From a virus, in UHGV virus genome UHGV-0134758: 29,961 nt of DNA. One strand, given 5' to 3'. A model generated the notes under the pieces. The model searched no databases. It saw only the letters and a list, made by a program, of their open reading frames with translations, and had not been told where the DNA came from. Below are positions 1 to 29,961 of the stretch, piece by piece. Positions within the stretch are counted from its first letter, which is position 1. The number at the start of each line of letters is the position of its first letter. The position numbers were made by a program, and so were the translations under genes.

Positions 1-518
1 CACACACCGGCCTGCCAGCCAACAGTACCGATATTGCACCGCCAGATATTCCGGCTGGCTTCGTGGCTGTTTTTAACAGTGATGAGGCATCGTGGCATCT
101 TGTTGAAGACCATCGGGGTAAAACCGTCTATGACGTGGTTTCCGGCGACGCGTTATTTATTTCTGAACTTGGTCCGCTACCAGAGAATGTCACCTGGTTG
201 TCGCCAGCAGGGGAGTATCAGAGATGGGACGGCGTATCCTGGGTGAAGGATGAGGAAGCAGAAAAACTGTTTCGAATACGGGAAGCGGAAGAGAAAAAGG
301 CAAGGTTGATTCAGGAGGCAACAGATAACATCGCAATTCTGCAGGATGCAGTTAATCTTGAAATAGCAACAAACGAGGAAATTTCACAACTGAATTCCTG
401 GAGAAAATACAGAGTATTAGTGAGTCGAATTGACACCAGTACAGCTCCGGATATCGTATGGCCAGAGCTGATGAATCAGGGTTATGTGCGGGAGGACGAG
501 CAGATAATTTCAGACTGA
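1..518 (+). CDS. tail fibre assembly protein (Tfa / U family), 5'-truncated by window edge
   Basis: Reading frame is open from nt 3 ([20 protein letters not shown] precedes the listed 63..518 ORF, whose first codon is an internal GTG). C-terminal ...[18 protein letters not shown] resembles Mu U / e14 Tfa-type fibre chaperones (from memory). Confidence 0.8.
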
Positions 519-1045
519 AATTTAGTGATGAATGTTGAATCATCTGGAATATCATGCAATACCAATGCATGAGCACCTATTGTGACATTGTTTCCTATAC
601 GCACTTTGCCACCAAGAATGGTGGCATTACAACCAATGGTCACATTATGTCCTATAACAATATCCATATCATTAAATTCCCCGCGAAGTCCAATAGTTAC
701 TCCGGGCTTTATTGAACAATTTTCACCGATTGTGACTTTGTGACCGATGACAACGCCATTGAGATAAGATATGTCGAATCCTTTCCCTATATTTACAGTT
801 AAGGGAACGGTTACATTGTACTTGTCAAGAATGAAGCGTTCCATTTTTCCTGCAACCTTTCGCCTATATCCGCCTTTATCAAAAAGATATTTCGATATGC
901 GCCACCAAAATAAATAACGAACTCTTCTATGTTTTATTGCGCGAACAATTGCTTTTCGCCAGGAGAAAGGACGCTCGCTACCAATTACTTCATAGTGAAT
1001 ACAGTCTTTAAGTTCATTAATGGTCATATTTCTATTGTTCAGCAT
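482..1045 (-). CDS. hexapeptide-repeat (left-handed beta-helix) acetyl/acyltransferase
   Basis: Tandem hexapeptide repeats [16 protein letters not shown]...[34 protein letters not shown]. Visibly AT-rich. Its 3' end overlaps the 3' end of the convergent tfa gene by 37 nt. No clear Shine-Dalgarno before the first ATG. Confidence 0.75.
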
Positions 1046-1466
1046 AATATAATCATGTGACCAATTATTATAATAATTTTAATGAATTATTTCTACTGAT
1101 TATCCAGTGTGTCTGGTGGTTTTCGGTATTATCTGCCGGAACCATGCCTCATCCAGCGAGTATTTGCTGCCGGGGTTATCCGGTTTTACGGTCACACCCT
1201 CGAGCCTCCGATTCTGGTCACGGCGGGTTTGTTATTTCCCGGTGCGTCGGATGACCACTGCCGTAACTTCTGCACCATTTTTGGGGGGGGCGGGATTCCA
1301 CTCCCACGCAACCTGCGCTTTTTGTGCAGCCTGTTTTGCTGCGCTGTCCCGGATTTTTGAGTTTCATTCTGCCCTCCCCCGATCCTATCAGGGACGACAC
1401 CCATCCACTTAAGCACGATGCCAAGACCATCAAGGAGCAGCGTCAGCGGTCCCAGCACAATGTTCT

Positions 1467-1510
1467 GCTTGACATCCTCCACGCCCTAAAGGACGTGGAG
1501 GATGTCAAGC
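1467..1510. repeat. perfect 17-bp inverted repeat (gcttgacatcctccacg / cgtggaggatgtcaagc) with 10-nt spacer
   Basis: Seen directly in sequence, anchored on the 1324..1563 ORF frame. The spacer ends also pair (cct/agg), giving a near-continuous 44-bp palindrome about 65 nt upstream of the holin-like start. Confidence 0.85.
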
Positions 1511-1573
1511 AACATGACCGGTTGAGAAGTTACTTTGCATACCATTACCTCCTGACAACGTAGGAGGGAACTT

Positions 1574-1903
1574 GTGCTTGACACACAGGAATTAGCTCCA
1601 GTTGCTATTGCGCTCCTGCTTTCAGTAATTGGTGGGATAGGCACGTTCCTGATGGATGTCCGAGACGGTCGCCAGTCTGGCAATTTGTTGGGATTGGTTA
1701 CGGAGATCTTTGTTGCAGTGACAGCTGGCGCGGTGGCGTACCTATTGGGGCAACACGAGGGCTGGGAGTTATCAATTACGTACTTAATGGTAACGATAGC
1801 CAGCAATAACGGTCATGAGGTGATTTCAGGGATGAAACGAGTGAATATCGATAGCATTCTGAATGTTCTTACAAGTTTGGTGAAAAAGGGAGGCGGGAAA
1901 TGA
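1574..1903 (+). CDS. holin-like small membrane protein (position of P1 lydA)
   Basis: 109 aa with 2-3 hydrophobic helices (LAPVAIALLLSVIGGIGTFL, LLGLVTEIFVAVTAGAVAYLL) and a charged C-terminal tail KKGGGK. GTG start 5 nt after AGGAGGG. First gene of an operon of overlapping ORFs. Confidence 0.7.
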   Translation: MLDTQELAPVAIALLLSVIGGIGTFLMDVRDGRQSGNLLGLVTEIFVAVTAGAVAYLLGQHEGWELSITYLMVTIASNNGHEVISGMKRVNIDSILNVLTSLVKKGGGK

Positions 1904-2343
1904 TTGGCTGGGGTGTATGCGTTCTTGCGTTAGCCTTAGCCGATCGCTATTTGCTAAAACGCAAGGACATCACGCATTTAGAACTTGGTGATGTGGAAAT
2001 TAAACCGGGTTTCATCCGGGTGCCGTTCAAATACCGGTCTAAATTCCCGTTTTTGCGCGGCGCAACGGTCAGATATTGGATCCGCGATGTTCAGAAGCCG
2101 ACGACAGTGATTGAAGGCGAACAACGTTGTTTGACGTCGGCTGAACAGGGCGAAAACAGTGAATGGTTGTACATACCCACTGAATATATGGGTAAAGGAG
2201 AGCGACTGTGGCATTTCAACGTCATGGTTACGCATGGCGACTCGTTCATTAACCCGTTGTATCGGATTTTCCCTGTTACTCAGCAAATCCGCAGAAGTTA
2301 CGTAATAAATCTCGCACAGGATGTGTCAGATGACGAAAAATAA
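1900..2343 (+). CDS. hypothetical protein, possible antiholin (position of P1 lydB)
   Basis: ATGA start/stop overlap with the preceding holin-like gene; hydrophobic N-terminus. Assignment is positional only. Confidence 0.55.
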   Translation: MIGWGVCVLALALADRYLLKRKDITHLELGDVEIKPGFIRVPFKYRSKFPFLRGATVRYWIRDVQKPTTVIEGEQRCLTSAEQGENSEWLYIPTEYMGKGERLWHFNVMVTHGDSFINPLYRIFPVTQQIRRSYVINLAQDVSDDEK

Positions 2344-2932
2344 GTATGCAACGGTCGATTTTGACCAAGTTAATGAAAAGGGGCTGAAATCCCTTATCGC
2401 GGCGATCAATAAAACCGGGGTTACGGTAATTGAGGTTGACTCCAGCAACCGAGCAACAACGAAAGATGGCGTTAAAGTTAAAACCGCAAAGCTGGTTCTT
2501 AACGACGGACAAATTCTTGCCATACAGGTAAACGATACTGGCGATATATCGTCTGTGAAACTGAATGGAAAAGCTATTCCTAACGCTCAGTCGCCGGATA
2601 TCAAGACGCTTGGTACCGTCATGGGACAGGCGGCCCGCAAAAACTCCGCAAAATTCCAGAAATCACTGATCGCCAAAGCGAAGCGTGTAGCCAATCCGGT
2701 AGACAAGAAACCGGCAGTTAAATCCAACTTTCAGCGCCTGCAAGAAGCAAAACAGCGGAATGCTCAGGTGGTTGCCGCTTATAAGTCCGCGCAGAATTCG
2801 GTGTCTTTCAATCAACAGCAGATCACTGATTTGCGGGCGAAGCTGGATAAGGAGACGGGCCGACTCAATAACGAAAAGGCACGGAATGGCGAACTCAAAC
2901 GTCGTCTTAAGCAACTGAAAGCAGGAAATTAA
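2330..2932 (+). CDS. hdf: Hdf-like protein (paralogue of a DarA segment)
   Basis: Shares blocks with the downstream 639-aa protein (AARKNSAKFQKSL vs LAEKNSAKFQRAQ, followed by a basic coiled-coil region). Start placed at the ATG at 2330 (AGG about 9 nt upstream); the track lists 2321. Confidence 0.6.
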   Translation: MTKNKYATVDFDQVNEKGLKSLIAAINKTGVTVIEVDSSNRATTKDGVKVKTAKLVLNDGQILAIQVNDTGDISSVKLNGKAIPNAQSPDIKTLGTVMGQAARKNSAKFQKSLIAKAKRVANPVDKKPAVKSNFQRLQEAKQRNAQVVAAYKSAQNSVSFNQQQITDLRAKLDKETGRLNNEKARNGELKRRLKQLKAGN

Positions 2933-2933
2933 C

Positions 2934-4853
2934 ATGGAACAGTTCAATATCAATAAAGGGGTGACGATCAAGCCTGGGCTTGACGTGCTTCCCCCGCCAG
3001 TGACTGATGATGAATATCGCGCATTAATGGCCGGTGAGGACCGCTATCTGATGACGGAATCCAACACCCTGGAGGAAATCGAGGCTACGTTCTTCTATGA
3101 CACGCCGATCCACTGGTGTGCTACGGATTTACTGGAGGCGATTAGTTCTACTCGTTTGCAGTTACACCGGACCATGCAGGCATTTGTCCGGGCATTGAAC
3201 CAGAAGCTGAATGGCACCGGAATCTCTGCGGGGAGTGATAAAACGGGGGATGTGGCCCAGAGCGGCGCGCGCGCGATCGGCGGTGCTGAAATTGGCCGGG
3301 CACGGAACGTTAACGGGCTGCCGGTCCTGCCAGCCATTATTCCGCTCAGTGATGGTCAGACTATCAGCATTCTGTTTCATAGCCCGACAGCGGAAAACCG
3401 GATCACCAATAGCGATACGCTGGTTGCTTTCCAGTTCTTACTGAATAAAAAAGACGTTACTCACACCGTTGCTCCGATGAGTGGACGTGATATGACGCTG
3501 GCGCAGGTCACCATGAAACTTGCCAACCTTGCAGAGAAAAACTCGGCAAAATTTCAGCGTGCGCAGAAGAAGAAAAAAGCCCTGGTTGATGAAATAACCC
3601 AACTACAGGCTGACAGTGACCAGAAAGAGGATGCCATGAGCGACCTCGCGGATCAGGTGGCAGCGGTAGAAGGGCAGAAGGTAGATCTGGAGCAGAAAAT
3701 TAACGCTGTTGCATCGGAAGCGGATTCTCTTTATGAAGAGAATGAGCGTTTGCAGACGGAGATTGATCAGCTCAATCGCACTGGTGGGCGCGAAACCATT
3801 GCTCCTGCGGGGATGACTGGTGGACACTCTCGCGCGATGACGGATCGCCTTGCAAGTATCAAAAATCGTATGCATATGAACGGGGAAGTGACGCTCAGTA
3901 ATGGTGCATCAATGAAGCAATTCATTGAGGACGGTGAAGGGTATATCCAGTTAACCGATTCGGATGGCAGCGTGTACATGATCAAGGCTAAATCCATACA
4001 GGGTGTGGACATGGCAGAAGCGATCGGCAAGCTGTTTAAAGCCTATAAAGCGGGTAATGTATCGGAATATCTGGTCCAACCAGAAGAACATAAACCGGAA
4101 AACGTCGAACCTGAACCAGCGGAGGATACCGGTAGCTCTTCGCCTGAACCAGAAGTCTCTGTAGGTGCATATCGATATGCCCTGCAAATGCGTCCGGCGG
4201 CCCCTGGCGCAATACCTGAAGGTAACAAAGCAATTCTGCCGCGCCCTGATGAAGGTGACCCGTATTATGAATATGCACGCTACGGCATTGCTACTTACGA
4301 TACCCCGCTTTCTGATCAGCAAATGAGTGAGTACGACCTGAAGTTATTGCCTCGCGAGGATTCTTTCGACTTCCTGGCGAAGACACTTACTAATGGTCCG
4401 TTTGGCAAATATGCACAAAAAGCTCTGGAGCTGGCCACCAGCTCACCAGACGAGTTCCGCGTAATGCTGAAGACTCAGTTTCAAAAAACTTTCCCCAATA
4501 TTGCGTTTCCGGGGGGCGCTGGCACCGAGAAAATGGTGCAGAGCATGATCAATGCATTGCAGGCCGAAGTCGGTGAGATTACTCAGCCAGAACCGGCCCC
4601 GGCACAGCCTGATGAAACGGTTAGCGAAGCAGATGCAGAGGCTAATAAAGCCATTGAATATCTCAATAACGTGATGGATATGCAAAGCACTGACATGGCG
4701 GAGATCCGTAACGCCCGGGGCAATGTCCGGGAAGCGATTGCAGCCCTTCAGGCTGCCGGACGTTTTGAGGAAAACGAAGAGCTGGTTAATGGCGCTGCTC
4801 GCCACCTGGCTGATCTGCTGGTAGCAATCCAGAAAGCGGGGGTAGCGGCATGA
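2934..4853 (+). CDS. darA: DarA-like antirestriction / internal head protein
   Basis: 639 aa, the length I recall for P1 DarA. Start 1 nt after the hdf stop with AGGAAA upstream. Central coiled-coil, acidic Pro/Glu-rich linker. Lies between hdf and two further operon genes as in the P1 dar operon. Confidence 0.75.
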   Translation: MEQFNINKGVTIKPGLDVLPPPVTDDEYRALMAGEDRYLMTESNTLEEIEATFFYDTPIHWCATDLLEAISSTRLQLHRTMQAFVRALNQKLNGTGISAGSDKTGDVAQSGARAIGGAEIGRARNVNGLPVLPAIIPLSDGQTISILFHSPTAENRITNSDTLVAFQFLLNKKDVTHTVAPMSGRDMTLAQVTMKLANLAEKNSAKFQRAQKKKKALVDEITQLQADSDQKEDAMSDLADQVAAVEGQKVDLEQKINAVASEADSLYEENERLQTEIDQLNRTGGRETIAPAGMTGGHSRAMTDRLASIKNRMHMNGEVTLSNGASMKQFIEDGEGYIQLTDSDGSVYMIKAKSIQGVDMAEAIGKLFKAYKAGNVSEYLVQPEEHKPENVEPEPAEDTGSSSPEPEVSVGAYRYALQMRPAAPGAIPEGNKAILPRPDEGDPYYEYARYGIATYDTPLSDQQMSEYDLKLLPREDSFDFLAKTLTNGPFGKYAQKALELATSSPDEFRVMLKTQFQKTFPNIAFPGGAGTEKMVQSMINALQAEVGEITQPEPAPAQPDETVSEADAEANKAIEYLNNVMDMQSTDMAEIRNARGNVREAIAALQAAGRFEENEELVNGAARHLADLLVAIQKAGVAA

Positions 4854-5215
4854 CACTATCAGCTATTGAGTTAATGGATCTCAGCGATAAGTTGGATGCT
4901 CTGATGTCCAAAGCGGCTACCGCGAGTGGCATGGAGTTGCTGGATATCAGCGATGAAATTGACCAGATCATGCAACAGATGGGGTACGGCGCGTCCGGCG
5001 GCAGTAGTGGCGAGGAAAAACAACCTTCGGTACATGATGGTGTGCCAAAACTGGTTGCTGATTTCCTGGCTGATAAATTCGTCGATCAGAGCACAGATGC
5101 ATTTATCGGTACTTTGCAGGACTTGAGTCAATATGTTGGCACATACATCGACCTGGACCAGGTTAAACAGCACACGGCGGCATGGATAGCCGCCAACATT
5201 AAAGAGGCAGCATAA
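4850..5215 (+). CDS. small acidic protein (position of P1 ddrA)
   Basis: ATGA overlap with the darA stop, indicating translational coupling; 121 aa. Positional assignment only. Confidence 0.55.
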   Translation: MTLSAIELMDLSDKLDALMSKAATASGMELLDISDEIDQIMQQMGYGASGGSSGEEKQPSVHDGVPKLVADFLADKFVDQSTDAFIGTLQDLSQYVGTYIDLDQVKQHTAAWIAANIKEAA

Positions 5216-5227
5216 GGCGTAACAGGG

Positions 5228-8221
5228 ATGAGCTTAAGCGATCAGGTGGTAATGGCCACCAGCATAGAAACGCTGATCGAGCTGCTAAAGAACCTGCCCG
5301 ATTATGGGCGGGTTTCGTATGTGGTGACAGCGAAGGGAGACGAGGTAAAAACGGCGTTTGATATCGTCGATGCCTCAGCTCTTTTGGTATCCAATACTCT
5401 GGATGGGAAAATTAATCCTGACTATCCCCAGGAACTTCAGCCGCGCGACCGGACCCGCGCATCCAGCCTTCTTCAGGTTAACCAGATATCCAAAGATTTG
5501 CGGCCTGCTCAGCTTACTGACTCCGGTTTATCCAGCCATGGCGCGCCGATAATTGGTGAGGACAATGCCGTTGAGTCAGGTAATGGGCGGACCATGGGGA
5601 TCATTAAAGCCTATCAGGACGGTAATGCGGATCGGTATCGGGAGTACCTGATTGAACATGCGACCGAATTCGGCATACGGCCTGAAAGGGTTGAATCAAT
5701 GACGGCTCCGGTACTGGTGCGCCGCCGGTTAACGAAGGTTGACCGTGTTCAGTTTGCCAAGGACTCAAATATTTCTGATCTCCAGGAAATGGCAGCCAGT
5801 GAAAAGGCTTTTGTTGATGCCGACAGCATAACTCCGGCGATGATGGCGCTGTTTAACCCGTCAGAAAGCGGAGATCTGCTTAGCCGCAGTAATGACGCGT
5901 TTATTCGCGGATTCATGACGCAAGTTGGTGCCACACAGGCGGCTGGACTTGTAACTGAAGATGGGCGACCAACACGGCAACTTGTTGACCGGATACAAAA
6001 CGCGATCTTTGCCAAGGCATATATGGATGCGCGCCTGGTAAGGATGGTTGCAGAAGAACCTGATCCGGATATGCGTAATGTTCTGACGGCGCTTAATGCG
6101 GCGGCCAATGATTTTGTCCAGATGCAGGCTTTATCAGGAGAAGCGCACAAGCAGGCTGTGACAACCATCGTTGATGGCATTGAAACAGCGGATAGCCTCG
6201 ATAAAAAGGCGCTGGCGGCATTGAAAGATGCGGTAGACCTGGTAAGGCAATCGAAGGAGTCAGGCCAACATATTACCGATGTTATTGCTCAGGGGGATAT
6301 GTTCAGCGAAACAGCCCCGGAAGTGAAAGCTCTCGCGTTGTTCATCGTCGCGAATAACCGTAGCGCGAAGCGTATGGCCACCGCCTTTAAATTGATGGCT
6401 CAACGTATCAATGATGAGTTACAGCACCAGGGCCAGGCGCTGGGGGATATGTTTGGCGGTGGCGATGTGTCGTTACAGGATATCCTTCGCCAGGTGTCTC
6501 AGGAACTGGAAAACGAAGGCATTCAAGGGATATCCGGCGGTCTTTTCGAGTCCGTTTCCGGCGGTAGTTACAACGGTGTTGCTCCATATACCAGTTTGCT
6601 ATTACATCGGGCATCCGGCATCAAAGACATTATTCATCTGATCAGGCTGCTTTCCCGCACAGATCCCCAGGATGAACAGCTTGTACAAGTGCTTGCGCAT
6701 TTTGTTCGAATGCCTGTTGCCGACGTGAAAAAATGGTGCCGATTATTCGGTATCAGCAATTCGTTACTTCGCGGCTTGTTAAATCACGCATCCTCCCTTG
6801 GGCGCGATGGCTTTGACGAGATAGCGCAGGCGATAAAAAACGGAGATATGCCACCAGCTATTGACTGGTTTTCCATTCGCCCAACCAGGGTGAAAGCATT
6901 CCTTAGCGCGGCGCATTCGGCATCACCATTGGCAGAAATGGTTCAGAGGTTGTCGCTCATATTCACAGACCATAGCGCGTTGGGTGATCTGACTCTGGAC
7001 GAGATGAAAGAAGCCTCCATTCAGTGGGCCGATCAACAAAATGAGGTTAACTCAGACTTCTTGCCAGCATTCAGGAAGGCCGTTAGTAAAGTGGATGATG
7101 CCCGTGGAATTCTGAAAGCATTTAAGGCATTGCAAAGTCGGGTTAATAAACATGTCGGTGATATCGATGGGGTAACGGCGGAAGGCAGGGATATCCTAAA
7201 AGAGCACGGCATAACGCCAGAGTTTATTGATGAGATCAGGACTGATATGCAGCGTGAGGTAGTATCGTCCCTGCAAATCGTAGCCAGAGCGTTGGCGGAT
7301 GCTAATCCGAAGAGTGCGGCCATTGTTAACCGGGTTATTGGTGATATTGAAGCATCGGAGGGCATGGGGGCGCTGAAACTTTTCCTTTCGCGAGCGTTTA
7401 ATCCTAACGGCAATATTCTCCCTGGTATTATTGGTGAGGCTAAAAAGTATGCCAGCGAAGAAGAACTTGAGCATCTTGACCAACTACTTAAGCGATTCTC
7501 ATATAACCCGCAGACACGCTGGCAAATGAATCAGCAAAGTATGGGTTCGGTCCACGAGAAAGTGTTATCTGCCATGAACAGTGCGATCGCCAACTCATCC
7601 GTATCTGAAGAAAAAGCTCTTGAGTGGGCCGACTCTTTTATCACGGAAGAAGTGGAAGAAGCCCGCGCTGGACAGAATGGTGGGATAGACCTGCGCAAGG
7701 AACTTGCTGATATTTATCGCCTGACCGGCGGTAAAATTTCGACCTTATCAAAGGTGGTTCACCACCAGGGAAGGGCATATGCAAATCTAAATGGTGTTGT
7801 TGCTGTCAATTTGAACGATGAAAATGCAAGTGCACTGTGGCACGAGCTGGGTCATCATCTTGAGTACAGTAACCCTGGTTTGTTAGAGAAAGCTAAAGTT
7901 TTTCTTAAGAAAAATATGATTGGAGATAAGCCAGCATTTATAAATACTGGTCAAAAGGGGAAAAAAGAGTGGGTTTTAACTTCATGTCTTAGTGATAGTT
8001 ATATGGGAAGAGTATACCCTGATTTTTCGGTAACACGTTCTGGAAAAATAAACTTCAAAACACCCACTATATCAAAAGCGAGAGCAACGGAAGTCTTCTC
8101 TATGGCGCTTCAGTTATATCATGATAAGGAAGCGTTGGCTGCATCGCTTATGAATGGTGACGGATTGGTCGAATTGTTGTTGGGCGTATCTCAGGAGTTA
8201 AACATTGAAAATTCACGTTGA
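5228..8221 (+). CDS. large dar-operon protein (position of P1 ddrB)
   Basis: 997-aa uninterrupted ORF with start 12 nt after the preceding stop. No catalytic motif recognised by eye. Confidence 0.7.
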   Translation: MSLSDQVVMATSIETLIELLKNLPDYGRVSYVVTAKGDEVKTAFDIVDASALLVSNTLDGKINPDYPQELQPRDRTRASSLLQVNQISKDLRPAQLTDSGLSSHGAPIIGEDNAVESGNGRTMGIIKAYQDGNADRYREYLIEHATEFGIRPERVESMTAPVLVRRRLTKVDRVQFAKDSNISDLQEMAASEKAFVDADSITPAMMALFNPSESGDLLSRSNDAFIRGFMTQVGATQAAGLVTEDGRPTRQLVDRIQNAIFAKAYMDARLVRMVAEEPDPDMRNVLTALNAAANDFVQMQALSGEAHKQAVTTIVDGIETADSLDKKALAALKDAVDLVRQSKESGQHITDVIAQGDMFSETAPEVKALALFIVANNRSAKRMATAFKLMAQRINDELQHQGQALGDMFGGGDVSLQDILRQVSQELENEGIQGISGGLFESVSGGSYNGVAPYTSLLLHRASGIKDIIHLIRLLSRTDPQDEQLVQVLAHFVRMPVADVKKWCRLFGISNSLLRGLLNHASSLGRDGFDEIAQAIKNGDMPPAIDWFSIRPTRVKAFLSAAHSASPLAEMVQRLSLIFTDHSALGDLTLDEMKEASIQWADQQNEVNSDFLPAFRKAVSKVDDARGILKAFKALQSRVNKHVGDIDGVTAEGRDILKEHGITPEFIDEIRTDMQREVVSSLQIVARALADANPKSAAIVNRVIGDIEASEGMGALKLFLSRAFNPNGNILPGIIGEAKKYASEEELEHLDQLLKRFSYNPQTRWQMNQQSMGSVHEKVLSAMNSAIANSSVSEEKALEWADSFITEEVEEARAGQNGGIDLRKELADIYRLTGGKISTLSKVVHHQGRAYANLNGVVAVNLNDENASALWHELGHHLEYSNPGLLEKAKVFLKKNMIGDKPAFINTGQKGKKEWVLTSCLSDSYMGRVYPDFSVTRSGKINFKTPTISKARATEVFSMALQLYHDKEALAASLMNGDGLVELLLGVSQELNIENSR

Positions 8222-8759
8222 AGTTCCGCCATGTCATGCGGCCATTGTTGAATACGTTGATGATGCGCCGCTGAAAATTATTTCTGGCGACATCACAGAA
8301 GACATGATAGCGAATGCTATAAATCGGGTAATTCCTGATGAAAGCCTAAAAATAGTTAATACGCTTGATGCACCTGGTGTGCATGTGCTTCTGACATTAC
8401 AGCAGGTTTGTGGATGGAACATATACTGGCCTGGTTGGGATGATGAAGAAGATCTTATTGTCAGAATTAATATTGCCACCCCATTTGGGGAAACAGCGCT
8501 TGTTGAGTATGGCGACGACGAACCGCTAAAAATTATTTCCGGTGATATTACCGAAATCATGATTGAAGAAGCGATCGCTGGTGCAAGTCCTGGAGGTTAT
8601 TTAGGGTTGGTTAACACCCTTGATGCATCTGGCGTAGAGATTCTTCGAACACTGAATTATTTTGCTGGCTGGTTTGTTGATTGGCCTGTGGTTGAGGGTG
8701 GCGATGAAGATGACGACGACGATGATTTGGATATCCATATTGCTCCGTACGTAAATTGA
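8205..8759 (+). CDS. hypothetical acidic protein with internal tandem duplication
   Basis: Two copies of an approx. 55-aa module (AAIVEYVDDAPLKIISGDITEDMIANAI... and TALVEYGDDEPLKIISGDITEIMIEEAI...), then a poly-Asp tail (DEDDDDDD). Start overlaps the preceding ORF by 17 nt. Confidence 0.55.
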   Translation: MKIHVEVPPCHAAIVEYVDDAPLKIISGDITEDMIANAINRVIPDESLKIVNTLDAPGVHVLLTLQQVCGWNIYWPGWDDEEDLIVRINIATPFGETALVEYGDDEPLKIISGDITEIMIEEAIAGASPGGYLGLVNTLDASGVEILRTLNYFAGWFVDWPVVEGGDEDDDDDDLDIHIAPYVN

Positions 8760-8764
8760 ACAAA

Positions 8765-8788
8765 CCCCGCCGATTGGCGGGGTTTGTT
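8765..8788 (+). terminator. rho-independent terminator
   Basis: ccccgcc-gatt-ggcgggg stem-loop followed by tttgtt, 6 nt after the stop at 8759. Confidence 0.7.
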
Positions 8789-9090
8789 CCTAGCGTGCCG
8801 TAAAATACTACCCTTCAGGTTTAATTGACATGGTGTTTTCAATGTTATGCTATAGATTCATTTTGCTTGCTAATTTATATCAAAATTTATTGAACCAATT
8901 GTTGAGTACATTTTAAATCAGCAACTCTTAAATTTTGCTAATTAATTAGTCAGCTATCTATCGCTGTGGTTGATATTAATGTGCTGGTGTAACGTGTTTT
9001 TATATTGTGCTGTTGTCTCTGGTTGCGATTTGGTCTTAGTGTTATTTCTTGCTCTGTTTATTAATCAATTGGTTTACAGTGATGTTTTTT

Positions 9091-9106
9091 TGTGATTTCG
9101 ATCACG
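9091..9106. promoter_or_regulatory. CRP-like site (tgtgatttcgatcacg)
   Basis: Matches TGTGA-N6-TCAC of the CRP consensus in the AT-rich region about 115 nt upstream of the porin start. Hand-counted coordinates. Confidence 0.3.
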
Positions 9107-9218
9107 AAAATATCTCGATTTTTATTTGCAAAACTTGAAACGCAAATCCAAAAACGATAAATATTTCCTCGCAGTGACTTCTTTTCTGTTGAAAAGTTCA
9201 ATCTAAAGGGCAAAAAAA

Positions 9219-10331
9219 ATGAAAAAAATTACAGTGGCACTTTCTACGGTTGCAGCATCTGTTCTGATGGCAATGTCTGCACAAGCGGCAGAAATCTATA
9301 ACAAAGACGGTAACAAACTGGATCTGTACGGCAAAGTTAATGCAGAGCATTACTTCTCTTCTTCAGCTAGTAATGACGGAGATAAAACTTATGCTCGTAT
9401 GGGTTTCAAAGGTGAAACTCAGATTAATGACCAGTTAACCGGTTTTGGTCAGTGGGAGTACGAATTTAAAGGTAACCGTACTGAAACTGAAGGTTCTGAT
9501 AAAGATAAAACTCGTCTTGCGTTTGCAGGACTTCGCTTTGGCGATTATGGTTCGCTCGACTATGGTCGCAACTACGGTGTAGCTTATGATGTTGGCGCTT
9601 GGACTGACGTTCTGCCTGAGTTTGGTGGAGATACCTGGACTCAGACTGATGTATTTATGACCCAGCGTGCTACTGGCGTGGCGACCTATCGTAACAATGA
9701 TTTCTTCGGCCTGGTTGATGGTCTGAACTTTGCTTTGCAGTATCAAGGTAAAAATGATAGTGCTTCAAAAGTGAACAACCCGAAAGGCCGCGAAGCAGTT
9801 GAATCTAATGGTGATGGTTTTGGCCTGTCAGCTACTTACGATTATGAAGGATTTGGCGTTGCTGCAACCTATGCAAAATCTGACCGTACTGATGGGCAGG
9901 TATCCTATGCTAAAAACAGTCATCTGAATGCCTCTGGTAAAACTGCTGAAGTATGGGCTACGGGCCTGAAATATGATGCAAACAACATTTATCTGGCTGC
10001 CACTTATTCTGAAACTCAGAATATGACAGTCTTCGGTGATGATCATATTGCAAACAAAGCGAAAAACTTTGAAGCTGTTGCTCAATACCAGTTCGACTTC
10101 GGCTTGCGTCCGTCCATTGCTTACCTGCACTCTCGCGGTGAAAATATTGGTGCGTTCGGTAATCAGGATCTGGTTGAATACATCGAGGTAGGCACGACCT
10201 ATTACTTCAACAAAAATATGTCCGCTTTCGTTGACTACAAGATCAACCTGATTGATGAAAGTGAATTTACCAAAGCATCTGAGGTTGCAACCGACAACAT
10301 CGTTGCTGTTGGTATGACCTACCAATTCTAA
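9219..10331 (+). CDS. general porin of the OmpC/OmpF/PhoE family (Lc/NmpC-like phage-borne porin)
   Basis: Signal peptide [23 protein letters not shown] then mature [17 protein letters not shown]; conserved blocks GFGQWEYEF and LQYQGKN; C-terminal ...VGMTYQF with terminal Phe. Strongly resembles prophage porins Lc/NmpC from memory. Confidence 0.9.
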
Positions 10332-10486
10332 TTTTGGTAGGTAAGAATATGCGGGAAGGGAGTGATGTCACTGCCCGCATATAGGTGGCACCCTCATGCC
10401 GCCTTTGAAGAGGCAATAAAATTGCCTCTTCTCAATTTAACTTCATGTTATTTATTACCCTTTTATTGATTTGAAACTCTATTGTT

Positions 10487-10513
10487 GGGGCGCTTTATTG
10501 CGCCCATTTTTTT
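10487..10513 (+). terminator. rho-independent terminator
   Basis: gggcgc-tttatt-gcgccc followed by attttttt. A second hairpin (gaagaggcaat/attgcctcttc) lies near 10403-10427. Confidence 0.5.
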
Positions 10514-10539
10514 ACGTAATCGAGCAGCTTCCAGTTCTC

Positions 10540-11028
10540 TCAAAACGGAATATCGTCGTCAAAGTCCATTGGAGGTTCGTTATTGGCGTTGCTCTGAGGT
10601 TTACCTCCACCACTGTATTGCTGGTAGTTTTGAGATTGGTTTGATTGCCCCCAGCCATTTGAGGGCTGTGAATCGTCACGGCGAGCGCCGATCATTTGTA
10701 TGGTGCCGCCCTGGCTGATGATAATTTCCGTCGTGTAACGTTCTACACCGGCGTCATCTGTCCACTTACGGGTTTTAAGTTTCCCTTCGATGTAGACCTG
10801 AGAACCTTTTCGTAAATACTCACTCGCAATTTCAGCAATTTTTCCGAACAAAATGACTTTATGCCATTCTGTTTGCTCTTTCTGTTGGCCTGTTTGCTTG
10901 TCGCGCCATGATTCATTCGTTGCGATGCTGAGTCTTCCGACCGCTCCGCCATTTGGTATATACCTGATCTCCGGGTCTTGCCCCAAGGTACCAATCAGGA
11001 TGACTTTGTTTACACCGCGTTGTGCCAC
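10540..11028 (-). CDS. ssb: single-stranded DNA-binding protein
   Basis: OB-fold N-terminus ([61 protein letters not shown]), Gly/Gln-rich linker and the acidic tail [11 protein letters not shown] start. Confidence 0.95.
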
Positions 11029-11047
11029 TTATCTTACCTAATAAAAT

Positions 11048-11064
11048 AAATTTATTAGAGCAAT
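11048..11064 (-). promoter_or_regulatory. C1-repressor operator-like 17-mer, 17/17 to ATTGCTCTAATAAATTT
   Basis: Plus strand reads aaatttattagagcaat, the reverse complement of the P1 C1 operator consensus as I recall it. Sits in the divergent ssb/lyz intergenic region. Confidence 0.55.
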
Positions 11065-11087
11065 AATGTATATCTTTGAAACGTAGC

Positions 11088-11097
11088 TAACAAGTGA
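11088..11097 (+). promoter_or_regulatory. conserved 10-mer TAACAAGTGA, candidate phage late-promoter element
   Basis: Same 10-mer on the coding strand upstream of the portal candidate (plus coordinates 14824..14833, reverse complement); near-copy GACAAGTGAC upstream of the mat-position ORF (24304..24313, reverse complement). Each is followed about 6 nt later by an A/T-rich -10-like hexamer. Confidence 0.35.
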
Positions 11098-11197
11098 TTT
11101 GCATTATCCTGTGCCTTCTAAAGGGATCGAGTCAGTCGGTATTGGCTGTGAATGGGTGTTTGTCCTGGAGCGTAAAAAATTCTCTTATGAGGTCTTT

Positions 11198-11755
11198 ATG
11201 AAGGGAAAAACAGCCGCAGGAGGCAGTGCAATTTGCGCTATCGCGATGATGATTACCATCGTGATGGATAATGGCAATGTGCGAACCAACCAGGCGGGGC
11301 TTGAGCTTATCGGAAACGCTGAAGGTTGCCGACGTGATCCATACAAGTGCCCGGCGGGTGTATGGACCGACGGGATCGGTAATACACACGGGGTAACGCC
11401 TGGCGTGCGAAAAACCGACCAGCAAATCGCCGCTGATTGGGAAAAGAATATCCTGATCGCTGAACGCTGTATTAACCAGCACTTCCGGGGCAAAGACATG
11501 CCCGATAATGCCTTCAGCGCAATGGCAAGCGCGGCATTCAATATGGGATGCAATAGTTTACGGACCTACTACAGCAAAGCGCGAGGCATGCGAGTCGAAA
11601 CGTCCATCCACAAGTGGGCGCAGAAAGGGGAATGGGTGAATATGTGTAACCATCTCCCTGATTTTGTGAACAGTAACGGCGTCCCCCTGCCCGGGTTAAA
11701 GATTCGCCGTGAAGAAGAACGCCAGCTTTGCCTGACGGGGCTTGTCAATGAATAA
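11198..11755 (+). CDS. lyz: SAR endolysin (lysozyme, T4-lysozyme/GH24-like)
   Basis: MKGKTAAGGSAICAIAMMITIV signal-anchor-release N-terminus, then catalytic block ELIGNAEGCRRDPYKCPAGVWTDGIGNTHG. 185 aa from the ATG at 11198 (GAGG upstream), near-identical to P1 Lyz from memory. The track ORF starts further upstream at 11099. Confidence 0.9.
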   Translation: MKGKTAAGGSAICAIAMMITIVMDNGNVRTNQAGLELIGNAEGCRRDPYKCPAGVWTDGIGNTHGVTPGVRKTDQQIAADWEKNILIAERCINQHFRGKDMPDNAFSAMASAAFNMGCNSLRTYYSKARGMRVETSIHKWAQKGEWVNMCNHLPDFVNSNGVPLPGLKIRREEERQLCLTGLVNE

Positions 11756-12002
11756 ACTCCGGCAGCTCCGCCGACTTTCGACAATGAAGTTATCGCTGGC
11801 GGCGATAGTTTTTGACTCGATTTTCATGGCGGTATATGTGCTCAATGAGACGTGGCCACTGGAACCGCTATTATATGCCGGGCTTCGGCTGTGCCTGACA
11901 TTTTTGAGCATGGCTGCAAGATTGATGCAGCAGAAAGAAACCGCTTCAGATTGCCCACGTCGCGCGGTGCGCAAATATATGGCACGCAGACGAAGGCGAT
12001 AA
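11742..12002 (+). CDS. small putative membrane protein overlapping the lyz 3' end
   Basis: 86 aa with two hydrophobic segments (LSLAAIVFDSIFMAVYVL, LLYAGLRLCLTFLSMAA) and an Arg-rich C-terminus. No recognisable homology; could be spurious. Confidence 0.35.
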   Translation: MSMNKLRQLRRLSTMKLSLAAIVFDSIFMAVYVLNETWPLEPLLYAGLRLCLTFLSMAARLMQQKETASDCPRRAVRKYMARRRRR

Positions 12003-12013
12003 TAGTTAACGAG

Positions 12014-12041
12014 AACCCCGGCAGCCGCCGGGGTTATTTTG
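12014..12041. terminator. terminator hairpin between convergent genes
   Basis: aaccccggc-agcc-gccggggtt followed by attttgggtgg on the plus strand; lies between the 86-aa ORF stop and the stop of the minus-strand protease candidate. Confidence 0.55.
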
Positions 12042-12046
12042 GGTGG

Positions 12047-14777
<2,731 letters not shown>

Positions 14778-14843
14778 TTAATTAGAATAATTCGCATCGT
14801 GTTTGAACGGAATTTAACACTAGTCACTTGTTAAGGATTACCA

Positions 14844-17800
14844 ATGAACAAGCTATCTATGGGGTTGTTTCGCTGTTCAAGTGTCAGCGAAATATTGAAA
14901 TACATTAGGGCAATAACATCTCATCGAGCGCCGATTAGATACGGCGTGGAAAAGGTGGAAGGCAAAAGCTATGACCGGCTGCGCCGGGAGGCGAATCAGA
15001 AGGCGATAGATTTGCTTAATTCGCTGGTGGACGGCGCGACACTGACAGATGAACAGCGCCAGATCCTGGCCGGGTACACTGGTGAAGGCGGCATTGGCGG
15101 GTCCGTCTCCGAATATTACACACCAAAGCCTATCGCTGAAGGCGTCTGGGAGATCATGAAGCTCTATGGCGCGGACGTAGGTAACACTCTGGAACCATCG
15201 GCGGGCACCGGCGTTTTTAATGAGACAAAACCGGTTGGTACGGTGATGACCGCGACTGAGATCAGCAGTGTTTCCGGTCGTATAAACCAGCTGTTACATC
15301 CGGAAGACAGCGTACAGATTTCCCCGTTCGAACAACTCGCTGTAAGCACGCCTAACGATTCATTCGACCATGTTGTGGGTAACGTTCCGTTCGGCGGTCG
15401 TGATAACACACGCAACATCGATAAGCCTTACGCAGAAGAAACGGATATGGGGTCTTACTTCATGCTCCGCATGCTGGACAAGATAAAGCCAGGCGGATTC
15501 ATGTGTGTGATTGTGCCGCCGTCCATTGTTTCAGGTTCAAACATGAAGCGGTTACGCCTGCGCCTATCACGGAAAGCTGAATTTCTTGGTGCCCACCGCT
15601 TGCCTACCGGTACTTTTGACGCAAACGGGACCAGTACGGTCGTTGACGTGGTGCTGATGCGCAAACATCCGGCGGAGATGGCTGAGAAAATCCCCCTGGT
15701 GGATGAAGGCACTCTTGAATCGGCAAATGTGCTTTGGCCAACGTTTATTTCTGGCAAGTGGTTTGAAAAGGACGGCCGCCGGTTTGTTCATGGCACCCAG
15801 GAGAAGGGATTCCAGGGGCGTATTGAGGTTCGTGCCGACGGGCAGATTGATAACCAGGCTCTTAAAGCGAAGCTGATTCATCGTTTCGAAAGTCGTATCG
15901 ACTGGTCTTTGCTCGATATGGCTGAACCGTCACCGACCGCAGACGTTGTTGGTGAAGGGGAAATACGCCTGATTAATGGCGTATGGCAAAAATATGCTGG
16001 TGGTCGCTGGATTGAATCTGATGCCGGGAAGGAGCTGAAGATTGATGTTGCCAGTTATGGCGCGGATAGCTGGGAGGCTCTTCAGCGTAACCTGACTACA
16101 ACAGAAGGCCGTCTCGGCATGACATTTACCCAGATGGCAAATGTCCGCGATAAGTACACCACATCAATCAGCGACGATATGGTGCAGCTGGTGGACTGGA
16201 TTAACAGCCAGCCTGAAAAATACCGTGAACGCTTGTATCGCGGGGCGATGATTGGCCGGATGTTAATTGAATATCAGGATATGAAGGCCGCCGGGCATAG
16301 TGCTGAACAAATCGAACAGCAGCGCCTTTCCCTGGTATCCCGTTTGCAGGCAGAGATTGACCGTTTTGGTAACCCCGGTCGCGGTCCGATAGCGAAATTA
16401 TCGGGGAGCGGTGCGCGCGCCTGGTTTGCTTTCCGTGGTGCAATTAAGCTGGATGGCACTATTTCTGACGAGCTGACAGGAAAGCTGGTTACGCATGATT
16501 CCAGCGCCAGTTATGACTCCACCAGCTATCAGGACACCCTGCGTTATCTCTACAGTGATCTCACTCGCGATCCAATCCAGCTCGATGATTTCCGCCTTGC
16601 GTTTACCGGCGAACTGCCAGCCAGTGATGACGAGTTGCTTAATTTATTGGCCAGCACCCCTGGCATTGCGGTTTCACCGTATGGCGGGATTGTTCCGTTT
16701 GCCCGCGCCACCAGCGGCGACATTAACGAGATAGTGGCTCCAAAACAGGAATTCCTCGCCACGCTCCCCGACGGTCCAGTAAAGAACAACGTCCTTAATC
16801 AGCTGGCAGCGATCGAAGAGAAGCGCATCAAGACGCCAGCAGAGAATATCCGGTTTAAGCTCAATAGCCGTTGGTTTGACCGTTCCGTCATCCTGGAGTT
16901 TTTGCAGGAAAACGGCTATCCGGATCTGCGCTATGTGCAGTCAGTGCAGCTGGAAGGCGACGAAATGGTTTCTGACACCTATCACGGTGGTGATGGTCTG
17001 TTCGTCGGACACCGATACGGTGTCGTCCAGCGCAAGGATAAAGAAACAGGCGAGATCCGCTACGAGTGGGACCGTAAATCAGGTGAAAACGCGACCGGGT
17101 TCCCGGCACAGCTGGAAAAGTATCTCAATGGTGCGCGTATCGGTGGCAAAGATAGCGCGACGGCGAACGGCTACCGCGAGCAGATGGCACTGCTTGAGGA
17201 CCAGTTCAATAAGTGGATCAAGACGCACGATCGCTACGATGAGCTGGTTGCCAAATACAACGATGTGTTCAATAGCAATATCCCGTATGAACACTCTGGC
17301 GATCCGCTTGGGTTGAAGGGATTAAGCGGTAAGCGCCAGCCATTTGATTACCAGAATAGCGAGGTGCGCCGACTGTCCGAAGATGGGCGCGGCATCCTGG
17401 GCTTCGGCACCGGGCTGGGTAAAACCACGACCGCGCTGGCGCTTGAGGCGTTCAACTATGAGAACGGTCGCTCCACCCGTACTGCGTATGTAGTGCCTAA
17501 ATCAGTGCTGGAAAACTGGTATTACGAAGCAAAAGAATTCCTGAGTGAAGAGGCATTCAGTAACTACCTGTTCGTCGGTCTTGATGTGCTGATGGATGGC
17601 GATCAGATTCGCCAGGTGCCGGTGCTCGATGAGAACGGTAAACCAGTTCTTGGTACTGATGGCACTCCAGTTATGCGCGATGCTCTTAAGCTGGCAGATG
17701 AAGCCACTATCACGGCGCGGATGAACGCGATCCCGCACTCAAATTACCGTGCAGTCGTGTTTACCAAAGAACAATACGCCCGCATTCCGCTACGTGATGA

Positions 17801-20800
17801 CACCGTAGATGAGCATGCACAGGATATGCTTTATGACTTCGTTGCCGCCGGGCGCGTAGCCAGCGCAATGGACTCCGACTCCCACCGCAAAGAGGCCGCG
17901 CGTCGCCGGGTATTATCGGAGTATTCAGATACCGGCACCGAAAAAGCAGAGAAGTATCCGTACTTTGAGGATATGGGCTTCGATAGTGTGATCGCCGACG
18001 AAGGTCACAACTACCGCAATAGCTATAAAAATGGTCGCGAAGCGTCACAACTGGCCTATCTGCCCACCAGCGCGGTGGCGCAATCGGCGCGAGATATGGC
18101 AATCAAAAACGCGTACCTGATGAAAAAGAATGGCGGGCGCGGACCGGTTCTCCTGACTGCAACGCCAGTCGTTAACACCCCGATCGATGCATACAACATG
18201 CTTTCTCATGTTCTGCCGAAGGAATACTGGCAGAAGATGGGGATCTACGGTCCTGATGACTTCGTTAAATTCTTCGGCAAGACCAGGCTGGAAACGGTAC
18301 AGAAAATCAGCGGTGAAGTTGAAGAAAAAATGGCGCTGGTGGGTTTTGAAAACCTTGATGCGCTGCGCGGCATATTCCATCGCTGGACAACGCTTAAAAC
18401 GGCGGAAGACGTTAAGGATACCGTGGAGATCCCGGAGCTGGACGAACACCAGCAGGATGCACCACTTACTGAAGAACAACTGGCGGCGTATGAAGAATTG
18501 CGTCAGCAGGCAGAAGCGGCAGCCAAAGCCAACAATGGCGTAACGACCTCGGTCAATGAAGACGGCGTGATTGAGCACGAGAAAGCCCGTCCGATCTTCT
18601 TAATAATCAGGGATATGGACCGCGTATGTACTGACATGGACCTGTACTATCGCCGGATCACCTATCGTTTCCTGCCGGAGTACGCCGATGCGGTGCAGCA
18701 GCTGGCGGACAGTTTGCCTAAACAAGCCACCAGCGAAGACGACGACAGTGATGATTCTATCACGCAGCAATCGCAATACTCCCTGATAGATAAGGGCGAG
18801 TTTATTCAGTTGCAGGTTCCGGAAGCGTTCGAGCAGGAAGTGAATAAGCGCCTGGCCAGGTTTGGCATTGACGAACAGACCGTTACTCACCCCGTTACGC
18901 CCAAATACGCGAAGCTGATCGCCACGCTGAAGGAGTTTTTCCCGGAAGGTAAGCAAATCATCTTCACCGATGAAAAAACGCAGCACCAGAAGCTCAAGCG
19001 CATTATCTGCAATGCTCTTAACCTTGAACCTTCAAAGGTGGGGATCCTGAATGCTCAGACGGTTGCCGAGGCAGGCAAAACCGGTAAGAAACTGAAAGCG
19101 GTTAAACCGCCGAAAGAGTTACCGGATGAACCAACAGATGCACAGATAGCGAAATACAACGAGCAAATGGCTCTGTATGACGCCTATATCGCGCAGCAAA
19201 ATGAAATGTCGTTGGGCGGTCTGGAAAAGATTGCAGCAGACTTCCAGGAGGGCCGGACTCCGATCATCATCTGCAACAAAAAGGCAGAGGTGGGTATCAA
19301 CCTGCATCGAGGAACGACTGACATCCATCATCTGACGTTGCCGTGGACTCCAGCCAGTATCGCACAACGTAACGGTCGCGGTGCCCGAGTTGGCTCCAAC
19401 CGTGCAAGCGTTCGCGTTCACTACTACTGCGGCAAGGGTTCTTTCGATGAATACCGACTGAAGACGCTGAAGCGTAAAGCAGGCTGGATCTCCGATATCC
19501 TCCGTTCAGATAAGTCAGAAATGGAGAACGCCGACGCCAACGATATGGTCGAAATGCAGATGTATACCGCGAAGGATGACGGCGAACGTCTGGCAATGAT
19601 GCAGGTTCAAATGGATAAGGCGAAAGCCGCGCAACGCGCTCGCCAGAAAGAACAGGCTACTATCGACCTTCAGAACTACATCAAGGCGCAGCACGCAGCT
19701 GGCGAGGATGTGGAGGTACTTACCGCTGAATTAGAGCGAAGCAAAGCGGAACTTGAAAAGACCACCGCCGAGGTAGCTAAATTCAAACAGGCGGTAATGG
19801 CCAAAGCAGCTGATAACGCAGACTGGAAGGCCCGCTGGGGGAGTGTCCATCACACAGACCGTATGTTGTTAGCACAGTATCGCGCGTCGTTGAAAAGCGC
19901 CATTCAGCGCAAGGCTAATATCTCTCAAGCCATCTCCCGCTATGAGAAATTATTGAACCGTACTCAGAAGGCCGCGACGGATATCAAACGCCTGCGCCCG
20001 CTGGTGGAGGATGCAATAAATAAAGGCATTCTGGATGTTGATCCTGACCTGGTTAACCATGCGAGTGAGTTCCTTGTTATCGGCGATCGCTCATGGCGTG
20101 TAGGCCAATACTACGATTGTGCCGGTGATATCGTTCGCATTAAGTCGCTGGACTTCGACAGCCAGCGCGCAGACGTGGAGATCATCTTTACCTTAAAAGG
20201 CACCAAATCGGGTAACTGGGATGTGAAGACGCTGGATAAACAGGTTGATGTAACTCCCGATGAAGATGCTGTTATGCAGAAAATCAGTGGTGGCGTCTCC
20301 ATCGCCGGGATTAACGACATCATTTCCTGTGACGATTTCTACCGTTTCCAGCAGCGCGGCATGATCAAAATCACTGACTCATACGGCGTTCAGACTACAG
20401 AGTCAGGCTATAGCATTGATTTTGTTGGTACCTATACGGACCCGCTGAAGCATGCGGTTTACCCGGATCGCCGTGACGGCGCGCTGAAGTCGTCAATTGC
20501 AAAATGGGTGCTTGGTATGATGTTGGAAGGGAATAACCGCCAGATCCGTTCGGCAGAAACATTCCTGGTTGAACTGTTTGGCTCCAATTATGGCGATGTA
20601 ATCGCGTCATACGGAGATACGCTATCCCCTGAAGCAATTCAGGAGAAAATAGCGGATGCGATCGCCAGAATGCCGGAAAAAACAAGCCAGGGGGCTACTC
20701 GTAACGGGGATTCTGAACTTGAAGTCACCAATGCCATTTTTGGTACCAATGAGTTCCGGGCGTCAGATTATGAGATCACCACAGCACAGTTTGGCACCAT

Positions 20801-21611
20801 TGGCATTTACAGTAATAAAGACGAGATCAAGCAGGCAATGGACGCAGCAAGTGCGCGCATTGCAGCAGAACGGAAAGCCAATCTGAATCATGCAGTCGCC
20901 GCGCTGACTCAATCGTGGGTAACAGCAATCAGGGAGGCCGCCACCACAGGAAAAATCACACCGGCAATTGCGGATGTCGTAAACGACGGCTCTAAATTTA
21001 TGGATGCCTATAAAATGGATGCGGTGCAGTTGCCATCAGCCTATGGCCAACTCAGCTATCGCATGACCTACAACCTGGTATCAATGTTTACTGACCTTGC
21101 CATCCTTGGGCTGGTGGACCTTAACGAGGTTACGCCGGAATTACTCAGCATGCGCAAGAATCATGTGGAGATATTGCACAGAATTAACACGGTACTTGCC
21201 GGGCGCATCGATGAAGAGAAACAGGCAGACGCTGATCGGATAAACCTGGCCCTTGGCAACATCACGGAGGAAGAAATTGCCGCCAGAAACGAGAAACAAG
21301 AAGAGTTATCATCAATACAGGGTGATGCCACCAGCATAGCTCAGTCTCTTGGTCTGAATTATCGCGTATCCACTGCCGACCTGAAGATGATGTACGCACC
21401 AAAATTCGCCGCTGGCGAGGTATTTGGGCTTCAGGAGGCGTCCGGCATGAAAGGCATTCTTTTCCGTGCGAAAGACGCAATCAAGGCGAAATTCGGCGCT
21501 CGCTGGCTGCCAGCGAAGGCAAAGAACAGCGATTTTCCGGGTAACTGGTGGATTATCGAGACAAAACACAACGTGGCGGACGTTCTGGCCGTCATCCAAC
21601 AATACGCATAA
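14844..21611 (+). CDS. darB: DarB-like antirestriction protein: N-terminal N6-adenine methyltransferase domain fused to a superfamily-2 helicase
   Basis: 2255 aa. SAM motif LEPSAGTGVF (nt 15189..15218) and catalytic-type GNVPFGG (nt 15378..15398). Walker A GFGTGLGKTT (approx. residue 850), DEGH (approx. residue 1050) and helicase motif VI QRNGRGARVGS (approx. residue 1510). Length matches P1 DarB from memory. Confidence 0.9.
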   Translation: MNKLSMGLFRCSSVSEILKYIRAITSHRAPIRYGVEKVEGKSYDRLRREANQKAIDLLNSLVDGATLTDEQRQILAGYTGEGGIGGSVSEYYTPKPIAEGVWEIMKLYGADVGNTLEPSAGTGVFNETKPVGTVMTATEISSVSGRINQLLHPEDSVQISPFEQLAVSTPNDSFDHVVGNVPFGGRDNTRNIDKPYAEETDMGSYFMLRMLDKIKPGGFMCVIVPPSIVSGSNMKRLRLRLSRKAEFLGAHRLPTGTFDANGTSTVVDVVLMRKHPAEMAEKIPLVDEGTLESANVLWPTFISGKWFEKDGRRFVHGTQEKGFQGRIEVRADGQIDNQALKAKLIHRFESRIDWSLLDMAEPSPTADVVGEGEIRLINGVWQKYAGGRWIESDAGKELKIDVASYGADSWEALQRNLTTTEGRLGMTFTQMANVRDKYTTSISDDMVQLVDWINSQPEKYRERLYRGAMIGRMLIEYQDMKAAGHSAEQIEQQRLSLVSRLQAEIDRFGNPGRGPIAKLSGSGARAWFAFRGAIKLDGTISDELTGKLVTHDSSASYDSTSYQDTLRYLYSDLTRDPIQLDDFRLAFTGELPASDDELLNLLASTPGIAVSPYGGIVPFARATSGDINEIVAPKQEFLATLPDGPVKNNVLNQLAAIEEKRIKTPAENIRFKLNSRWFDRSVILEFLQENGYPDLRYVQSVQLEGDEMVSDTYHGGDGLFVGHRYGVVQRKDKETGEIRYEWDRKSGENATGFPAQLEKYLNGARIGGKDSATANGYREQMALLEDQFNKWIKTHDRYDELVAKYNDVFNSNIPYEHSGDPLGLKGLSGKRQPFDYQNSEVRRLSEDGRGILGFGTGLGKTTTALALEAFNYENGRSTRTAYVVPKSVLENWYYEAKEFLSEEAFSNYLFVGLDVLMDGDQIRQVPVLDENGKPVLGTDGTPVMRDALKLADEATITARMNAIPHSNYRAVVFTKEQYARIPLRDDTVDEHAQDMLYDFVAAGRVASAMDSDSHRKEAARRRVLSEYSDTGTEKAEKYPYFEDMGFDSVIADEGHNYRNSYKNGREASQLAYLPTSAVAQSARDMAIKNAYLMKKNGGRGPVLLTATPVVNTPIDAYNMLSHVLPKEYWQKMGIYGPDDFVKFFGKTRLETVQKISGEVEEKMALVGFENLDALRGIFHRWTTLKTAEDVKDTVEIPELDEHQQDAPLTEEQLAAYEELRQQAEAAAKANNGVTTSVNEDGVIEHEKARPIFLIIRDMDRVCTDMDLYYRRITYRFLPEYADAVQQLADSLPKQATSEDDDSDDSITQQSQYSLIDKGEFIQLQVPEAFEQEVNKRLARFGIDEQTVTHPVTPKYAKLIATLKEFFPEGKQIIFTDEKTQHQKLKRIICNALNLEPSKVGILNAQTVAEAGKTGKKLKAVKPPKELPDEPTDAQIAKYNEQMALYDAYIAQQNEMSLGGLEKIAADFQEGRTPIIICNKKAEVGINLHRGTTDIHHLTLPWTPASIAQRNGRGARVGSNRASVRVHYYCGKGSFDEYRLKTLKRKAGWISDILRSDKSEMENADANDMVEMQMYTAKDDGERLAMMQVQMDKAKAAQRARQKEQATIDLQNYIKAQHAAGEDVEVLTAELERSKAELEKTTAEVAKFKQAVMAKAADNADWKARWGSVHHTDRMLLAQYRASLKSAIQRKANISQAISRYEKLLNRTQKAATDIKRLRPLVEDAINKGILDVDPDLVNHASEFLVIGDRSWRVGQYYDCAGDIVRIKSLDFDSQRADVEIIFTLKGTKSGNWDVKTLDKQVDVTPDEDAVMQKISGGVSIAGINDIISCDDFYRFQQRGMIKITDSYGVQTTESGYSIDFVGTYTDPLKHAVYPDRRDGALKSSIAKWVLGMMLEGNNRQIRSAETFLVELFGSNYGDVIASYGDTLSPEAIQEKIADAIARMPEKTSQGATRNGDSELEVTNAIFGTNEFRASDYEITTAQFGTIGIYSNKDEIKQAMDAASARIAAERKANLNHAVAALTQSWVTAIREAATTGKITPAIADVVNDGSKFMDAYKMDAVQLPSAYGQLSYRMTYNLVSMFTDLAILGLVDLNEVTPELLSMRKNHVEILHRINTVLAGRIDEEKQADADRINLALGNITEEEIAARNEKQEELSSIQGDATSIAQSLGLNYRVSTADLKMMYAPKFAAGEVFGLQEASGMKGILFRAKDAIKAKFGARWLPAKAKNSDFPGNWWIIETKHNVADVLAVIQQYA

Positions 21612-21644
21612 CAGGAGCGCCCGGTTCGCCGGGCGTCGCATAAT

Positions 21645-22085
21645 ATGGCCACACTATCTGATACAATAAAACCGAATAAAACATATCTTGAGGCGGTACT
21701 CCGTACAGCGTTGTTAGGAAAGACAGAAGACGAATACGTTGATTTCTTCCTATCAGGGCTACGCGGGCGATTACTGAAAAACCCCCGCCTGTACCGCAGC
21801 TATGGCCCATACTGGCCGGAAATTAAAAAATTATTACTGGAGCGCGGTTATGGTAATTTCGGTCGTCTCGTTGACCGTGACGTTCGCAAAATTTACCGTT
21901 ATGACCGCCCGGCGCTAACACTCATAGCCGCGACGCTCTACAGCCAGGAGCGTTTTGATAATGGTCAGATATACTCAGCCTGGCATTTACTGCCAGTGCC
22001 TGAAGAAGTTGACGACCAGGACTATGAGTTTGAGTCTTACGATTTGGAAGTTGAAGCCTTGGCACAGGCTGGAGAGAAAACTTGA
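21645..22085 (+). CDS. hypothetical protein (position of P1 ulx)
   Basis: 146-aa ORF starting 34 nt after darB; preceded by a GC hairpin with a UUCG-type loop. Confidence 0.5.
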   Translation: MATLSDTIKPNKTYLEAVLRTALLGKTEDEYVDFFLSGLRGRLLKNPRLYRSYGPYWPEIKKLLLERGYGNFGRLVDRDVRKIYRYDRPALTLIAATLYSQERFDNGQIYSAWHLLPVPEEVDDQDYEFESYDLEVEALAQAGEKT

Positions 22086-22330
22086 AAAAGCGATACTACA
22101 CAGTAAAGCATGGGACGCTACGGGCATTACAAGAGTTTGCTGACAAGCATAACGTTGAGGTGCGCAGGGAAGGGGGAAGTAAAGCTCTGCGCATGTACCG
22201 TCCGGACGGGAAATGGCGTACGGTCGTCGATTTCAAAACTAACAGTGTTCCCCAAGGTGTCCGCGATCGGGCATTCGAAGAATGGGAGCAGATCATCATA
22301 GATAACGCATTGCTTCTGAATGCTGATTAA
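22082..22330 (+). CDS. small protein (position of P1 lxc)
   Basis: 82 aa, TTG start overlapping the previous stop (TTGA), GGAGAG 5 nt upstream. Confidence 0.45.
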   Translation: MKKRYYTVKHGTLRALQEFADKHNVEVRREGGSKALRMYRPDGKWRTVVDFKTNSVPQGVRDRAFEEWEQIIIDNALLLNAD

Positions 22331-22382
22331 TAATCATTTAAAGCCCATATGATATGGGCTTAAACAACAGGATCGATATACA

Positions 22383-23423
22383 GTGTTAGTTAAATATATA
22401 GGCGAGAGTTATATGGATAAACCTTGGCCGGGCATGCACATTAGAACATCTTGTCTGGAGGATGGTTTCTTTAGAGCAACGCAACCAAAGTATCTTAATG
22501 ATCCGTCGAGTGAGTCGCGACTTCTTCCATTTTTTAATAAATTTTCACCAGCCGATTACGCATGGGCTAGAAATGAATTTAAGAAAATGCAACGAGATCC
22601 ATCTTATGTCCCATCTATACAAGAGTTAGAGTATTATTTAAAACCTTGCGGGAAACGATACGGAGAGGATTTTCCACACTTGTTAATCAATGAAGGTTTT
22701 ACCTCAATGGATTCATATGATGAATCTAAACTCCAAGAAATAGTAACGTACCTTAACGATTATTTAGTAGAAGCCGTAAGCTGTCATCTTGGTGTGTTCT
22801 CTCTATCAAAAAGTGATTGCAATCTACACATGTGGACTCATTATGCATCGATAGGAAAGGGGTTTGCTGTAGTTTTCGATGAAACACACGATTTTTTCAA
22901 AATATATCGGCCGTGTGATGTTAGTTATAATCCAGAAGATAGAGCATCTGTAACCTATTATAAAGGCGCTGTGCGATTTAATGGCTATCCTGCGCCATCG
23001 AGGAATATAGATATAAAGAATAAAGATAATACATTGCATGGGATCTTAAATCGAGATTCAGTTCGCGAGCTTTTTATTAATAGGCTTCTTTATACAAAAG
23101 GTGAAGAGTGGCTTCCTGAAAATGAAAGTAGAATTATTTTTCCATTGGCTGATTGCGAGAGAAAAATAGGAAGTATTGTCTCTCCATCGATTGATGACTG
23201 CCTATTAAATGAGTATCCTGATGTTTTTCATGACTATCATGAAATTAACTTAAAGAAAATTCCTTTTTCTGCATTCAAGCAAATTACCTTAGGGTATAAC
23301 ATGACTGAAAAAGATAAAAATATAATTTTAGATAAAGTTAGTTCGAATAAAGAATTGTCTCACGTCAACGTATTACATTCAAAACTTGATATATACGGAA
23401 AGGTTGTGGTTAAGCCCATGTAA
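22383..23423 (+). CDS. DUF2971-like protein of unknown function; candidate single-gene anti-phage defence / abortive-infection cargo
   Basis: Markedly AT-rich 346-codon ORF (alternative ATG at 22413). Motifs FRATQPKYLNDPSSE and CNLHMWTHYASIGKGFAVVFD resemble the two DUF2971 signature blocks as I recall them. Isolated between the lxc-position ORF and the convergent mat-position ORF. Confidence 0.7.
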   Translation: MLVKYIGESYMDKPWPGMHIRTSCLEDGFFRATQPKYLNDPSSESRLLPFFNKFSPADYAWARNEFKKMQRDPSYVPSIQELEYYLKPCGKRYGEDFPHLLINEGFTSMDSYDESKLQEIVTYLNDYLVEAVSCHLGVFSLSKSDCNLHMWTHYASIGKGFAVVFDETHDFFKIYRPCDVSYNPEDRASVTYYKGAVRFNGYPAPSRNIDIKNKDNTLHGILNRDSVRELFINRLLYTKGEEWLPENESRIIFPLADCERKIGSIVSPSIDDCLLNEYPDVFHDYHEINLKKIPFSAFKQITLGYNMTEKDKNIILDKVSSNKELSHVNVLHSKLDIYGKVVVKPM

Positions 23424-23455
23424 TAATACGCTTATGTCTACACTTCATGATAAAT

Positions 23456-23477
23456 ACCTTCCTTAACTTAGGAAGGT
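23456..23477. terminator. hairpin (accttcc-ttaactta-ggaaggt) between convergent genes
   Basis: Lies between the stop of the 346-aa ORF (23423) and the stop of the minus-strand ORF (23521); the following sequence is T-rich. Confidence 0.4.
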
Positions 23478-23520
23478 TAGTTGTAGGTTTACGCAGAAAG
23501 TAACAAATAACCTTCGTAGG

Positions 23521-24162
23521 TTATAGAATATTATTCTTTCCGGTGAGTATTCCTTGAGGAACTCTAGCGCATCCCATAATTTGAGTTTTCTTGATGATGT
23601 TTATATATGACGCTATCAGCGATGAGTCATCACGACTATCCACTTCACAAGCCATTGCCCTGATGTAGTCGGCGCTGGCAACGTTGTTGTATTCCGTCGC
23701 AAAGCAACAGAGTAACGTCAGAACATGCTCTGTCGTTATTTCGCTCCAGTTGATGTTGAAAAATTCATCGCCTTTTTTATCGTGTTCGGAATCGAAGATG
23801 CTTTGGTGGAGGATGTATTTGCCGGATTCCTTGCGCGGTAACTTGATTGCTTTCTGGCGTTCCAGCTCCTTATAAATCTGCATTGCCTCAATTAGTACCG
23901 GCCTGCCGTTCATGAAGGGATCGCGCAACCTTACACGCTGGCCAACTCGACCAGTAATAAAGCTGTTTTCCTCTTCCACCAGCACGATAAAACCCTTTTC
24001 CTCTTTTTCTCGCAATTCGCGCAGCAGCTGGAGTTCCATGTCGCGGCGGCGTTCAGGGTAGCTGGTCCGCTCAGCCATTATCAGCTCGTTATTGATCCAT
24101 GCAGCAGTCATTGACGCCGGTTTGCCGACGCTCATCGAAACAACGCATATTTTCTTATCCAT
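23521..24162 (-). CDS. hypothetical protein (position of P1 mat, particle maturation)
   Basis: ATG at 24162 with AGGGG 5 nt upstream (the track's GTG start is at 24189). The late-promoter-like motif lies about 140 nt upstream. Confidence 0.5.
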   Translation of the reverse strand: MDKKICVVSMSVGKPASMTAAWINNELIMAERTSYPERRRDMELQLLRELREKEEKGFIVLVEEENSFITGRVGQRVRLRDPFMNGRPVLIEAMQIYKELERQKAIKLPRKESGKYILHQSIFDSEHDKKGDEFFNINWSEITTEHVLTLLCCFATEYNNVASADYIRAMACEVDSRDDSSLIASYINIIKKTQIMGCARVPQGILTGKNNIL

Positions 24163-24350
24163 AGCGCCCCTACAAAAAAGAAAAGCCACCAGCGGCGGCT
24201 TAGCAATACAACTGAAGGTAGCACCCGGTACTCAGACTGTGCCGTCCATGGAATATTTGAAAAGGGATCCATCCGTACCGGGCGTGTGATGATTCTGACT
24301 GAAGTCACTTGTCAGTTGTCAATCATTTATCATTAAAAATAATATATTTA

Positions 24351-24911
24351 TTAGTGCATGATGTTTGCCATCTCATAGGCGTCAGCCAGTAACTCCATCT
24401 CTGACTTGTTCAGCAGGGTGAATTCTTTCTTGCCTCCAACCACACCATCGGCATGAACAGGGACCAGCCAGGGGTATTTTGCTCTTACTTCAGCCGGTGC
24501 TGCATGCTGGTGGTGCCATCTACAAAGTGGCAATTGCTTTTTATGACAACCCGGCGCGGTGCGACCGGCGATATGGTGCAGAGACACTTCATTAGATATT
24601 ACTCCATGCATATAGCAGGCAATGCAGGGGAGAGCGCCAAGAGCATTGGCGATGCGCCGTTCCTCCGCCGTTGGTGTTCTCCCCTTCAAGCCACGAGATT
24701 TTATTTTTACCGCGCTTTTCCGCGTTTTGCTGGCTGGTGGGCGCTCTTTCTGTTTAGCGATACGGCGGTCGATAGTATCCCGCATTTTCTGATATTGAGA
24801 TTCTCGCCAGACCGGATCAGCCAACTTCTCCCGTTGCCGAGCGATCGCTCGTTCTCTGGCTGCCTTCTGCCACTTGCGGCACTGTTCAATTTTTTGTTCG
24901 ATTGTTTTCAT
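24351..24911 (-). CDS. ref: Ref-like HNH endonuclease (recombination enhancement function)
   Basis: 186 aa; Cys/His-rich HNH-type core CIACYMHGVISNEVSLHHIAGRTAPGCHKKQLPLCRWHHQ and a basic N-terminal region. Matches P1 Ref from memory; C1-operator-like sites upstream. Confidence 0.8.
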   Translation of the reverse strand: MKTIEQKIEQCRKWQKAARERAIARQREKLADPVWRESQYQKMRDTIDRRIAKQKERPPASKTRKSAVKIKSRGLKGRTPTAEERRIANALGALPCIACYMHGVISNEVSLHHIAGRTAPGCHKKQLPLCRWHHQHAAPAEVRAKYPWLVPVHADGVVGGKKEFTLLNKSEMELLADAYEMANIMH

Positions 24912-24917
24912 ATGGTC

Positions 24918-24943
24918 AAAAAAAAGGCGGCCTAATGGCCGCC
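24918..24943 (-). terminator. terminator-like hairpin plus U8 tract in the ref leader
   Basis: On the minus strand ggcggcc-atta-ggccgcc is followed by eight T, ending 6 nt before the ref ATG. Confidence 0.5.
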
Positions 24944-24996
24944 TATGATGTCAAGGAGTTAAGTAATGGCACGTCTTCGTAGTTGACAAAAACTGC

Positions 24997-25026
24997 GGAT
25001 CAATTATAGCAATAAATTAGAGCAAT
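24997..25026 (-). promoter_or_regulatory. pair of C1-operator-like 17-mers overlapping divergent promoter elements
   Basis: caataaattagagcaat (14/17) and ggatcaattatagcaat (12/17). Perfect TATAAT on the minus strand and TTGACA on the plus strand (approx. 24983). Coordinates are approximate. Confidence 0.4.
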
Positions 25027-25158
25027 TGTAGATATTTCATTTATCGATAATCACATTTTTTCTCTTCAGTGCCTGTGTGCTATACTCCTTCTTGATTGAT
25101 TGGATGCGGAATACAAACCCGCTCTTTTGTGCAGCCTGGCTCCTTGCCAGGCTTTTTT

Positions 25159-25470
25159 TTATTTCATCATGGAAGCTGTTAATGCTTTGGACCTTGCTGA
25201 ACTGATTGAGAGGGCTTTGTCAACGTGCCCCAAAAATTCGCCAAACTCAGACATCACTTTGGCAAAACCGCGCCGTGCTTCTTCCTCGGTGGCATTCATC
25301 ACGAAATGTTCAGCACTACGCATACTTTTGACAGGAAACGCAACGGATATTGAGTCAATATCAGGCATTCTATCGCTCAGCTTTACAGTGACAATGACGG
25401 CTGGCGACTGAATATTAGTGCTTACAGACAGCACTACATATTTTCCGTCGATGTTGAAATCCTTTCTCAT
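25159..25470 (-). CDS. hypothetical protein (position of P1 cra)
   Basis: 103-aa ORF between cre and ref on the same strand, with GGTGG before the ATG. A plus-strand ORF (25100..25411) overlaps it but runs through a terminator hairpin. Confidence 0.45.
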   Translation of the reverse strand: MRKDFNIDGKYVVLSVSTNIQSPAVIVTVKLSDRMPDIDSISVAFPVKSMRSAEHFVMNATEEEARRGFAKVMSEFGEFLGHVDKALSISSARSKALTASMMK

Positions 25471-25486
25471 ATGCCACCATAAACAT

Positions 25487-25503
25487 CAAAGAATTAGAGC
25501 AAT
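25487..25503 (-). promoter_or_regulatory. C1-operator-like 17-mer (13/17)
   Basis: caaagaattagagcaat between the cre stop and the start of the cra-position ORF. Confidence 0.35.
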
Positions 25504-25520
25504 CATTTACGCGTTAATGG

Positions 25521-26552
25521 CTAATCGCCATCTTCCAGCAGGCGCACCATTGCCCCTGTTTCACTATCCAGGTTACGGATATAGTTCATGACAATATTTA
25601 CATTGGTCCAGCCACCAGCTTGCATGATCTCCGGTATTGAAACTCCGGCGCGGGCCATATCTCGCGCGGCTCCGACACGGGCACTATGTCCAGACCAGGC
25701 CAGGTATCTCTGACCAGAGTCATCCTTAGCGCCGTAAATCAATCGATGAGTTGCTTCAAAAATCCCTTCCAGGGCGCGAGTTGATAGCTGGCTGGTGGAT
25801 GATGGCGAGGCAACACCATTTTTTCTGACCCGGCAAAACAAGTAGTTATTAGGATCATCAGCCACACCAGAGACGGAAATCCATCGGTCGACCAGTTTAG
25901 TTACCCCCAGGCTAAGTGCCTTCTCTACACCTGCGGTGCTAACCAGCGTTTTCGTTCTGCCAATATGGATTAACATTCTCCCACCGTCAGTACGTGAGAT
26001 ATCTTTAACCCTGATCCTGGCAATTTCGGCTATACGTAACAGGGTGTTATAAGCAATCCCCAGAAATGCCAGATTACGTACATCCTGGCAGCGATCGCTA
26101 TTTTCCATGAGTGAACGAACCTGGTCGAAATCAGTGCGTTCGAACGCTAGTGCCTGTTTTGCACGTTCACCGGCATCAACGTTTTCTTTTCGGATCCGCC
26201 GCATGACCAGTGAAACAGCATTGCTGTCACTTGGTCGTGGCAGCCCGGACCGACGATGAAGCATGTTTAGCTGGCCCAAATGTTGCTGGATAGTTTTTAC
26301 TGCCAGACCGCGCGCCTGAAGATATAGAAGATAATCGCGAACATCTTCAGGTTCTGCGGGAAACCATTTCCGGTTGTTCAACTTGCACCATGCCGCCCAT
26401 GACCGGCAAACGGACAGAAGCATTTTCCAGGTATGCTCAGAAAAAGCCTGGCGATCCCTGAACATATCCATCAGGTTCTTGCGAACCTCATCACTCGTTG
26501 CATCGACCGGCAATGCAGGCAAATTTTGGTGTACGGTCAGTAAATTGGACAT
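25521..26552 (-). CDS. cre: Cre tyrosine site-specific recombinase
   Basis: 343 aa, MSNLLTVHQNLPALPVDATSDEVRKNLMDMFRDRQAFSEHTWKMLLSVCRSWAAWCKLNNRKWFPAEPEDVRDYLLYLQARGLAVKTIQQHL...MVRLLEDGD. Essentially the P1 Cre sequence as I know it, with the cognate loxP about 420 bp upstream. Confidence 0.97.
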   Translation of the reverse strand: MSNLLTVHQNLPALPVDATSDEVRKNLMDMFRDRQAFSEHTWKMLLSVCRSWAAWCKLNNRKWFPAEPEDVRDYLLYLQARGLAVKTIQQHLGQLNMLHRRSGLPRPSDSNAVSLVMRRIRKENVDAGERAKQALAFERTDFDQVRSLMENSDRCQDVRNLAFLGIAYNTLLRIAEIARIRVKDISRTDGGRMLIHIGRTKTLVSTAGVEKALSLGVTKLVDRWISVSGVADDPNNYLFCRVRKNGVASPSSTSQLSTRALEGIFEATHRLIYGAKDDSGQRYLAWSGHSARVGAARDMARAGVSIPEIMQAGGWTNVNIVMNYIRNLDSETGAMVRLLEDGD

Positions 26553-26559
26553 TTAACAC

Positions 26560-26781
26560 TCAGATAATGGTTTTAAGTAAAGTGTACAGGATCGGCTCTG
26601 CCTTTACCTGTTTATGGTTCTCGTCATAGAAACGCCAGCGACCGCGCGTGCGTTCTATCTTTTCTTCACCGCGCGATAATGACAGTTGGCAACTATCACG
26701 ATCAAACCCTTTTGCCCGCCAGTAACCACGATTTTTCTCAAGCTCAAGATGAGTGGACACTTTAGCAGCTGAATATCCCAT
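26560..26781 (-). CDS. small ORF immediately upstream of cre (uncertain)
   Basis: 73 codons, AGAGGTG 4 nt before the ATG, TGA stop 7 nt before the cre ATG. No homology recognised; may be non-coding regulatory DNA. Confidence 0.3.
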   Translation of the reverse strand: MGYSAAKVSTHLELEKNRGYWRAKGFDRDSCQLSLSRGEEKIERTRGRWRFYDENHKQVKAEPILYTLLKTII

Positions 26782-26878
26782 TTTTCACCTCTGATTGATT
26801 GGTGGTGCTAAGTGCGCTACGCGAAATCTGGAGCACTAACACTGCCAACATTTCGCAGATTTTACGTAGCGCAACCTT

Positions 26879-26898
26879 GATCAAATGATCAAGTGATC
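26879..26898. promoter_or_regulatory. cluster of three GATC (Dam) sites within 20 bp
   Basis: gatcaaatgatcaagtgatc, with a fourth GATC near 26948. In the cre upstream region next to loxP. Confidence 0.45.
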
Positions 26899-26970
26899 AC
26901 TATTTGACCTGATAAGGTATTGAACTGTATGGATTTACAGGTAAATTGATCATGTTCAATAACCCTTAAG

Positions 26971-27004
26971 ATAACTTCGTATAATGTATGCTATACGAAG
27001 TTAT
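26971..27004. other. loxP recombination site (13-bp inverted repeats around an 8-bp spacer)
   Basis: ATAACTTCGTATA-ATGTATGC-TATACGAAGTTAT read directly, canonical loxP. Hand-counted, plus or minus 1 nt. Confidence 0.95.
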
Positions 27005-27047
27005 TAGGCCCGAAGAGGAGTTTACGTCCAGCTGCGCATAAAAATCA

Positions 27048-27064
27048 AGAATTATTAGAGCAAT
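27048..27064 (-). promoter_or_regulatory. C1-operator-like 17-mer (15/17)
   Basis: agaattattagagcaat between loxP and coi. Confidence 0.5.
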
Positions 27065-27130
27065 AAATTTTGAGAGAAAAATCCCACTCCACCAGCAAAA
27101 AACTGGATTGTTTTTCATAGTTGTTTGACA

Positions 27131-27147
27131 ATTGCTCTAATAAATTA
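27131..27147 (+). promoter_or_regulatory. C1-operator-like 17-mer (16/17) directly abutting a TTGACA -35
   Basis: ttgaca-attgctctaataaatta; candidate autoregulated promoter of the coi-c1 operon. Confidence 0.55.
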
Positions 27148-27375
27148 TAGTTTTGCCGCCGTTTCGTAATATGACATCAAGGCCATTTTCAGGTGTTATA
27201 GAGCGGCTCAGAAGGAAATGAGCAAACAGGGAAACCTTATACAAACGGCATTACGGCTATGCATTGCTCATCTTACACACAGCGCAATGTTGTTAGATAA
27301 CCCCAGCATGGATCATGGGTGAAACAGTAGGTCAGAGCTTCAGGCTCTGTGTTGCAAATACAGTGAGGCATAATT

Positions 27376-27585
27376 ATGGCTTTCATTCAACCAACCATCG
27401 ACGACGTTAGACATTGCTCTAACGCTTTATCTGTAGATCCCACCGAAACCGACGCTGCCCGCGCCATTGCTGAACACTACTCAAAGATATCCAATCAGGA
27501 GTACCGCATCACCCAAGACGACCTGGATGACCTCACTGACACAATCGAATATCTCATGGCAACTAACCAGTTAGACTCACAATAA
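27376..27585 (+). CDS. coi: Coi-like C1 inactivator
   Basis: 69-aa acidic protein immediately upstream of c1, GTGAGG Shine-Dalgarno. Size and position match P1 Coi from memory. Confidence 0.7.
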   Translation: MAFIQPTIDDVRHCSNALSVDPTETDAARAIAEHYSKISNQEYRITQDDLDDLTDTIEYLMATNQLDSQ

Positions 27586-27695
27586 ATGCACTAATAAATC
27601 TATTATTTTTGTTTGATCCCTCTATAATATAGGTCAGTAATGACCGGTTTTCTCAGCCGGGCGTTATTGACCATGTCAATTCTGGAGGAGGATCA

Positions 27696-28547
27696 ATGAT
27701 AAATTATGTCTACGGCGAACAACTGTACCAAGAGTTCGTCAGCTTCAGGGATCTCTTTCTAAAAAAAGCTGTTGCACGCGCCCAACACGTTGATGCCGCC
27801 AGCGACGGTCGTCCTGTACGCCCGGTTGTCGTTCTGCCGTTCAAAGAAACGGACAGCATTCAGGCTGAAATTGATAAATGGACTTTAATGGCGCGGGAAC
27901 TGGAACAGTATCCAGACCTCAATATCCCAAAAACTATTTTATACCCTGTGCCTAACATCCTTCGCGGTGTGCGTAAGGTTACGACTTATCAGACAGAAGC
28001 TGTGAACAGCGTCAACATGACCGCTGGCCGCATTATTCATCTGATTGATAAGGACATTCGCATCCAGAAAAGCGCTGGGATCAATGAGCACAGTGCGAAA
28101 TACATTGAGAACCTGGAAGCAACAAAAGAGCTAATGAAGCAGTACCCGGAGGATGAAAAATTCCGTATGCGCGTACACGGCTTTAGCGAAACAATGCTGC
28201 GCGTCCATTACATTTCCAGTAGCCCTAACTACAATGATGGTAAATCAGTTAGTTACCATGTGCCGCTATGTGGTGTGTTTATCTGCGATGAAACTCTCCG
28301 AGATGGAATCATCATCAACGGTGAATTTGAGAAAGCAAAATTTAGCCTTTATGACTCCATAGAACCGATCATCTGCGACCGCTGGCCGCAGGCAAAAATA
28401 TATCGCCTGGCAGATATTGAAAATGTAAAAAAACAAATTGCCATCACTCGCGAAGAGAAAAAGGTCAAATCAGCCGCATCTGTTACACGCAGCCGTAAAA
28501 CTAAGAAGGGGCAGCCAGTAAACAGCAACCCCGAAAGCGCGCAATAA
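27696..28547 (+). CDS. c1: C1-like primary immunity repressor
   Basis: 283 aa (the length I recall for P1 C1), GGAGGAGGA Shine-Dalgarno, basic C-terminal tail. Its cognate operator-like 17-mers recur across the window. Confidence 0.85.
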   Translation: MINYVYGEQLYQEFVSFRDLFLKKAVARAQHVDAASDGRPVRPVVVLPFKETDSIQAEIDKWTLMARELEQYPDLNIPKTILYPVPNILRGVRKVTTYQTEAVNSVNMTAGRIIHLIDKDIRIQKSAGINEHSAKYIENLEATKELMKQYPEDEKFRMRVHGFSETMLRVHYISSSPNYNDGKSVSYHVPLCGVFICDETLRDGIIINGEFEKAKFSLYDSIEPIICDRWPQAKIYRLADIENVKKQIAITREEKKVKSAASVTRSRKTKKGQPVNSNPESAQ

Positions 28548-28553
28548 ATTATG

Positions 28554-28575
28554 CCCGGCATCAACCGGGCATTCT
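28554..28575. terminator. hairpin between convergent c1 and ant
   Basis: atgcccgg-catcaa-ccgggcat in the 32-nt gap between the two stop codons. Confidence 0.55.
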
Positions 28576-28579
28576 TCCA

Positions 28580-29698
28580 TTATTCAGCCGCCACCGGTTT
28601 TAACAAGCCAGCATCGAGCAGTTTACGCGTCAACCACTGTTGGCCTTTCCCCGTTAATTGAGGCGTCAGCCGTATCTGATAGCCATCTTCATCATCCAGT
28701 ACCACTTCTTTCACCGTGAAATACCCGGCGTTGATGTACTGCTGGAACGGCACATTTTTACGTCCGCCGGACGCAATCAGGATGCCGTTCTCCCGTAACC
28801 AGGCAAACAGCGCGTTTTGCTTAAGTCCAACAACCTTTGCAAAATTCCCAATCAGGATCCCTTTAGCTACTGATACCCGGTCGGCAAAATCGACTTTAGG
28901 AGCGGCGGCCACCAGCTGCTGATTTAGCTGGTGGGCTTTCTGTTCCAGAAGCTGCTTTTGTTCAGCCAGTTCGGCAGCCAGGCGCAGAGCTTCTGGAAGC
29001 GTCTGGGGGATTGCAACCGGTTGCTGTTCTTTTTGTCGGAAGTAGCTGTCTTCCAGTTTTTCAAAGAATGCCCATGCCTGATCGGTTTCGAGCATTTTAG
29101 CGTGGCGGGCTGCGCCGCGTTCCGTCCAGAGGATGAGTGAGCGAACATTGCGAGCAATTTTTACAGAGTAGTTTAAAGCTACTCTGTGCTTCAACTCGCG
29201 CAATGATTCTCCTTCAACTTTGAAAAAGTGCTTCCCTTCAACAAAGCGTACTTTGTTCTCATGATGATTCTGGCGAATGCGAATTGTTTCTGTGCCATAC
29301 CCCTTAGCAAGAATCTCGCTCGTCACGACACGTACTCCCTGCCATTCCAGAACGGGAATTTCATCAGGCTGATTTTGAGCAACCACCAGCTCCGATTCCT
29401 GAACTGAAGGTGTATTAATTTTCTCGGATTTAACGTTAGTAGCTTTCATTCTGTGTGCCTCCTTGCGTGTTTCAGCTGCTACGGTTGCGTAATTCAGGTG
29501 CCCCTGTTCGAGCAGGTATTCGCGGATATCAGACAGCAGGATGCGGTGAACCGCGTTCTTGTCCTTTCTCCGGTAAAGTTGCTTGGTGATCATGAAGTAG
29601 TTGGCAATAACGCCCGGTATATCCCTGGTACTGATACAGGCTGTGTGCTGTTCAATTGCCTCGATCATCTCTTCACGGGTGACTAATGACGTTCTCAT
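28580..29698 (-). CDS. ant: antirepressor (Ant1/Ant2-like, KilA-N / ORF6N-type N-terminal region and antirepressor C-terminal region)
   Basis: 372-aa ORF with an in-frame internal start at Met84 (approx. nt 29449) preceded by AAGGAGG, giving a second product of about 289 aa. This two-start architecture matches what I recall for P1 ant1/ant2. Confidence 0.7.
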   Translation of the reverse strand: MRTSLVTREEMIEAIEQHTACISTRDIPGVIANYFMITKQLYRRKDKNAVHRILLSDIREYLLEQGHLNYATVAAETRKEAHRMKATNVKSEKINTPSVQESELVVAQNQPDEIPVLEWQGVRVVTSEILAKGYGTETIRIRQNHHENKVRFVEGKHFFKVEGESLRELKHRVALNYSVKIARNVRSLILWTERGAARHAKMLETDQAWAFFEKLEDSYFRQKEQQPVAIPQTLPEALRLAAELAEQKQLLEQKAHQLNQQLVAAAPKVDFADRVSVAKGILIGNFAKVVGLKQNALFAWLRENGILIASGGRKNVPFQQYINAGYFTVKEVVLDDEDGYQIRLTPQLTGKGQQWLTRKLLDAGLLKPVAAE

Positions 29699-29916
29699 AG
29701 TCCCTCCTGAGCAGAATCGTTAACAGGGAGGCACCAGTAACTGAGAGAATTGCGTGAATCAGTGGAAAAACGGGCAGAGAAAATGCAGGGAGCATCCGGA
29801 AGCTGAGAGCGAGCCTCATCTTCTGTTGTTGCGATAACGAAGTGATAGTGACGTTTTTGGCAGGAGTAAAAGCGCCAGATAAATTCAGGATGAGTAGGGG
29901 TAGGGATAGTAGCCAT
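29695..29916 (-). CDS. icd: small ORF overlapping the ant start (Icd-like, interference with cell division)
   Basis: 73 codons; stop overlaps the ant ATG (ATGA); AAGGAGG before its start. Matches the icd-ant arrangement of the P1 immI region from memory. Confidence 0.5.
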   Translation of the reverse strand: MATIPTPTHPEFIWRFYSCQKRHYHFVIATTEDEARSQLPDAPCIFSARFSTDSRNSLSYWCLPVNDSAQEGL

Positions 29917-29961
29917 AATGGCAGCCTCCTTTTGCTAATTTAAGGAGCTACCGCGTGAGGT

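Follow-up and report, generated by a model that had tools for sequence, protein, structure and literature searches.

The stretch of DNA analysed here, 29,961 nucleotides in full and referred to throughout as the window, opens inside a tail-fibre assembly gene (tfa) that converges on a gene for a hexapeptide-repeat protein on the opposite strand. We call the latter SAT-like, for a resemblance to serine acetyltransferases that is discussed below. Further to the right begins the backbone of phage P1. The features to which the text refers are the following.

1-518, plus strand (frame 3): 3' part of tfa (tail-fibre assembly/chaperone; PF02413, PHROG 105), 171 codons
471-518, plus strand: tfa extension of 15 codons plus stop, from the junction alignment with sister allele L047
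482-518, unstranded: 37-nt overlap of the convergent 3' ends, from the ORF coordinates
482-1027, minus strand: SAT-like hexapeptide-repeat gene (Hexapep, PHROG 2154; predicted left-handed beta-helix), 181 aa; maximal ORF to 1045, 187 aa
3-1115, unstranded: in-window part of a mobile cassette (gp37-type fibre tip, tfa, SAT-like gene, promoter-like site), around 92% nucleotide identity with 47-kb phage-plasmids and chromosomal prophages
1067-1095, minus strand: sigma-70 promoter-like site TAGAAA-17-TATAAT, a consensus match (10/12) alone, upstream of the SAT-like gene and inside the cassette
1100-1480, minus strand: decayed stretch from within a P2-like tail tape-measure gene, around 74% nucleotide identity, frame-broken
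1466-1511, unstranded: 22-nt palindrome, near-perfect, closing the replaced segment on the right, confined to the present cassette type, no T-run
1514-1573, plus strand: start of the P1 backbone with late promoter LPdar (by homology 1527-1545), from alignment and P1 annotation
1574-1903, plus strand: lydA holin (PF16083), 98.9% identical to P1, first gene of the conserved lydA-lydB-hdf-darA operon

A fixed cassette in place of the P1 host-range switch

From around 1507-1514 onward the backbone is 98.9% identical to phage P1, running through lydA, lydB, hdf, darA and on. In the homologous slot the P1 annotation reads R - S(Sc+Sv) - U - [U' - Sv'] - cixL - cin - lydC - LPdar - lydA, in agreement with an earlier reading of the window from its sequence alone (hereafter the sequence-only reading), which had stated that P1 carries the invertible C-segment and cin at this point. 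Everything between tfa and LPdar in the window is foreign to P1. When P1 Cin, LydC, U, U', S and R were used as tblastn queries, Cin proved absent from all 29,961 bases; a search with cixL allowing up to 3 mismatches found no cix-like site in the window, and tblastx of 1046-1513 against P1 matched the LPdar region alone, with no relics of cin, U' or Sv'. We therefore reject the idea that an invertase had been overlooked.

A C-segment lying intact with cin just beyond the window edge would have spoken against a replacement. The plasmid NZ_CP033848.1, which is 99.7% identical over window positions 1-1600, has the order R - S (968 aa) - macro-domain gene - tfa (205 aa) - acetyltransferase-like gene - lydA and no annotated invertase, so that C-segment, cin and lydC have truly been replaced rather than cut off by the window edge. 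What the sequence-only reading had said of the interval before the holin gene, namely that it holds neither a serine recombinase nor a second fibre/chaperone pair, can thus be extended: Cin, cix, LydC and a second fibre set are missing both from the whole window and from NZ_CP033848.1. In short, this is a P1-like phage-plasmid in which the variable part of S, U, U', Sv', the cix sites, cin and lydC have been swapped for a fixed cassette, the donor being a P2-like myovirus or phage-plasmid.

The cassette comprises the last ~650 nt of S, tfa, the SAT-like gene and ~90 nt upstream of the latter; 47-kb phage-plasmids (e.g. pECO-b75) have it at ~91-92% identity, and so do other P1-like plasmids as well as chromosomal prophages. 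Homology with pECO-b75 stops at window position 1115, just past the promoter-like site. The fibre tip encoded by NZ_CP033848.1 is closely homologous to the tip of T4 gp37 (PDB 2XGF, 9.4e-84) and diverges from it in the central receptor-recognition segment; it is a fixed tip of the T4 gp37 / lambda Stf type. Within the window, the tfa frame runs off the left end and closes with a stop codon at 516-518, and its product matches Caudo_TAP (PF02413) at E 1.6e-39 and PHROG 105 at 3e-77. Since full-length tfa encodes 205 aa in NZ_CP033848.1, the window starts 100 nt into the gene. Over bases 3-298 the window shares 89% identity with lambda tfa.

To the right of the SAT-like gene, the 460 bp that separate it from lydA contain no intact gene. 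Much of this interval is taken up by the tape-measure fragment, which includes a G8 run at 1285-1292 and is a relic of the donor phage, carried in with the cassette. The palindrome at the edge of the replaced segment is rejected as an intrinsic terminator, having no T-run and not being called by the terminator scan. An Rfam scan found no RNA element: within tfa it gave an IS009 match that stays below threshold, and the palindrome drew a spurious miRNA match that reflects the hairpin alone. The LPdar segment that follows is identical in P1, in phage Ro157c2YLVW and in the present cassette type, and in all three the variable region ends at the same nucleotide, directly upstream of LPdar.

The convergence of tfa with a hexapeptide-repeat gene, and the 37-nt overlap of their ends, had been noted from the sequence alone, and ORF coordinates and Pfam matches agree with both. 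The overlap can be traced to a single event. In sister allele L047 (91% protein identity) Tfa ends in ...WPEL* and the genes do not overlap; a 2-nt deletion at this ancestral stop extends the reading frame by 15 codons in the window allele and so creates the overlap. L003 and pECO-b75 share it, and it is missing from the L047, yong2, phiNP and Ro157 alleles. A regulatory role is rejected on the grounds that the overlap is a by-product of the deletion and is absent from the sister allele; it is incidental and of no evident significance.

How common is the arrangement?

In E. coli and Salmonella, resistance genes are commonly carried by P1-like phage-plasmids, whose host range is set by the fibre locus. 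Taking the presence of lydA-lydB-hdf as the definition of a P1-like plasmid yields 471 plasmids in PLSDB. The P1-type cin-lydC-lydA arrangement is found in 143 of the 471 and the window-type arrangement in 37; a second arrangement, that of Ro157c2YLVW and JL22, accounts for another 33 and has an acetyltransferase-like protein 37% identical to ours. Overall, ~15% of P1-like plasmids (about 70/471) have an acetyltransferase-like gene at this slot. The sequence-only reading had allowed that the gene might turn out to be an ordinary core gene of most P1-like phages, which these counts do not bear out. The gene is neither core nor unique; it represents a minority state that recurs in a region for which hypervariability had been described before. 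In roughly one in seven P1-like phage-plasmids, then, a fixed T4-type tip stands in for the invertible two-fibre switch, which matters when predicting the strains that they can infect.

Note that the arrangement has been seen before: dozens of records annotate it, and the 37%-identical allele has been discussed for JL22, where U and part of S are replaced by 'sacF' and tfa and why the former gene is there is given as unknown (PMC9603915). JL22 and vB_EcoM-Ro157c2YLVW share with the window the overall architecture, the right boundary, and a related fibre tip and tfa (80-85% at the nucleotide level). They differ in that their acetyltransferase-like protein keeps a Glu-His dyad, in that lydA is preceded by what is left of U' and not by a tape-measure relic, and in that a 43-nt gap rather than an overlap separates sat from tfa. 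The P1 C-segment itself resembles the window type in occupying the same slot (from constant S to the LPdar/lydA operon), in having the same host-range role, and in the C-terminal part of Tfa, which is 46% identical to P1 U; it differs in that the window type has no recombinase, cix site, second fibre/chaperone set or lydC, and has a fixed fibre tip of the T4 gp37 type.

A beta-helix protein that is not a true serine acetyltransferase

The sequence-only reading had taken the SAT-like protein to be 187 aa long. This is indeed the product of the maximal ORF (482-1045), yet the second ATG, at 1027, is the start used by homologues and by the PGAP annotation of near-identical plasmids, and judging from these 181 aa is the likelier length. 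The protein has a Hexapep (PF00132) match at 6.6e-13 and matches PHROG 2154, a family without assigned function, over its full length (E 7.9e-78, residues 5-186 on positions 2-184 of the 185-position profile).

PGAP names the protein serine acetyltransferase, and the best sequence matches in the PDB are all to CysE. The same holds for fold: the 40 best Foldseek matches are all serine acetyltransferases, with TMq 0.47-0.69 and E ~1e-3, keeping in mind that the helix part of the query is modelled at pLDDT 50-65. In the AlphaFold model the N-terminal helices are confident and the beta-helix is poor (pLDDT 50-65; mean pLDDT 71.6). The fold search points, at this level of precision, to a predicted SAT-like topology of a short N-terminal helical domain followed by a left-handed beta-helix. 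Every glycine and isoleucine position in the beta-helix is kept, as are the C-terminal coils, which bind acetyl-CoA in CysE.

Might the protein then be what its name says, a serine O-acetyltransferase that raises cysteine synthesis or O-acetylserine signalling in the lysogen? The curated family models argue otherwise. The protein scores 74.3 bits against TIGR01172 (CysE), where the cut-off lies at 210.65, and 49 bits against PRK11132 (CysE), with a cut-off of 397. Nor does it belong by score to the neighbouring families: the EpsC model gives 83 bits (cut-off 150) and two WcaB models give 62 and 59 bits (cut-offs 196 and 195). EpsC, CysE and WcaB are the best similarities among curated families, and the protein falls below every NCBIfam cut-off. 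Moreover, no SATase_N domain was detected in its 181 aa (CysE has ~273), the serine-binding RH motif of CysE is missing, and the key CysE residues are replaced by T, Y, M and D. Finally, its relatives sit in glycan clusters, not in cys operons. Despite the annotation and the structural matches, we consider a genuine serine acetyltransferase very improbable; the protein is more plausibly read, from these comparisons, as a left-handed beta-helix homologue of the CysE/WcaB type. With CysE, WcaB and EpsC it would share the N-terminal helical domain and the beta-helix; it differs from them in falling short of all their cut-offs, in the replacement of dyad and serine-binding residues, in being phage-borne and in lying outside a biosynthetic cluster.

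An equally slight chance attaches to a xenobiotic or antibiotic acetyltransferase of the Vat/CatB kind, or a component of anti-phage defence. The last helix coils match Vat and CatB models weakly (20-27 bits), but the scores are 10 to 20 times under the cut-offs and cover generic hexapeptide coils alone, while the overall architecture is SAT-like. A defence function is rejected, PADLOC having returned no defence match.

The ancestry of the protein points elsewhere. A protein database search recovers a tight enterobacterial clade and then proteins of ~187 aa from Flavobacteria and other bacteria, which are 32-33% identical by alignment and 36-43% identical over the best BLAST segments. The nearest non-phage relatives are flanked by glycosyltransferase, NeuB or flippase genes in 3/3 loci examined; the window gene has its own place outside any polysaccharide cluster, between tfa and lydA in a phage. 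On the question raised by the sequence-only reading, whether the protein sides with O-antigen or capsule acetyltransferases or with CysE-type enzymes, the answer is therefore not CysE, given the scores and the missing RH motif, with the nearest non-phage relatives all in polysaccharide clusters. Taken together, these loci support a polysaccharide-modifying ancestry.

The catalytic dyad is replaced in a single subclade

In E. coli CysE, Asp143 and His158 form the catalytic dyad, in which the His is the general base of CysE-type enzymes, and Arg192 and His193 bind the substrate. These four residues align with Thr73, Tyr88, Met and Asp in the SAT-like protein. The replacement is a property of the subclade and not of the window alone: the position of the catalytic His holds Tyr in 14/14 subclade members (at least 53% identity) and His in 99/99 other homologues, and the partner position is T, K or V in the subclade and D or E in 78/99 of the others. 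Across IMG/VR, Thr-Tyr is found in 41/41 sequences of the cluster that includes the window (itself counted as one, next to 40 loci); the remaining phage lineages all have D/E-His. At the same time, dN/dS among three alleles is 0.07-0.09, which amounts to strong purifying selection and shows the variant to be functional rather than decaying.

The protein thus does have a function, yet ordinary O-acetyl transfer cannot be assumed, and even acetyltransferase activity as such is uncertain in the Tyr subclade, because the canonical Asp-His dyad has become Thr-Tyr. One might suppose that the protein is no longer an O-acetyltransferase at all: it might be a pseudoenzyme with acyl-CoA or a sugar nucleotide as its ligand, or it might catalyse another reaction (e.g. 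base-independent N-acyl transfer), any effect on the host then being due to that activity. The strict separation of Tyr and His alleles, the co-variation of the partner residue and a dN/dS of ~0.08 all fit such a change, and there is precedent for it, in that some left-handed beta-helix N-acetyltransferases (QdtC, WlbB) act without a catalytic base. On the other side, the Gly/Ile positions of the beta-helix and the acetyl-CoA-binding coils are conserved, and the Tyr could itself be catalytic. The low-confidence model of the helix (pLDDT 50-65) gives no usable active-site geometry. We regard an altered activity of this kind as unlikely on balance, if still a serious contender. Either way, the His-to-Tyr change poses a concrete, testable biochemical question.

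A moron-like gene that recurs beside tfa

Does the SAT-like gene look like a cargo gene? That it is AT-rich was already part of the sequence-only reading, and base composition agrees: GC content is 38.6% in the gene (GC3 32%), 48% in tfa, 56% across 1116-1513 and 50% in the P1 backbone. The promoter scan found 5 promoter-like sites where 3.0 +/- 1.9 are expected; the terminator scan called no site between the SAT-like gene and tfa. Being AT-rich, encoded opposite to the late genes, provided with a promoter-like site of its own and present in only part of the P1-like plasmids, the gene looks like a moron.

We surveyed the neighbourhoods of homologues at 80 IMG/VR loci, counting a lineage as independent if it showed <70% identity to others. 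A convergent tfa lies within 150 nt downstream of the gene in 39/40 loci of the window allele, and adjoins SAT-like relatives in 9/20 independent lineages. The same convergent order is seen in Hafnia phage yong2 (SAT 52% identical), Citrobacter phage phiNP (39%), Ro157c2YLVW/JL22 (37%) and pECO-b75 (95%). Other homologues adjoin int in P2-like phages, stand three in tandem on a chromosome with no phage genes around them, or are carried by IncK/IncI conjugative plasmids; the link to fibre genes is therefore not obligatory. If SAT and Tfa were functionally coupled one might look for co-divergence; their divergences are weakly correlated (Spearman 0.30, with non-independent pairs), and pairwise identity among the Tfa proteins that adjoin SAT-like genes goes down to 25%. 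Co-divergence is consequently not decisive as a proof of coupling. The association between SAT and tfa is real, and a moron hot-spot on recombining fibre cassettes explains it as well as functional coupling does.

These patterns bear directly on a scenario in which the protein is an active glycan acetyltransferase that serves as general fitness or virulence cargo (affecting serum, phagocyte or biofilm behaviour in the way of neaT or neuO) and has nothing to do with fibre specificity, its slot simply tolerating insertions and travelling with fibre cassettes. The homologues at other moron sites and on conjugative plasmids would follow naturally, as would the weak co-divergence with a diverse set of Tfa proteins. 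The slot after gene G of P2 is, in addition, a recognised moron position (PMC3573123). What this scenario accommodates less well is that the same family is found in the same slot and orientation in 9/20 lineages, far above random placement in a phage of ~50 genes, although the contribution of hot-spot bias to this figure is not quantifiable from the data. We think it rather unlikely that cargo of this general sort is the whole explanation.

A positional parallel is neaT, an AT-rich acyltransferase gene of CFT073 that comes right after tail-fibre gene G of a P2-like prophage and alters cell-surface behaviour and fitness (PMC3573123). Like the SAT-like gene, it is laterally acquired, AT-rich, located directly after a tail-fibre assembly gene and opposed to the tail genes. 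The products differ: NeaT is a membrane protein (Acyl_transf_3, PF01757) unrelated in sequence and fold to a soluble beta-helix protein.

Lysogenic conversion of an envelope glycan as the best reading

Putting family, locus and selection together, our best reading is that the SAT-like gene is a putative lysogenic-conversion gene that targets an envelope glycan. It would be a moron expressed in the lysogen, whose cytoplasmic product acts on a precursor of an envelope glycan and brings a benefit through the changed surface; we put the probability of this reading at about 45%. Imagine a lysogen in which the gene is transcribed from its own promoter, against the late fibre operon. Its product would act in the cytoplasm on the precursor of a cell-envelope glycan (LPS core, O-antigen, capsule or a similar sugar) and the surface would be altered, most plausibly in the structure that gp37-type fibres contact. 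The outcome might be exclusion or some other surface-linked benefit, to the phage or to the host, and the SAT-like gene would stay beside tfa as fibre-tip cassettes are swapped as units.

Several lines of evidence are consistent with this picture: the three glycan-cluster neighbourhoods, the family similarities to EpsC, CysE and WcaB, the moron features, the recurrent convergent tfa, the purifying selection and the positional precedent of neaT. A further one comes from Citrobacter rodentium phage phiNP, in which ORF4 (sat) converges on ORF5 (tfa), followed by ORF6 (RBP) with a gp37/Stf-type tip ~76% identical at the nucleotide level. The RBP, a fibre of the same family as ours, has been found experimentally to bind GlcII of the LPS outer core (PMC9659904). 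The parallel is incomplete in that the phiNP SAT keeps an Asp-His dyad, and in that phiNP is an integrated 45-kb phage in which ORF4 is listed as a 'fitness' cargo gene.

Other observations weigh against conversion. Tyr and Thr stand in for the family's invariant His and for its Asp/Glu partner, and the protein lies under every curated family cut-off. Homologues are found away from fibre genes, and a rho of 0.30 fits a moron hot-spot as well as coupling. A cytoplasmic enzyme would need a substrate shared by the numerous E. coli serotypes in which such plasmids are found, and the promoter is a consensus match alone.

A more ambitious version would have three parts, namely the gp37/Stf-type fibre tip, its Tfa chaperone and the SAT-like gene. 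Here, a cassette combining receptor binding with receptor editing would move among phages of the P1, P2 and lambda kinds. In the lysogen, the LPS or envelope sugar to which the linked fibre attaches would be the one that the beta-helix protein modifies, in this subclade by means of a non-canonical Thr-Tyr site; possibly in concert with an OmpC-like porin encoded elsewhere on the phage-plasmid, the lysogen would become invisible to its own phage type. This we consider speculative and rather unlikely.

Returning to conversion in its simpler form, a known system for comparison is NeuO, the polysialic-acid O-acetyltransferase of prophage CUS-3, described in published abstracts as phage-borne, soluble, of the hexapeptide-repeat type and modifying a surface polysaccharide from within the cytoplasm. 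According to the same abstracts it affects resistance to phage and to immune attack. The neuO gene is encoded near the tailspike gene. NeuO belongs to another beta-helix subfamily, appearing neither among the PDB matches at E <= 0.01 nor in the 50 best of 109 fold matches. It is also phase-variable through heptanucleotide repeats at its 5' end, whereas the SAT-like gene has no tandem repeats other than a 2-copy 10-mer; phase variation in the manner of NeuO is accordingly rejected.

Hundreds of records give the companion gene the wrong label "serine acetyltransferase", and its family, PHROG 2154, recurs beside tfa in many unrelated temperate phages. Should its product edit LPS or some other envelope sugar, the gene would count as a factor of lysogenic conversion or exclusion that is widespread yet unrecognised, with relevance for serotyping, phage therapy and fibre engineering. 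The SAT-like gene is, on present evidence, a new and uncharacterised case in the known class of phage-borne cargo genes that modify the cell surface, and one with an unusual active site.

Relatives of the acetyltransferase-like gene outside phages

Relatives of the window's acetyltransferase-like protein are found on a bacterial chromosome and on conjugative plasmids. On the chromosome of the Enterobacteriaceae bacterium BIT-l23 (L010, 6001-7697) three acetyltransferase-like paralogues stand in tandem, all of them retaining the D/E-His dyad; the triplet sits in a chromosomal island, and no phage genes were found nearby. Another relative is carried by an IncK2/Z plasmid:

L021 3165-3752: 'serine acetyltransferase', ~35% identical to the window protein

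The same ~35%-identical gene is present on many IncI-type plasmids, and the conjugative-plasmid copy lies with the toxin-antitoxin pair yacAB on one side and a ProQ/FinO gene on the other. Because it is a common accessory gene there, the acetyltransferase-like family is to be regarded as general cargo of mobile elements.

Origin and right-hand boundary of the cassette

Three features lie between the acetyltransferase-like gene and lydA, the last of them known from the cassette-bearing plasmid L003 (NZ_CP122941.1):

1100-1480, minus strand: frame-broken piece from the interior of a P2-like tail tape-measure gene, ~74% nucleotide identity
1466-1511: 22-nt palindrome, 95% complementary, where the foreign segment meets the P1 backbone
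L003 8465-8945: additional GC-rich segment of 481 bp, flanked by the tape-measure relic and the palindrome

The tape-measure fragment, which includes a run of eight Gs (1285-1292), marks the cassette's donor. The palindrome is found in the window's cassette type, is present neither in P1 nor in Ro157c2YLVW, a phage of the second acetyltransferase-carrying arrangement, and lacks a T-run. The 481-bp segment is absent from the window and present in the majority of cassette-bearing plasmids (the ~94%-identical group). Comparison of the 1514-1573 region with P1 shows that the window has no lydC, in P1 a second holin-like gene upstream of the late promoter LPdar; lydC is missing from both arrangements that carry the acetyltransferase-like gene.

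Further genes in and beyond the fibre operon

The fibre operon of L004, a plasmid 99.7% identical to window positions 1-1600, contains an additional gene, and the window itself encodes a porin:

L004 (NZ_CP033848.1) 5119-6021, immediately left of window position 1: macro-domain gene, 300 aa (PF01661, 1e-19; PHROG 2613)
9219-10331, plus strand: porin gene, OmpC/OmpK36 family, 370 aa (PF00267, 5.4e-148)

The macro-domain gene, whose product has a weak DarG-like match, fills the exact gap from the S stop to the tfa start, and is missing from the cassettes of pECO-b75 (a 47-kb phage-plasmid) and L003, which are otherwise the same as that of L004. A role against ADP-ribosylation (anti-defence) is possible for this gene, which is carried within the late fibre operon.

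The porin, divergent in sequence from E. coli OmpC, occupies the position of isaB-IS1-isaA in P1. A related 'ompC' occurs on about 110 P1-like plasmids, with up to 95.5% identity to the window porin. Of the 37 plasmids bearing the window's fibre cassette, at least 14 carry it (60 of the about 110 porin records covered). Since gp37-type fibres use OmpC and LPS, and the porin of phage PA-2 serves exclusion, a link between the phage-plasmid porin and host range or exclusion is conceivable.

Finally, Rfam model IS009 (RF02111) matches within the tfa coding sequence (244-442, plus strand; E 1.8e-17), below threshold at 78 bits versus a gathering score of 117; this most likely reflects homology to the region, possibly a cryptic-prophage tfa gene of E. 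coli, from which that candidate sRNA came.

Follow-up and report, generated by a model that had tools for sequence, protein, structure and literature searches.

The right end (RE) of IS200/IS605 elements is cleaved at a short motif, most commonly TCAA in the TnpB-carrying IS605 elements, and G-rich motifs at the RE tip are common to half of TnpB elements (PMC9956272). The cleavage site is recognised by a tetranucleotide in the hairpin's 5' foot (PMC7290912), and the RE is the source of the omega-RNA (PMC8612924). Haloarchaeal IS605-type elements collapse when the DNA between their near-terminal palindromes is deleted, which gives terminal-only PATEs (palindrome-associated transposable elements) of ~52 bp that are perhaps still mobile (Dyall-Smith et al. 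2011, PMC3119063). REP and REPIN sequences with their RAYT (TnpA-REP) genes are short dispersed extragenic palindromes tied to IS200-type Y1/HUH transposases (PMC6006769). Bacterial group II introns of class C (IIC) read a stem-loop plus 3-4 nt of IBS1 (PMC3522654, PMC1702495); their known sites are terminator stem-loops or, in the IIC-attC lineage, attC. Here we compare a palindrome upstream of a phage holin gene with each of these systems. The palindrome is probably a solo mirrored relic of an IS609-type RE tip, one copy of a pan-prokaryotic 40-bp unit, that serves as a target for a IIC intron. On our best reading, it is neither an operator nor a terminator.

The stretch of DNA analysed (hereafter the window, 29,961 bp) is a P1-like phage-plasmid. 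A first-pass annotation had pointed to a perfect inverted repeat upstream of a holin-like gene, and both observations held: gcttgacatcctccacg (1467-1483) is the exact reverse complement of 1494-1510 across a 10-nt spacer, and the gene that follows is, by homology and annotation, lydA, the holin gene of P1. With a repeat finder, the palindrome grows to 22-nt arms (1466-1487 and 1490-1511) that are 95% complementary around a 2-nt centre, the sole non-Watson-Crick position being T·G/C·A. It is the longest of the short-range inverted repeats in the window, where a uniform-base model predicts 3.7e-5 perfect repeats with 17-nt arms and a 0-20 nt spacer. Single DNA strands fold into hairpins of -25.7 and -25.9 kcal/mol (the minus strand being the one at -25.9) and the two RNA strands into hairpins of -39 and -43 kcal/mol, with z-scores of -8.6 to -9.4 and none of 200 shuffles folding equally well. 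The palindrome is therefore confirmed as a real, non-random feature; its outermost 3 bp at either end (TGC/GCA) are peculiar to this locus. An Rfam search of the window in E-value mode matched no known RNA family, the hairpin giving only spurious miRNA and frameshift-element hits. Coordinates are collected in Table 1.

Table 1. Features of the window discussed in the text (+, plus strand; -, minus strand;., unstranded; a slash marks an exon junction).
Feature	Position	Strand	Remarks
Tail-fibre assembly gene	63-518	+	
Hexapeptide acetyltransferase gene	482-1045	-	
Left flank, lineage-specific, apparently non-coding	1096-1465	.	replaces P1 cin and lydC
Full local palindrome	1466-1511	.	22-nt arms, 2-nt centre, one non-Watson-Crick position
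40-bp dispersed unit	1469-1508	.	TTGACATCC-TCCACGNCC-TNNA-GGNCGTGGA-GGATGTCAA
IS609-type right-end tip homologue	1469-1499	-	reads TCCACGTCCTTTAGGGCGTGGAGGATGTCAA
TCAA, equivalent to the transposon-encoded RE-tip cleavage motif	1469-1472	-	mirror copy at 1505-1508 (+)
Unoccupied group IIC intron insertion point	1471-1472	-	...GGAGGATGT/CAAGCAG; occupied at exactly this point in L003 and relatives
IBS1, GATGT	1472-1476	-	complementary to EBS1 loop ACATC
TnpA-type subterminal hairpin	1478-1499	-	TCCACGTCC-TTTA-GGGCGTGGA, with T·G wobble
Start of P1-homologous DNA, LPdar and lydA ribosome-binding site	1507-1573	+	
LPdar -22 box, AAGTTACTT	1527-1535	+	homology with annotated P1 genome
LPdar -10, TACCAT	1540-1545	+	homology with annotated P1 genome
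lydA (holin), first gene of the dar operon (lydA-lydB-hdf-darA)	1574-1903	+	homology and annotation
lydB	1900-2343		
hdf	2321-2932		
darA	2934-4853		

Does the palindrome control lydA? The annotation had proposed an operator for a dimeric protein, a remnant recombination site or an RNA processing hairpin at the head of the operon. Binding of a dimeric phage or host protein to the duplex, with control of LPdar and the lydA-darA operon, would suit a long, near-perfect dyad with the LPdar -22 box 16 bp downstream of it. However, in P1, P7, SJ46, RCS47 and further sequenced relatives, the alignment to the window starts only at 1507-1523; they keep an identical LPdar-lydA sequence and lack the palindrome, an absence that, together with unchanged operon regulation, the annotation had itself named as counting against its reading. 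Homology with P1 and P7 begins at the palindrome's right edge, and the LPdar elements annotated in P1 lie entirely downstream of this breakpoint. Because the relatives align only from there, the palindrome stands exactly at a mosaic breakpoint, outside the conserved promoter. Positions 1050-1506 of the window take the place of lydC and cin of P1. The 370-bp left flank within this segment is confined to 37 P1-like plasmids and carries indels relative to L003, whose insert is described below. None of the ORFs in 1096-1563 has a Pfam match, and the left flank is unrecognisable as a tnpB remnant.

Several defined sites were also compared with the palindrome. TTGACA hexamers are present on both strands, as first reported (1469-1474 on the plus strand, 1508-1503 on the minus strand), and a promoter scan with 16-18 nt spacers found a -10 partner for neither of them at any allowed spacing and no site inside the palindrome, which rules out a sigma-70 promoter. 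A Rho-independent terminator is ruled out by the absence of a T-run on either strand; no terminator-like site was called, in agreement with the first-pass annotation. Matches to the C1 operator (ATTGCTCTAATAAATTT) lie elsewhere in the window, for example at 11048, and the Lpa box occurs in the window only at 1527, so that neither a C1 operator nor a second Lpa box is present at the palindrome. A Cin/cix remnant is ruled out too, the best ungapped match to cixL covering 13 of 31 positions. Two observations detailed below weigh further against an operator: the 40-bp core of the palindrome recurs in hundreds of unrelated contexts across phyla and archaea, from Streptomyces to haloarchaea, which is incompatible with a site for a P1-specific regulator, and a 482-nt intron splits one arm in 35 of 37 sibling plasmids. 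Since relatives without the palindrome keep the same promoter, the intron splits it in most siblings, the unit is ubiquitous in unrelated contexts and the site lacks C1, Lpa and cix similarity, we infer that the palindrome has no dedicated role in the control of LPdar, lydA or the dar operon. An operator is thus unsupported and highly improbable.

What is the source of the palindrome? The minus strand of the window agrees with the RE of IS609 in E. coli BL21 at 30 of 31 nt, and the plus strand at 27 of 31. The minus-strand match covers the TnpA hairpin, the 9-nt linker and the TCAA cleavage motif, and the remaining 9 nt of the 40-bp core are the mirror image of the RE tip. All three E. coli chromosomal copies that were inspected lie directly 3' of insQ/tnpB, the products of which carry the Pfam domains OrfB_IS605 and Cas12f1-like_TNB; we take this element to be IS609, after the K-12 annotation. 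Its RE reads, in tnpB sense, ...GGGA-TCCACGTCC-TTCA-GGGCGTGGA-GGATGTCAA followed by flanking DNA. A wider sample of 37 tnpB loci from IMG/VR and metagenomes, with 97% to about 28% protein identity to InsQ, gave a matching picture: in 27 of the 37 the RE tip, 34-120 nt past the tnpB match, is ...GGAA-TCCCCGNCC-TTTA-GGNCGGGGA-GGATGTCAA or a one-base variant. The boundary between RE and flank falls directly after TCAA in all tnpB loci examined. The palindrome's single "mismatch" is the natural T·G wobble of the IS609 hairpin and, because this wobble falls on the minus strand, the window copy is oriented on that strand. Hairpin, 9-nt linker, TCAA, T·G wobble and boundary are therefore those of an IS200/IS605 right end of the IS608/ISDra2 paradigm, and the window has a subterminal hairpin and cleavage motif as in the members that bear TnpB and TnpA. 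Of the candidates first listed, a remnant recombination site came closest, in the form of an IS200/IS605 RE hairpin and IIC intron target and not as a trace of Cin/cix; such an RE hairpin is where a Y1/HUH transposase recombines single-stranded DNA.

Unlike a genuine right end, the window copy has no tnpB, omega-RNA scaffold, tnpA, left end (LE) or TTAT TAM. A tblastn search of the window with InsQ and TnpA found no match; tnpB and tnpA are absent upstream of the palindrome, where 1096-1465 matches no family, and a scan of the window for the LE hairpin and foot motif returned only the palindrome itself, with 4 mismatches. The LE of matching IS elements, as defined from three loci (L097, L124 and L126), reads TTAT/CC..GCGCCGTAAAA-CCCCATCC-TTCA-GGNCGGGG (the slash marking the element boundary) and never TTGACATCC. 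This rules out a "terminal-only PATE" composed of LE and RE. TTGAC was likewise rejected as a TAM, because these elements use TTAT and the outer TTG/CAA positions show pairwise covariation. The 5' foot is a further difference: in genuine right ends the sequence is ...GGAA-TCCCCG, whereas the window reads ...CATCC-TCCACG and lacks a guide tetranucleotide of the GAAT type, as in IS608. The natural foot, GTAGGAA, is replaced by the tip's own mirror, TTGACATCC, which makes the palindrome perfect. Because the transposase gene, tnpB and the left end are all absent, the window palindrome is best regarded as a relic or PATE-like derivative rather than an active insertion sequence and, in functional terms, as an ordinary relic.

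The same unit is dispersed far beyond P1-like phages. Written with its central stem resolved, the core is TTGACATCC-TCCNCGNCC-TTNA-GGNCGNGGA-GGATGTCAA. Sensitive blastn with 1460-1517, the counts of which mix solo palindromes and genuine IS right ends, matched the core at 5,341 places in 3,420 plasmid records, in 300 phage records, mostly of Stx-converting lambdoid phages, and in 4,916 of 5,426 complete E. coli genomes. An exact-pattern scan with ACATCCTCCNCG-N6-12-CGNGGAGGATGT recovered the mirrored unit from 15 IMG/VR contigs and from 72 species-representative genomes, amid unrelated flanking DNA; these range over enterobacteria, Legionella, methanotrophs, cyanobacteria, Streptomyces, Chlamydiales, CPR bacteria and haloarchaea. 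Across 78 distinct copies, pairing ends exactly at TTG/CAA and drops to chance level beyond, and the variable stem position covaries (C-G in 53, T-A in 10, A-T in 7 and G-C in 2 of the 78). In an alignment of 58 sequences, the 18-bp helix is 97.6% paired; 11 of its pairs are set by the search pattern and hence uninformative, and in each of the 7 variable pairs both partners change, with values attained in none of 500 shuffles. When the ORFs within 3 kb to the left and right of 87 solo copies were clustered, no protein family recurred next to the unit, and tnpA or tnpB fragments lie near only 5 of about 87 solo-copy loci. Solo copies are often found just past stop codons, namely those of cI in Stx phages and of ccdB in IncFIB plasmids.

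This distribution allows a comparison with the two classes of short transposase-linked palindromes. Like REPs, the unit is a short dispersed palindrome with a tie to IS200-type transposases. REPs, though, are species-specific, have GT[AG]G as their 5' foot and lie beside a RAYT gene, whereas the unit is near-invariant across phyla, is present in few copies per replicon and matches the RE tips of IS605 elements, not the consensus sequences of REPs. There is also a resemblance to PATEs (PMC3119063): these are gene-less and very short, combine an IS605-type palindrome with a conserved terminal oligonucleotide, and are dispersed and themselves targets of other mobile elements. The window unit is likewise gene-less, with an IS605-type palindrome and a sharp boundary, yet it has two RE tips. 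A terminal-only PATE consists of LE tip, hairpin and RE tip; the window unit consists of inverted RE tip, hairpin and RE tip.

How could such a mirrored unit arise? One half is a genuine RE terminus, with the 3' arm of the TnpA-recognised hairpin, the 9-nt linker GGATG... and the terminal TCAA, and the other half is its exact mirror, so that both strands end in ...GGAGGATGTCAA. It is not simply a truncated RE, because the 5' foot CATCC differs from the genuine GGAA(T). One possibility is a scar: the palindromic hairpin would form a direct repeat between two inverted IS copies, and deletion between head-to-head RE hairpins would leave TTGACATCC-hairpin-GGATGTCAA. Such a scar would explain (i) the sharp boundaries and the missing IS genes; (ii) a stem variant common to a solo copy and a resident IS (locus L013); and (iii) the position at deletion or mosaic junctions, as seen in the window compared with P1 and in phage PhiR12_3 compared with other Stx phages, which PhiR12_3 matches on the cI side alone, as far as the palindrome. 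Alternatively, the mirrored unit may stem from template switching at the hairpin, and either the scar or template switching would explain a breakpoint located where cin and lydC of P1 are missing. A chimeric probe made of the IS609 RE interior, the tip and the LPdar flank found 0 plasmids with an intact IS609 RE abutting this flank, and hence no intermediate of such a scar.

A third route would be mobilisation in trans by TnpA, and in its strongest form the 40-bp unit would be an active minimal non-autonomous transposon, an ultra-short PATE that inserted itself here with TnpA supplied in trans. Precedent comes from the seemingly mobilised ~52-bp terminal-only PATEs of haloarchaea (PMC3119063). 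In addition, one Oxalobacter MAG has several copies with the same idiosyncratic stem variant and different flanks, the solo copy at L013 lies 70 nt from a genuine RE of the same variant, and the unit is sharply bounded at 40 bp. Against autonomous insertion stand the missing left end and TTAT TAM, and a 5' foot that differs from the GAAT-type guide of genuine right ends. Moreover, no empty site was found for the solo copy downstream of cI in Stx phages (97 of 97 relatives are filled), and the covariation of the TTG/CAA pairs suits mirror copying better than a fixed target motif. An active transposon is for these reasons unlikely, and a scar, template switching or trans-mobilisation may each have given rise to what appears to be a mirrored relic of an RE tip.

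The relic is itself a target. A 482-nt intron occupies the palindrome in 35 of the 37 sibling plasmids that share the left flank, the other two being empty and collinear with the window, and 6 IMG/VR contigs are also occupied. The minus strand, the one with the transposon sense, carries the insert at GGATGT/CAA, which separates G1471 from A1472. In L003 it is a minus-strand group II intron by Rfam (RF02001, 104 bits; RF01998, 47 bits). Its junctions on that strand are ...CGTGGAGGATGT/GTGCGC...CCTATGCCGAT/CAAGCAG, where the 5' exon ends in ...GGAGGATGT and the 3' exon starts with CAAGCAG. The 482-nt intron is ORF-less and keeps domains I-III; over the 68-nt DV-DVI tail it shares 85% identity, and also the 3' end, with a full-length relative. 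Relatives of ~82% identity in Enterobacter and Pseudomonas plasmids lie directly after textbook terminators (hairpin, T-run, then GTGCG), and the intron-encoded protein (IEP) of the Enterobacter relative has reverse transcriptase (RT) and maturase domains only. Because its relatives follow terminators and because of this domain content, we assign the intron to class C.

The EBS1 loop in domain I of the E. coli intron, ACATC, is complementary to GATGT at the end of the 5' exon, and this pair covaries among relatives, as ATAAAA/TTTTAT in L004 and AAGA/TCTT in L007. Because the EBS1 loop covaries with the 5' exon, the intron lineage appears to have been retargeted to the palindrome tip. Parallel sites are occupied as well: in Azotobacter (L091), an intron of the same family follows the same type of palindrome, with a 3' exon that starts with CAA, and IncFIB plasmids (L006) carry a remnant of this family at the palindrome after ccdB. 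Thus, a hairpin is predicted on the minus strand, insertion follows ...GGAGGATGT, IBS1 and EBS1 are complementary and covary, and orthologous or parallel sites are filled in siblings, IMG/VR contigs, Azotobacter and IncFIB plasmids. Mechanistically, the single-stranded minus strand, the transposon-sense strand, would fold into a hairpin followed by GATGT; the IIC intron would contact the stem-loop, pair through EBS1 and IBS1 and reverse-splice between GGATGT and CAA.

These features resemble the homing sites of IIC introns in the stem-loop with a short, EBS1-pairing IBS1 behind it, in the strand-specific insertion with an IEP that lacks an endonuclease domain (PMC1702495) and in the position of close relatives of the intron after canonical terminators. 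Unlike the known sites, terminators or attC, the site here is a transposon-end palindrome with no T-run; the intron enters within the extended stem, 3 nt short of the end, and the stem includes IBS1. With respect to this family, the window carries an unoccupied allele. Precise loss of an intron, through a spliced-exon cDNA or recombination with an empty allele, would also leave such an allele, and the preponderance of occupied plasmids (35 against 2) and an empty sequence that equals the ligated exons exactly are in its favour. Nevertheless, the window and the two empty-site plasmids form a distinct haplotype, with at least 99% mutual identity in the left flank and ~92% identity to the occupied plasmids; a lineage split that preceded the invasion is the simpler reading. 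A spliced cDNA would also have no obvious source, since the intron is ORF-less and antisense to lydA. Loss is accordingly improbable, and we favour a site in the window that the intron lineage never entered.

Could the palindrome act as RNA? A REP-like hairpin might serve as a barrier to 3' exonucleases, as a site of pausing or partial termination, or as an RNase III site, and might insulate the tail-fibre and acetyltransferase region from the dar operon, possibly besides a transposon origin. As RNA, the hairpin has high stability (-39 to -43 kcal/mol), solo copies often follow stop codons by a few bases (cI, ccdB), with a related hairpin after pla, and a role as transcription terminators has been discussed for the terminal hairpins of IS200/IS605 elements (PMC7290912). 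Yet a U-tract is absent on both strands and beside the window palindrome no gene ends, on either strand. Across domains of life it is the sequence, not the structure alone, that is conserved, which points to a sequence-specific origin more than to a general part in RNA stability. Both the exonuclease, pausing or RNase III function and the insulating one are quite unlikely at this locus, and the earlier idea of an RNA processing hairpin at the head of the operon found no support. The stop-codon placement of solo copies elsewhere could reflect a selected RNA function.

A relic of an RE tip that doubles as an intron target has consequences for annotation: the dyad upstream of this lysis and anti-restriction operon is probably mobile-element debris, and a false regulatory lead is removed. 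More generally, the tip sequence of a TnpB transposon persists as a sharply bounded 40-bp palindrome in very distant prokaryotes, the unit sits at module junctions of phages and plasmids, and a IIC intron lineage seems to have moved its safe harbour from terminators to a transposon-derived hairpin. A bolder and tentative possibility is that mirrored RE-tip palindromes, spread over bacteria and archaea on chromosomes, plasmids and phages, form a distinct, unnamed class of micro-elements, generated or mobilised by IS605-family machinery, for instance as scars of collapsed head-to-head IS pairs or through TnpA in trans. They would mark recombination and mosaic junctions and be a dedicated landing pad for a lineage of IIC introns with a retargeted EBS1. 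If so, there would be three selfish layers, namely IS tip, palindromic derivative and intron. Such a class, if confirmed, would help to trace past IS605 activity and recombination breakpoints as a convenient marker, would be a natural system for the recognition of DNA stem-loops by IIC introns and would give reason to mask these hairpins in searches for operators and terminators. Since the unit holds the last ~31 nt of the omega-RNA scaffold region, it might also interact with TnpB, for example as a decoy, which is pure speculation.

The 40-bp family and the intron lineage adapted to it seem under-described, although the unit may already have been named in literature outside our limited search. 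Literature string searches with the arm sequence returned primers and probes only, one of them being a related, shorter hairpin that lies downstream of pla on the Y. pestis plasmid pPCP1.

Stx-converting and related lambdoid phages carry a solo copy of the palindrome, that is, the 40-bp hairpin unit without tnpA or tnpB, 17 nt past the cI stop codon. This copy is kept in every relative possessing both flanks, the repressor and the methyltransferase (97/97). PhiR12_3 has only the cI side in common with these Stx-phage relatives; therefore, the solo copy marks a mosaic junction there.

The IMG/VR and metagenome contig Ga0163154_10007782 (L013/L164) holds a complete IS605-type element with tnpA, tnpB and a genuine right-end (RE) tip. 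A solo mirrored palindrome lies 70 nt downstream of this element, and it has the same stem variant as the element's RE tip. Two P1-like IMG/VR contigs, both phage-plasmids (L114, L116), carry elsewhere in the genome an IS609-like tnpB element whose RE tip ends in GGAGGATGTCAC. Such an element could have supplied RE-tip sequences locally.

The E. kobei plasmid pIB2020 (L004) contains a tandem pair of group IIC introns at ~4333–4340, the first ending in CCTATGCCGAT. Because the second intron (start, GTGCGCC) begins only 2 nt past this 3′ end, it may target the terminal stem-loop of the first as its hairpin. In Y. pestis pPCP1, a shorter related hairpin, CATCCTCCCC-TAGC-GGGGAGGATG, lies downstream of pla and is overlapped by diagnostic Y. 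pestis probes (probe table, PMC4991868). Since the arm sequence is widespread, this overlap could add to the cross-reactivity of these probes.

The 370-bp flank left of the palindrome (1096–1465) is confined to 37 P1-like plasmids. It differs by several indels from the intron-occupied haplotype (sibling plasmids with a group IIC intron inside the palindrome; ~92% identity), includes a G8 run (1283–1290) and gave no protein-family signal. Within 1000–1700 there is just one terminator-like site, a weak one located 140 bp upstream from the palindrome. Elsewhere in the window, the perfect GC-rich inverted repeat has no clear T-run on the + strand and may be a minus-strand terminator.

Features located in the window and in two comparison phages
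Feature	Position	Strand	Detail
Tail-fibre assembly gene	63-518	+	
Hexapeptide-repeat acetyltransferase gene	482-1045	-	PF00132, E 6.6e-13
Terminator-like site	1313-1329	+	CTGCGC-TTTTT-GTGCAG then CCTGTTTTGC
Perfect 14-bp GC-rich inverted repeat	8758-8789		GAACAAACCCCGCC-GATT-GGCGGGGTTTGTTC
18-nt inverted repeat	26813-26873		89% complementary, 25-nt spacer, TGCGCTACGCGAAATCTG ... CAGATTTTACGTAGCGCA
P1 C1 operator match	11048-11064	-	
P1 C1 operator match	27048-27064	-	
P1 C1 operator match	27131-27147	+	
Solo copy, Stx2a phage (L180)	1498-1543		
Solo copy, PhiR12_3 (L008)	14876-14915		

The acetyltransferase gene, annotated as serine acetyltransferase in relatives, is convergent to the tail-fibre genes and overlaps the 3′ end of the assembly gene; at the counterpart position, P1 carries cin together with its invertible C-segment. 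In the closest plasmid, a macro-domain protein is additionally encoded between the tail-fibre and assembly genes. Acetyltransferase and macro-domain protein may be moron-like cargo modifying receptors or the host surface.

Among the three matches to the C1 operator consensus ATTGCTCTAATAAATTT, one is exact and two are near-exact (1–2 mismatches); an A/T-rich stretch separates the paired matches near 27.0–27.1 kb.

Follow-up and report, generated by a model that had tools for sequence, protein, structure and literature searches.

The Shine–Dalgarno sequence of lydA, the holin gene of a P1-like prophage, lies in the 3′ arm of a short RNA hairpin, the 5′ arm of which is placed at the predicted start of the late transcript. 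We propose that this hairpin works as a transcript discriminator of the type described for gene e of phage T4, and not as a throttle on the late message. The arguments for this reading are purely geometric and thermodynamic, and we give it a probability of about one half. The DNA in question, referred to here as the window, is the whole analysed stretch of 29,961 nucleotides from a virus genome (UHGV-0134758), to which all positions refer unless another accession is given; it is a P1-like (Punavirus) plasmid prophage.

From position 1507 onward, the window is at least 99% identical at the DNA level to P1, P7, SJ46 and related phages, and the P1 annotation carries over: lydA (1574–1903, + strand), lydB (1900–2343, + strand), hdf (2321–2932) and darA (2934–4853) are found in the P1-type operon order lydA-lydB-hdf-darA. 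The first of these genes starts with GTG and encodes the canonical holin of P1-like phages, a protein of 109 amino acids that shares 99% identity with holins from P1-like elements of E. coli and scores 30.1 bits against the Pfam family PF16083 (‘LydA holin’; cut-off of 28.4). The first-pass annotation had described a holin-like gene with a non-ATG start; homology, the Pfam match and the label lydA or holin given to this open reading frame in the P1, P7 and SJ46 records all bear this out, and the GTG start is kept in all 11 distinct orthologue sequences. The antiholin gene lydB, the start codon of which overlaps the lydA stop codon (ATGA), matches PF16084 with an E value of 8e-104. In P1, the main canonical holin is LydA, and the cloned gene is lethal, LydB is the antagonist of LydA, and lydC, for which an early promoter has been reported, is positioned immediately before the dar operon (PMC9025707). 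In a published RNA-seq table of P1vir, lydA behaves as a late gene; lydC is omitted from that table.

Positions 1548–1576 read CCTCCT (1548–1553), GACAACGT (1554–1561), AGGAGG (1562–1567), GAACTT (1568–1573) and GTG (1574–1576). The distance from AGGAGG to the start codon is therefore 6 nt, and the 5 nt given in the first-pass annotation is obtained only if the additional G at 1568 is counted as part of the Shine–Dalgarno sequence. When 1540–1600 was folded with RNAfold, the stem over the Shine–Dalgarno sequence was both the minimum-free-energy and the centroid structure. The 6-bp pairing of AGGAGG with CCUCCU that had been seen by eye is thus real at the level of predicted structure, and a G1554–U1561 pair extends it to 7 bp: the 5′ arm is the anti-Shine–Dalgarno sequence CCUCCU(G) at 1548–1554 (about −5 to +2 relative to the late promoter LPdar), the 6-nt loop is ACAACG at 1555–1560 and the 3′ arm is (U)AGGAGG at 1561–1567, the lydA Shine–Dalgarno sequence itself, all on the + strand and with a total hairpin length of 20 nt. 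The free energy of the hairpin is −9.1 kcal/mol in isolation and −10.7 kcal/mol with its flanking bases. The stem is favoured in all contexts that start upstream: in every RNA that begins at 1548 or further upstream, the probability that the Shine–Dalgarno sequence is unpaired is approximately 0, and opening it costs 9–11 kcal/mol, or about 12 kcal/mol in the longest contexts. Extended by one base, the 5′ arm (ACCUCCU, 1547–1553) is identical to part of the 3′ end of 16S rRNA.

No Rfam 15 covariance model matched 1540–1600, and the two sub-threshold chance hits that were returned fell on a palindrome upstream of it only. We also considered, and rejected, two other roles for the structure. An intrinsic terminator for lydC does not fit a stem without a following U-tract, and a 5′-terminal stabilising hairpin would need transcription to start merely 1–3 nt past the −10 hexamer. 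A stem-loop close to the ribosome site of lydA, together with an antisense promoter within the gene, has reportedly been noted by Schmidt et al.; a consensus scan found no minus-strand promoter within lydA, and literature searches on a lydA antisense RNA or stem-loop returned unrelated papers only.

Where the late transcript starts is decisive for the proposed role of the hairpin. The −22 box of LPdar (AAGTTACTT, 1527–1535, + strand), a 9-bp inverted repeat that binds Lpa, is annotated in AJ000741 and NC_005856, and the −10 hexamer (TACCAT, 1540–1545, + strand) is likewise annotated in P1; both are identical here. The pattern of box, 4-nt spacer and −10 hexamer has three matches in the window, against 0.07 expected, and these are LPdar, LPlyz at 11092 and LPpro at 14811. 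The 4-nt spacing between box and hexamer is common to LPdar, LPmat, LPpro, LPlyz, LPs and LPsit; this layout is seen in five further late promoters from the first half of the P1 genome, with more annotated in the second half, in keeping with the shared architecture described for P1 late promoters (PMC10695390). The window counterparts of LPlyz and LPpro occupy 11092–11110 (+ strand) and 14811–14829 (− strand), respectively, and lyz and prt, the first genes after these promoters in P1, have no arm that sequesters the Shine–Dalgarno sequence.

The centre of the LPdar box is at 1531 and the box is named ‘−22’, which places +1 at 1553. PaskilA, the sole mapped start annotated in P1, lies 8 nt past its hexamer, and the analogous start for LPdar is also 1553. 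On the basis of this promoter geometry, the late lydA mRNA should start at about 1552–1554 (+ strand; about 31205–31203 in P1 coordinates), the seventh to ninth nucleotide past the −10 hexamer, and should carry at most 1–2 nt of the CCUCCU arm. Because such an mRNA would be essentially without the 5′ arm, the hairpin could not form on it, and with the arm missing the predicted cost of opening the Shine–Dalgarno sequence drops from 9–11 kcal/mol to about 3–6 kcal/mol, the range computed for RNAs with 5′ ends at 1552–1556 and three different 3′ ends. The leader of this mRNA is only about 21 nt long, so that any hairpin on the lydA Shine–Dalgarno sequence would straddle the transcript start, and the geometry is no independent evidence of selection.

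We hypothesize that the position of the anti-Shine–Dalgarno arm (CCUCCU, 1548–1553), at about −5 to +1 of LPdar, would allow lydA RNAs to be told apart by where they began. RNA that enters from upstream, whether from early transcription of lydC or from spurious or lysogenic transcription, would have both arms; the hairpin would form on this read-through RNA once the Shine–Dalgarno sequence had been transcribed, lydA would remain untranslated and the cell would be spared a lethal holin made prematurely or at the lysogen stage. RNA from an Lpa-activated start at about 1552–1554 would lack the 5′ arm, and its AGGAGG, largely free and 6 nt from the GTG codon, would support translation. Both the read-through RNA and the effect on translation are presumed in this model. 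As the stem would most probably block translation only on RNA begun upstream, we would rather call it an insulator, which keeps the holin from being made prematurely, than a throttle on lysis timing.

The DNA upstream of LPdar differs widely among P1-clade copies. In 75 of 96 of them (approximately 78%), a co-directional lydC-type open reading frame ends 13–29 nt before the −22 box; three sequence variants of these holin reading frames occur upstream of LPdar, and no terminator-like site was found in the interval between lydC and lydA in P1. About 20 nt upstream of the box (approximately 1507–1520 in the window) there is a mosaic junction, with promoter, leader and lydA constant and at least six unrelated contexts to the left: three lydC variants, a palindrome region and two with divergent minus-strand open reading frames. 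Through these varied joins, the lydA module meets many different transcription environments. In the window, lydC is replaced by unannotated, GC-rich and highly structured DNA, and a consensus scan of the window found no + strand gene or consensus sigma-70 promoter leading into lydA; the stem may here be an inherited part of the module that has little to act on.

The stretch that takes the place of lydC (1100–1515) is GC-rich, ORF-free and without RefSeq annotation. Of 5,426 complete E. coli genomes, 44 contain it, for the most part on P1-like plasmids; some copies carry an additional insertion of approximately 480 bp. An RNA of 221 nt over 1440–1660 folds with a z score of −5.55. Just upstream of LPdar, at 1466–1511, lies a near-perfect palindrome that is not in P1; each arm has 22 nt, and the core is perfect over 16 bp (CTTGACATCCTCCACG / CGTGGAGGATGTCAAG). 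Its left arm and loop (32 nt) match, at 100%, sequence found directly 3′ of E. coli IS200/IS605 tnpB (InsQ/TnpB), at NZ_CP018124 8743–8774 and NZ_CP027457 2196267–2196299, and the palindrome appears to be what is left of a hairpin from a transposon end or an omega RNA. Part of its right arm (TGTCAAGCA, 1503–1511) is a 9-nt perfect complement of lydA codons 1–4 (TGCTTGACA, 1575–1583) and could also pair with the start region on read-through RNA of this lineage; chance alone would give about 0.2 such pairs.

The discriminator reading has to be weighed first against the absence of any selected function, in which case the stem would be a chance or neutral repeat with a single origin in the P1-clade ancestor, retained because the whole module is young and conserved at about 99%. 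Against chance, the signal of the stem is moderate. The folding z score of the 61-nt segment 1540–1600 is −1.84; when the 47 nt upstream were shuffled, 21 of 1,000 sequences (2.1%) hid the Shine–Dalgarno sequence as strongly, and CCUCCU was present in 0.9% of such shuffles. The probability of such a stem by chance is thus about 1–2% for each gene, and as about 35 genes were scanned in the window, the stem is unusual, yet as a single case in 30 kb it is not beyond chance. We also ranked the 104 annotated genes of P1 by occlusion of the Shine–Dalgarno sequence, measured as the cost in free energy of opening positions −13 to −6. In this ranking, lydA is fourth, with 10.1 kcal/mol against a mean of 4.45 kcal/mol (s.d. 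of 2.63). Two other P1 genes, both without an obvious Shine–Dalgarno sequence, reach comparable values, which favours a neutral origin; the rank of lydA speaks against it, as does the identity of the top gene, pmgC, which likewise comes first behind a late promoter and is built in the same way.

Comparison among relatives lends the stem no phylogenetic support. In the P1 clade, 147 of 150 copies from IMG/VR and metagenome contigs have an identical stem, and each of the other three has a single-base variant: A1547C lengthens the stem, C1548A breaks the outer pair and A1569T lies outside it. None of the three is a compensatory change, which fits a stem without function, and the invariance of the remainder says little because the whole module is about 99% identical in this clade. 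Orthologues at 64–77% LydA identity, found in P1-like elements of Salmonella salamae, Cronobacter/Klebsiella and Pantoea, retain the late promoter, the GTG start, a hairpin over the start codon and ACACAGGAA after the GTG codon. The CCUCCU arm is missing from them, and the accessibility of the Shine–Dalgarno sequence shows no step between read-through and late RNA. That the stem is missing in all orthologues outside the P1 clade, although promoter and start codon are kept, again favours a neutral origin, and it means that the stem is not a general property of the LydA holin family. On the alignment of 11 orthologues, 55% of cells in the Shine–Dalgarno helix are paired and there are no double compensatory changes; with P1-clade copies nearly invariant and the distant orthologues lacking the arm, this material can yield no covariation signal. 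The only group recovered when viral contigs were scanned with a protein profile was the one that is 99% identical. In relatives with upstream sequence, cin is co-directional with lydA and ends about 80–95 nt before it, with no lydC; in P1, by contrast, cin is divergent and lydC lies in between.

Two further points weigh against a stem without function. The 5′ arm differs from the orthologues at about five positions together, and untimely expression of lydA is lethal (PMC9025707). On balance, we consider the absence of a selected function somewhat doubtful, though a serious contender.

The first-pass annotation had taken the occluded ribosome-binding site and the non-ATG start to imply translational restraint of lysis timing; in its explicit form, the functional lydA mRNA would contain the hairpin, which would act with the GTG codon to lower holin translation and delay lysis. 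Part of this stands, as the stem is stable and the Shine–Dalgarno sequence is fully occluded wherever the stem is present, which is the case on RNA from upstream, and the GTG codon is universal among the orthologues. What does not stand is a throttle on the late message: the claim overlooks the promoter, for with the −10 hexamer of LPdar at 1540–1545 the late RNA would lack the CCUCCU arm. A throttle would need a start at or upstream of 1548, only 2–3 nt past the hexamer, which clashes with the geometry of P1 late promoters, and the + strand of the window has no consensus sigma-70 promoter upstream that could provide such an RNA. Furthermore, the orthologues, which would need equal control of timing, are without the stem. 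We therefore regard a throttle by this hairpin as improbable. By blocking premature holin synthesis, the hairpin would still bear on lysis timing, but by a different logic.

Features that remain on the late message could offer some restraint of another kind. A second hairpin pairs CUUGUG (1571–1576, including the GUG codon) with CACAGG (1584–1589); it spans 1571–1589 on the + strand, has a free energy of −5.3 kcal/mol and is present in all transcripts. Over the 11 distinct orthologues, 92% of cells in this helix are paired, a point in favour of restraint on the late message, and there are no double compensatory changes. The sequence ACACAGGAA, which covers codons 4–6 of lydA, has synonymous sites that are invariant in all lineages. 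In short folds of the late mRNA, CUCCUGC in codons 14–16 (1613–1619, + strand) acts as an alternative partner of the Shine–Dalgarno sequence, a pairing that is not robust in longer contexts. The residual cost of opening the Shine–Dalgarno sequence on late RNA stems from non-robust pairing of this type, with CUCC(U) at 1595–1599 and at 1613–1619, and from the start-codon hairpin. Even without the stem, then, the late initiation region is structured, but compared with other P1 genes only moderately: among the 104 genes, late-type lydA RNA ranks 10th for structure at the start codon and 18th for the whole initiation region.

The start of the antiholin gene is far more strongly folded. The ATG codon of lydB at 1900 lies inside a 14-bp stem that is capped by a further 5-bp stem (1892–1950), the segment 1860–1965 folds at −33.6 kcal/mol with a z score of −2.84, and the lydB initiation region has the highest opening cost of the 104 P1 genes, at 22.8 kcal/mol. 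This predicted structure suggests that translation of the antiholin may be strictly coupled to that of the holin, and tight coupling of lydB could be another source of restraint on the late mRNA. If there is conserved restraint on that mRNA, the universal GTG start and the start-codon hairpin are more plausibly its sources than the stem over the Shine–Dalgarno sequence.

A role at the level of DNA is very improbable. In that reading, the repeat would be a palindromic protein site that covers the start point of LPdar and could, for instance, serve as an operator to shut off late transcription. In its favour is the inverted repeat itself, with perfect 6-bp arms on either side of an 8-bp spacer and a centre just past the predicted start. 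Against it, the repeat resembles neither the C1 operators nor the Lpa box of the P1 annotation, orthologues do not conserve it, there is no known candidate for a binding protein and one of the arms is simply the Shine–Dalgarno sequence.

The discriminator reading gains some breadth from two other late genes of P1, which lie outside the window. The strongest occlusion of a Shine–Dalgarno sequence among the 104 P1 genes is that of pmgC, the first gene after LPsit. Here, an 11-bp perfect inverted repeat (CTCGTAGAATC / GATTCTACGAG; NC_005856 46576–46626, minus strand) has the −10 hexamer TAGAAT in its 5′ arm and the Shine–Dalgarno sequence in its 3′ arm, and opening the latter costs 15.7 kcal/mol on read-through RNA against 5.8 kcal/mol on late RNA. 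LPpac/pacA (P1 90475–90529) is a weaker analogue, with 5.7 against 2.1 kcal/mol. Both pairs resemble LPdar/lydA in that the anti-Shine–Dalgarno arm lies within the late promoter and the Shine–Dalgarno sequence in the 3′ arm, with a step in accessibility between read-through and late RNA; they differ from it in function, as they are morphogenesis or packaging genes, and the stem of pmgC, being 11 bp and perfect, is far stronger. The more distant relatives of pmgC, in Serratia, Pantoea and Erwinia, have no late promoter at that position.

Overall, 3 of the 11 promoter-proximal late genes of P1 have this design (lydA, pmgC and, weakly, pacA). An opening cost of at least 10 kcal/mol is reached by 2 of these 11 genes and by 2 of the 93 others (Fisher’s test, P = 0.055), so that the enrichment of occlusion at promoter-proximal late genes is only suggestive. 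We tentatively put forward that P1 may reuse anti-Shine–Dalgarno arms within Lpa-dependent late promoters, at lydA, at pmgC in the tail/sit operon and, in weaker form, at pacA for the terminase. If the device does recur, late genes that are crossed by early or lysogenic transcription would be translated only from mRNA initiated at the late promoter, and P1 would have arrived by convergence at a sigma-70-based equivalent of the T4 gene e arrangement, for which we found no description in P1 in the accessible literature.

If the discriminator reading of the lydA hairpin is right, it would show how the host of a plasmid prophage can survive a lethal holin gene placed directly after DNA that is transcribed and variable; upstream of LPdar lies a hot spot of recombination, where at least six different neighbours occur. 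Late control in P1, usually told through Lpa-dependent promoters alone, would also gain a post-transcriptional layer. In practice, lydA RNA from upstream promoters would be poorly translated, a point relevant to the cloning or engineering of lydA and dar and to the reading of RNA-seq data from P1-like phage-plasmids, and changes at 1548–1553 would hit the promoter and the hairpin alike.

The closest parallel is found in T4, where early read-through RNAs of gene e, soc, gene 49 and I-TevI hide the ribosome site in a hairpin, whereas late promoters in the 5′ arm yield mRNA that can be translated (McPheeters et al. 1986 for gene e, as reviewed in PMC3014915). As in gene e, the Shine–Dalgarno sequence of a lysis gene would be held in a hairpin on upstream RNA, late RNA would be without the arm and premature lysis would be avoided. 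The promoters differ in type, that of P1 being Lpa-dependent and sigma-70-based, with a −22 box and a −10 hexamer, and that of T4 using gp55 and TATAAATA. Unlike gene e, lydA encodes a holin and not a lysozyme, its stem is shorter (6–7 bp) and conserved in one closely related clade only, and the case is known here from sequence and folding.

A similar logic operates in the fold-back inhibition of IS10 and IS50, in which RNA that reads in from an outside promoter includes a complement of the ribosome-binding site, whereas the transcript of the element itself starts downstream and is translatable; there, the gene is a transposase gene in an insertion sequence and not a phage late gene, which makes the two cases analogous and not homologous. 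In phage lambda, the sdi stem-loop at the ribosome-binding region of the holin gene S affects translation and lysis timing by setting the ratio of the S105 holin to the S107 antiholin. The likeness to lydA is that a holin gene has a stem-loop where ribosomes bind; lambda S has two starts, whereas lydA has a single GTG. A dual start of the lambda type was accordingly rejected for lydA, as the N terminus of LydA is M-L-D-T-Q-E, the next in-frame start is Met27 and the antiholin is encoded by a separate gene, lydB. Set beside these systems, the lydA hairpin is probably a new case of a type of control that is already known.

Follow-up and report, generated by a model that had tools for sequence, protein, structure and literature searches.

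The window analysed here is a 29,961-bp metagenome contig, through which about 30 kb of a viral element is visible. Between positions 1574 and 8221, it carries a chain of closely packed genes, which the original prediction described as a complete lysis-plus-antirestriction operon of the phage P1 dar type. This raises the question of whether the locus is indeed the P1 operon, where its transcription unit ends, and whether any part of it departs from what is known of P1.

Identity and extent of the operon

An ORF check placed lydA, lydB, hdf, darA, ddrA and ddrB on the plus strand in the order found in P1. Alignment with the P1 dar operon products (AF234172), the check suggested for this assignment, decisively excluded a lack of significant similarity, with identities of 100% for LydA, 98.6% for LydB, 99.0% for Hdf, 97.8% for DarA, 96.7% for DdrA and 94.9% for DdrB. 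At the DNA level, the full 6.6 kb is 96.4–97.5% identical to P1, P7, phi456, JL22, RCS47 and SJ46, and 96.4–97.9% identical to 19 P1-like phage records; over 1510–8202, the identity to P1 is 96.3% (96.4% by BLAST). The Pfam matches within the operon (holin, LydB, DarA_N twice, DarA_C and ddrB-ParB) and the PHROG assignments are concordant. The region 1574–8221 is thus almost certainly the P1 darA late operon itself, intact, orthologous gene for gene, and derived from a P1-like phage-plasmid (Punavirus); no observation speaks against this identification.

The operon opens with the lysis genes. The holin gene lydA (1574–1903, +; 109 aa) has a GTG start preceded by AGGAGG at 1562–1567, and its product matches Pfam Phage_holin_3_3 (PF16083; 30.1 bits against a cut-off of 28.4) and the holin PHROG 1527 (E 4e-49). 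The gene of the LydA antagonist (antiholin), lydB (1900–2343, +; 147 aa; Pfam LydB PF16084, E 8e-104), overlaps it, so that the two encode a holin–antiholin pair headed by a class III holin of the LydA type. Downstream of hdf and darA lies ddrA (4850–5215, +), encoding an acidic protein of 121 aa (pI 4.1) that matches PHROG 1855, DdrA-like anti-restriction (E 8e-58). It is followed by ddrB (5228–8221, +; 997 aa), whose product combines a ParB-type N-terminal domain at aa 36–167 (Pfam ddrB-ParB, PF18763; E 2e-39) with a C-terminal HExxH metallopeptidase, a domain interpretation taken from PMC5512222. The dN/dS is about 0.1 across ddrB.

The predicted chaining of these genes through ATGA is real at both proposed sites, 1900–1903 (GGAAATGATTG; lydA/lydB) and 4850–4853 (CGGCATGACAC; darA/ddrA). 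At the other junctions, lydB and hdf overlap by 23 nt, hdf and darA are separated by 1 nt, ddrA and ddrB by 12 nt, and ddrB overlaps a seventh gene by 17 nt; all seven ORFs are full length. The term "complete" is an overstatement, since the unit appears to run past 8221, where the seventh gene (8205–8759) and a terminator-like hairpin (8758–8789) follow, and since separate units within the window encode the endolysin, DarB and Ulx.

Upstream, the predicted late promoter LPdar (1527–1545, +) consists of a −22 box, AAGTTACTT (1527–1535), and a −10 box, TACCAT (1540–1545). It is base-for-base the same as the annotated P1 LPdar, spacing included, and is the only exact match to the motif in the whole window; this identity suggests that it is active, and late-promoter motifs are likewise kept ahead of the lyz, prt/pro and mat units. 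The gene for the activator Lpa is absent from the window. The hairpin at 8758–8789 (+) has a 14-bp G+C-rich stem and a 4-nt loop (RNAfold −27.3 kcal/mol) and may terminate the operon despite its lack of a clean T-run, which is why a simple terminator scan missed it. An analogous hairpin lies directly 3′ of the corresponding gene in Logan contig SRR25011186_148 (L005). The transcription unit therefore appears to span from LPdar through the seventh gene to this hairpin. A sigma-70 promoter scan of 1000–9400 was uninformative because it returned fewer matches (6) than shuffled sequences (10.6), and no RNA family reached its Rfam gathering threshold anywhere in the window. The stretch 1046–1510 gave no PHROG match worth naming and carries no annotation in any of the E. 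coli records that match it.

The rest of the lysis system is encoded by lyz-lydD-lydE (11198–12067, +), comprising the endolysin and a second holin/antiholin pair (96.2%, 100% and 91.5% identical to the P1 proteins, respectively). Here, lyz (11198–11755, +; Pfam Phage_lysozyme) belongs to a unit separate from the dar operon, with a late-promoter-like motif upstream at 11092. The methyltransferase/helicase component DarB is likewise encoded in a separate unit (14844–21611, +; 2255 aa, of which 2229, or 98.8%, are identical to P1 DarB), followed by ulx (21645–22085, +; 144 of 146 aa identical, 98.6%), a Dar component that aids DarB localisation (table in PMC9024508). All six known Dar components (Hdf, DarA, DdrA, DdrB, DarB and Ulx) are thus encoded in the window, together with a portal and a prohead protease. 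Gene content, order, junctions, promoter sequence, domains, near-identity to P1 and purifying selection can all be read directly from the DNA. The operon is a near-identical copy of the well-studied P1 operon and hence ordinary; everything claimed for 1574–8221 is already known, nothing in the main operon is new, and a rare variant is found only in the last 0.9 kb.

The Hdf–DarA pair and the predicted function of the Dar set

The prediction that Hdf and DarA are paralogues proved correct, and their homology has already been published (PMC5512222). The basic protein Hdf (2321–2932, +; 203 aa), the predicted capsid-lining partner of DarA, matches Pfam DarA_N (PF18788) at aa 13–109 with 77 bits, while the predicted internal head protein DarA (2934–4853, +; 639 aa) matches it at aa 66–204 with 143 bits (gathering cut-off of 27), followed by a coiled coil and by DarA_C (PF18789) at aa 411–472, also above the cut-off. 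Hdf matches the P1 Hdf chain 9ukm_H of the PDB over its full length (E 4e-122), and DarA matches the P1 DarA chain 9ukm_I over its full length. A direct BLASTP comparison of the two proteins gave 31% identity over 90 aa (E about 1e-3); the homology is solid because both proteins pass the DarA_N gathering score. The shared block proposed to consist of NSAKFQ and a basic coiled coil was only partly confirmed. NSAKFQ occurs in both proteins (Hdf aa 108–113, nt 2642–2659; DarA aa 203–208, nt 3540–3557), and the roughly 20 residues from this motif onward are basic in both (+5 and +4, respectively), but farther on, the long helices of the two proteins differ in the sign of their net charge (+9 for Hdf 135–203, −9 for DarA 211–290) and are therefore complementary rather than both basic. 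As stand-alone evidence of paralogy, the shared 6-mer was rejected, since 208 of 20,000 Hdf shuffles (1%) share some 6-mer with DarA.

By orthology with P1, Lpa-dependent transcription from LPdar during late lytic growth would yield one transcript through the seven packed or overlapping genes. LydA would act as the holin, with LydB delaying its action and the Lyz endolysin supplied by the separate late unit at 11.2 kb. Hdf, which is basic, and DarA with its acidic helix, both carrying DarA_N, would pair on the inner capsid surface as in P1, where the pairs favour normal-size heads and are needed to load DdrA, DdrB, DarB and Ulx. The P1 virion proteome includes all six proteins (PMC9024508), and PMC12810830, citing Piya 2017, gives the order of incorporation. 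The loaded proteins would then exit the head with the DNA and shield it in cis against type I restriction, in line with the reported cis action of P1 Dar on packaged DNA (PMC12707154). The DarA/DdrA branch would counter EcoA and the DarB/Ulx/DdrB branch EcoB and EcoK, specificities measured in P1 itself only. That the genes of this element are expressed, that their products are packaged and ejected, and which restriction systems they counter are all predictions from P1.

It is conceivable, though we consider it the less likely emphasis, that the primary role of Hdf and DarA is capsid-size determination and scaffolding, with anti-restriction exerted by recruited cargo, so that "antirestriction operon" would be a misnomer for the two largest early-loading proteins. 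The P1 cryo-EM study (PMC12810830) describes DarA-Hdf pairs that line the capsid at penton-hexon junctions, beside the capsid-protein cleavage site, and reports that deletion of either gene leaves about 15% of heads normal, compared with about 80% otherwise, and keeps every other Dar protein out. In addition, a review points out that such interdependent packaging complicates the reading of dar mutant phenotypes (PMC12707154). However, according to PMC12810830, the pairs touch the DNA and are missing from emptied heads, consistent with co-ejection, and EcoA restricts darA mutants (Iida 1987, cited in PMC9024508 and PMC12707154). A scaffolding role therefore refines the anti-restriction explanation and does not replace it.

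The divergent 3′ module and the doubled Hxr

The near-identity to P1 ends within ddrB. A divergent module (7824–8759, +), defined by a drop in identity and a jump in dS, comprises DdrB codons ~865–997 and the next gene. At its boundary (about 7824, DdrB codon ~865), just before the HExxH motif, nucleotide identity to P1, phi456 and JL22 falls from 95–100% to 17–68%, while that to L005 stays at 67–86%. Here, dS rises from 0.09 to 1.59 and dN/dS remains near 0.1; the divergent allele still encodes the motif itself (HELGH at aa 872). The seventh gene (8205–8759, +) encodes a tandemly doubled Hxr-like protein of 184 aa (pI 4.05) with an acidic linker and tail, of which aa 1–76 (46% identity) and 86–161 (57.5%) each align to P1 Hxr 1–80. 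PHROG 2292, of unknown function, is matched in two stretches. Compared with the L005 copy, the doubled Hxr has a dN/dS of 0.15, with both repeats under purifying selection. In P1, Cronobacter phage JK004 and the window, hxr overlaps the ddrB stop, which suggests translational coupling.

The protein carries the database label of an Xre-type HTH repressor, an assignment that found no support here. Searches returned no Pfam match (E up to 0.01) and no PDB sequence match (E up to 1), and in the AlphaFold2 model (pLDDT 72.9), each repeat is folded as strand-strand-strand-helix-helix-strand, not as an all-helical HTH. This moderate-confidence model weakens the Xre label without disproving it. Foldseek comparison of the model with PDB and BFVD gave no match below E 0.09. 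An exhaustive profile search of 1.84 billion representatives yielded only 18 matches, of which the convincing ones are all short and P1-type, with no informative domain fusion. The doubled form was not found in 50,697 phage records, 5,426 complete E. coli genomes, IMG/VR (8 loci, all single) or GTDB representative genomes. Nor was it found in 72,556 plasmids, in which there was no near-identical DNA, all DNA matches to the 3′ module lay at 60–80%, and the Hxr protein matches listed, one record at 60–80% protein identity being left out, spanned only ~282 nt, that is, a single hxr. Outside the window, it was found in two read-archive contigs only.

One explanation of the module is that the DdrB peptidase core and the doubled Hxr have adapted to each other as a functional pair, which would change the processing of DdrB or the specificity of Dar in this lineage. 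The window and L005 do switch allele at the same point before HExxH, and in both a doubled Hxr comes after a DdrB of 997 aa; the selection on both repeats and the suggested coupling to the ddrB stop count in the same direction. On the other hand, adjoining DNA is co-inherited in any recombination, so that common breakpoints do not demonstrate a functional link; the module is known from two lineages only; P1 can dispense with hxr (PMC10695390), and Hxr goes unmentioned in the virion proteome paper (PMC9024508); and the family and structure searches gave no clue for Hxr. We therefore regard this explanation as improbable. Slightly more doubtful still is the fuller proposal that the divergent peptidase core and the doubled, highly acidic Hxr-like protein co-evolve as a pair. 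On this view, Hxr would not be a repressor but would partner, inhibit or chaperone the C-terminal metallopeptidase of DdrB, or else counter restriction as an acidic protein, and its duplication would mark a Dar variant that has otherwise gone unsampled and whose processing or specificity is altered.

That the whole operon is an unused relic in a P1-derived plasmid making no virions is very unlikely: although the metagenome contig shows no more than 30 kb of the element, mat is apparently split between two frames, and the window lacks lydC, cin and the invertible C-segment, the seven ORFs are full length with dN/dS of about 0.1–0.15, divergent part included, darB, ulx, prt, pro, lyz and lydD are intact and 96–100% identical to P1, the late-promoter motifs of the four units are retained, and the upstream layout without cin and lydC also occurs in complete P1-like plasmids.

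The practical outcome is one of annotation, namely a P1-like phage-plasmid contig with the full Dar set, which should therefore, like P1, escape type I restriction when it enters a cell; nothing is added to existing knowledge of Dar. The residual interest lies in the rare 3′ allele, mostly outside 1574–8221. Hxr emerges as a conserved, apparently translationally coupled seventh gene with no assigned function, for which the label "Xre homologue" is unsupported here, and the natural occurrence of a doubled form, which is under purifying selection and linked to a divergent peptidase core in DdrB, offers a handle on what Hxr does.

Comparison with known systems

In P1 (AF234172, nt 24244–31230), lydA-lydB-hdf-darA-ddrA-ddrB-hxr show the same genes, order, overlaps and late promoter, with the same lengths up to ddrB. 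In contrast, DdrB codons ~865–997 of the window are only 74% identical to P1 (997 aa versus 995 aa in total), the single 102-aa Hxr of P1 is replaced by the 184-aa tandem double, and a tfa and acetyltransferase module takes the place of the upstream lydC, cin and invertible C-segment. This upstream junction, in which tfa, the acetyltransferase gene and 460 bp without annotation precede LPdar-lydA, is 99.7% identical in the P1-like phage-plasmid NZ_CP033848.1 of E. coli. In that plasmid, however, Hxr is single, DdrB is of the 995-aa type, and an IS200/IS605 TnpB insertion separates ddrA from ddrB. In the distant phage JK004, the layout likewise comprises seven genes, the last of which overlaps the stop codon of ddrB, but the DNA is far more divergent, at about 71% identity across the first 2.5 kb, and Hxr is single, with 96 aa; its DdrB is 58% identical to that of the window, with a nearly invariant ParB-like N-terminal half.

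The closest counterparts of the 3′ module are L005 and a second Logan contig, SRR29354239_309 (L006), the only others found in which a 997-aa DdrB is followed by a doubled Hxr. Their doubled Hxr has 187 aa and is 77–78% identical to that of the window, while the remaining operon is 95–100% identical; in L005, ssb directly follows the doubled hxr region, without a porin gene. Since their 3′ module shares 67–86% DNA identity with the window at a dS of about 0.9, it represents a sister allele rather than the same allele.

Identity of the operon

When the stretch 1574–8221 was searched by megablast against 50,697 phage records, 19 full-length matches with 96.4–97.9% identity were obtained. All of these are P1 or P1-like phages (P1, P7, phi456, JL22, RCS47, SJ46 and Ro157c2YLVW), and the genes under the matches are annotated as lydA, lydB, hdf, darA, ddrA and ddrB. 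Compared with the curated P1 record AF234172, the proteins are 100% (LydA), 98.6% (LydB), 99.0% (Hdf), 97.8% (DarA), 96.7% (DdrA) and 94.9% (DdrB) identical, and their lengths are the same as in P1 except for DdrB (997 aa vs 995). Pfam and PHROGs concur with these names (LydA-type holin, LydB, DarA_N, DarA_N plus DarA_C, DdrA-like and ddrB-ParB), and the HExxH motif is retained at the C-terminus of DdrB as HELGH at aa 872. Since similarity to the P1 dar products was found at 94.9–100% protein identity, the original prediction of a P1 dar-type operon stands. The stretch thus carries the well-studied darA operon of P1 within a P1-like phage-plasmid; it is already known and of low interest.

All six predicted open reading frames lie on the plus strand with exactly the coordinates proposed: lydA at 1574–1903 (GTG start, 109 aa), lydB at 1900–2343 (147 aa), hdf at 2321–2932 (203 aa), darA at 2934–4853 (639 aa), ddrA at 4850–5215 (121 aa) and ddrB at 5228–8221 (997 aa). 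The ATGA overlaps predicted for 1900 and 4850 both exist, and the remaining junctions are just as close: lydB shares 23 nt with hdf, 1 nt separates hdf from darA, and 12 nt separate ddrA from ddrB. The latter spacer (5216–5227) is intact in the window, while an IS200/IS605 TnpB (insQ) insertion occupies it in RCS47, SJ46, vB_EcoM-813R1 and plasmid NZ_CP033848.1.

Extent of the operon and its surroundings

Homology to P1 starts at about 1507–1510. LPdar, the late promoter ahead of lydA, is base for base as in annotated P1, with the -22 box AAGTTACTT at 1527–1535 and the -10 element TACCAT at 1540–1545, followed by AGGAGG at 1562–1567 and the lydA GTG start. A late-promoter motif scan allowing two mismatches gave 8 hits vs 1.9 expected. 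Motifs resembling LPdar, each comprising a -22 box and a -10 element with two mismatches, precede lyz (11092, plus strand), prt/pro (14811, minus strand) and mat (24292, minus strand) and mirror LPlyz, LPpro and LPmat of P1. At the other end, the ddrB stop codon is overlapped by 17 nt by a seventh gene, hxr (8205–8759), so that the operon extends past 8221; this overlap is common to P1 and the distant Cronobacter phage JK004. A hairpin with a 14-bp G+C-rich stem (8758–8789, -27.3 kcal/mol) lies directly 3′ of the seventh gene and, together with it, suggests that the transcription unit most likely spans about 1550–8790. The extent first proposed is thus corrected in three respects: the seventh gene, the promoter and a putative terminator.

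The operon had also been called complete. By homology, all six Dar components and the remaining lysis system are indeed encoded in the window, but spread over separate units and not within 1574–8221. DarB (2229/2255 residues identical to P1) and Ulx (144/146) are encoded in the window, as are Prt, Pro, Lyz, LydD and LydE; the term therefore fits the element rather than the 1574–8221 stretch.

Upstream, the region 1–1573 lacks P1 lydC, cin and the invertible C-segment and instead contains a tail-fibre assembly gene (63–518) and a hexapeptide acetyltransferase gene (482–1045, minus strand). Next to the acetyltransferase gene comes a G+C-rich stretch of 460 bp that carries no annotation in any matching record and ends in a 46-nt near-perfect inverted repeat (1466–1511, RNAfold -37 kcal/mol). 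This hairpin sits exactly at the P1 homology breakpoint, with 16 bp between it and the -22 box of LPdar, and could be a terminator that shields the late operon or else a scar left by recombination. The E. coli plasmid NZ_CP033848.1 has exactly the same upstream layout at 99.7% identity.

Several other genes were noted in the window. An OmpC/OmpD-like porin gene (9219–10331; Pfam Porin_1, E 5e-148) takes the place of the P1 isaB-IS1-isaA region; it is a phage-borne moron, found at the same position in JL22 and phi456. Between lxc and mat, where P1 has the EcoPI res/mod type III restriction-modification genes, the window encodes a 346-aa DUF2971 protein (22383–23423), and no Res homologue was found in the window. 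The mat gene (23530–24272, minus strand) matches P1 Mat in two frames (aa 1–44 and aa 31–248), which suggests a frameshift; JL22 is similarly annotated with two Mat-like CDSs. Past cre (25521–26552, minus strand), the region 27696–29698 contains a minus-strand antirepressor of 372 aa (ORF6N plus ANT/KilAC) and a 283-aa open reading frame with no Pfam match, which is of the same length as the P1 C1 repressor.

Hdf, DarA and the packaged Dar proteins

Hdf and DarA had been proposed to be paralogues sharing NSAKFQ and a basic coiled coil. The motif is present in both (Hdf aa 108, DarA aa 203), although a shared 6-mer is weak by itself, as 1% of shuffles have some 6-mer in common. The direct BLASTP alignment is also weak (90 aa, E ~1e-3). 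Both proteins, however, match Pfam DarA_N well above the gathering score, and Iyer et al. 2017 (PMC5512222) had already reported a DarA-N domain common to DarA and Hdf. The paralogy thus holds, but of the helices that follow the motif only that of Hdf is basic: the net charge is +9 for Hdf 135–203 and -9 for DarA 211–290. These opposite charges fit the pairing of Hdf and DarA helix domains on the inner capsid wall in the P1 cryo-EM structure (PMC12810830). Chains of PDB entries 9ukm and 9vz0 ("Defense against restriction protein A", "Hdf") give full-length matches to the two window proteins.

In P1, Hdf, DarA, DdrA, DdrB, DarB and Ulx were all detected in purified virions (6/6; PMC9024508), and Dar protection acts in cis, limited to DNA packaged with the Dar proteins (PMC12707154). 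According to PMC12810830, which cites Piya 2017, Hdf and DarA are loaded first and both are needed for loading of the other Dar proteins, while deletion of hdf or darA lowers normal-size heads from ~80% to ~15%. The same paper places 55 DarA-Hdf pairs at the penton-hexon junctions, touching DNA and missing from emptied heads, and states that the prohead protease probably removes DarA residues 1–69. In DdrB, a ParB-like domain is joined to a zincin-like peptidase, for which self-processing was proposed (PMC5512222). Processing of P1 DdrB yields a 76-kDa product. In a genome-wide P1 CRISPRi screen, lydB, annotated as preventing premature lysis, came out as essential, whereas hdf, darA, ddrA, ddrB and hxr came out as non-essential (PMC10695390). 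By orthology, the Dar proteins of this element would likewise be loaded into the head and protect the packaged DNA in cis.

The ddrB 3′ end and the doubled Hxr

Mismatches to P1 are unevenly distributed, with 111 of the 245 falling in the final 450 bp of ddrB. In a five-way alignment, the window from about 7824 is only 17–68% identical to P1, phi456 and JL22, but still 67–86% identical to two Logan read-archive contigs, SRR25011186_148 (L005) and SRR29354239_309 (L006). This sharp mosaic boundary, shared by both contigs, lies just 5′ of the HExxH motif, and the divergent part of ddrB comprises codons ~865–997 (~7824–8221). While DdrB aa 1–864 are 97–99% identical to P1 and L005, the identity of aa 865–992 falls to 74% (P1) and 85% (L005). 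Across the boundary, dS relative to P1 increases from 0.09 to 1.59 with dN/dS steady at ~0.1. The pattern indicates that the ddrB 3′ end is an old, functional alternative allele acquired by recombination and not a decayed sequence.

The adjoining hxr gene (8205–8759) encodes 184 aa comprising two tandem Hxr-like repeats, whereas P1-like elements normally carry a single Hxr of ~102 aa. Identity to P1 Hxr 1–80 is 46% for one repeat and 57.5% for the other, the DNA of the two repeats is 59% identical, and each retains the IISGDITE and GW..WP motifs. The linker is acidic, the tail is poly-Asp, and the doubled protein as a whole is very acidic (pI 4.05). Both repeats are under purifying selection, with dN/dS of 0.15 at dS ~0.9 against the L005 copy, so the doubling is ancient and has been preserved.

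The database label "Xre homologue", with its possible repressor role, is not supported: domain searches gave no HTH family match for the doubled protein, and each repeat is predicted to adopt a mixed strand and helix fold (pLDDT 72.9), for which fold searches found no structural neighbour. One may speculate, from adjacency, overlap and the shared recombination boundary, that Hxr has a role tied to the DdrB peptidase domain.

Across 1.84 billion proteins, the whole Hxr family amounts to only 18 representatives when clustered at 50%, and the only doubled clusters in a 5.8-billion-protein index are that of the window and one other. Leaving aside one plasmid record at 60–80% protein identity, searches of the phage, plasmid, E. 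coli genome, IMG/VR and GTDB collections did not turn up the doubled form. The rare allele combining a doubled Hxr with this DdrB peptidase is a minor curiosity beside the known P1 operon.

Follow-up and report, generated by a model that had tools for sequence, protein, structure and literature searches.

An nmpC/lc-type porin cassette with a candidate regulatory region of its own in RD-2 of a P1/P7-like phage or phage-plasmid

The DNA considered here, a stretch of 29,961 nucleotides from a virus genome (the window), matches P1, P7 and JL22 at approximately 97% identity across 85% of 25 kb. It carries a porin gene on the plus strand that is bordered on one side by genes of the darA operon and on the other by ssb, in agreement with an initial reading made from the sequence only, which had placed the gene between the antirestriction operon and ssb. 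The darA-operon genes are ddrB (5228 to 8221; PF18763) and an hxr/odaA-like open reading frame of 184 aa (orf184, 8205 to 8759) that represents a tandem duplication, and both run in the same direction as the porin. The adjoining genes on the other side are ssb (10540 to 11028, minus strand) and lyz. This interval, from ddrB/hxr to ssb, is equivalent to RD-2 of P1-like elements, a low-GC hotspot whose cargo differs from element to element and includes 'P7 nmpC interrupted by IS10' (Venturini et al. 2019, PMC6906374), and the suggestion that the site is an insertion hotspot thus matches a published variable region. Canonical P1 carries isaB-IS1-isaA (P1 positions 21,540 to 24,243) in place of the porin, as the same reading had indicated. 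Compared with the published RD-2, the divergent block begins earlier in the window, within ddrB at position ∼7894, and the last ∼100 aa of ddrB are 67% identical to P1.

The porin coding sequence extends from 9219 to 10331 and specifies 370 aa from an ATG start, without an internal stop codon. It is composed of a signal peptide (9219 to 9287), the mature protein (9288 to 10328) and the stop codon (10329 to 10331). The translation matches the Pfam model PF00267 (Porin_1) over its entire length (1 to 337 of 337; E 5.4e-148, 493 bits, the cutoff being 23.7) and, with 530.9 bits, passes the cutoff of 484 for the NCBIfam OmpC subfamily NF007841; it falls short of the NCBIfam equivalog cutoffs for PhoE and OmpF. 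The N-terminus consists of 23 aa ending in AQA, followed by a mature protein that starts AEIYNK, a layout that matches the sig_peptide annotated for P7 NmpC. At the C-terminus the protein ends in MTYQF, the aromatic final residue being, at the sequence level, a signal for β-barrel assembly. The gene is therefore the complete OmpC-family porin, with signal peptide and terminal Phe, that had been proposed, its reading frame being intact and its Porin_1 match covering the full model.

Full-length matches were also obtained to PHROG 410 and to solved structures of OmpC, OmpK36, OmpF and PhoE (E 1e-105 to 1e-135). On the basis of the ∼62% identity to solved OmpC structures over the full length, the protein can safely be predicted to adopt the trimeric 16-stranded β-barrel fold. 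In the alignment to OmpC chain 9wcb_A the loop-3 PEFGG motif is present (as LPEFGGD), and residues K16, R37, R74, R124, D105 and E109 (OmpC numbering, counted by hand on this alignment) are identical; the acidic L3 residues and the basic barrel-wall cluster of the constriction are conserved. Comparison with five homologues gave dN/dS values of 0.07 to 0.14 and, because these ratios lie at ∼0.1, the porin is under purifying selection. The amino acids that distinguish it from its nearest alleles are concentrated in aa 183 to 193 and 232 to 235, segments where porins have indels and which are consistent with surface loops L4 and L5. Within the collections searched, this exact protein was found solely in the present contig.

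The porin gene forms part of a 1.43 kb cassette (9085 to 10515, plus strand) that comprises a CRP-like site, a putative promoter, a 5′ UTR, the coding sequence, a structured 3′ UTR and a terminator, and whose end points are shared by P7, P1-like plasmids and a chromosomal copy. Upstream, a hairpin with a perfect 14-bp stem (GAACAAACCCCGCC/GGCGGGGTTTGTTC; 8758 to 8789, plus strand; inverted repeat I1) overlaps the stop codon of orf184 and is probably a terminator that insulates the cassette from late transcription of the darA operon. Between this hairpin and the cassette lies an AT-rich spacer (8790 to 9084) of 27-32% GC. The region from 8790 to 9218 as a whole measures 429 bp and has 31.5% GC versus 48.3% for the window, which bears out the description of an AT-rich upstream region of 430 bp. 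Megablast searches with the spacer against P7, plasmids and E. coli genomes returned no match; alignment and a distant search showed that its similarity to P7 is patchy and that a few plasmids resemble part of it at ∼80% identity. Judged from these comparisons, the spacer sequence is specific to this element. Upstream DNA of such AT content could be subject to silencing by H-NS. We also considered control by the C1 repressor of P1. The sole operator-like match nearby (8883 to 8899, minus strand) has three mismatches, lies in AT-rich DNA ∼250 bp upstream of the putative promoter and was judged not to regulate the porin; a perfect C1 operator is located at 11048 to 11064, before ssb.

The CRP-like site, TGTGATTTCGATCACG, occupies positions 9091 to 9106, is centred 120.5 bp upstream of the ATG and agrees with nine of the 10 core positions. 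It is the single match with at most one mismatch in the window, where 0.8 are expected by chance, and the motif by itself is not significant. Its weight comes from its conserved position: the site aligns with the misc_binding feature 'cAMP receptor protein' annotated for PA-2 lc (J02580, 1363 to 1383), and the perfect consensus TGTGATTTTGATCACA is found there in P7 and in an E. fergusonii plasmid. Of the near-consensus CRP site that had been noted from the sequence, then, the location and the core match stand and are joined by the PA-2 alignment, but the motif alone is within chance expectation. A second, distal CRP-like site with at most two mismatches was not found between 8700 and 9300; PA-2 has two annotated.

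Downstream of this site we propose a sigma-70 promoter (9135 to 9163, plus strand) with the −35 element TTGAAA (9135 to 9140), a 17-bp spacer and a weak −10 element TAAATA (9158 to 9163). A generic sigma-70 scan gave no plus-strand promoter, and hence no strong one, upstream of the porin. This outcome is expected if the promoter is activator-dependent, and it means that the proposal is drawn solely from conservation. In an alignment of eight P1-type and lambdoid cassettes, TTGAAA and a GAT-AA-ATTT block are invariant, as are blocks of the putative 5′ UTR (9170 to 9218, plus strand), which includes the invariant CGCAGTGAC (9170 to 9178) and a Shine-Dalgarno sequence AAGGG (9206 to 9210). The promoter region is thus homologous to those of the lambdoid cassettes, and the conserved blocks together with the CRP-like site aligned to PA-2 agree with the view that the porin possesses its own regulatory region. 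A transcription start near 9170 would put CRP at approximately −71.5, one of the positions (−61.5, −71.5 and −82.5) near which class I promoters have their near-consensus TGTGA-N6-TCACA motif; this spacing depends on the predicted −10 and the predicted start. The proposed −10 hexamer is a poor one. For the DLP12 homologue, loss of cya lowers the nmpC transcript 6.3-fold (PMC4512719). Pairing of MicC with the early porin coding region was examined as well and rejected, as it is weak (only six uninterrupted pairs, involving the 5′ end of MicC).

The 3′ UTR (10332 to 10513, plus strand) contains hairpins at 10347 to 10382, 10383 to 10404 and 10407 to 10431, a conserved single-stranded core, AACTTCATGTTATTTATTACCCTTT, at approximately 10439 to 10463, and an intrinsic terminator detected by a terminator scan (stem 10488 to 10505, T-run to 10513). 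The downstream structure foreseen by the sequence-only reading is thus present, but it is made up of three hairpins and a terminator and not of two hairpins. Folding of this region yields a z-score of −5.8. Alignments reveal homology to the 3′ UTRs of DLP12 nmpC and PA-2 lc, known as IpeX, with compensatory double changes in nine of 33 consensus pairs, although the P1-type 3′ UTR differs from that of DLP12 by ∼30%. By these alignments the downstream hairpins are classed as an IpeX-type 3′ UTR; IpeX is absent among the Rfam matches, and the assignment carries no curated score. In DLP12 and PA-2, IpeX is described as causing a post-transcriptional drop in synthesis of host OmpC and OmpF, by a mechanism that is itself poorly understood.

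GcvB was tried as another identity for the 3′ UTR and rejected. The match to RF00022 is full-length but below threshold (30.6 bits, E 2e-4, versus a gathering cutoff of 42) and R1 is absent; the homologous 3′ UTRs of PA-2 and DLP12 have no GcvB match; and local alignment to E. coli gcvB scored no better than shuffled sequences (p 0.2-0.4). A remnant in P1 was alone in giving a lower value against gcvB (p = 0.008, uncorrected).

The closest described relative is nmpC of P7 (AF503408; AAQ07495.1, 'NmpC precursor'), which occupies the same locus between an hxr/odaA-like gene and ssb, in the same orientation and with the same cassette ends. Identity is 94.9% at the nucleotide level (93.6-94.9% over the cassette from 9086) and 95.7% at the amino acid level, and the position of the CRP site, the 5′ UTR, the 3′ UTR hairpins and the terminator are all shared. 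The two differ in that the CRP site has one mismatch here and none in P7, in the ∼300 bp of AT-rich sequence that precede the cassette, in the tandem duplication of the hxr/odaA gene and in a 25-bp deletion between the terminator and ssb. The cassette is therefore already known, P7 nmpC having been annotated since AF503408, and the present copy is a slightly different allele. The 'ompC/ompD' genes or nmpC of P7-like phage-plasmids are also listed in papers on P1-like plasmids (PMC6906374, PMC5786510).

The lc gene of the lambdoid phage PA-2 and nmpC of the cryptic prophage DLP12 share the architecture described above: the CRP site lies ∼120 bp before the ATG, the −35 and −10 blocks are conserved, the same 5′ UTR element is present, and the 3′ UTR follows the plan of three hairpins, conserved core and terminator. 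Lambdoid porins of the Lc/NmpC type, including PA-2 Lc, are 78-81% identical to the present protein, and together with the P7 value these figures support the designation as an Lc/NmpC-like phage porin; nucleotide identity is only ∼73%. Both kinds of cassette reside on temperate phages and adjoin lysis genes, but the lambdoid one lies between Q and S and is directed against late transcription, whereas the present one adjoins ssb in a P1-like myovirus. The P1-type 3′ UTR has ∼18 nt extra before the terminator relative to the lambdoid form, and the PA-2 CRP site (AGAGA...TCACA) is further from consensus than the site reported here. Chromosomal OmpD-like porins of Salmonella, Citrobacter, Enterobacter and Klebsiella are 68-73% identical to the phage protein. 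OmpD and OmpC, OmpF and PhoE are chromosomal members of the same fold family; the present porin is instead on a mobile element. NmpC-type porins first came to light in ompB (ompR/envZ) mutants and would thus be independent of OmpR.

Among 502 P1-like plasmids in PLSDB, about 112-113 (∼22%) carry the cassette, scored as coverage of at least 80% of 9085 to 10515, so the porin is not a core gene of all P1-like phages. The best nucleotide match in any collection searched is the chromosome of E. coli Rb-50, at 96.3% over 9085 to 10515. As to a native chromosomal source, no porin above 81% identity was found in the species-representative genomes searched. Canonical P1 keeps a 70-bp IpeX-like scar adjoining IS1; because of this scar, the porin looks to have been lost from P1 rather than never acquired, and laboratory P1 would appear to be a derivative in which the porin has been deleted. 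The gene is interrupted by IS10, ISVsa5 or IS3 in several P1-like plasmids, and nmpC of K-12 is disrupted by IS5.

Prophage-borne porins of this kind are a textbook case of lysogenic conversion, in which Lc of PA-2 replaces OmpC, the receptor of PA-2 itself. We consider it probable that the region described here is a self-contained lysogenic-conversion cassette, or 'moron', of the nmpC/lc type, located in RD-2 of a P1/P7-like phage or phage-plasmid. In the prophage-plasmid state, host RNA polymerase would transcribe the cassette from its own weak sigma-70 promoter, and cAMP-CRP at 9091 to 9106 would activate this promoter such that the cassette is strongly expressed under glucose shortage. The mRNA would be translated into a general diffusion porin of the NmpC/Lc/OmpD group, exported through Sec and assembled as a trimer of 16-stranded barrels, and the structured 3′ UTR of the mRNA, as a homologue of IpeX, may lower the amounts of host OmpC and OmpF as in DLP12 and PA-2. 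The net effect would be replacement of host porins by the phage porin, with altered permeability and removal of the receptors of other phages and of colicins. The transcription start, the dependence on CRP, the activity of the IpeX-like element and the exclusion phenotype are the parts of this scheme that we infer. A literature search found no functional study of the P1 or P7 porin.

Other explanations must be weighed against a conversion cassette. The window comes from a low-coverage metagenomic contig (NODE_426, coverage 4.2) and a closely similar copy exists on some E. coli chromosomes, as would suit a faulty assembly or a contig in which chromosomal and phage sequences were fused. We regard the chance of this as negligible, as P7, JL22, phi456 and more than 100 complete plasmids all have the same gene order porin-ssb-lyz, the sequence running into ssb follows that of P7 without a break except for the 25-bp deletion, and a second assembly (Logan SRR1761716) agrees at 100% identity across 3642 bp. 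Synteny and the second assembly exclude a chimera, and the earlier concern that the gene might be flanking chromosomal DNA is answered in the same way. It is also very improbable that the porin is a lytic-cycle gene, expressed late by read-through from darA or together with lyz and acting at lysis or particle release. Its orientation shared with ddrB and orf184 and its proximity to ssb-lyz would fit such a role, as would the location of the lambdoid cassette beside lysis genes. However, the hairpin after orf184 is followed by ∼430 bp of non-coding DNA, the lambdoid cassette opposes late transcription, Lc and IpeX are described in the literature as being expressed in lysogens from the promoter of the porin itself, and a chromosomal copy outside any prophage retains the same promoter region.

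A quiescent passenger, intact but silent (for example through H-NS on the AT-rich upstream DNA), useless to the lysogen and in the process of being lost, is unlikely, even though several observations point that way. These include the low GC content upstream, the lack of a detectable strong sigma-70 promoter, the repeated IS disruption of the same gene in P1-like plasmids and K-12, and the loss of the cassette from P1 and its retention by merely one-fifth or so of P1-like plasmids; moreover, the nmpC of E. coli B is called a 'quiescent porin gene' in a reference given in PMC3333887. Yet dN/dS remains ∼0.1 even for close alleles (dS 0.11-0.27), which shows that selection still acts on the protein. 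Across two phage families there is conservation of the promoter blocks, CRP site, 5′ UTR and 3′ UTR hairpins, the last with compensatory changes, and transcription of DLP12 nmpC is cAMP-dependent.

As a P7-type copy in another P1-like element, the cassette adds an allele and no new concept. For specialists, it provides an IpeX-type 3′ UTR that lambdoid and P1-type cassettes have both kept, by way of compensatory changes. We suggest, as a tentative generalization that may well prove too broad, that P1-type phage-plasmids possess a 'porin swap' module, which combines an NmpC-type porin under cAMP-CRP control with an IpeX-like shutdown of OmpC and OmpF, and which is present in about one-fifth of P1-like plasmids. 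Such a module would be ancestral at this locus, because canonical P1 retains the IpeX-like scar, and, as mcr-1 or ESBL genes are often found on P1-like plasmids, it could co-determine antibiotic permeability and resistance to other phages in the hosts concerned. E. coli of humans and livestock commonly harbours P1-like phage-plasmids, which spread resistance genes, and in such hosts a module that changes the set of porins would influence both the entry of drugs and the susceptibility to phages.

The open reading frame at 9219..10331 (+) encodes a 370-aa protein that matches the Porin_1 family over its full length (E 5.4e-148) and aligns end to end with the solved OmpC, OmpK36, PhoE and OmpF chains, keeping the PEFGG motif of loop 3 and the charged residues of the constriction. 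Its score lies over the curated cutoff of the NCBIfam OmpC subfamily and under the PhoE and OmpF equivalog cutoffs. The protein begins with a 23-aa signal peptide (boundary AQA-AE) and ends in YQF, which bears out the complete OmpC-family porin gene with signal peptide and terminal Phe proposed in the sequence-only reading. By all sequence-level tests the product is an OmpC-family general porin, and the region that carries it is an nmpC/lc cassette with an IpeX-type 3′UTR. The residues separating this allele from its nearest relatives form two clusters (183-193 and 232-235) and four single positions (10, 52, 323 and 326). In the alignment with OmpC the clusters fall where porins vary by insertions and deletions, sites that we interpret as surface loops L4 and L5.

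The window derives from a metagenome assembly (ENA ERZ1749178, NODE_426, 29,961 bp). Phages P1, P7, JL22, RCS47 and SJ46 match 79-86% of its first 25 kb at ~97% identity, the minus strand of the P1 and P7 records corresponding to the + strand here. The porin region sits between genes of the darA operon, including ddrB (5228..8221, PF18763), and ssb (10540..11028, minus strand, PF00436), which is followed by lyz. Backbone identity to P1 of ~97% ends near 7894 and returns at 10540. At the 3′ end of ddrB (7894-8221) it falls to ~73% at the nucleotide level, and the last ~100 aa of DdrB are 67% identical to those of P1. Because this drop occurs within ddrB, RD-2, the published variable region of P1-like elements, starts inside that gene in the window element. 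The next ORF (8205..8759, +, 184 aa) has no Pfam match and takes the place of the hxr/odaA gene. It is a tandem duplication of the domain found in Hxr of P1 and OdaA of P7, its halves being 48-57% identical to one another and to these proteins; it gives two matches to PHROG 2292, and its 90% protein cluster has only two members. None of the collections searched contains a close match to the AT-rich DNA at 8790..9084. The 13-nt sequence TTTAACTTCATGT is present twice as an exact direct repeat, at 7975-7987 (divergent 3′ portion of ddrB) and at 10436-10448 (conserved core of the porin 3′UTR); a rough estimate puts the chance expectation in 2.9 kb at ~0.06 such repeats. Upstream of ssb, at 11048-11064 (-), lies a perfect operator for the P1 C1 repressor, the known Op ssb.

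The same gene is annotated in P7 (AF503408) as nmpC, 'NmpC precursor', at the same site, flanked by odaA and ssb, with 94.9% DNA identity to the window from 9086 on and 95.7% protein identity. Phages JL22 and phi456 also carry the porin, and in an mcr-1 P7-like plasmid an 'ompD' is listed between hxr and ssb (PMC5786510). An assembly artefact is excluded. In PLSDB the P1-type ssb-lyz segment is present in 502 plasmids and the porin cassette in 113, nearly full length in 112. At ~22% of P1-like plasmids the gene is thus accessory, neither unique nor, as one refuting possibility would have had it, part of the core of all P1-like phages. The cassette has sharp limits (9085..10515) that are constant in P7, the plasmids and a chromosomal copy. 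The latter, in E. coli Rb-50 (NZ_AP025682, locus L003, 6001-7430), provides, with its relatives, the best match in any collection searched (96.3%); at least 13 E. coli chromosomes among the matches listed match the cassette at 95.8-96.3%. The Rb-50 copy lies outside any prophage, flanked by a degraded zinc-ribbon gene and an ISEc16 transposase, with mtnK/mtnA and pepT nearby. The exact protein was found only in the window contig and in one 3.6-kb Logan contig (100% identical). Among species-representative genomes no copy exceeds 81% identity, and the closest chromosomal relatives are OmpD-like porins (68-73%). At the protein level the porin is 78-81% identical to those of numerous lambdoid phages, Lc of PA-2 among them, and in these cassettes the homology reaches past the coding region into the upstream DNA and the 3′UTR. 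Insertion sequences (ISVsa5/IS10-like and IS3 family) repeatedly break the gene in various P1-like plasmids (plasmid hits H29, H30, H33, H47, H108 and H114; also chromosome hit H125), in parallel with the IS5 insertions of K-12 nmpC and phage 434.

The AT-rich upstream region of about 430 bp described earlier is evident in composition, with 31.5% GC over 429 bp versus 48.3% for the whole window. When eight cassettes were aligned (window, P7, an E. fergusonii plasmid, the Rb-50 chromosome, ev099, Chlobot, PA-2 and DLP12), the upstream blocks CTTGAAA, GAT-AA-ATTT, CGCAGTGAC, AGTTCA and AAAGGGC were invariant. The CRP-like site proposed from the sequence lies exactly at 9091..9106 and coincides by alignment with the 'cAMP receptor protein' feature of the PA-2 record (J02580, 1363-1383). 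As a motif it does not exceed chance, with one occurrence against 0.8 expected. P7 and the E. fergusonii plasmid have a perfect palindrome, TGTGATTTTGATCACA, at this site, and the window copy departs from it at one base. Independent support comes from a cya mutant, in which the DLP12 nmpC transcript is down 6.3-fold (PMC4512719). A putative promoter (-35 TTGAAA at 9135-9140, 17-bp spacer, -10 TAAATA at 9158-9163) with a start near 9170 would place CRP at about -71.5, a class I position. A generic promoter scan gave no strong promoter for the porin, which fits an activator-dependent promoter. A look-alike of the C1 operator with three mismatches, at 8883-8899 (-), is probably a chance occurrence in AT-rich sequence.

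Where two hairpins were first noted downstream of the gene, there is a stack of three, together with a conserved stretch left unpaired and a canonical terminator. The 182 nt from stop codon to terminator have homologues in the corresponding region of DLP12 nmpC and PA-2 lc; ipeX is reportedly located in nmpC after the stop codon and ahead of the terminator, with an equivalent sequence in lc. The window 3′UTR folds at -65.4 kcal/mol versus -42.4 kcal/mol for shuffles (z = -5.8). The consensus structure of six 3′UTR sequences has 33 pairs, nine of which have changed on both sides with pairing kept between the P1-type and lambdoid clades; since two clades give roughly one independent comparison per pair, this evidence is real but modest. 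The Rfam GcvB model aligned in full length to 10327-10513 (+) with 30.6 bits (E 2e-4; gathering score 42). This identity was rejected, as the score is sub-threshold, the homologous PA-2 and DLP12 3′UTRs give no match and the alignment with gcvB lends no support. Within the coding region, CAGTGGC at 9232-9238 (codons 5-7) is fully complementary to the 7-nt seed at the 5′ end (GCCACUG) of RybB, a sigma-E sRNA; the overall duplex energy of RybB with the porin mRNA is no better than that of shuffles (p 0.2). One paper (PMC3333887) names nmpC mRNA among the targets of RybB in E. coli.

Canonical P1 carries hxr-isaB-IS1-isaA in this interval and no porin, in line with the IS1 that the sequence-only reading placed there. 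The profile of the six 3′UTRs nevertheless matches P1 (NC_005856, locus L002, 4926-4996; E 1.6e-4, database 0.2 Mb) in a scar of ~70 bp that comprises the conserved core and terminator, corresponds to window 10432-10513 and lies immediately right of IS1 (locus L002, 4147-4914). A 9-bp direct repeat, CAGAGGGCA, flanks this IS1 as a target duplication, indicating simple insertion. In the E. fergusonii P1-like plasmid, homology to P1 (hxr-isaB) stops just before the point of the IS1 duplication and is followed by the AT-rich region, porin and 3′UTR. Together, these observations suggest that a deletion stripped P1 of the upstream region together with the porin gene and the 5′ portion of the 3′UTR, and that IS1 inserted at the joint later. 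The interval is the published RD-2 hotspot, and the proposed insertion hotspot holds to that extent, but in P1 at least the difference looks like loss.

Such a loss, the frequent disruption by insertion sequences and the AT-rich upstream DNA would suit a silent passenger gene, yet the regulatory elements are conserved and the porin is under purifying selection (dN/dS 0.07-0.14 against P7, the Rb-50 copy, the E. fergusonii plasmid, PA-2 and ev099). A role in the lytic cycle through read-through is unlikely: a perfect hairpin at 8758-8789, at the end of the 184-aa ORF, probably shields the cassette from late transcription of the darA operon, and the lambdoid copies are oriented opposite to late transcription.

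The porin region is most likely a cassette for lysogenic conversion. With the prophage in its plasmid state and cAMP high, the host would transcribe the porin from its own promoter, the 3′ part of the mRNA would reduce OmpC/OmpF synthesis, and the phage porin would replace these proteins. For PA-2 the swap takes away the phage's own receptor. P1 adsorbs to LPS, so the benefit would fall to the host, as protection from other phages and colicins and as altered permeability. The porin gene, its locus and the hotspot that contains it are all known already; further interest lies only in the predicted function of the P1/P7-type cassette and in its presence on resistance-bearing phage-plasmids.

Follow-up and report, generated by a model that had tools for sequence, protein, structure and literature searches.

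A 17-nucleotide word resembling the operator of the phage P1 repressor C1 recurs in the viral sequence analyzed here (UHGV-0134758; the whole stretch of 29,961 nucleotides is referred to as the window), including one copy between the genes ssb and lyz. This raises the question of whether these copies form the regulon of a resident C1-like repressor, as the original prediction had it, or whether, in A+T-rich intergenic DNA, so A+T-rich a word recurs by chance and its copies have no common function. In P1, C1 binds 22 operators that are dispersed over the genome and share the asymmetric 17-bp consensus ATTGCTCTAATAAATTT; the protein Lxc strengthens C1 binding, and Coi inactivates C1 (PMC8546580; also PMC8198154). 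On the basis of the sequence comparisons described below, we consider the 17-mers of the window to be, with a probability of about 0.94, dispersed asymmetric C1 operators of a P1/P7-like plasmid prophage.

Judged by megablast against phage records, the window belongs to a P1/P7-like punavirus plasmid-prophage, with 95–98% identity to P1, P7, JL22, phi456 and relatives. Its orientation is the reverse of the P1 reference AF234172.1, with window position 26988 corresponding to P1 nt 1 (the loxP centre) and window position 11056 to P1 nt 21023. Read leftwards, the genes follow the order of P1 with c1, coi, loxP, cra, cre, c8, ref and mat, an ORF with a DUF2971 domain at the place of res/mod, and then lxc, ulx, darB, prt, pro, lydE/D, lyz and ssb; the leftmost genes, beyond ssb, are a P7-type nmpC porin gene, a block from ddrB to lydA, and cin. 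The EcoP1 type III restriction-modification genes res and mod are absent, and the DUF2971-domain ORF (346 aa; 22383–23423, plus strand) lies between lxc and mat. The NmpC/OmpC-type porin gene (9219–10331, plus strand) is located between the ddrB block and ssb. A porin gene before ssb is present in P7 but not in P1, which carries isaA and IS1 at that place, and the ssb-nmpC-lyz neighbourhood of the window is P7-like.

All sites named in the original prediction are present in the window, with the coordinates and match counts given there. Allowing up to three mismatches, the consensus 17-mer yields 7 matches in the window against 0.17 expected, a number reached in none of 100 shuffles. The 11-nt core ATTGCTCTAAT occurs five times exactly and eight times with at most one mismatch (0.72 expected at up to one mismatch), while a uniform-base calculation gives about 0.01 exact copies in 2 × 30 kb. 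For the matrix scan, P1 was reassembled from its loci and 20 monovalent sites annotated as 'protein_bind, phage repressor C1' were extracted, with the annotated features of GenBank records AF234172.1, AF125376.2 and AF503408.1 as the source of the operator list. To avoid circularity, the position-weight matrix was trained only on the 12 P1 operators without a counterpart in the window (Oc4, OrepL, Orlf, Odmt, Obana/b, O26, Oppp, OpmgRa/b, OpmgT and Olpa). A scan with P1 operators was the test named in the original prediction, and its outcome was not the absence of an excess: 9 sites scored 12 bits or more where 0.59 would be expected, and none of 300 second-order Markov simulations produced more than 4.

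In keeping with an origin by chance, the motif has a low-complexity A/T sequence in its 3' half, and matches below about 12 bits occur at a rate that the simulations can approach (12 sites at ≥10 bits against 1.56 expected, with a simulated maximum of 6). The strong matches, however, are about 15 times commoner than expected, no shuffle or simulation equals the observed counts, the G/C-containing 11-mer core occurs in five exact copies, and the sites fall on annotated P1/P7 operators. The excess over an A+T-rich background is therefore real; chance is already refuted as an explanation of the strong sites, and we give it a negligible probability for the set of matches. Ossb, Omat, Oref, Oc1a, Oc1d and Oc1e score 20.7–28.5 bits, within the 19.8–28.5 bits spanned by the training operators. 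They have the form of a P1-type C1 operator, that is, a 17-bp asymmetric match to the consensus with 0 to 3 mismatches and the core ATTGCTCTAAT / ATTGCACTAAT, and alignments of the ssb-lyz, c8-ref and immC regions show that the strong sites are orthologous in position to operators defined in P1 and P7.

The copy between ssb and lyz, predicted to be a perfect consensus match, is indeed an exact ATTGCTCTAATAAATTT at 11048–11064 on the minus strand, and its 28.5 bits are the maximum of the matrix. It aligns with the P1 protein_bind feature Ossb/Op21 and with P7 Op(ssb), and corresponds to the monovalent C1 operator Ossb (formerly Op21). In AF125376.2, Op21 is annotated as 'binding site for the major P1 repressor protein C1' and adjoins the 'promoter of ssb-P1'. 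Between ssb and lyz, the spacers of the window, P1 and P7 share 98% identity; the sole change within Ossb, from T in P1 and P7 to A in the window at position 12, yields the perfect consensus, and this A12 allele is common to 4 of 80 IMG/VR relatives. Across the IMG/VR Lyz loci, the Op21 core is kept where Lyz identity falls to 82–84%, and loci with non-P1 Lyz homologues have lost it. Plasmids have little power in this comparison: none of about 500 P1-like records falls below 95% identity, and the rest are unrelated ssb genes.

Next to Ossb lies the sigma-70 promoter P2ssb (formerly Pr21; 11065–11093, minus strand), with the −35 hexamer TTGTTA at 11093–11088 and the −10 hexamer TACATT at 11070–11065. 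Both hexamers are identical to those of P1, the alignment being identical over the promoter. P2ssb is placed by annotation transfer from P1 only, because a strict consensus promoter scan of the ssb-lyz gap called no promoter, P2ssb included. On the ssb strand, Ossb starts at the base right after the −10 hexamer, so that bound C1 would cover the start-site region. The gene ssb (10540–11028, minus strand, with its start at 11028) is identified by its ORF, a Pfam SSB match (E 1.9e-38) and the annotation of P1 and P7. On the opposite strand, lyz is situated behind the Lpa-dependent late promoter LPlyz (approximately 11092–11110) and is not a direct target of C1. The target of Ossb is consequently ssb and not lyz, which is only indirectly under C1, and the 'something in the ssb/lyz region' that C1 was originally proposed to control is ssb.

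Further operators are found around ref (24351–24911, minus strand). Oref (formerly Op2a) at 25010–25026 on the minus strand reads ATTGCTCTAATTTATTG, and matches the consensus at 14/17 positions with 20.65 bits; its aligned counterparts are Oref in P1 and Op(ref) in P7. According to the promoter scan, it occupies the 18-nt spacer of P2ref, between the −35 hexamer TCTACA (25032–25027) and the −10 hexamer TATAAT (25008–25003). Omat (formerly Op2b; 24344–24360, minus strand) reads CATGCACTAATAAATAT, scores 20.7 bits and is identical to P1 2628–2644, which is annotated as Omat; it overlaps the stop codon of ref, with Pmat (−35 TTGACA at 24322–24317) downstream of it. As a separate observation, the 5' end of mat (23521–24282, minus strand) is out of frame compared to P1 Mat and runs into an in-frame stop some 16 codons in, and identity to P1 Mat picks up again at MDKKICVV. 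The Mat protein of the window probably starts at this internal ATG (MDKKICVV) or is truncated.

Another group of operators lies at coi and c1. Both sites that had been proposed to flank the coi-c1 promoter were found as described, with 15/17 matches at 27048–27064 and 16/17 at 27131–27147, the latter directly after a TTGACA. The former, on the minus strand, is Oc1e (formerly Op99e; 25.4 bits, identical to P1 94724–94740) and adjoins the −35 hexamer (TTGATT, 27048–27043) of P4cre, which reads through loxP (26971–27004) into cra and cre. The latter, on the plus strand, is Oc1d (formerly Op99d; 25.8 bits, identical to P1 94641–94657) and forms the exact 17-nt spacer of P1coi (formerly P99d), between TTGACA at 27125–27130 and a −10 region at approximately 27148–27154. 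Within coi, Oc1c (formerly Op99c; 27413–27429, plus strand) reads ATTGCTCTAACGCTTTA and is identical to P1 94349–94365, annotated as Oc1c. The bivalent operator Oc1ab (formerly Op99a/b; 27585–27612) lies over the −35 region of Pc1 and consists of Oc1a (27585–27601, plus strand; AATGCACTAATAAATCT, 23.2 bits, identical to P1) and the overlapping Oc1b (27596–27612, minus strand; ACAAAAATAATAGATTT, one base different from P1). Oc1c, with 10.4 bits, and Oc1b are not recognisable from sequence alone. The initial list of sites was incomplete, having overlooked Omat, Oc1c, Oc1a/b and a 17.35-bit site at 14898–14914.

The proteins that would act on these operators are encoded in the window as well. The repressor gene c1 (27696–28547, plus strand; phrog_1678) encodes a protein identical to P1 C1.100 at 281 of 283 residues. 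The C1 inactivator gene coi (27376–27585, plus strand; phrog_2079), an ORF near-identical in DNA sequence to P1 coi, is co-transcribed with c1 from P1coi. The gene lxc (bof; 22082–22330, plus strand) encodes a co-repressor that strengthens C1-operator binding (role according to PMC8546580) and is identical to P1 Lxc at 82 of 82 residues. Together with the operators, these regulators make up the C1-dependent portion of the P1 immunity system, namely immC and the co-repressor gene lxc. None of C1, Coi, Lxc and C8 has a Pfam family, and PHROGs offers unnamed families only; the identity of these four proteins is derived from direct comparison with P1.

Downstream of c1, on the opposite strand, the window carries an antirepressor gene (372 aa, with ORF6N and KilAC domains) and an Icd-like gene (28580–29916, minus strand), whereas c1 is followed by pacB in P1. 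Phage 673R5 and more than 280 P1-like plasmids share this c1-ant-icd layout. The cassette of 673R5 is preceded by an operator of 22.8 bits, TTTGCTCTAATAAATTG; the equivalent position would lie about 270 nt past the end of the window.

Could the operators be intact relics of a regulon that has become inoperative through a defective C1, a changed specificity or an override by the extra ant-icd cassette? Such a scenario could draw on the presence of this cassette directly downstream of c1 and on the two residues at which C1 differs from P1 C1.100 (G193 vs C, S277 vs D). The protein used for comparison is, however, the thermosensitive c1.100 mutant, and the difference at residue 193 may just be the wild-type residue. 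Moreover, the plasmids mentioned above, which have the c1-ant-icd arrangement, are evidently maintained, and all Oc1 sites and their promoters are intact. We consider the loss of a working regulon very improbable and retain the reading of the sites as C1 operators.

That C1 binds operators of this kind comes from the experimental work on P1 behind its annotated sites (Op21, Op2 and Op99) and from the literature summarised in PMC8546580, and for this particular element we infer binding and repression from the orthology of sites and repressor. Oref lies in the spacer of P2ref, Oc1d in that of P1coi and, by annotation transfer, Ossb beside the −10 hexamer of P2ssb; this promoter geometry, like the orthology and the motif excess, is a direct result of the comparisons made here. 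In the lysogen, C1 aided by Lxc would bind each site as a monovalent operator and Oc1ab as a bivalent one. Since each site is located inside or beside a sigma-70 promoter, bound C1 would block RNA polymerase. On Ossb, it would shut off ssb via P2ssb; on Oref (in the P2ref spacer), Omat (near Pmat) and Oc1d (in the P1coi spacer), it would block the respective promoters, and on Oc1e it would block P4cre transcription into cra-cre, while c1 itself would be autoregulated through Oc1c and Oc1a/b. Removal of C1 by induction, or by Coi and Ant, would de-repress all these promoters together. Expression of lyz would depend on LPlyz and Lpa, with the Lpa promoter itself controlled by C1 elsewhere in the genome. 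The proposal that a C1-like repressor controls ref, genes around cre, its own operon and the ssb/lyz region is thus supported, with minor corrections, by operators that are orthologous to annotated P1/P7 sites.

The weaker copies of the motif differ in their standing. Matches below about 12 bits are located at 1064–1080, 8883–8899, 22464–22480 and 24997–25013, and with about 1.6 matches of at least 10 bits expected, those starting at 24997, 1064 and 8883 could be due to chance. The match at 1064–1080 (12.4 bits) consists of A/T only and lacks the G/C core. It was considered as a counterpart of P7 Op(lydC) and rejected as unsupported, because the cin-lydC spacer of the window is not homologous to that of P7 or P1. 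In P7 (AF503408.1), which has orthologues of two window sites in Op(ssb) and Op(ref), the DNA between cin and lydC shows no sequence relationship to that of the window (1046–1110), which is without the predicted Op(lydC) of P7, TTTACTCTAATGCGTTG, or a counterpart of it. The match at 8883–8899, upstream of nmpC, reads ATTGGTTCAATAAATTT with 11.6 bits and has three changes in the core; no counterpart with up to two mismatches was found in the P7, P1 and 673R5 loci, and we treated it as chance.

Two adjacent sites had been proposed upstream of ref. Both are present, but only Oref is a recognised operator. Its unannotated neighbour at 24997–25013 on the minus strand (ATTGCTATAATTGATCC, 12/17, 11.95 bits) overlaps Oref by 4 nt, has an A in place of the otherwise invariant base at position 7, and includes the −10 hexamer TATAAT of P2ref (25008–25003); it was rejected as a second ref operator. 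This overlap illustrates an alternative for the weaker or unannotated copies (24997–25013, 25487–25503 and 14898–14914), namely that they are conserved as promoter elements or other signals and not as C1 sites.

For the site at 14898–14914 (minus strand; ATTGCCCTAATGTATTT, 17.35 bits), another signal of this kind would be coding sequence, as it lies in codons 19–24 of darB, directed towards prt. It is identical in P1 at 17166–17182, where the P1 record holds no feature, and it is conserved in 80 relatives, as is the surrounding darB coding sequence. Its conservation is uninformative because this coding sequence is uniformly conserved. The promoter scan revealed no sigma-70 promoter overlapping 14898–14914. 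This darB-internal site might be a real C1 binding site.

A different picture emerges for the site at 25487–25503 on the minus strand (ATTGCTCTAATTCTTTG, 16.9 bits), which matches the consensus at 13/17 positions and has a perfect 11-nt core. It was correctly placed beside cre, but its neighbouring ORF, taken in the original prediction for the one at the cra position, is c8; cra (26560–26781) lies on the far side of cre from c8. The gene c8 (25159–25470, minus strand; phrog_1968) is a putative lysogeny-establishment gene whose ORF aligns with c8 of P1, P7 and phiW39, and the site is located 16 nt upstream of its start codon, in the same direction as c8. The sequence is conserved in P1, and neither the P1 nor the P7 record annotates an operator there. 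In both phages the allele is ATTGCTATAATTATTTG (P1 nt 1485–1501), with an A at the invariant position 7, so that the core ATTGCTCTAAT of the window stands against ATTGCTATAAT in P1 and P7.

We analyzed the conservation of this site in 80 IMG/VR loci encoding C8 (42 distinct sequences). C at position 7, and with it the exact operator core, was found in 74/80 loci. Among the alleles, ATTGCTCTAATTATTTG (17 loci) reaches 22.3 bits and ATTGCTCTAATTATTTT 24.9 bits, which is the range of bona fide operators. In the 42 distinct sequences, the 18 nt from the cre stop codon to the site are hypervariable, with a mean entropy of 0.70 bits, while the 11-nt core has a mean entropy of 0.056 bits, below that of the flanking coding sequence (0.085 and 0.153). 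The low entropy beside a hypervariable spacer clearly marks the operator core as a phylogenetic footprint.

As to a role as promoter element, the P1/P7 core ATTGCTATAAT is a perfect −10 hexamer, with its A at the position that is invariant in operators, and might serve as a −10 box. By contrast, 74 of the 80 relatives have C at position 7, with which the −10 consensus is lost and the exact operator core regained, some variants reach 22–25 bits, and the occurrence of 11 of 11 operator bases in an unrelated element is improbable. The promoter scan called no promoter over 25487–25503, and the only promoter that P1 annotates for c8 is a predicted one, Pc8, within the 3' end of cre; C1 bound at the site might act as a roadblock or by promoter occlusion. 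We regard promoter elements or other signals as a rather unlikely explanation of the weaker copies taken together. For the site upstream of c8 itself, we see an even chance that it is a real, previously unannotated C1 operator ('Oc8') that happens to be weakened in the laboratory types P1 and P7. An intact core is found in about 90% of P1-like phage-plasmids, and the degradation of position 7 in P1 and P7 would explain the absence of Oc8 from their operator lists. Literature searches, with the text of the P1 genome paper outside their scope, returned no mention of the c8 or darB site.

Compared to the P1 operators (AF234172.1, AF125376.2), the window has Op2a/Oref, Op2b/Omat, Op21/Ossb and Op99a–e/Oc1a–e at the same genes, positions and orientation. 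Oc1a, Oc1c, Oc1d, Oc1e and Omat are identical to P1, while Oc1b, Oref and Ossb differ by one base each; the repressor is 99% and Lxc 100% identical. The P7-like nmpC, the missing res/mod genes and the ant-icd cassette after c1 set the window apart from P1.

The use of one repressor with many dispersed asymmetric sites, as opposed to few symmetric operators, is a contrast drawn in PMC1934351. The C1 regulon described here falls on the dispersed side of it and is textbook P1 biology that was already known. The repressor gp71 of mycobacteriophage L5/L1 acts on many asymmetric, non-palindromic 13-bp 'stoperators' dispersed genome-wide, and L5 sites inside transcription units serve as orientation-dependent roadblocks. 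The gp71 repressor and its motif are unrelated to P1 C1, and the likeness is one of working without any membership in the same group; in contrast to the roadblocks of L5 within transcription units, the P1-type sites of the window mostly overlap promoters.

For this element, the findings have mainly annotation value, as they define a complete immC circuitry (c1, coi and Oc1a–e), lxc, and C1-controlled promoters of ssb, ref, mat and cra-cre. With the immC circuitry complete and lxc present, lysis-lysogeny control should work as in P1, and the current understanding is unchallenged by our findings. The only addition to the reference annotations is the conserved operator core before c8. If this operator is real, c8, a poorly understood lysogeny-establishment gene, would fall under direct C1 control; binding of C1 to the site would thus add one gene to a regulon that has been studied since the 1980s and provide a simple handle on the function of c8.

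Follow-up and report, generated by a model that had tools for sequence, protein, structure and literature searches.

A 10-mer, TAACAAGTGA, recurs in the genome of virus UHGV-0134758 ahead of genes for lysis and morphogenesis, which raises the question of whether it marks a common regulatory element. A sequence-only reading of this DNA had noted the 10-mer upstream of three such genes and had proposed it as a box of activator-dependent phage late promoters. In the following, the window is the whole stretch of DNA that was analysed, which comprises 29,961 nucleotides.

Identity and gene order of the window

Judged by sequence comparison, the window is that of a phage-plasmid of the P1 type; it shares about 97% identity with phage P1 and is reversed with respect to the reference record AF234172. 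A 2-kb piece around the 10-mer matched 21 phage records, all of which are P1-like (P1, P7, JL22, SJ46, and RCS47 are among them), with 96-97% identity on the opposite strand. For the first 25 kb of the window, the same P1-like phages matched at about 97%, with 79-86% of the length covered and with reversed synteny. The gene order is lydA-lydB-hdf-darA-ddrA-ddrB, porin, ssb (minus strand), lyz-lydD-lydE, pro-prt (minus strand) and darB; further on follow ulx-lxc, the DUF2971 gene, mat-ref (minus strand), cre, loxP, coi, and c1.

The cargo differs from that of P1. Between lxc and mat, a DUF2971 gene (22383-23423, plus strand) takes the place of the EcoP1 res/mod genes, an arrangement common to 85 plasmid records with at least 80% query coverage, the best of which reaches 99.6% identity. 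A gene for an OmpC/OmpD-type porin (9219-10331, plus strand) is found in place of IS1/isaA/isaB, and at the tail-fibre end a tail-fibre-assembly gene and a hexapeptide acetyltransferase replace lydC, cin, and the C-segment of P1. Downstream of c1, where P1 has pacB, positions 28580-29698 (minus strand) encode a protein of 372 amino acids that has both ORF6N and KilAC/ANT antirepressor domains; of the phage records, it is mainly that of phage vB_EcoM-673R5 which shows the same arrangement.

Occurrence of the shared 10-mer

The 10-mer is present exactly at 11088-11097 (plus strand) and at 14824-14833 (minus strand), as had been reported. A copy with one mismatch, TGACAAGTGA, lies on the mat side at 24305-24314 (minus strand); this is also the site given earlier as GACAAGTGAC at 24304-24313, with an offset of one base. 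The distances to the genes agree with the earlier description: the 10-mer starts 110 nt before the ATG of lyz (11198), and it ends 55 nt before the TTG (14768) of the portal candidate prt and about 142 nt before the ATG (24162) of the ORF at the mat position. At all three sites a -10-like hexamer follows 6-7 nt past the 10-mer (TATCCT, TAAATT, and CAGAAT, respectively).

The recurrence of the bare 10-mer is within chance. With at most one mismatch, four matches were found versus 1.66 expected, a number that 8 of 100 shuffles reached as well, and 1,426 distinct 10-mers recur in the window, compared with about 980 in shuffles. The fourth match, TAACAAGTGT at 22676-22685 (minus strand), lies antisense within the DUF2971 ORF 22383-23423 and is not among the 15 best hits of the weight matrix described below; as a promoter site it was dismissed as a clear chance match. 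All this would suit a reading according to which the 10-mer simply recurs in A/T-rich intergenic DNA and has no function. As the statistics of the bare 10-mer are not significant, the argument has to be made from the promoter pattern as a whole: the significance comes from the context, which is given by the arrangement of box, spacer, and -10 hexamer, by the position on the coding strand before operons, by the identity with P1, and by conservation.

Four late promoters of the P1 type

The layout common to the sites is a 9-bp imperfect palindrome AAGTGAYTW, which is the "-22 box", a 4-nt spacer, and a -10 hexamer. Four promoters of this layout, named after their P1 counterparts, are predicted in the window; they are listed here with their target genes:

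1522-1545, plus strand: LPdar, with -22 box AAGTTACTT (1527-1535), spacer TGCA (1536-1539), and -10 hexamer TACCAT (1540-1545)
1574 (GTG) onwards, plus strand: targets of LPdar, which are lydA, lydB, hdf, darA, ddrA, and ddrB
11088-11110, plus strand: LPlyz, with -22 box AAGTGATTT (11092-11100), spacer GCAT (11101-11104), and -10 hexamer TATCCT (11105-11110)
11198 (ATG) onwards, plus strand: targets of LPlyz, which are lyz, lydD, and lydE
14811-14834, minus strand: LPpro, with -22 box AAGTGACTA (14821-14829), spacer GTGT (14817-14820), and -10 hexamer TAAATT (14811-14816)
14768 (TTG) onwards, minus strand: targets of LPpro, which are prt and pro
24292-24315, minus strand: LPmat, with -22 box AAGTGACTT (24302-24310), spacer CAGT (24298-24301), and -10 hexamer CAGAAT (24292-24297); the target is mat

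All four sites have a spacer of 4 nt. The -10 hexamer conforms to TAnnnT at three of them and is CAGAAT at mat, as in P1; the LPmat box AAGTGACTT is a perfect 9-bp palindrome about its central G. All four promoters sit on the coding strand upstream of late operons for lysis or morphogenesis and face them. The proposed 10-mer is thus composed of four conserved 5' flanking bases (T/C-R-A-C) and the first six bases of the -22 box; the functional unit, on the other hand, is the -22 box together with the 4-nt spacer and the -10 hexamer. LPdar, the fourth late promoter of the window, had been overlooked because it differs from the 10-mer at three positions.

Two inverted repeats were seen near LPdar. 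Directly upstream, at 1466-1511 (plus strand), there is a 22-nt inverted repeat with 95% complementarity and a 2-nt loop, positioned exactly where the P1 homology starts (1507). In the leader, a 9-nt inverted repeat TTACCTCCT/AGGAGGGAA occupies 1545-1553 and 1562-1570 (plus strand); the leader contains an anti-SD-like CCUCCU able to pair with the ribosome-binding site AGGAGG of the holin gene lydA. This pairing suggests a translational masking of lydA.

Comparison with the annotated promoters of P1 and P7

The curated record of P1 (AF234172) lists 11 late promoters and marks a "-22 region" and a "-10 signal" in every one of them. The three sites described earlier agree at every aligned base with LPlyz, LPpro, and LPmat of this record, which bears out the assignment to activator-dependent phage late promoters; the comparison with the P1 late promoters, which had been recommended, gave identical 19-nt cores. 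The counterpart of LPmat is named "late promoter LPmat; former LP2", and the core of LPdar is likewise identical to the P1 "late promoter LPdar". In the record of phage P7, LPlyz is annotated with the same layout. Compared with phage P1, the cores, the layout, the downstream genes, and the neighbouring C1 operators are the same, and the promoters themselves do not differ in any respect. The P1 genome paper is said to have annotated several of the 11 late promoters by sequence pattern, without experimental mapping; in the record, LP23 is the one late promoter that bears the label "predicted".

In ten of the 11 annotated promoters of P1 the spacer between box and -10 hexamer has 4 nt, whereas LPhot is annotated with 9 nt. 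An alignment of all 11 gave the consensus ACAAGTGACTT-N4-TAnAAT with the invariant positions T16, A18, T20, A27, and T31. Conservation extends to the 5' side of the box, where 10 of 11 promoters have an A at the second base before it and 9 of 11 have a C at the base directly before it. The same AC is found in the window at 11090-11091, 14830-14831, and 24311-24312, and both bases are also kept in the diverged lineages considered below. The conservation of two or three bases 5' of the palindrome makes the late-promoter site asymmetric (ACAAGTGACTT); this asymmetry could set the direction of the promoter and could account for the firing of most late promoters in a single direction.

For an independent search, a weight matrix was trained on six P1 late promoters outside the region homologous to the window (LPs, LPsit, LP23, LP26, LPpmgL, and LPpac). 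In a scan of both strands, the four best matches were LPpro (27.6), LPlyz (18.6), LPdar (15.9), and LPmat (15.1). The fifth-best match (10.8; 1834-1857) lies inside lydA and within the range of the shuffles and was not called. Over 30 first-order Markov shuffles, the mean of the best score was 11.9 (maximum 16.2) and that of the fourth-best score 7.5 (maximum 9.5). A regular expression for box, N4, and -10 hexamer matched these four sites only, compared with 0.77 matches expected. A further sequence, AAGTTATTA at 26998-27006, is part of loxP and no promoter.

Elements of sigma-70 promoters

The statement that none of the sites has a good -35 element holds for LPlyz and LPpro, and also for LPdar. 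A scan with the sigma-70 consensus detected a -35/-10 pair neither at LPlyz nor at LPdar, and no pair that overlaps the core of LPpro; the hexamers chosen by eye at 17-nt spacing match TTGACA at no more than one of six positions, LPmat apart. At mat the statement fails, as this site has a perfect TTGACA:

24317-24322, minus strand: -35 hexamer TTGACA of Pmat, 19 nt upstream of the -10 hexamer that it shares with LPmat; annotated in P1 as "predicted sigma70 promoter Pmat"

Given the weak -10 hexamer CAGAAT and the overlapping sigma-70 promoter with its perfect -35 hexamer, mat need not be strictly dependent on the late activator Lpa. A different feature was found at LPpro, whose spacer ends with TGT (14817-14819, minus strand). 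The resulting TGn extended -10 element (TGTTAAATT) is kept in diverged relatives and is unique to LPpro among the four late promoters of the window. By virtue of this element, LPpro might have some activity that is independent of Lpa.

Conservation in relatives

At LPpro, the 24-nt core is identical and located at a constant offset in 72 of 78 prt loci from IMG/VR, and one more locus has a single substitution in the -10 hexamer. In five loci with 82-83% Prt identity, the island TTCACAAGTGACCAGTGTTA(A/C)ATT is kept, while the leader and the DNA further upstream have diverged. A comparable picture emerged upstream of lyz. In a lineage with 82-84% Lyz identity, the intergenic region is largely rewritten and two islands are left, which are the C1 operator and (T/C)AACAAG(T/C)GATTT, the latter with TAGGAT or TACGAT past a gap of 4 nt. 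Thus, the diverged lineages (about 83% protein identity for prt and lyz) have kept the box, the 4-nt spacing, and the pattern TAnnnT, and the hexamers TAGGAT, TACGAT, and TACATT replace those of the window. This footprinting in diverged lineages covers LPpro and LPlyz. Of 80 related IMG/VR loci, 77 have LPmat, with changes mostly in spacer and leader; these relatives are all close (at least 88% Mat identity).

Among lyz homologues with at most 71% identity, which occur in non-P1 contexts, the motif is absent. The weak matrix matches before three distant lysozyme genes (L145-L147) lie within a preceding coding region, the stop of which overlaps the start of the lysozyme gene; being inside coding sequence, they were attributed to chance.

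These data decide against a chance recurrence of the 10-mer. The full 24-nt pattern was recovered by a matrix trained on other promoters, with scores that shuffles did not attain for as many as four sites; the geometry does not vary, all sites point towards late operons and correspond to curated P1 promoters, and those at prt and lyz are conserved islands in diverged relatives. A functionless repetition has, in our estimate, a probability close to nil and can be regarded as effectively refuted.

The palindromic box and its neighbourhood also allow for a different assignment, namely an operator of another regulator such as the C1 repressor or a further repressor of phage or host. Operators are usually palindromic, and C1 operators are near: Ossb at about 11048-11064 by LPlyz, and Omat upstream of LPmat. 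Read on the minus strand, AAATTTATTAGAGCAAT at 11048-11064 matches the consensus of the C1 operator exactly (P1 Ossb/Op21). A distance of 28 nt separates this operator from the LPlyz box downstream of it, and in diverged relatives it forms the second of the two islands that are conserved between ssb and lyz. However, a comparison of the late-promoter motif with the 17-bp asymmetric C1 consensus ATTGCTCTAATAAATTT showed no similarity; ATTGCTCTAATAAATTT and the box AAGTGACTT are unrelated and separately conserved. Moreover, the strict 4-nt coupling to the -10 hexamer and the conservation of TAnnnT point to a promoter element, and the literature assigns the box to Lpa. We therefore consider an operator function very improbable and the late-promoter assignment the preferred one.

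The prt/darB intergenic region

In the region between prt and darB, the motif had been described as part of a larger palindrome. This element, ttaacactagtcacttgttaa at 14814-14834, is indeed present and ends 9 nt before the ATG of darB (14844), but it consists of only two 6-nt arms, TTAACA and TGTTAA, which are 9 nt apart and the right one of which is formed by the spacer and the -10 hexamer of LPpro. Diverged relatives have TTCACA for the one arm and TGTTAC or TGTTAA for the other, changes that are not compensatory. The 21-nt palindrome is most likely incidental.

DarB is a virion protein, so that late expression of its gene would suit it, and the LPpro box is only 14 nt away from the darB ATG. 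P1 has one annotated pair of promoters, LP26 and LPpmgL, on a shared -22 box. On these grounds the LPpro box might be bidirectional and also serve darB. In the direction of darB, however, the matrix score is 8.7, which is within the range of the shuffles, and the hexamer at the -10 position, AGGATT, has neither T1 nor A2. This hexamer also overlaps AAGGA, which its position suggests to be the ribosome-binding site of darB and which would be removed by a start at this point. The short outer arms, the identity of the right arm with the LPpro spacer and -10 hexamer, and the non-compensatory changes argue in the same direction, and the P1 record places a sigma-70 promoter, PdarB, inside prt, for which a matching hit was obtained in the scan of the window. 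A use of the LPpro box for darB is thus very unlikely and was rejected on account of the score in the null range and the would-be -10 hexamer over the putative ribosome-binding site.

The start of mat and its leader

P1 annotates the start of mat 20 nt past the -10 hexamer, whereas the sequence-only reading had placed it about 140 nt downstream. Downstream of LPmat, the G-run at 24167-24170 is GGGG in the window and GGGGG in P1; owing to this difference of 1 nt, the P1-type ATG of mat at 24272 is out of frame. Both forms are common in nature (48 versus 34 contigs). The distance between the two ATGs, of the 24272 type and the 24162 type, is 109, 110, 111, and 112 nt in 3, 18, 16, and 1 distinct sequences, respectively. 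Hence, all three frames occur between them, and the two ATGs are in frame in 16 of 38 distinct sequences. In a near-identical plasmid, PGAP begins mat at the downstream ATG. The variation of the frame and the start chosen by PGAP indicate that the upstream ATG is no obligate start of Mat. The N-terminal extension of 37 amino acids annotated in P1 is therefore probably not real or not required, and the annotated start would lie too far upstream.

Across 42 distinct relatives, the leader of LPmat (24163-24285, minus strand; about 125 nt) shows hardly any variation. At 24201-24183 (minus strand), and thus between LPmat and the ATG at 24162, it contains a terminator-like hairpin with a T-run (AAGCCGCCGCTGGTGGCTT followed by TTCTTTTTTG). 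The predicted fold of the leader with this hairpin is modestly better than that of shuffles (z = -1.95). The hairpin could be an attenuator, a target of antitermination, or simply the terminator of ref. Because the frames vary between the ATGs, the leader is nearly invariant, and a terminator-like structure is present, we put forward, as a tentative and rather doubtful reading, that LPmat drives a conserved leader of about 125 nt which is mostly or wholly untranslated, and that mat would need a second control beyond Lpa, by attenuation or antitermination. If this is true, the distance of some 20 nt between LPmat and the start codon of mat, as annotated in P1, does not hold.

Proposed mechanism of late transcription

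Taken together, the three sites and the one at 1522-1545 are very probably Lpa-dependent late promoters, orthologous to LPlyz, LPpro, LPmat, and LPdar of P1. Their activity in this element is inferred by orthology, and nothing in the sequence contradicts the explanation by Lpa. The box would be centred about 22 bp upstream of the start of transcription, preceded by AC and separated by 4 bp from a -10 hexamer of the sigma-70 type, without a usable -35 element; transcription would then begin about 7 nt past each -10 hexamer. The position of lpa is outside the window. Among the phage records matching the window, every complete P1-like one has lpa, with at least 98.9% identity, and the gene is presumably carried elsewhere in this element.

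In three papers (PMC10695390, PMC3152322, PMC1891329), the box of the P1 late promoters is assigned to Lpa binding. Hansen et al. 2003, as summarised in PMC1891329, describe Lpa as a DNA-binding protein with sequence specificity, the action of which is thought to involve a direct contact with SspA bound to RNA polymerase; SspA itself, according to the same summary, does not bind late promoter DNA. SspA bridges region 4 of sigma-70 and the zinc-binding domain of the beta-prime subunit and leaves the DNA untouched (PMC7515715). The transcription of lyz tracks the levels of lpa (PMC8198154), and lpa is controlled by a C1 operator. In the resulting cascade, C1 would be lifted, Lpa would be made, and Lpa, SspA, and the sigma-70 holoenzyme would initiate at the -22/-10 promoters. 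Lpa, which is gp10 of P1, and the host protein SspA, associated with RNA polymerase, would thereby allow the sigma-70 holoenzyme to use promoters that it otherwise ignores. As a consequence, the lysis, head, and antirestriction operons would be turned on late in infection.

The late promoters of phage Mu (activator C) and of P2/P4 (Ogr/Delta) are similar in that they have a recognisable -10 hexamer and a poor -35 element and depend on a small phage activator acting on the sigma-70 holoenzyme. The sites of the Ogr family are found around -55. For Mu, the binding of C spans -30 to -55 (PMC3152322). In contrast to Mu and P2/P4, the site in the window is centred at -22, between the would-be -35 element and the -10 hexamer, and the host co-activator SspA would be needed. 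The same logic, with a DNA-bound activator that contacts an SspA-family protein on RNA polymerase, has been proposed for the MglA-SspA/PigR virulence promoters of Francisella, which differ from the P1 type in organism, DNA motif, and activator family; PMC1891329 cites Lpa/SspA of P1 as a precedent for this case.

Significance

The feature under study is a long-described P1 late promoter; it belongs to textbook biology and is no discovery. Its value in this respect is small, as the promoters are already annotated in the records of P1 and P7 and described in the literature as late promoters bound by Lpa. The example indicates that a reading of the sequence alone is able to recover a real regulatory motif. 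For P1 specialists there are two minor refinements, which are the 5' extension of the conserved site (ACAAGTGACTT) and the start of mat, which is probably mis-set upstream. For the annotation of the window, the outcome is a set of four late transcription units, governed by LPdar, LPlyz, LPpro, and LPmat.

Follow-up and report, generated by a model that had tools for sequence, protein, structure and literature searches.

A single open reading frame at positions 14844..21611 on the + strand of the window, a 29,961-nucleotide stretch of a viral genome (UHGV-0134758), combines methyltransferase and helicase motifs in one protein. The question that arises is what such a protein does for the element that encodes it and how it is connected with the small gene that follows it. 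The frame starts with ATG and encodes 2255 amino acids followed by a TAA stop, exactly as the sequence-only reading had described it. That reading had also proposed that the product is DarB-like, and the alignment with P1 DarB (YP_006479.1, NC_005856 10469-17236) bears this out: 2229 of the 2255 residues (98.8%) are identical without any gap, and the length and the motifs are the same. At the DNA level the identity is 98.1% over 100% of the gene, with 127 nucleotide differences that result in 26 amino acid replacements, a small cluster of which is found at aa 1894-1909; P7, SJ46, RCS47 and others are matched likewise. PHROG 1685 is matched end to end (residues 1-2255 against profile positions 1-2278). 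These matches identify it as darB of a P1-like (Punavirus) phage-plasmid, an intact and ordinary copy of a gene well known from P1. Among complete E. coli genomes, 776 of 5426 (about one in seven) carry darB, on P1-like plasmids.

The surroundings of the gene also follow P1. Window positions 10540-22330 are collinear with the P1 region from ssb to lxc (98.0%, with per-gene identities of 96-100%), with the divergent prt/pro genes (portal/protease) upstream of darB and ulx-lxc downstream. The intergenic region upstream of darB has one base different from P1, and the predicted sigma-70 promoter PdarB (TTGTCT ... TAGAAT) can be placed at 14758..14788 (+) when the annotation of the homologous P1 sequence is transferred base by base (features L001 14915-14945 of the P1 record, at an offset of -157 to the window). 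A Shine-Dalgarno-like AAGGA, read from the sequence, lies 6 nt before the darB ATG at 14833..14837 (+). The downstream frame, which had been assigned to ulx by its position, is ulx (21645..22085, +, 146 aa): 144 of its 146 residues are those of P1 Ulx, and it matches PHROG 1629, 'Ulx-like anti-restriction'. The DarA operon expected upstream is present at 2321-8221 on the same strand and consists of hdf (2321..2932, +; 201 of 203 residues as in P1 Hdf), darA (2934..4853, +; 625/639 as in P1 DarA), ddrA (4850..5215, +; 117/121 as in P1 DdrA), and ddrB (5228..8221, +; 941 of 992 aligned residues as in P1 DdrB). Approximately 6.6 kb, with a porin gene, ssb, lyz, pro, and prt, separates this operon from darB. 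The partner genes hdf, darA, ddrA, ddrB, and ulx are all intact in the same element, with 95-99% protein identity. The description of darB as the second half of a two-part antirestriction system must be given up, as Dar comprises six virion proteins (Hdf, DarA, DdrA, DdrB, DarB, and Ulx).

P1 DarB is a protein of about 250 kDa that is packaged in the head and is required against the type I restriction systems EcoK and EcoB (PMC9024508, PMC12810830, PMC12707154). Its first 30 residues suffice to direct a reporter into the capsid, and Ulx is a virion protein that aids the incorporation of DarB (PMC9024508, with Table 1 for Ulx). The N-terminal 30 residues encoded here (14844..14933, +), which are the capsid-targeting sequence by homology to P1, are the same at 29 positions, and the sole change, V8L, is conservative. 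From what has been established for the P1 orthologue, we would expect this DarB to be made late in infection, to be sent into the procapsid by its N-terminal ~30 residues, and to be taken up in about 40 copies per head, which happens only once Hdf and DarA have been incorporated and is aided by DdrA, DdrB, and Ulx. At infection it would leave the head with the DNA and shield the co-packaged DNA, in cis only, from type I restriction of the EcoK/EcoB type. The earlier proposal of a virion-delivered antirestriction enzyme agrees with the P1 literature in that P1 DarB is head packaged and antirestrictive, and it is the term 'enzyme' that we infer from the motifs.

All five of the motifs that had been quoted are present, and the domain search, chosen beforehand as the test that could overturn the assignment, recovered both the methyltransferase and the helicase with Pfam matches above the cut-offs. 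Ahead of these domains, residues 1-115 have no Pfam match in the library copy used, but by inspection GEGGIGGS (aa 80-87) fits the GxGU of LPD36 described for the DarB family (PMC5512222), and YYTP (aa 91-94) corresponds to the TP motif that caps the N-terminal helix of the methyltransferase ahead of motif I (both within 15081..15125, +). The gamma-class N6-adenine methyltransferase domain (15111..15713, +) is supported by Pfam N6_Mtase at aa 145-290 (E 6e-8), by the Eco57I methyltransferase family (E 2e-7), and by PDB sequence matches to type I M subunits, including EcoKI HsdM (2y7c, 2ar0, 7eew). The SAM loop of motif I, LEPSAGTGVF, is found at aa 116-125 (nt 15189-15218), and GNVPFGG at aa 179-185 (nt 15378-15398) contains motif IV, which here reads NVPF (aa 180-183) and not the canonical NPP(Y/F). 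A middle region of aa ~291-832 (15714..17339, +) follows, with no Pfam family above threshold and hence no recognised domain. The SNF2-type SF2 helicase/translocase core (17340..19433, +) has a large insert between its two lobes and is matched by Pfam SNF2-rel_dom at aa 849-911 (E 2e-10; 40.7 bits against a cut-off of 24.9), ResIII (E 2e-5), and Helicase_C at aa 1455-1517 (E 3e-6). It carries the Walker A motif GFGTGLGKTT (aa 853-862, nt 17400-17429), DEGH (aa 1052-1055, nt 17994-18008 counting the preceding A), and motif VI, QRNGRGARVGS (aa 1508-1518, nt 19365-19397).

How DarB acts has been termed undefined or unclear in the literature, and neither methyltransferase nor helicase activity is reported there (PMC11109961, PMC12707154). 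The antirestriction obtained with cloned darB turned out to be an effect of the DNA, in which Chi and EcoKI sites trigger ClpXP-dependent restriction alleviation; because this effect survived both stop codons and mutated catalytic residues (PMC11109961), it gives catalysis no support. We suggest that the SNF2-type motor may carry DarB along the entering duplex, which the EcoKI/TaqI-like gamma-class adenine methyltransferase would modify; alternatively, the motor may displace or stall restriction complexes before they cut. In its full form, as a processive, sequence-independent enzyme that would 'methylate on entry', the proposal is tentative, and we give it somewhat less than an even chance. 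It is also possible, but in our view unlikely, that DarB does not act by catalysis at all and that a 250-kDa DNA-binding protein, present in about 40 copies, coats or shields the entering DNA or acts on it as a decoy, with the methyltransferase and helicase motifs serving only as DNA-binding scaffolds. The strict cis protection prompted an occlusion hypothesis of this kind (PMC12707154), DarA and DarB have been described as binding the transferred DNA (PMC5512222), and the lack of a demonstrated activity (PMC11109961) is in line with it. However, forty molecules are too few to cover about 100 kb of DNA, and the persistence of the SAM loop, the NxPF catalytic tetrad, Walker A/DExH, and motif VI in relatives that have drifted to about 20-30% identity in their C-terminal regions is hard to explain otherwise than by catalysis. 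Among 39 divergent full-length relatives (2000-2570 aa, with C-terminal regions that are 17-35% identical), motif IV in the form N[VPIL]P[FY] is kept in 36, DExH in 38, and motif VI in 36. This conservation across about 39 relatives favours an enzymatic mechanism for DarB.

The C-terminal third had been read as a long coiled coil, and this holds only for a part of it. In an AlphaFold2 model built from a 28-sequence alignment (mean pLDDT, 85.1), three long, coiled-coil-like helices are limited to about 150 residues at aa ~1579-1726 (19578..20021, +), whereas the remaining ~510 residues (aa ~1743-2255; 20070..21608, +) are globular, with helices and strands mixed. For the long helices, Foldseek returned just generic antiparallel coiled coils (SMC, JetC, HlyD; best E 0.08), and for the globular part there was no meaningful structural match in PDB or BFVD. 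Homologues of this region were found only at the C terminus of DarB-type proteins of 2000-2570 aa. Such a family-specific third, with both its helices and its globular domains, probably functions in packing, ejection, or DNA contact. The confident model of this part and the conservation of the catalytic motifs together provide concrete targets for a mutagenesis study of the DarB mechanism.

Directly downstream, the stable GC hairpin that had been pointed out between darB and ulx is present at 21618..21635 (+). It reads CGCCCGG-TTCG-CCGGGCG, is 18 nt long with a stability of about -17 kcal/mol, and has a 7-bp GC stem (8 bp with a G-U pair) closed by a UUCG loop; it starts 7 nt after the darB stop codon and is identical in P1. 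The bases that come after it are TCGCATAATATGG on the + strand and CTCCTGTTATGCG on the - strand. An intrinsic (Rho-independent) terminator was considered and rejected, as no T-run follows the hairpin on either strand or in any of 39 variants and the hairpin is absent from the list produced by the terminator scan. The stem is conserved with strong covariation: across 21 distinct sequences, 99.3% of the cells are paired compared to 62.2% in shuffles (0/500), in an alignment centred on the predicted loop of each sequence, which by itself favours pairing. The covariation score is 0.846 against 0.202, slid controls gave 31-53%, and six of the seven stem pairs have changed on both sides.

What is conserved together with the stem would fit a role in translation. 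The proposed Shine-Dalgarno sequence of ulx, AGGAG at 21613..21617 (+), lies 27 nt before the ATG, and the hairpin stands between them, with 9 nt from its end to the ATG. The same arrangement, with the hairpin between GGAG and the ulx ATG, is found in 39 of 41 distinct junctions. Genes 38 and 25 of T4 have Shine-Dalgarno sequences 22 and 27 nt from the AUG, which an intervening hairpin reduces to effective distances of 5 and 11 nt (PMC3014915), and the conserved GGAG-hairpin-AUG seen in the alignments fits a split ribosome-binding site of this type. We suggest that ulx is probably translated from such a site, where the tetraloop hairpin would shorten the distance between AGGAG and the AUG from 27 nt to about 9 nt, the spacing that remains when the hairpin is subtracted and one that is within the effective T4-type range of 5-11 nt. 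A ribosome that ends darB would have to melt the hairpin, which would have to refold to present the Shine-Dalgarno sequence. If true, the synthesis of Ulx, and so the packaging of DarB, could be tied to the translation of darB. That this is a conserved and as yet undescribed split site coupling Ulx to darB translation may be the case, although we hold the odds to be slightly against it.

A different role for the same hairpin would be that of a 3' stabiliser or processing barrier of the darB mRNA, or of a factor-dependent attenuator between darB and ulx. A GC-rich stem closed by a UNCG or GNRA tetraloop is typical of barriers to exonucleases, and the short distance of 7 nt from the darB stop codon speaks for this role. 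The sigma-70 promoters annotated in P1 within ulx also agree with this role; since they serve lxc and not ulx, ulx is probably cotranscribed with darB. However, of 41 distinct junctions, 38 have GGAG adjoining the stem (within -1 to +2 nt). In most junctions only 5-9 nt separate the stem from the ATG, usually with no other purine-rich element, and where the hairpin is missing, in a single junction (L157), an AAAGG of its own lies close to the ATG. These features make a stabiliser or attenuator a doubtful explanation for the hairpin, although this role and that in ribosome binding are not mutually exclusive.

Another possibility is that the ORF encodes an enzyme for the defence of a cell or plasmid, either a restriction-modification fusion resembling type I/III/ISP or a helicase of the DISARM/Dpd type. 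The RefSeq labels 'N-6 DNA methylase' and 'Eco57I restriction-modification methylase domain-containing protein' might point that way, as might weak NCBIfam HMM matches (DISARM DrmD, DpdE, and ZorD for the helicase core, as well as type I methyltransferase and PglX). This possibility is effectively refuted. None of the matches comes near its curated cut-off (at best 43 bits against 500-1100, e.g., 610 for DrmD), and they concern generic helicase and methyltransferase cores only. Pfam finds no nuclease, specificity, or TRD domain, and the gene is orthologous to P1 darB by its sequence as well as by its place between the portal gene and ulx. For the explanation as a whole, namely a darB with the biology established for P1, a suggested motor and methyltransferase action, and ulx behind a putative split ribosome-binding site, we estimate a probability of about 0.95.

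Compared to P1 itself, this element has a porin gene where P1 has isaB/IS1/isaA and a DUF2971 gene where P1 has EcoP1I mod/res. The latter, a DUF2971/PDC-S31 candidate defence gene that occupies the place of EcoP1I, illustrates that P1-like plasmids vary in the defence gene carried at this slot. As for darB itself, a textbook P1 gene, its presence here is of very little significance. DarB has been named as the archetype for the methylase-helicase dyad among the polyvalent proteins, defined by LPD36, an EcoKI/TaqI-like methyltransferase, and a SWI2/SNF2 ATPase (PMC5512222). The protein encoded here has the methyltransferase and the ATPase in this order, a putative GxGU motif of LPD36 and the TP motif in front of the methyltransferase, and the SNF2 inserts in the helicase, and differs in nothing in kind; its C-terminal ~700 residues are common only to the narrow set of DarB-type proteins of 2000-2570 aa. 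Type I (EcoKI HsdM) and type III (Mod/Res) restriction-modification enzymes likewise combine a gamma-class adenine methyltransferase core with an SF2 motor, and a translocation-coupled action has been proposed by analogy (PMC5512222). Unlike in these enzymes, no nuclease and no specificity subunit or domain was detected in DarB, which is delivered by the virion and works on behalf of the incoming DNA, not against it. What is mildly new here is limited to the conserved RNA hairpin, which seems to span the stretch from the ribosome-binding site to the start codon of ulx. As in T4 genes 38 and 25, the Shine-Dalgarno sequence and the AUG are too far apart, with a stable and phylogenetically conserved hairpin between them. 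In contrast to T4, the putative split site here belongs to another phage group, another gene, and another hairpin sequence, and its hairpin starts only 7 nt past the end of darB. The conserved GGAG-hairpin-AUG element is a cheap and testable candidate for an initiation region of the T4 gene 38/25 type in another phage lineage.

The 2255-residue open reading frame at 14844..21611 (+ strand), by far the longest in the window, starts with ATG, and AAGGA can be read in the sequence 6 nt before this codon. In a megablast comparison with phage genomes, it is 97.7-98.2% identical, over 100% coverage, to darB of P1, P7, SJ46, RCS47, and other punaviruses. Alignment of the protein with P1 DarB gave 2229 of 2255 identical residues without a gap, confirming the proposed identity as giant DarB, and the PHROG 1685 match to DarB spans the protein from end to end. 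The 127 nucleotide differences between the window and P1 genes result in only 26 replacements, which indicates that darB is under purifying selection and intact. Every motif quoted in the sequence-only reading has a definite position in DarB: LEPSAGTGVF at aa 116-125, GNVPFGG at aa 179-185, GFGTGLGKTT at aa 853-862, DEGH at aa 1052-1055, and QRNGRGARVGS at aa 1508-1518. The methyltransferase and helicase modules assigned there were both recovered by the domain search that had been set beforehand as the refuting test, with Pfam matches to N6_Mtase, an Eco57I-type methyltransferase, an SNF2-related domain, ResIII, and Helicase_C that all exceeded the gathering thresholds. Sequence searches of the PDB related the methyltransferase part to type I M subunits, including EcoKI HsdM, and the helicase C-lobe to an SNF2/Rad54 helicase. 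The isolated N-terminal 115, middle 546, and C-terminal 725 residues gave no Pfam match above threshold. The gene is the ordinary, intact darB of a P1-like phage-plasmid and as such an object that is already known.

What can be said about the function of DarB comes from P1. P1 DarB is a head protein of ~250 kDa that was detected by mass spectrometry and is packaged at ~40 copies per virion; it enters the capsid last of the Dar components, and its first 30 residues suffice to bring a reporter into the capsid (PMC9024508). Over these 30 residues, V8L is the only change between the window DarB and that of P1. Packaging begins with Hdf and DarA, on which all other Dar proteins depend, and incorporation of DarB is aided by Ulx and DdrB (PMC9024508, PMC12810830). 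The P1 Dar proteins leave the head together with the DNA, and their protection against type I systems acts in cis, on the co-packaged DNA only; against EcoB and EcoK, it requires DarB, Ulx, and DdrB (PMC12810830, PMC12707154). DarB was rightly called an antirestriction protein, and that it acts as an enzyme is what we infer from its motifs. It had also been described as one half of a two-part system, which does not hold, as Dar comprises six proteins (Hdf, DarA, DdrA, DdrB, DarB, and Ulx). All six are present in the window, with 95-99% protein identity to P1. The DarA operon does lie upstream of darB, as stated, at a distance of ~6.6 kb, with a porin gene, ssb, lysis genes, pro, and prt in between.

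Iyer et al. considered DarB the archetype of a methylase-helicase dyad with an LPD36 domain, an EcoKI/TaqI-like gamma-class adenine methyltransferase, and a SWI2/SNF2 ATPase, and proposed that methylation of the entering DNA is coupled to translocation (PMC5512222). Two recent papers term the mechanism of DarB undefined (PMC11109961, PMC12707154). The antirestriction obtained with cloned darB was found to be a protein-independent DNA artefact, in which Chi and EcoKI sites set off ClpXP-dependent restriction alleviation (PMC11109961). Chi (GCTGGTGG) is strongly enriched in the window darB, with 11 sites (6 on the + strand and 5 on the - strand) versus ~0.12 expected per strand; the whole 30-kb window has 27. 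Eleven Chi sites were also reported for P1 darB, as the basis of plasmid-induced restriction alleviation (PMC11109961), and our own count for P1 darB is the same as that for the window.

The C-terminal region was said to be a long coiled coil. A HMMER scan with the 725 C-terminal residues against 1.84 billion cluster representatives returned 103 matches, and the divergent ones (22-35% identity) were all proteins of 2000-2570 aa that aligned at the same C-terminal position, indicating that this region is specific to a narrow DarB-type family. A word-indexed search for homologues of the C-terminal 696 aa lacked depth, yielding only near-identical proteins, fragments, and deletion chimeras. An AlphaFold2 model from a 7-sequence alignment was discarded (pLDDT 49.9); the model used covers aa 1531-2255 and was built from 28 sequences, including distant representatives (mean pLDDT 85.1). 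It has three helices of 41 to 57 residues at aa ~1579-1726, followed by a small beta domain and then further mixed alpha/beta domains. The coiled-coil label thus fits ~150 of the ~725 residues and fails for most of the C-terminus. Foldseek with the undivided model found nothing meaningful in the PDB (best E 0.08, TM <=0.12) or in BFVD (TM <=0.13), the matches being generic coiled-coil or tape-measure noise; as the model was not split into domains, domain-level matches may be missed by these searches. Of 39 full-length DarB-type representatives, 36 have motif IV (N-[VPIL]-P-[FY]), 38 have DExH, and 36 have motif VI. Such sequence conservation favours a real enzymatic function rather than a purely structural role.

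A stretch of 16 residues, aa 1894-1909 (window ~20523-20570), holds five of the 26 replacements that separate the protein from P1 DarB (from window to P1, L1894S, I1901V, S1903L, T1906V, and V1909T). The cluster points to a small patch of recombination, or to a variable loop on the surface, in the globular part of the C-terminus. Public assemblies contain ORFs in which other N-termini are fused to the DarB C-terminus (the database proteins P0005, P0010, P0015, P0008, and P0001, none of them from the window). Some of these N-termini are of the LPD/DarA or DdrB-ParB type in Pfam and some are baseplate-like; other members of the group are internally deleted DarB proteins. For P0005, there are 12 contigs, with lengths of up to 88 kb. 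All these ORFs resemble deletion derivatives of degraded P1-like plasmids.

Three blocks of the window are collinear with P1: lydA-ddrB (1507-8213, 96.3%), ssb-lxc (10540-22330, 98.0%), and mat-lox (23639-26987, 97.2%). The window matches 877 PLSDB plasmids. Of 5426 complete E. coli genomes, 776 carry darB; the matches occupy 846 places, 825 of them plasmid-borne. Collinearity with the P1 cin/lydC region is absent at the left end (1-1506), which encodes a tail-fibre assembly protein (Caudo_TAP; 63-518, +) and, in the opposite orientation, a hexapeptide-repeat acyltransferase (482-1045, -). The ORF in the hxr position (8205-8759, +) is the most divergent among the genes shared with P1 in its region: it encodes 184 aa versus 102 aa in P1, with only 65% identity over 88 residues and 77% identity at the DNA level. 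At 8729-10539, a 370-aa Gram-negative porin (ORF 9219-10331, +; Porin_1, E 5e-148), annotated as ompC in related plasmids, takes the place of P1 isaB/IS1/isaA; an OmpC-like porin on a phage-plasmid could influence superinfection or receptor availability. The slot between lxc and mat (22331-23638), which in P1 contains the EcoP1I type III mod/res genes and IS5, holds a single 346-aa DUF2971 protein (ORF 22383-23423, +) related to the PADLOC candidate defence family PDC-S31 (E 3e-16). In related plasmids, the matched region contains SIR2, GNAT, DUF2971, or type III R-M genes, so the slot is possibly a variable hotspot for defence genes.

Just upstream of darB, the late promoter LPpro, which serves pro/prt on the - strand, lies within a near-perfect palindrome (TTAACACTAGTCACTTGTTAA, 14805-14830). 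The + strand copy of its -22 box matches at 7 of 9 positions and is without a credible -10. Taken as an Lpa-type late promoter reading into darB, this + strand version (TAGTCACTT, then AGGATT) is a poor match that would leave no leader, and we make no claim for it.

Between darB and ulx, the stable GC hairpin with a UUCG-type loop that had been noted before the ulx-position ORF is indeed present (CGCCCGG-TTCG-CCGGGCG, 21618-21635), with a folding energy of about -17 kcal/mol. AGGAG (21613-21617, +) is directly 5' of it, and 9 nt separate it from the ulx ATG (21645). The P1 hairpin is identical, and in Cronobacter phage JK004 and phage D6 the arrangement is kept with different loop and stem sequences. 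Ulx homologues down to 42% identity led us to 158 darB-ulx junctions in phage genomes, IMG/VR, and GTDB genomes, representing 41 distinct sequences. A GC stem of 6-8 bp with a loop of 3-5 nt, often UUCG or GNRA, is found in 39 of the 41, 38 junctions have a GGAG at -1 to +2 nt from the stem, and the stem-to-ATG distance is 5-9 nt, or 14 nt in one clade. The two junctions without a standard hairpin are a partial match and a hairpin-less one (L157) with AAAGG near the ATG. Whole junctions aligned with MAFFT lost their structural register, and pairs were counted instead on 21 distinct 24-mers, centred on the loop and aligned without gaps. Standard pairs occupy 99.3% of the cells versus 62.2% in shuffles (none of 500 as high), a fraction that is biased upward by centring on predicted loops; sliding the 3' partners leaves 31-53% of cells paired. 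Covariation scores 0.846 versus 0.202 in shuffles, and six of the seven stem pairs show changes on both sides. On the opposite strand, the G-U pairs would turn into A-C mismatches, which places the structure in the sense RNA. This conserved GGAG-hairpin-AUG junction is the only slightly new item here; the hairpin is unannotated in the P1 record, and a literature search for the ulx hairpin or ribosome-binding site found no description, which does not prove that it is undescribed.

From this arrangement, the hairpin could be part of a split initiation region of ulx, in which folding would reduce the AGGAG-AUG spacing; we give this a probability of roughly 0.4 to 0.5. The main rival is that the hairpin, which starts 7 nt past the darB stop codon, serves as a 3' stabiliser of the darB mRNA, a role compatible with a split initiation region. 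An intrinsic terminator is ruled out, as there is no T-run on either strand and the hairpin is absent from the terminator scan. A split initiation region would have its counterpart in T4 genes 38 and 25, where a hairpin brings a Shine-Dalgarno sequence that is 22 or 27 nt from the AUG to a distance of 5 or 11 nt (PMC3014915); the arrangement before ulx matches this, and its 27 nt would become 9.

Follow-up and report, generated by a model that had tools for sequence, protein, structure and literature searches.

What the interval between lxc and mat encodes in this P1-like element, and whether it serves defense against other phages, was the question raised by the locus. The window, i.e. the whole 29,961-nucleotide stretch of the virus genome UHGV-0134758, had been predicted from its letters to carry at this place one 346-codon ORF that is much more AT-rich than the backbone and replaces the res and mod genes of P1. 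This ORF is present at positions 22383-23423 on the plus strand (coordinates including the stop codon), between lxc (22082-22330, plus strand), which is the conserved left flank of the cargo slot, and the convergent mat gene with its stop at 23521. Only 52 and 97 bp separate the ORF from these two neighbors. The GTG start at 22383 is supported by the N-terminus MLVKY, which is conserved in 41 homologues, and by a ribosome-binding-site-like AGGA (22369-22372, plus strand) that was read off the sequence 10 nt upstream. The base composition agrees with the prediction as well: the ORF has a GC content of 0.354 (GC3 0.285) compared to 0.489 for the remaining window, and a GC scan identified its region as the 1.3-kb stretch with the lowest GC of the whole window (z = -3.7 relative to non-overlapping windows).

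The borders of the foreign sequence were located by comparison with related elements. The left flank aligns with nine relatives at 96.7-98.8% identity as far as positions 22328-22333 and is followed by unrelated sequence, so that the break in homology between P1-like elements falls exactly after the lxc stop codon. On the right side, eight relatives whose slot is empty or otherwise filled were compared: seven of them regain homology at 23639, whereas E. albertii L014 does so at 23537 with 91% identity. Because homology resumes only at 23639, inside mat, the foreign segment includes the last 39 codons of this gene and spans 22331-23638 instead of ending at 23520 as originally assumed. This variable segment of 1308 bp (GC 0.353) consists of a hairpin, the DUF2971 gene as its sole ORF, a second hairpin that resembles a terminator, and the diverged 3' end of mat. 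This mat tail (23521-23638, minus strand, GC 0.364) belongs to the swapped sequence and holds the right-hand recombination boundary, whereas the conserved body of mat (23639-24162, minus strand; start at 24162, MDKKICVV, taken from annotated homologues) forms the right flank. A 19-nt imperfect inverted repeat around the ORF (22348-22366 and 23407-23425) could have marked the boundary of a cassette but was rejected in this role. It probably arose by chance, as about one such 10-bp core is expected per 1.6 kb.

The two hairpins frame the gene. A 9-bp stem-loop at 22341-22361 (plus strand; centroid -12.1 kcal/mol, z = -2.1) is positioned directly after lxc and 5' of the cargo ORF. It may be a weak terminator, an attenuator or a structure of the 5'-UTR, and its role is unclear because no T-run follows it. 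Other cargo types have a hairpin of their own after lxc, which is different from this one. The GC-containing 8-bp hairpin at 23456-23477, situated where the DUF2971 gene and mat converge, resembles a bidirectional terminator. A promoter scan of the plus strand upstream of the ORF found no sigma-70-like site. The counterpart of the P1 promoter P2mod, straddling the lxc stop, reads ACGCAT-17-TAATAA in this element and was too weak to call as a promoter.

The content of the corresponding interval differs widely among relatives. P1 (NC_005856) has the order mat, res, mod, lxc and P7 is identical in this respect, so both carry a type III restriction-modification (R-M) system in the slot, as had been predicted for P1. 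The interval analyzed here harbors neither gene, and its one 346-aa product has no methyltransferase or helicase domain. The slot protein of SJ46 matches PDB entry 7ZTB, which we take to be CapRelSJ46, over its full 373 residues and also matches the PADLOC candidate PDC-S33. Other elements carry either SIR2, matching the ThsA and PDC-S25 models, or PIN_12, matching PDC-S34, and in RCS47 the slot is empty. Thus the lxc-mat interval is an exchangeable slot that holds one cassette at a time and is filled with different defense genes by different relatives. GNAT and YaaC cassettes without defense annotation are also found there, and for this reason a position in the slot is suggestive but not diagnostic of defense. 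No description of an lxc-mat or P1 defense hotspot was found in the searchable literature.

The DUF2971 gene is not a core P1 gene conserved in most P1-like phages. It was detected in 85 of 704 P1-like plasmids and in 63 of the 699 E. coli genomes that contain a P1-like ulx-lxc, i.e. on about 9-12% of P1-like elements, and all of these copies share at least 98% identity. Between the ORF in the window and that of MH422554, five synonymous and three non-synonymous codon differences were counted. Outside P1-like elements, each homologue stands alone on some other mobile element. One is encoded between gpV and gpS of a P2-like prophage, on the strand opposite to them, one is at the end of a prophage with a PDC-S64 match about 2 kb away, and one is in an AlpA/H-NS island. 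Others adjoin a PIN_12 gene on a conjugative plasmid or a HEC-04-like ATPase (E = 7e-42) in a chromosomal islet. Among the genera named in a tblastn search against plasmids no Lactococcus record occurred; seven further genera were unnamed in the output.

The protein belongs to the family that the original prediction had suspected. Both peptides on which that suspicion was based are present, FRATQPKYLNDPSSE as residues 30-44 and CNLHMWTHYASIGKGFAVVFD as residues 146-166, and Pfam DUF2971 (PF11185) is matched with 28.4 bits at a gathering cut-off of 22 (E = 4.2e-6). The match covers residues 150-251 and profile positions 1-89 of 89. It is the only Pfam match of the 346-aa protein; HMM searches gave no nuclease, ATPase, methyltransferase or helicase family, in accordance with the predicted lack of nuclease, ATPase and methyltransferase motifs, and an NCBIfam search gave no match. 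Identical plasmid copies are labeled in RefSeq as DUF2971 domain-containing protein, and the protein also matches PHROG 1762 (2e-71). Four HMMs of PADLOC PDC-S31 match with E = 3.2e-16, 2.4e-14, 9.4e-11 and 1.4e-6, but only in part: the best-scoring model is covered at 64 of 273 positions (residues 120-183) and the widest match extends over 147 of 259 positions (residues 118-324). As these matches are partial, the enterobacterial subfamily of about 350 aa appears to be a divergent relative of PDC-S31 and not a core member.

The predicted structure has the ADP-ribosyltransferase (ART) fold with a split beta-sheet NAD+-binding core, and its nearest structural neighbors are DarT, Tpt1 and scabin. 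A Foldseek search with this structure returned no significant match, and a profile search against PDB sequences returned only a chance-level one (2qp2, E = 0.5). DUF2971 has been assigned to the ARTs near DarT, AbiGi and scabin as a predicted DarT-like family in which a Tyr is conserved, motif III has the form ExE and motif I is poorly conserved (PMC12522546). In the protein studied here, residues R31, S140, W151, Y154, E246, E248 and R250 are invariant over 41 homologues of 36-53% identity; the invariant positions total 33 and include the E-x-E. The motif assignments that follow are based on model secondary structure and conservation; R31, S140-x-S142 and Y154, all invariant, are candidates for the ART motifs I (Arg or His on beta-1) and II (S-x-S or Tyr), which line the NAD+ pocket. 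The most conserved block, F-R-x-T-Q-P-x-x-L-N-D-x-x-x-E (residues 30-44; 22470-22514, plus strand), contains R31 on beta-strand 29-33 and is the proposed motif I. The distant homologue of SSU5 retains it in the form IRATRPHDFNDP. The proposed motif II region (residues 140-155; 22800-22847, plus strand), in which the Pfam match begins, comprises S140-L-S142 at the end of beta-strand 136-142 and M150-W-T-H-Y154-A on the next helix. S140, M150, W151 and Y154 are invariant in alignment A3, and the SSU5 counterparts of the two elements are C-L-T and MWSHYA. The proposed catalytic motif III (residues 246-250, E-N-E-S-R; 23118-23132, plus strand) has the invariant form E-x-E-x-R and opens beta-strand 248-254, so that E246-N-E248 provides the Glu or E-x-E that is characteristic of the beginning of strand beta-5. 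The SSU5 protein (SSU5_037), which shares only 26% identity, retains R31, W151, Y154, E246, E248 and R250, with a cysteine in place of S140.

Downstream of this core, residues 267-346 (23181-23420, plus strand) form a C-terminal alpha/beta subdomain with the invariant residues P294, G304, L325 and H327. It has no counterpart in the SSU5 DUF2971 protein of 252 aa and might act as a sensor or as an autoinhibitory module. Weak fold matches to tRNA-splicing-endonuclease-like folds were obtained over a stretch of 55-65 residues that was not located on the protein; to place this stretch in the C-terminal subdomain is a guess.

The statement in the original prediction that DUF2971 has no established function is out of date, since the family has a predicted ART function and includes a validated defense system; the label uncharacterized fits this subfamily but not the kind of protein. 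This system is Aristaios, a 316-aa DUF2971 protein from the Lactococcus plasmid pUCCL641 that acts as a single-gene Abi-like system (Grafakou et al. 2024, PMC11381338), has an ART-like predicted fold and reportedly interferes with phage transcription (PMC11381338, PMC13064643). The gene is a candidate member of a kind of ART defense that was recognized only recently. The protein from the P1 slot shares with Aristaios the membership in DUF2971, the ART-like predicted fold and the organization as a single gene, but it occurs in Enterobacteria instead of Firmicutes and is 30 residues longer, and its sequence similarity to Aristaios probably exists at the Pfam-family level only. PDC-S31 is likewise a single-gene DUF2971-type candidate. 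In contrast to the gene studied here, which resides in a phage-plasmid slot, the PDC systems are candidates defined through guilt-by-embedding, from genes found inside loci for BREX, DISARM or type I R-M (bioRxiv 10.1101/2024.01.29.577857); nothing specific to PDC-S31 was found in the literature. Pfam searches and inspection of the neighbors revealed no adjacent or fused DarG macrodomain antitoxin, which distinguishes the gene from DarTG. CapRelSJ46 occupies the same slot in a sister P1-like phage-plasmid, is also a single polypeptide without a separate antitoxin and is a precedent for a fused sensor and autoinhibitor, although it is an unrelated enzyme, a RelA/SpoT-type pyrophosphokinase, transcribed from the opposite strand. 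EcoP1I and EcoP7I of P1 and P7 share the slot and the transcription in lxc direction and protect the lysogen, but these res/mod systems have two genes of together about 5 kb, act by DNA methylation and cleavage and show no homology to the DUF2971 protein.

Based on this context and homology, the ORF at 22383-23423 probably encodes a self-contained, single-gene anti-phage defense of the Abi type, expressed from the plasmid prophage, and the prediction of a defense gene is retained as that of a candidate. An ART toxin without an antitoxin must be controlled in some way. No antitoxin gene is present. The enzyme would be kept silent, possibly through the C-terminal subdomain (residues 267-346), until infection by another phage activates it. 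The active enzyme would then spend NAD+ to ADP-ribosylate a target, which may well be nucleic acid because DarT, Tpt1 and scabin are the nearest structural neighbors. The consequence would be a block of gene expression or replication of the phage and, probably, of the growth of the host. The model assumes expression in the lysogen; the negative outcome of the promoter scan and the hairpin between lxc and the ORF speak against it.

An ART on a phage-plasmid could instead serve the phage-plasmid itself as a host-takeover, counter-defense or exclusion factor, maybe together with darB and ulx. Phage ARTs that modify host proteins are established, as in the case of T4 Alt, ModA and ModB. The gene directly follows darB-ulx-lxc and has the same orientation, Ulx and DarB are annotated as Ulx-like anti-restriction and defense against restriction, respectively, homologues occur in prophages, and the protein matches PHROG 1762. 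However, phage lytic genes are missing from the vicinity of the close homologues of the conjugative plasmid, the AlpA island and the chromosomal islet with the HEC-04-like defense gene, and the copy in the P2-like prophage is oriented against the late tail genes, as a moron would be. The same slot carries R-M and CapRelSJ46, which protect the lysogen, and the gene is restricted to a minority of P1-like elements. We thus regard a role in the service of the phage as unlikely. It is slightly less likely still that the gene is a passenger, i.e. an ART-like fold without ADP-ribosylation activity or without a function selected in P1 that hitch-hiked with a mat-proximal segment recombined from a diverged P1-like relative. 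The foreign origin of the whole segment including the mat tail, the lack of a detected promoter and of a significant Foldseek match, and the poor conservation of motif I in DUF2971 (PMC12522546) would be compatible with a passenger, but about 85 plasmids and 63 genomes carry the ORF intact at 98% identity or more, there are more synonymous than non-synonymous changes, the E-x-E and the other invariant positions persist at 36-53% identity, and the gene is found independently on mobile elements of several kinds.

A lysogenic-conversion or virulence effector, i.e. an ART toxin directed against eukaryotic or competitor cells, is improbable, as no secretion, Rhs, T6SS or immunity gene is adjacent, the gaps on either side are short and the neighborhoods of homologues are defense- or phage-like and not secretion-system loci. 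Post-segregational killing that stabilizes the P1-like plasmid is very improbable. DarT-like ARTs are toxins of toxin-antitoxin systems (PMC12522546), and R-M systems such as those of this slot can act as addiction modules (PMC10879196), but the tiny intergenic gaps contain no antitoxin ORF or RNA and homologues are found on chromosomes and prophages too. A type III toxin-antitoxin arrangement with an RNA antitoxin was dropped after Rfam and repeat searches of the locus gave no Rfam match and no direct repeats.

If the single-gene defense proposed above is real, ART defense of the Aristaios type is not confined to dairy lactococci but includes phage-plasmids that E. coli and Salmonella commonly carry, and the gene provides a tractable E. 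coli model of how an antitoxin-less DarT-like enzyme stays silent and is then triggered. A wider hypothesis can be offered only tentatively. The subfamily of about 350 aa might consist of free-standing, antitoxin-less DarT-like nucleic-acid ARTs in which the C-terminal subdomain (residues 267-346) both autoinhibits the enzyme and senses the phage trigger, like the C-terminal domain of CapRelSJ46, and the lxc-mat interval might be a single-cassette defense hotspot whose unannotated occupants are new defense systems. P1-like ulx-lxc was found in 699 of 5426 complete E. coli genomes (about 13%), which would be the reach of such a hotspot. The slot is of relevance where P1-like elements are involved in transduction or phage therapy, since its cargo alters the phage sensitivity of the lysogen, and the catalog of its cargo is a more useful by-product than the single gene. 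As two experimentally established defenses, EcoP1I-type R-M and CapRelSJ46, already reside there, the occupants without annotation are cheap candidates with a high prior for new defense systems; these are YaaC with an NDT-like gene, GNAT and an ORF of 132 aa.

The window, which belongs to a P1-like phage-plasmid, runs in the inverse orientation of the P1 map. On its plus strand darB (14844-21611), ulx (21645-22085) and lxc (22082-22330) are followed by a 346-codon DUF2971 ORF (22383-23423), on which mat converges with its stop at 23521; beyond mat lie ref and then cre. A GTG start is favoured for the DUF2971 ORF, as AGGA is located 10 nt upstream and the N-terminus MLVKY is common to 41 homologues of the product. 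The AT-richness noted in the original prediction was borne out: the GC content of the ORF is 0.354 (GC3 0.285) versus 0.489 in the remainder of the window, GC3 of darB being 0.58, and the ORF region is the lowest-GC 1.3-kb stretch of the window (z = -3.7).

The prediction of a variable locus with exchanged cargo was also supported. As the original prediction stated, canonical P1 carries res and mod in this position: NC_005856 and P7 read mat, res, mod, lxc; the DUF2971 ORF replaces these genes and bears no resemblance to them. Besides the type III restriction-modification (R-M) system of P1 and P7, the lxc-mat slot holds a 373-aa RelA/SpoT protein in SJ46, a PIN_12 protein matching PDC-S34 in JL22 and an E. 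albertii plasmid, and a 132-aa ORF in an E. albertii plasmid; other plasmids harbor a SIR2 protein (matching ThsA, PDC-S25 and LmuA models), a GNAT protein, or YaaC with a nucleoside-deoxyribosyltransferase-like protein, and in RCS47 the slot is empty (39 bp). The SJ46 protein (KU760857; local positions 1269-2390 of comparison locus L003) matches PDB 7ZTB over all 373 residues and also PDC-S33. The database names 7ZTB only as "RelA/SpoT family protein"; we take it to be CapRelSJ46, in which case the lxc-mat slot of SJ46 would hold a defence protein that has been studied in detail. In the searchable literature no statement placing CapRelSJ46 in this slot was found, nor a paper presenting the slot as a defence hotspot.

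Homology to the relatives ends exactly at the lxc stop codon. Eight relatives differ in their cargo or have an empty slot; in seven of them homology is regained at 23639, inside mat, and in the eighth, from E. albertii (L014), already at 23537, with 91% identity. The swapped segment is therefore 22331-23638, so that the left edge proposed for the foreign segment stands, whereas the right edge lies inside mat rather than at 23520. The last 39 codons of mat fall in this segment and are homologous, diverged and different between cargo types. The right recombination boundary inside mat can be seen by comparison with L002-L004, L010-L014, L021 and L022, and the 3' end of mat (23521-23638) has a GC content of 0.36 versus 0.49 for the rest of the gene. 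PIN-carrying elements have one mat tail, and P1, P7, RCS47 and the SIR2 carriers another; the tail in the window is the most divergent of those compared. The diverged Mat tail may reflect either a functional link to the cargo or no more than the crossover zone.

The predicted resemblance to DUF2971 was confirmed by a single Pfam match (PF11185, residues 150-251) at 28.4 bits versus a gathering score of 22, and both peptides originally cited are found in the protein. An NCBIfam search gave no match. PHROG 1762 (function unknown) matches at 2e-71, and four PADLOC models, all PDC-S31, match at 3e-16 to 1e-6, each over part of the model only. PDC systems are 145 untested candidates found embedded within BREX, DISARM or type I R-M loci (bioRxiv 10.1101/2024.01.29.577857). 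A database search yielded 96 homologues that are full-length (about 350 aa); the P1-borne allele corresponds to a cluster of 839 sequences at 99% identity, and the remaining homologues, from Klebsiella, Serratia, Salmonella, Enterobacter, Citrobacter, Vibrio, Shewanella and others, show at most 53% identity. A profile of 41 homologues retrieved 8734 cluster representatives at E <= 1e-3 and only 39 at E <= 1e-30. In sequence terms, the ~350-aa proteins are a small subfamily inside a very large family.

DUF2971 has been placed among the ADP-ribosyltransferases (ARTs), nearest DarT, AbiGi and scabin; in that description motif I is poorly conserved, one Tyr is strictly conserved, an ExE motif is present, and large helical inserts separate beta-1 from beta-2 and beta-4 from beta-5 (PMC12522546). 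The 41 aligned homologues share 33 invariant positions, among them R31, T33, P35, N39, D40, E44, S140, M150, W151, Y154, G158, G160, E246, E248 and R250. In the structural model R31 lies on strand 29-33, residues 56-135 form a helical insert, strand 136-142 ends with S140-L-S142 and precedes the helix M150-W-T-H-Y154, and E246-x-E248 opens strand 248-254; the insert positions agree with those published. We infer that R31, the S140-L-S142/Y154 region and E246-x-E248 represent ART motifs I-III. A Foldseek search with the model gave no significant match in the PDB or a viral structure library, and the sequence profile found no relative among solved structures; the modelled fold is thus consistent with an ART, though not overwhelmingly so.

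Homologues occur in diverse contexts. In Salmonella a P2-like prophage carries the gene by itself between its tail genes gpV and gpS, from which it differs in strand (L008/L009, 8001-9050); the position resembles a moron slot. The Serratia homologue is found close to smpB, where a prophage ends, and a PDC-S64 match lies about 2 kb away. One Klebsiella lineage carries it within an AlpA/H-NS island, another in a small islet adjoining a HEC-04-like ABC-ATPase (E = 7e-42), HEC-04 being a validated defence type (bioRxiv 10.1101/2024.01.29.577857). A conjugative plasmid of Vibrio has a PIN_12 gene immediately after the DUF2971 gene (L019, 8001-10100); these two families are also the ones that replace each other in the P1 slot. 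The neighbours differ each time and no conserved partner was found in any context examined, which is the hallmark of a module that consists of one gene, needs no partner and travels on mobile elements.

SSU5-like phage-plasmids (~110 kb; Salmonella, Klebsiella, Enterobacter, E. coli) are a second family with DUF2971. SSU5_037 of Salmonella phage SSU5 (L023, 3001-3759), a 252-aa protein whose gene is flanked by parA-like and dnaB-like genes, can be aligned only with residues 1-266 (26% identity) and retains R31, MW.HYAS and ExE.R, with C-L-T in place of S-L-S. Residues 267-346, which the SSU5 type lacks, therefore form a subfamily-specific C-terminal subdomain. About 180 plasmid records give a distant match of the SSU5 type, which seems far more widespread in its own family than the cargo is in P1-like elements.

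The evidence fits best with a defence protein of the abortive-infection type that has an ART fold and is encoded by a single gene; a defence role is moderately probable. Aristaios, a 316-aa DUF2971 protein of a lactococcal plasmid with a predicted ART-like fold, is a single-gene abortive-infection-like system (PMC11381338) reported in a 2026 review to interfere with phage transcription (PMC13064643). The DUF2971 ORF product would work in the same way as Aristaios and PDC-S31, to which it is probably distantly related; it is a new candidate addition to an already known kind of protein. It is structurally nearest DarT, yet cannot be assigned to DarTG because DarG is missing. NAD+-dependent ADP-ribosylation is somewhat less certain than the defence role. 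A nucleic-acid target is a tentative suggestion by analogy, since the nearest structural neighbours are DarT, Tpt1 and scabin and Aristaios affects transcription. No antitoxin gene or RNA was found at the locus, so the enzyme must be self-restrained; one may speculate that the C-terminal subdomain would act as sensor and autoinhibitor, as in CapRelSJ46.

An ART serving the phage itself, an inert passenger gene, a secreted effector and a plasmid addiction toxin are all less likely than defence. These alternatives are disfavoured mainly by the occurrence of homologues outside phages, by an ORF that is intact and conserved, and by the lack of any partner for secretion or of an antitoxin.

The cargo is present in 85 of 704 P1-like plasmids. 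P1-like ulx-lxc occurs in 699 of 5426 complete E. coli genomes, 63 of which harbor the cargo; with two exceptions, the E. coli records show 99% identity or more. All but one of 65 copies in complete E. coli genomes are on plasmids, where RefSeq labels them "DUF2971 domain-containing protein". The sole chromosomal copy (NZ_LR134247.1, 2156203-2157392; E. coli NCTC9040) is presumably in an integrated P1-like element. Two GenBank "phage P1" records, MH422554 (L001, 2284-3324) and MH445380, contain the ORF unannotated (98.8% amino-acid identity), and such copies would be overlooked by annotation-based surveys.

No promoter-like site was found upstream of the ORF, and a 9-bp hairpin separates it from lxc. 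The annotated P2mod promoter of P1 straddles the lxc stop, with the -35 inside lxc and the -10 overlapping the stop (L021, 9747-9775); the conserved lxc flank may thus supply half a promoter to any inserted cargo. The equivalent hexamers in the window (22305-22333), ACGCAT and TAATAA, are weak. Expression is possible by read-through from lxc promoters or from a weak hybrid at the P2mod position. A 19-nt imperfect inverted repeat (22348-22366/23407-23425; 84% complementary, with a perfect core of 10 bp, ATGGGCTTAA/TTAAGCCCAT) encloses the ORF nearly exactly, one arm lying at the upstream hairpin and the other at the stop codon. It is probably a coincidence, as chance alone would give roughly one core of this kind per 1.6 kb.

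Of greater use than the gene itself is the list of cargo types compiled for the lxc-mat slot, in which several occupants are without defence annotation. PADLOC gave no match for three of them: a protein of the YaaC family (PF14175) together with a 169-aa partner (L012, 990-2539; NZ_CP041960), a 202-aa GNAT acetyltransferase (L011, 1014-1622; CP012494) and a 132-aa ORF without a domain (L014, 980-1378; NZ_CP043264). The 169-aa partner shows a weak nucleoside 2-deoxyribosyltransferase match of 22.1 bits, below the Pfam cut-off of 28.8 bits. All three are plausible defence candidates, as the slot also holds R-M, CapRelSJ46, SIR2 and PIN genes.

Follow-up and report, generated by a model that had tools for sequence, protein, structure and literature searches.

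A probable leaky intercistronic RNA stem-loop between lxc and a candidate defence gene of a P1-type phage-plasmid

The question raised by this locus is what function, if any, is served by a perfect 21-bp palindrome situated between the phage gene lxc and an AT-rich cargo gene. The window, meaning the entire stretch of 29,961 nt that was analysed, is part of a P1-type phage-plasmid, and its relevant features are collected in Table 1. Gene lxc is the last conserved gene of the backbone, the homology of which stops at the lxc stop codon, and ref and cre (25521-26552) are on the − strand of the window. The interval between lxc and mat is occupied by the type III restriction-modification genes mod and res in P1 and P7, and here by one AT-rich ORF. 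The palindrome AAGCCCATATGATATGGGCTT occupies positions 22341-22361 and consists of two perfect 10-nt arms, AAGCCCATAT and ATATGGGCTT, around a single central G (a 10-1-10 dyad). The lxc stop ends at 22330 and the palindrome begins 11 nt past it; its own end is 22 nt from the cargo GTG at 22383, with a gap of 21 nt that includes the Shine-Dalgarno sequence. The sequence and position given in the first-pass annotation were confirmed, as was the placement beside an AT-rich cargo at its left boundary (35% GC versus 52% for darB-ulx-lxc).

Table 1. Coordinates of features in the window relevant to the lxc-mat interval.
Feature	Coordinates	Strand	Remarks
darB	14844-21611	+	P1-type backbone
ulx	21645-22085	+	P1-type backbone
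P2lxc sigma-70 promoter	21831..21859	+	annotated in P1 NC_005856; 29/29 identical; activity here presumed
P1lxc sigma-70 promoter	22009..22037	+	annotated in P1 NC_005856; 29/29 identical; activity here presumed
lxc (bof), C1 repressor modulator	22082..22330	+	96-99% identical to lxc of P1, P7, RCS47 and SJ46
Swappable cargo module	22331..23638	.	hairpin, DUF2971 gene, spacer and module-specific mat 3′ end
Palindrome	22341..22361	.	RNA: 9-bp stem, UGA triloop, dG −11.1 kcal/mol, either strand
−10-like hexamer TATGAT	22348..22353	+	relaxed scan, 5/6; best −35 TTAATA 15 nt away; centre of palindrome
Shine-Dalgarno AGGA of cargo	22369..22372	+	read directly; 7 nt past hairpin, 10 nt before GTG
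Cargo gene, 346 aa, DUF2971 / PADLOC PDC-S31 candidate defence protein	22383..23423	+	Pfam and PADLOC matches
Spacer hairpin ACCTTCCT-aagtta-AGGAAGGT	23456..23477	.	between convergent cargo and mat stops; terminator-like on − strand
Module-specific mat 3′ end (last 39 codons)	23521..23638	−	diverged from all other mat alleles
mat	23521-24162	−	P1-type backbone gene
loxP	26974-27001	n/a	adjoins cre; one of four perfect inverted repeats

The extent of the variable DNA was determined by blastn against 17 other junction variants. Similarity to P1, P7, RCS47, SJ46, JL22 and other P1-like phages ended at 22328-22334 in every comparison and resumed at 23639, inside mat. Since similarity stops at the lxc stop and resumes only there, the palindrome comes first among the elements of a 1308-bp module, and by these alignments it is assigned to the DUF2971 defence module and not to the P1 backbone. 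The 97-nt module spacer carries a second hairpin, the right-hand gene-end hairpin of the module at 23456..23477, and both this spacer and the mat 3′ end were found solely together with this cargo. The Mat protein encoded here is identical to RCS47 Mat in residues 1-171 and about 50% identical to it in the last 42. Each cargo type was observed to have its own diverged allele of the final 20-40 mat codons, and the left boundary was always exactly the lxc stop. A recurrent breakpoint was seen at 23564-23567, inside the mat 3′ end, with examples in L099 (the NCTC9040 chromosome), L087, NZ_CP079766.1 and NZ_CP010179.1; several plasmids match just up to or just from this point, and in NCTC9040 a copy of IS5 adjoins it. 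At the other end a 6-1-6 palindrome, TGATTAaTAATCA at 22324-22336, spans the lxc stop and the junction, having its left arm in the backbone and its right arm in the module. As a Fur box it matched at about 11/19 positions by eye and was judged too weak.

Copies of the module with at least 99% identity were present in 63 complete E. coli genomes and about 90 plasmid records, and the replicon was in each case P1-like or a cointegrate of a P1-like one. The sole chromosomal copy, in E. coli NCTC9040, lies in a degraded P1 fragment cut by IS5, and this chromosome was rejected as a new context for the cargo. A scan of genome contigs for cargo and palindrome gave matches in E. coli only. A search for the palindrome at cargo boundaries in related phages, suggested in the first-pass annotation, located it in every element with this cargo, namely at 24 junctions and in 14 exact matches from viral contigs, all 14 of them with this cargo in P1-like contigs.

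The same annotation had considered the palindrome as a recombination junction, and a role as a site for insertion or exchange of the cargo is extremely improbable. The left boundary of the variable region is indeed 10 nt away, and a chimeric junction, L053, was joined inside the 3′ arm (CCGGGCA) of the hairpin of another module. In all 17 junction types, however, this boundary coincides with the lxc stop codon, 10 nt upstream of the palindrome, no second copy or half-site was found at the right end, the module contains no recombinase, and neither the 10-1-10 geometry nor the sequence resembles loxP. In all module types the right boundary is a divergence gradient inside mat, the signature of homologous recombination in flanking genes, and this allele-specific pattern indicates that modules are exchanged whole by homologous recombination in the genes on either side. 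In L053, an empty-site junction, the first 35 nt past the lxc stop form a chimeric hairpin, in which the join lies within CCGGGCA, with the left arm and loop of the 673R5-type module, CAATTTTGCCCGGAATTACCGGGC, on one side and the right flank of the RCS47-type empty site, ATCTTTCAGAG, on the other. A stem core GCCCGG...CCGGGC is common to 7 junction types. L053 shows that hairpins may occasionally serve as crossover points, and nothing ties the palindrome at 22341-22361 to such an event.

The window contained 4 perfect inverted repeats in which the arms were 10 nt or longer and the spacer did not exceed 8 nt, while dinucleotide shuffles averaged 0.23 and never had more than 2, an enrichment of about 17-fold. 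The remaining three are loxP and two gene-end hairpins. The 50 nt directly 3′ of lxc folded with −12.1 kcal/mol, compared to −5.0 ± 2.3 kcal/mol for shuffled sequences (z = −3.0, equalled by 1% of the shuffles). In the centroid fold the palindrome hairpin, with 4 G-C pairs in its 9-bp stem, was the only structure retained, and this was the case on both strands. A single such palindrome per 30 kb is by itself merely moderately unlikely, and it is the position together with the analogous hairpins in other elements that makes it non-random. Eight haplotypes displayed 25 variable sites in the 1308 nt and none in the 21-nt palindrome; because about 0.4 substitutions are expected there, the invariance of the stem is uninformative and gives no evidence of covariation. 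Copies of the module are at least 98.9% identical to one another, and the next protein relatives are at most 53% identical. Rfam returned nothing at gathering threshold for the whole window, and around the palindrome chance-level matches alone.

Terminator scores were obtained with a d'Aubenton-Carafa-type discriminant combined with modern energy parameters, and all values are approximate. The palindrome scored −37 on the + strand (nT 1.71) and −19 on the − strand (nT 2.71), both below threshold by this approximate formula. By the same approximate measure the control palindrome at 8762 reached +23/+24, and the best lxc-proximal hairpins of convergent modules about 0 to +6. A separate terminator scan of the window did not call the palindrome hairpin either, and it is therefore not a canonical intrinsic terminator. 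It has a stable GC-containing stem-loop and a position past a gene end in common with such terminators, and lacks their U-rich tract. On the + strand the stem is followed by UU and then AAACAACA (tails also read as UUAAACAACAGGAUC and UUAAACAACA), with no U-tract, and on the − strand by UUU and then AAAUGAUUAUU (also UUUAAAUGAUUAUUA and UUUAAAUGAUUAUU). Protective intercistronic stem-loops are characterised by a stable stem that lies 3′ of the segment they protect and is not followed by a U-run, and the palindrome has such a stem. Rho-dependent termination was considered and rejected, the sequence just past the hairpin having a C/G ratio of 0.6 and not being rut-like, and for this reason a leaky intercistronic hairpin is favoured over the processed end of a Rho-dependent terminator.

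These results bear on two remarks in the first-pass annotation. That there is no T-run was correct for the + strand, the − strand having UUU. The argument that the palindrome is too symmetric to be only a terminator does not stand, as the two other non-lox palindromes of the window, 8762-8785 and 10408-10430, are gene-end hairpins too, the former scoring as a bidirectional terminator, and as a perfect 12-1-12 palindrome occurs at the equivalent position of the SJ46-type junction. These two palindromes bracket a second AT-rich cargo, an NmpC/OmpD-type porin gene at 9219-10331, which is present as in P7 where P1 has IS1, and each lies just past a gene end.

The − strand scored better than the + strand and has the tail richer in T, which agrees with a decidedly improbable alternative in which the − strand hairpin, followed by UUUAAAUGAUUAUU, would stop antisense transcripts from the AT-rich cargo before they enter lxc, ulx and darB. 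Two leftward sigma-70-like matches directed toward lxc (10/12 each) were noted on the − strand within the cargo, at 22787-22759 and 22987-22957, and could supply such transcripts. The score of the − strand is nevertheless well below threshold, and these promoters are mere consensus matches in AT-rich DNA.

The lxc junctions of related elements were compared in a set of 139, recovered with a degenerate lxc-end pattern and made up of 88 stretches from viral contigs, 43 from metagenomes and, in addition, annotated phages. They fell into 17 junction types, to which the 43 metagenome junctions added no new one, and the DUF2971 module was the commonest type (24/139). Every type without mod-res displayed its own stable hairpin 3′ of the lxc stop, with dG from −11 to −21 kcal/mol and unrelated sequences. 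These hairpins begin 0-19 nt past the stop, with the exception of the L015 type whose core stem is about 30 nt past it. Within the first 50 nt, 11 of the 14 types without mod-res were significantly structured relative to shuffles, and both mod-res types were not; in P1 the annotated mod promoters sit there. The hairpins of the 13 other junction types have loops of 4-7 nt at the equivalent position, and the palindrome hairpin, at −11.1 kcal/mol, is the weakest of the series. Structure and position held in common across unrelated sequences would be expected of a gene-end element acting at the RNA level and not of a sequence-specific protein site, and favour the former.

In the empty site of the RCS47 type just one hairpin is found between the convergent lxc and mat stops, so a hairpin 3′ of lxc is the ancestral state. 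Most modules carry a cargo convergent with lxc and have the hairpin between the two stop codons, where a terminator of the cargo gene would suffice to explain it; selection for a hairpin 3′ of lxc is therefore argued mainly from the empty site and two co-directional modules. A direction shared with lxc was seen for just three cargos, namely mod-res, which has its own promoters and no hairpin, the DUF2971 gene, and the PIN-domain gene (PDC-S34) of the JL22 type. In the latter the lxc stop is followed by 8 nt, a 12-bp hairpin, 24 nt including the Shine-Dalgarno sequence, and ATG. The DUF2971 and PIN modules are mutually unrelated and share one design of stop, 8-10 nt, hairpin, 21-24 nt with a Shine-Dalgarno sequence, and start codon. 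In P1 and P7, lxc has no hairpin behind it and these phages work nonetheless, which means that lxc does not depend on one for its function.

The main rival to a leaky stem-loop, with a small but genuine chance of being right, is that the palindrome is a near-neutral remnant, that is, a terminator left over from the context in which the module was assembled, e.g. from a neighbouring gene in a diverged P1-like donor, with no significant effect now. As it is the weakest hairpin of the set and failed the terminator score on both strands, its termination activity may be negligible and the element near-neutral. The absence of a U-tract and the uninformative invariance of the stem are also in line with a remnant. 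The module moreover arrived in one piece, a diverged mat 3′ end of its own included, which suggests import from a diverged P1-like relative rather than construction in place. On the other side, the intergenic space is compact, 21 of its 52 nt being hairpin, the unrelated co-directional PIN module keeps the order of stop, hairpin, Shine-Dalgarno and start, and the empty site keeps a hairpin too.

The protein encoded by the cargo gene is predicted to adopt a DarT/Tpt1-like ADP-ribosyltransferase-type fold, and neither a helix-turn-helix match nor a DNA-binding fold was found in it. The DUF2971 protein Aristaios has antiphage activity in Lactococcus and a reported ADP-ribosyltransferase fold (PMC11381338), and PDC-S31 was mentioned in no paper found by literature search. 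RefSeq and other public annotations are split between a start at GTG 22383 (346 aa) and at ATG 22413 (336 aa), as in loci L099, L101 and L111. Six homologues, about 50% identical and drawn from Aeromonas, Klebsiella, Serratia, Salmonella, Citrobacter and a metagenome, all have M-L-V-K at the N-terminus, their alignment extends to residue 1, and a GTG start is also used by one of them; on this basis GTG 22383, not ATG 22413, is taken to be the true start. Homologues have GGAG or GGGGG at comparable spacing to the start. Elsewhere they occur singly in a tail-gene hotspot of a P2-like prophage, in integrase/AlpA islands or beside a gamma-mobile-trio, and in these other mobile elements they have AT-rich upstream regions of their own of 100-350 nt, as against 52 nt for the P1 copy. 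No similar palindrome was found upstream of the six homologues. The Aeromonas upstream sequence AAGCATATGAAATATGGCGC, which is loosely like the palindrome, was tried as a counterpart and rejected: its symmetry is imperfect, its distance to the start is 62-82 nt where that of the palindrome is 22-42 nt, and nothing like it was seen upstream of the five other homologues.

This comparison weighs against a site for a dimeric regulator, another suggestion of the first-pass annotation, which is left unsupported. In its most explicit form a dimeric protein would bind the palindrome and control a weak promoter with the −10 hexamer TATGAT at 22348-22353 and a start near 22360, just upstream of the Shine-Dalgarno sequence. 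The perfect 10-1-10 dyad, the position directly upstream of the cargo ribosome-binding site and the 5/6 match of −10-like hexamers at the centre on both strands (TATGAT and TATCAT) agree with this, and it is nonetheless quite unlikely. The best −35, TTAATA, is at a 15-nt spacer, and a standard scan found no promoter. The module encodes the cargo protein alone, whose core is modelled as ADP-ribosyltransferase-like, and no regulator. In a complete 97-kb genome with this module the palindrome is unique even when 5 mismatches are allowed, apart from one stray half-site in darB. The unrelated sequences and 4-7-nt loops of the 13 other junction types also fit an RNA structure and not a shared binding site.

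Transcription of the cargo could come from upstream. P1lxc and P2lxc are candidate sources of read-through into the cargo, judged by their identity to the promoters annotated in P1. Between lxc and the cargo the standard promoter scan found none, and the relaxed scan gave weak candidates alone. Among these is a P2mod-like promoter over the lxc stop (−10 AATAAT, 22329-22334), from which the cargo mRNA would start at about 22341, so that the hairpin would form its extreme 5′ end and protect it from 5′-end-dependent decay, like the 5′ stem-loop of ompA. The annotated P2mod of P1 is at the equivalent position, where lxc contains its −35 and the stop codon is overlapped by its −10, the −10 here matches in 5/6 positions, and the predicted start is the first base of the palindrome. 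This reading is still improbable, for the −35 matches in only 2/6 positions at a 19-nt spacer, 6/29 positions differ from P2mod, and no −10 of this kind precedes the hairpin of the PIN-type module.

The palindrome is best explained, with somewhat better than even confidence, as a leaky gene-end stem-loop formed between two cistrons in an RNA that reads through from lxc into the cargo. The other two non-lox perfect palindromes in the window, also just past gene ends, are in favour of this. The anatomy of the locus, the membership of the palindrome in the module, its positional equivalence with unrelated hairpins, the missing U-tract and the missing promoter space can be read from the sequences compared, and we infer co-transcription of lxc and cargo, attenuation and stabilisation. 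The order of stop, hairpin, Shine-Dalgarno and start, with 21-24 nt to the start codon, leaves no promoter space after the hairpin, and since there is no room for a promoter of its own, the cargo would most likely be transcribed by read-through from the lxc promoters, which are presumably active in the lysogen. As the P1 copy has 52 nt upstream and its homologues have 100-350 nt, it may have been fused into the lxc transcription unit as an operon fusion. A hairpin without a U-tract would let the polymerase through and attenuate at most. It would further provide the lxc-containing RNA with an end resistant to 3′ exonucleases and separate both cistrons structurally. In E. coli, stable stem-loops without a U-tract protect 3′ ends of transcripts from 3′-5′ exonucleases (PMC6061677), and protective RNA structures shape the relative mRNA levels within operons (PMC5927463). 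The net effect would be stable expression of lxc, while the potentially toxic defence gene, which starts with GTG, would be expressed constitutively at a low level. The proposal in the first-pass annotation that the palindrome is a transcriptional insulator comes close to this best-supported reading.

In P1-like phage-plasmids the interval between lxc and mat is a hotspot, compact and saturating, in which the 139 junctions comprise about 13 cargo types plus empty sites. Cargos include type III restriction-modification, DUF2971 (PDC-S31), RelA/SpoT (PDC-S33) and PIN (PDC-S34) genes. Most of the cargos are candidate defence genes, and with matches to PDC-S31, PDC-S33 and PDC-S34 among them the locus behaves as a defence hotspot. 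No paper treating it as such was found in a literature search. Whole modules are exchanged here, each with its own lxc-side hairpin and its own mat 3′ end. A wider but rather unlikely interpretation is that the hairpin 3′ of lxc is a functional slot of this P1 defence hotspot, and that the GC-rich stems common to 7 junction types may also act now and then as microhomology points of crossover in cargo exchange, as in the L053 chimera. In the co-directional DUF2971 and PIN modules a hairpin without a U-tract would then set a low level of read-through from the lxc promoters, and expression of a toxic abortive-infection effector would, if this is true, be tied to the lysogenic state. The palindrome in itself is minor, one more gene-end stem-loop, and its context is of modest value. 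Should the leaky stem-loop indeed tune transcription that enters the cargo from the lxc promoters, it would illustrate in a simple and testable way how a potentially toxic defence gene on a phage-plasmid can be kept at low expression without a dedicated promoter, and it would bear on the engineering of payloads at this site, where insertions are already made (PMC13172314).

Among known systems, dimeric-repressor operators have perfect dyad symmetry near a start codon in common with the 21-bp palindrome, which differs from them in having no cognate regulator, second site or conservation with the gene family, and none but weak promoter candidates. The C1 operators of P1 are asymmetric 17-mers. 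In common with loxP and cix, it is a P1-borne inverted repeat close to the edge of variable DNA; the spacer is 1 nt versus 8 nt (lox) or 2 nt (cix), and the arms are unlike those of loxP at 26974-27001. Compared to lox, cix and att-like sites, it is off the junction (22330/22331) and has no partner site at the other end. REP/BIME elements are a multi-copy family, whereas the palindrome is present in single copy both in the window and in the 97-kb genome and has no Rfam match. Intrinsic terminators, including bidirectional ones between convergent genes, are alike in having a GC-containing stem-loop few nt past a stop codon, and the outer A/T pairs of the palindrome arms give short runs of A and U on both strands as in these. 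The palindrome differs from them in that the + strand lacks a U-tract, the − strand has just UUU, the score is far below threshold, and a co-directional ORF 21 nt further on needs continued transcription. It is the positional equivalent of the lxc/mat hairpin in empty-site P1-like phages and resembles the palindrome at 8762-8785. The REP hairpins in malE-malF are an example of a protective intercistronic stem-loop. With the protective stem-loops that lack a U-tract (Dar & Sorek 2018, PMC6061677, PMC5927463) the palindrome shares a stable stem at a cistron boundary of a probably polycistronic RNA. The protective structures in PMC5927463 are mostly inside coding regions, unlike the palindrome. 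By analogy with such stem-loops, the upstream segment would be expected to be shielded from PNPase and RNase II and the mRNA of both genes to be uneven.
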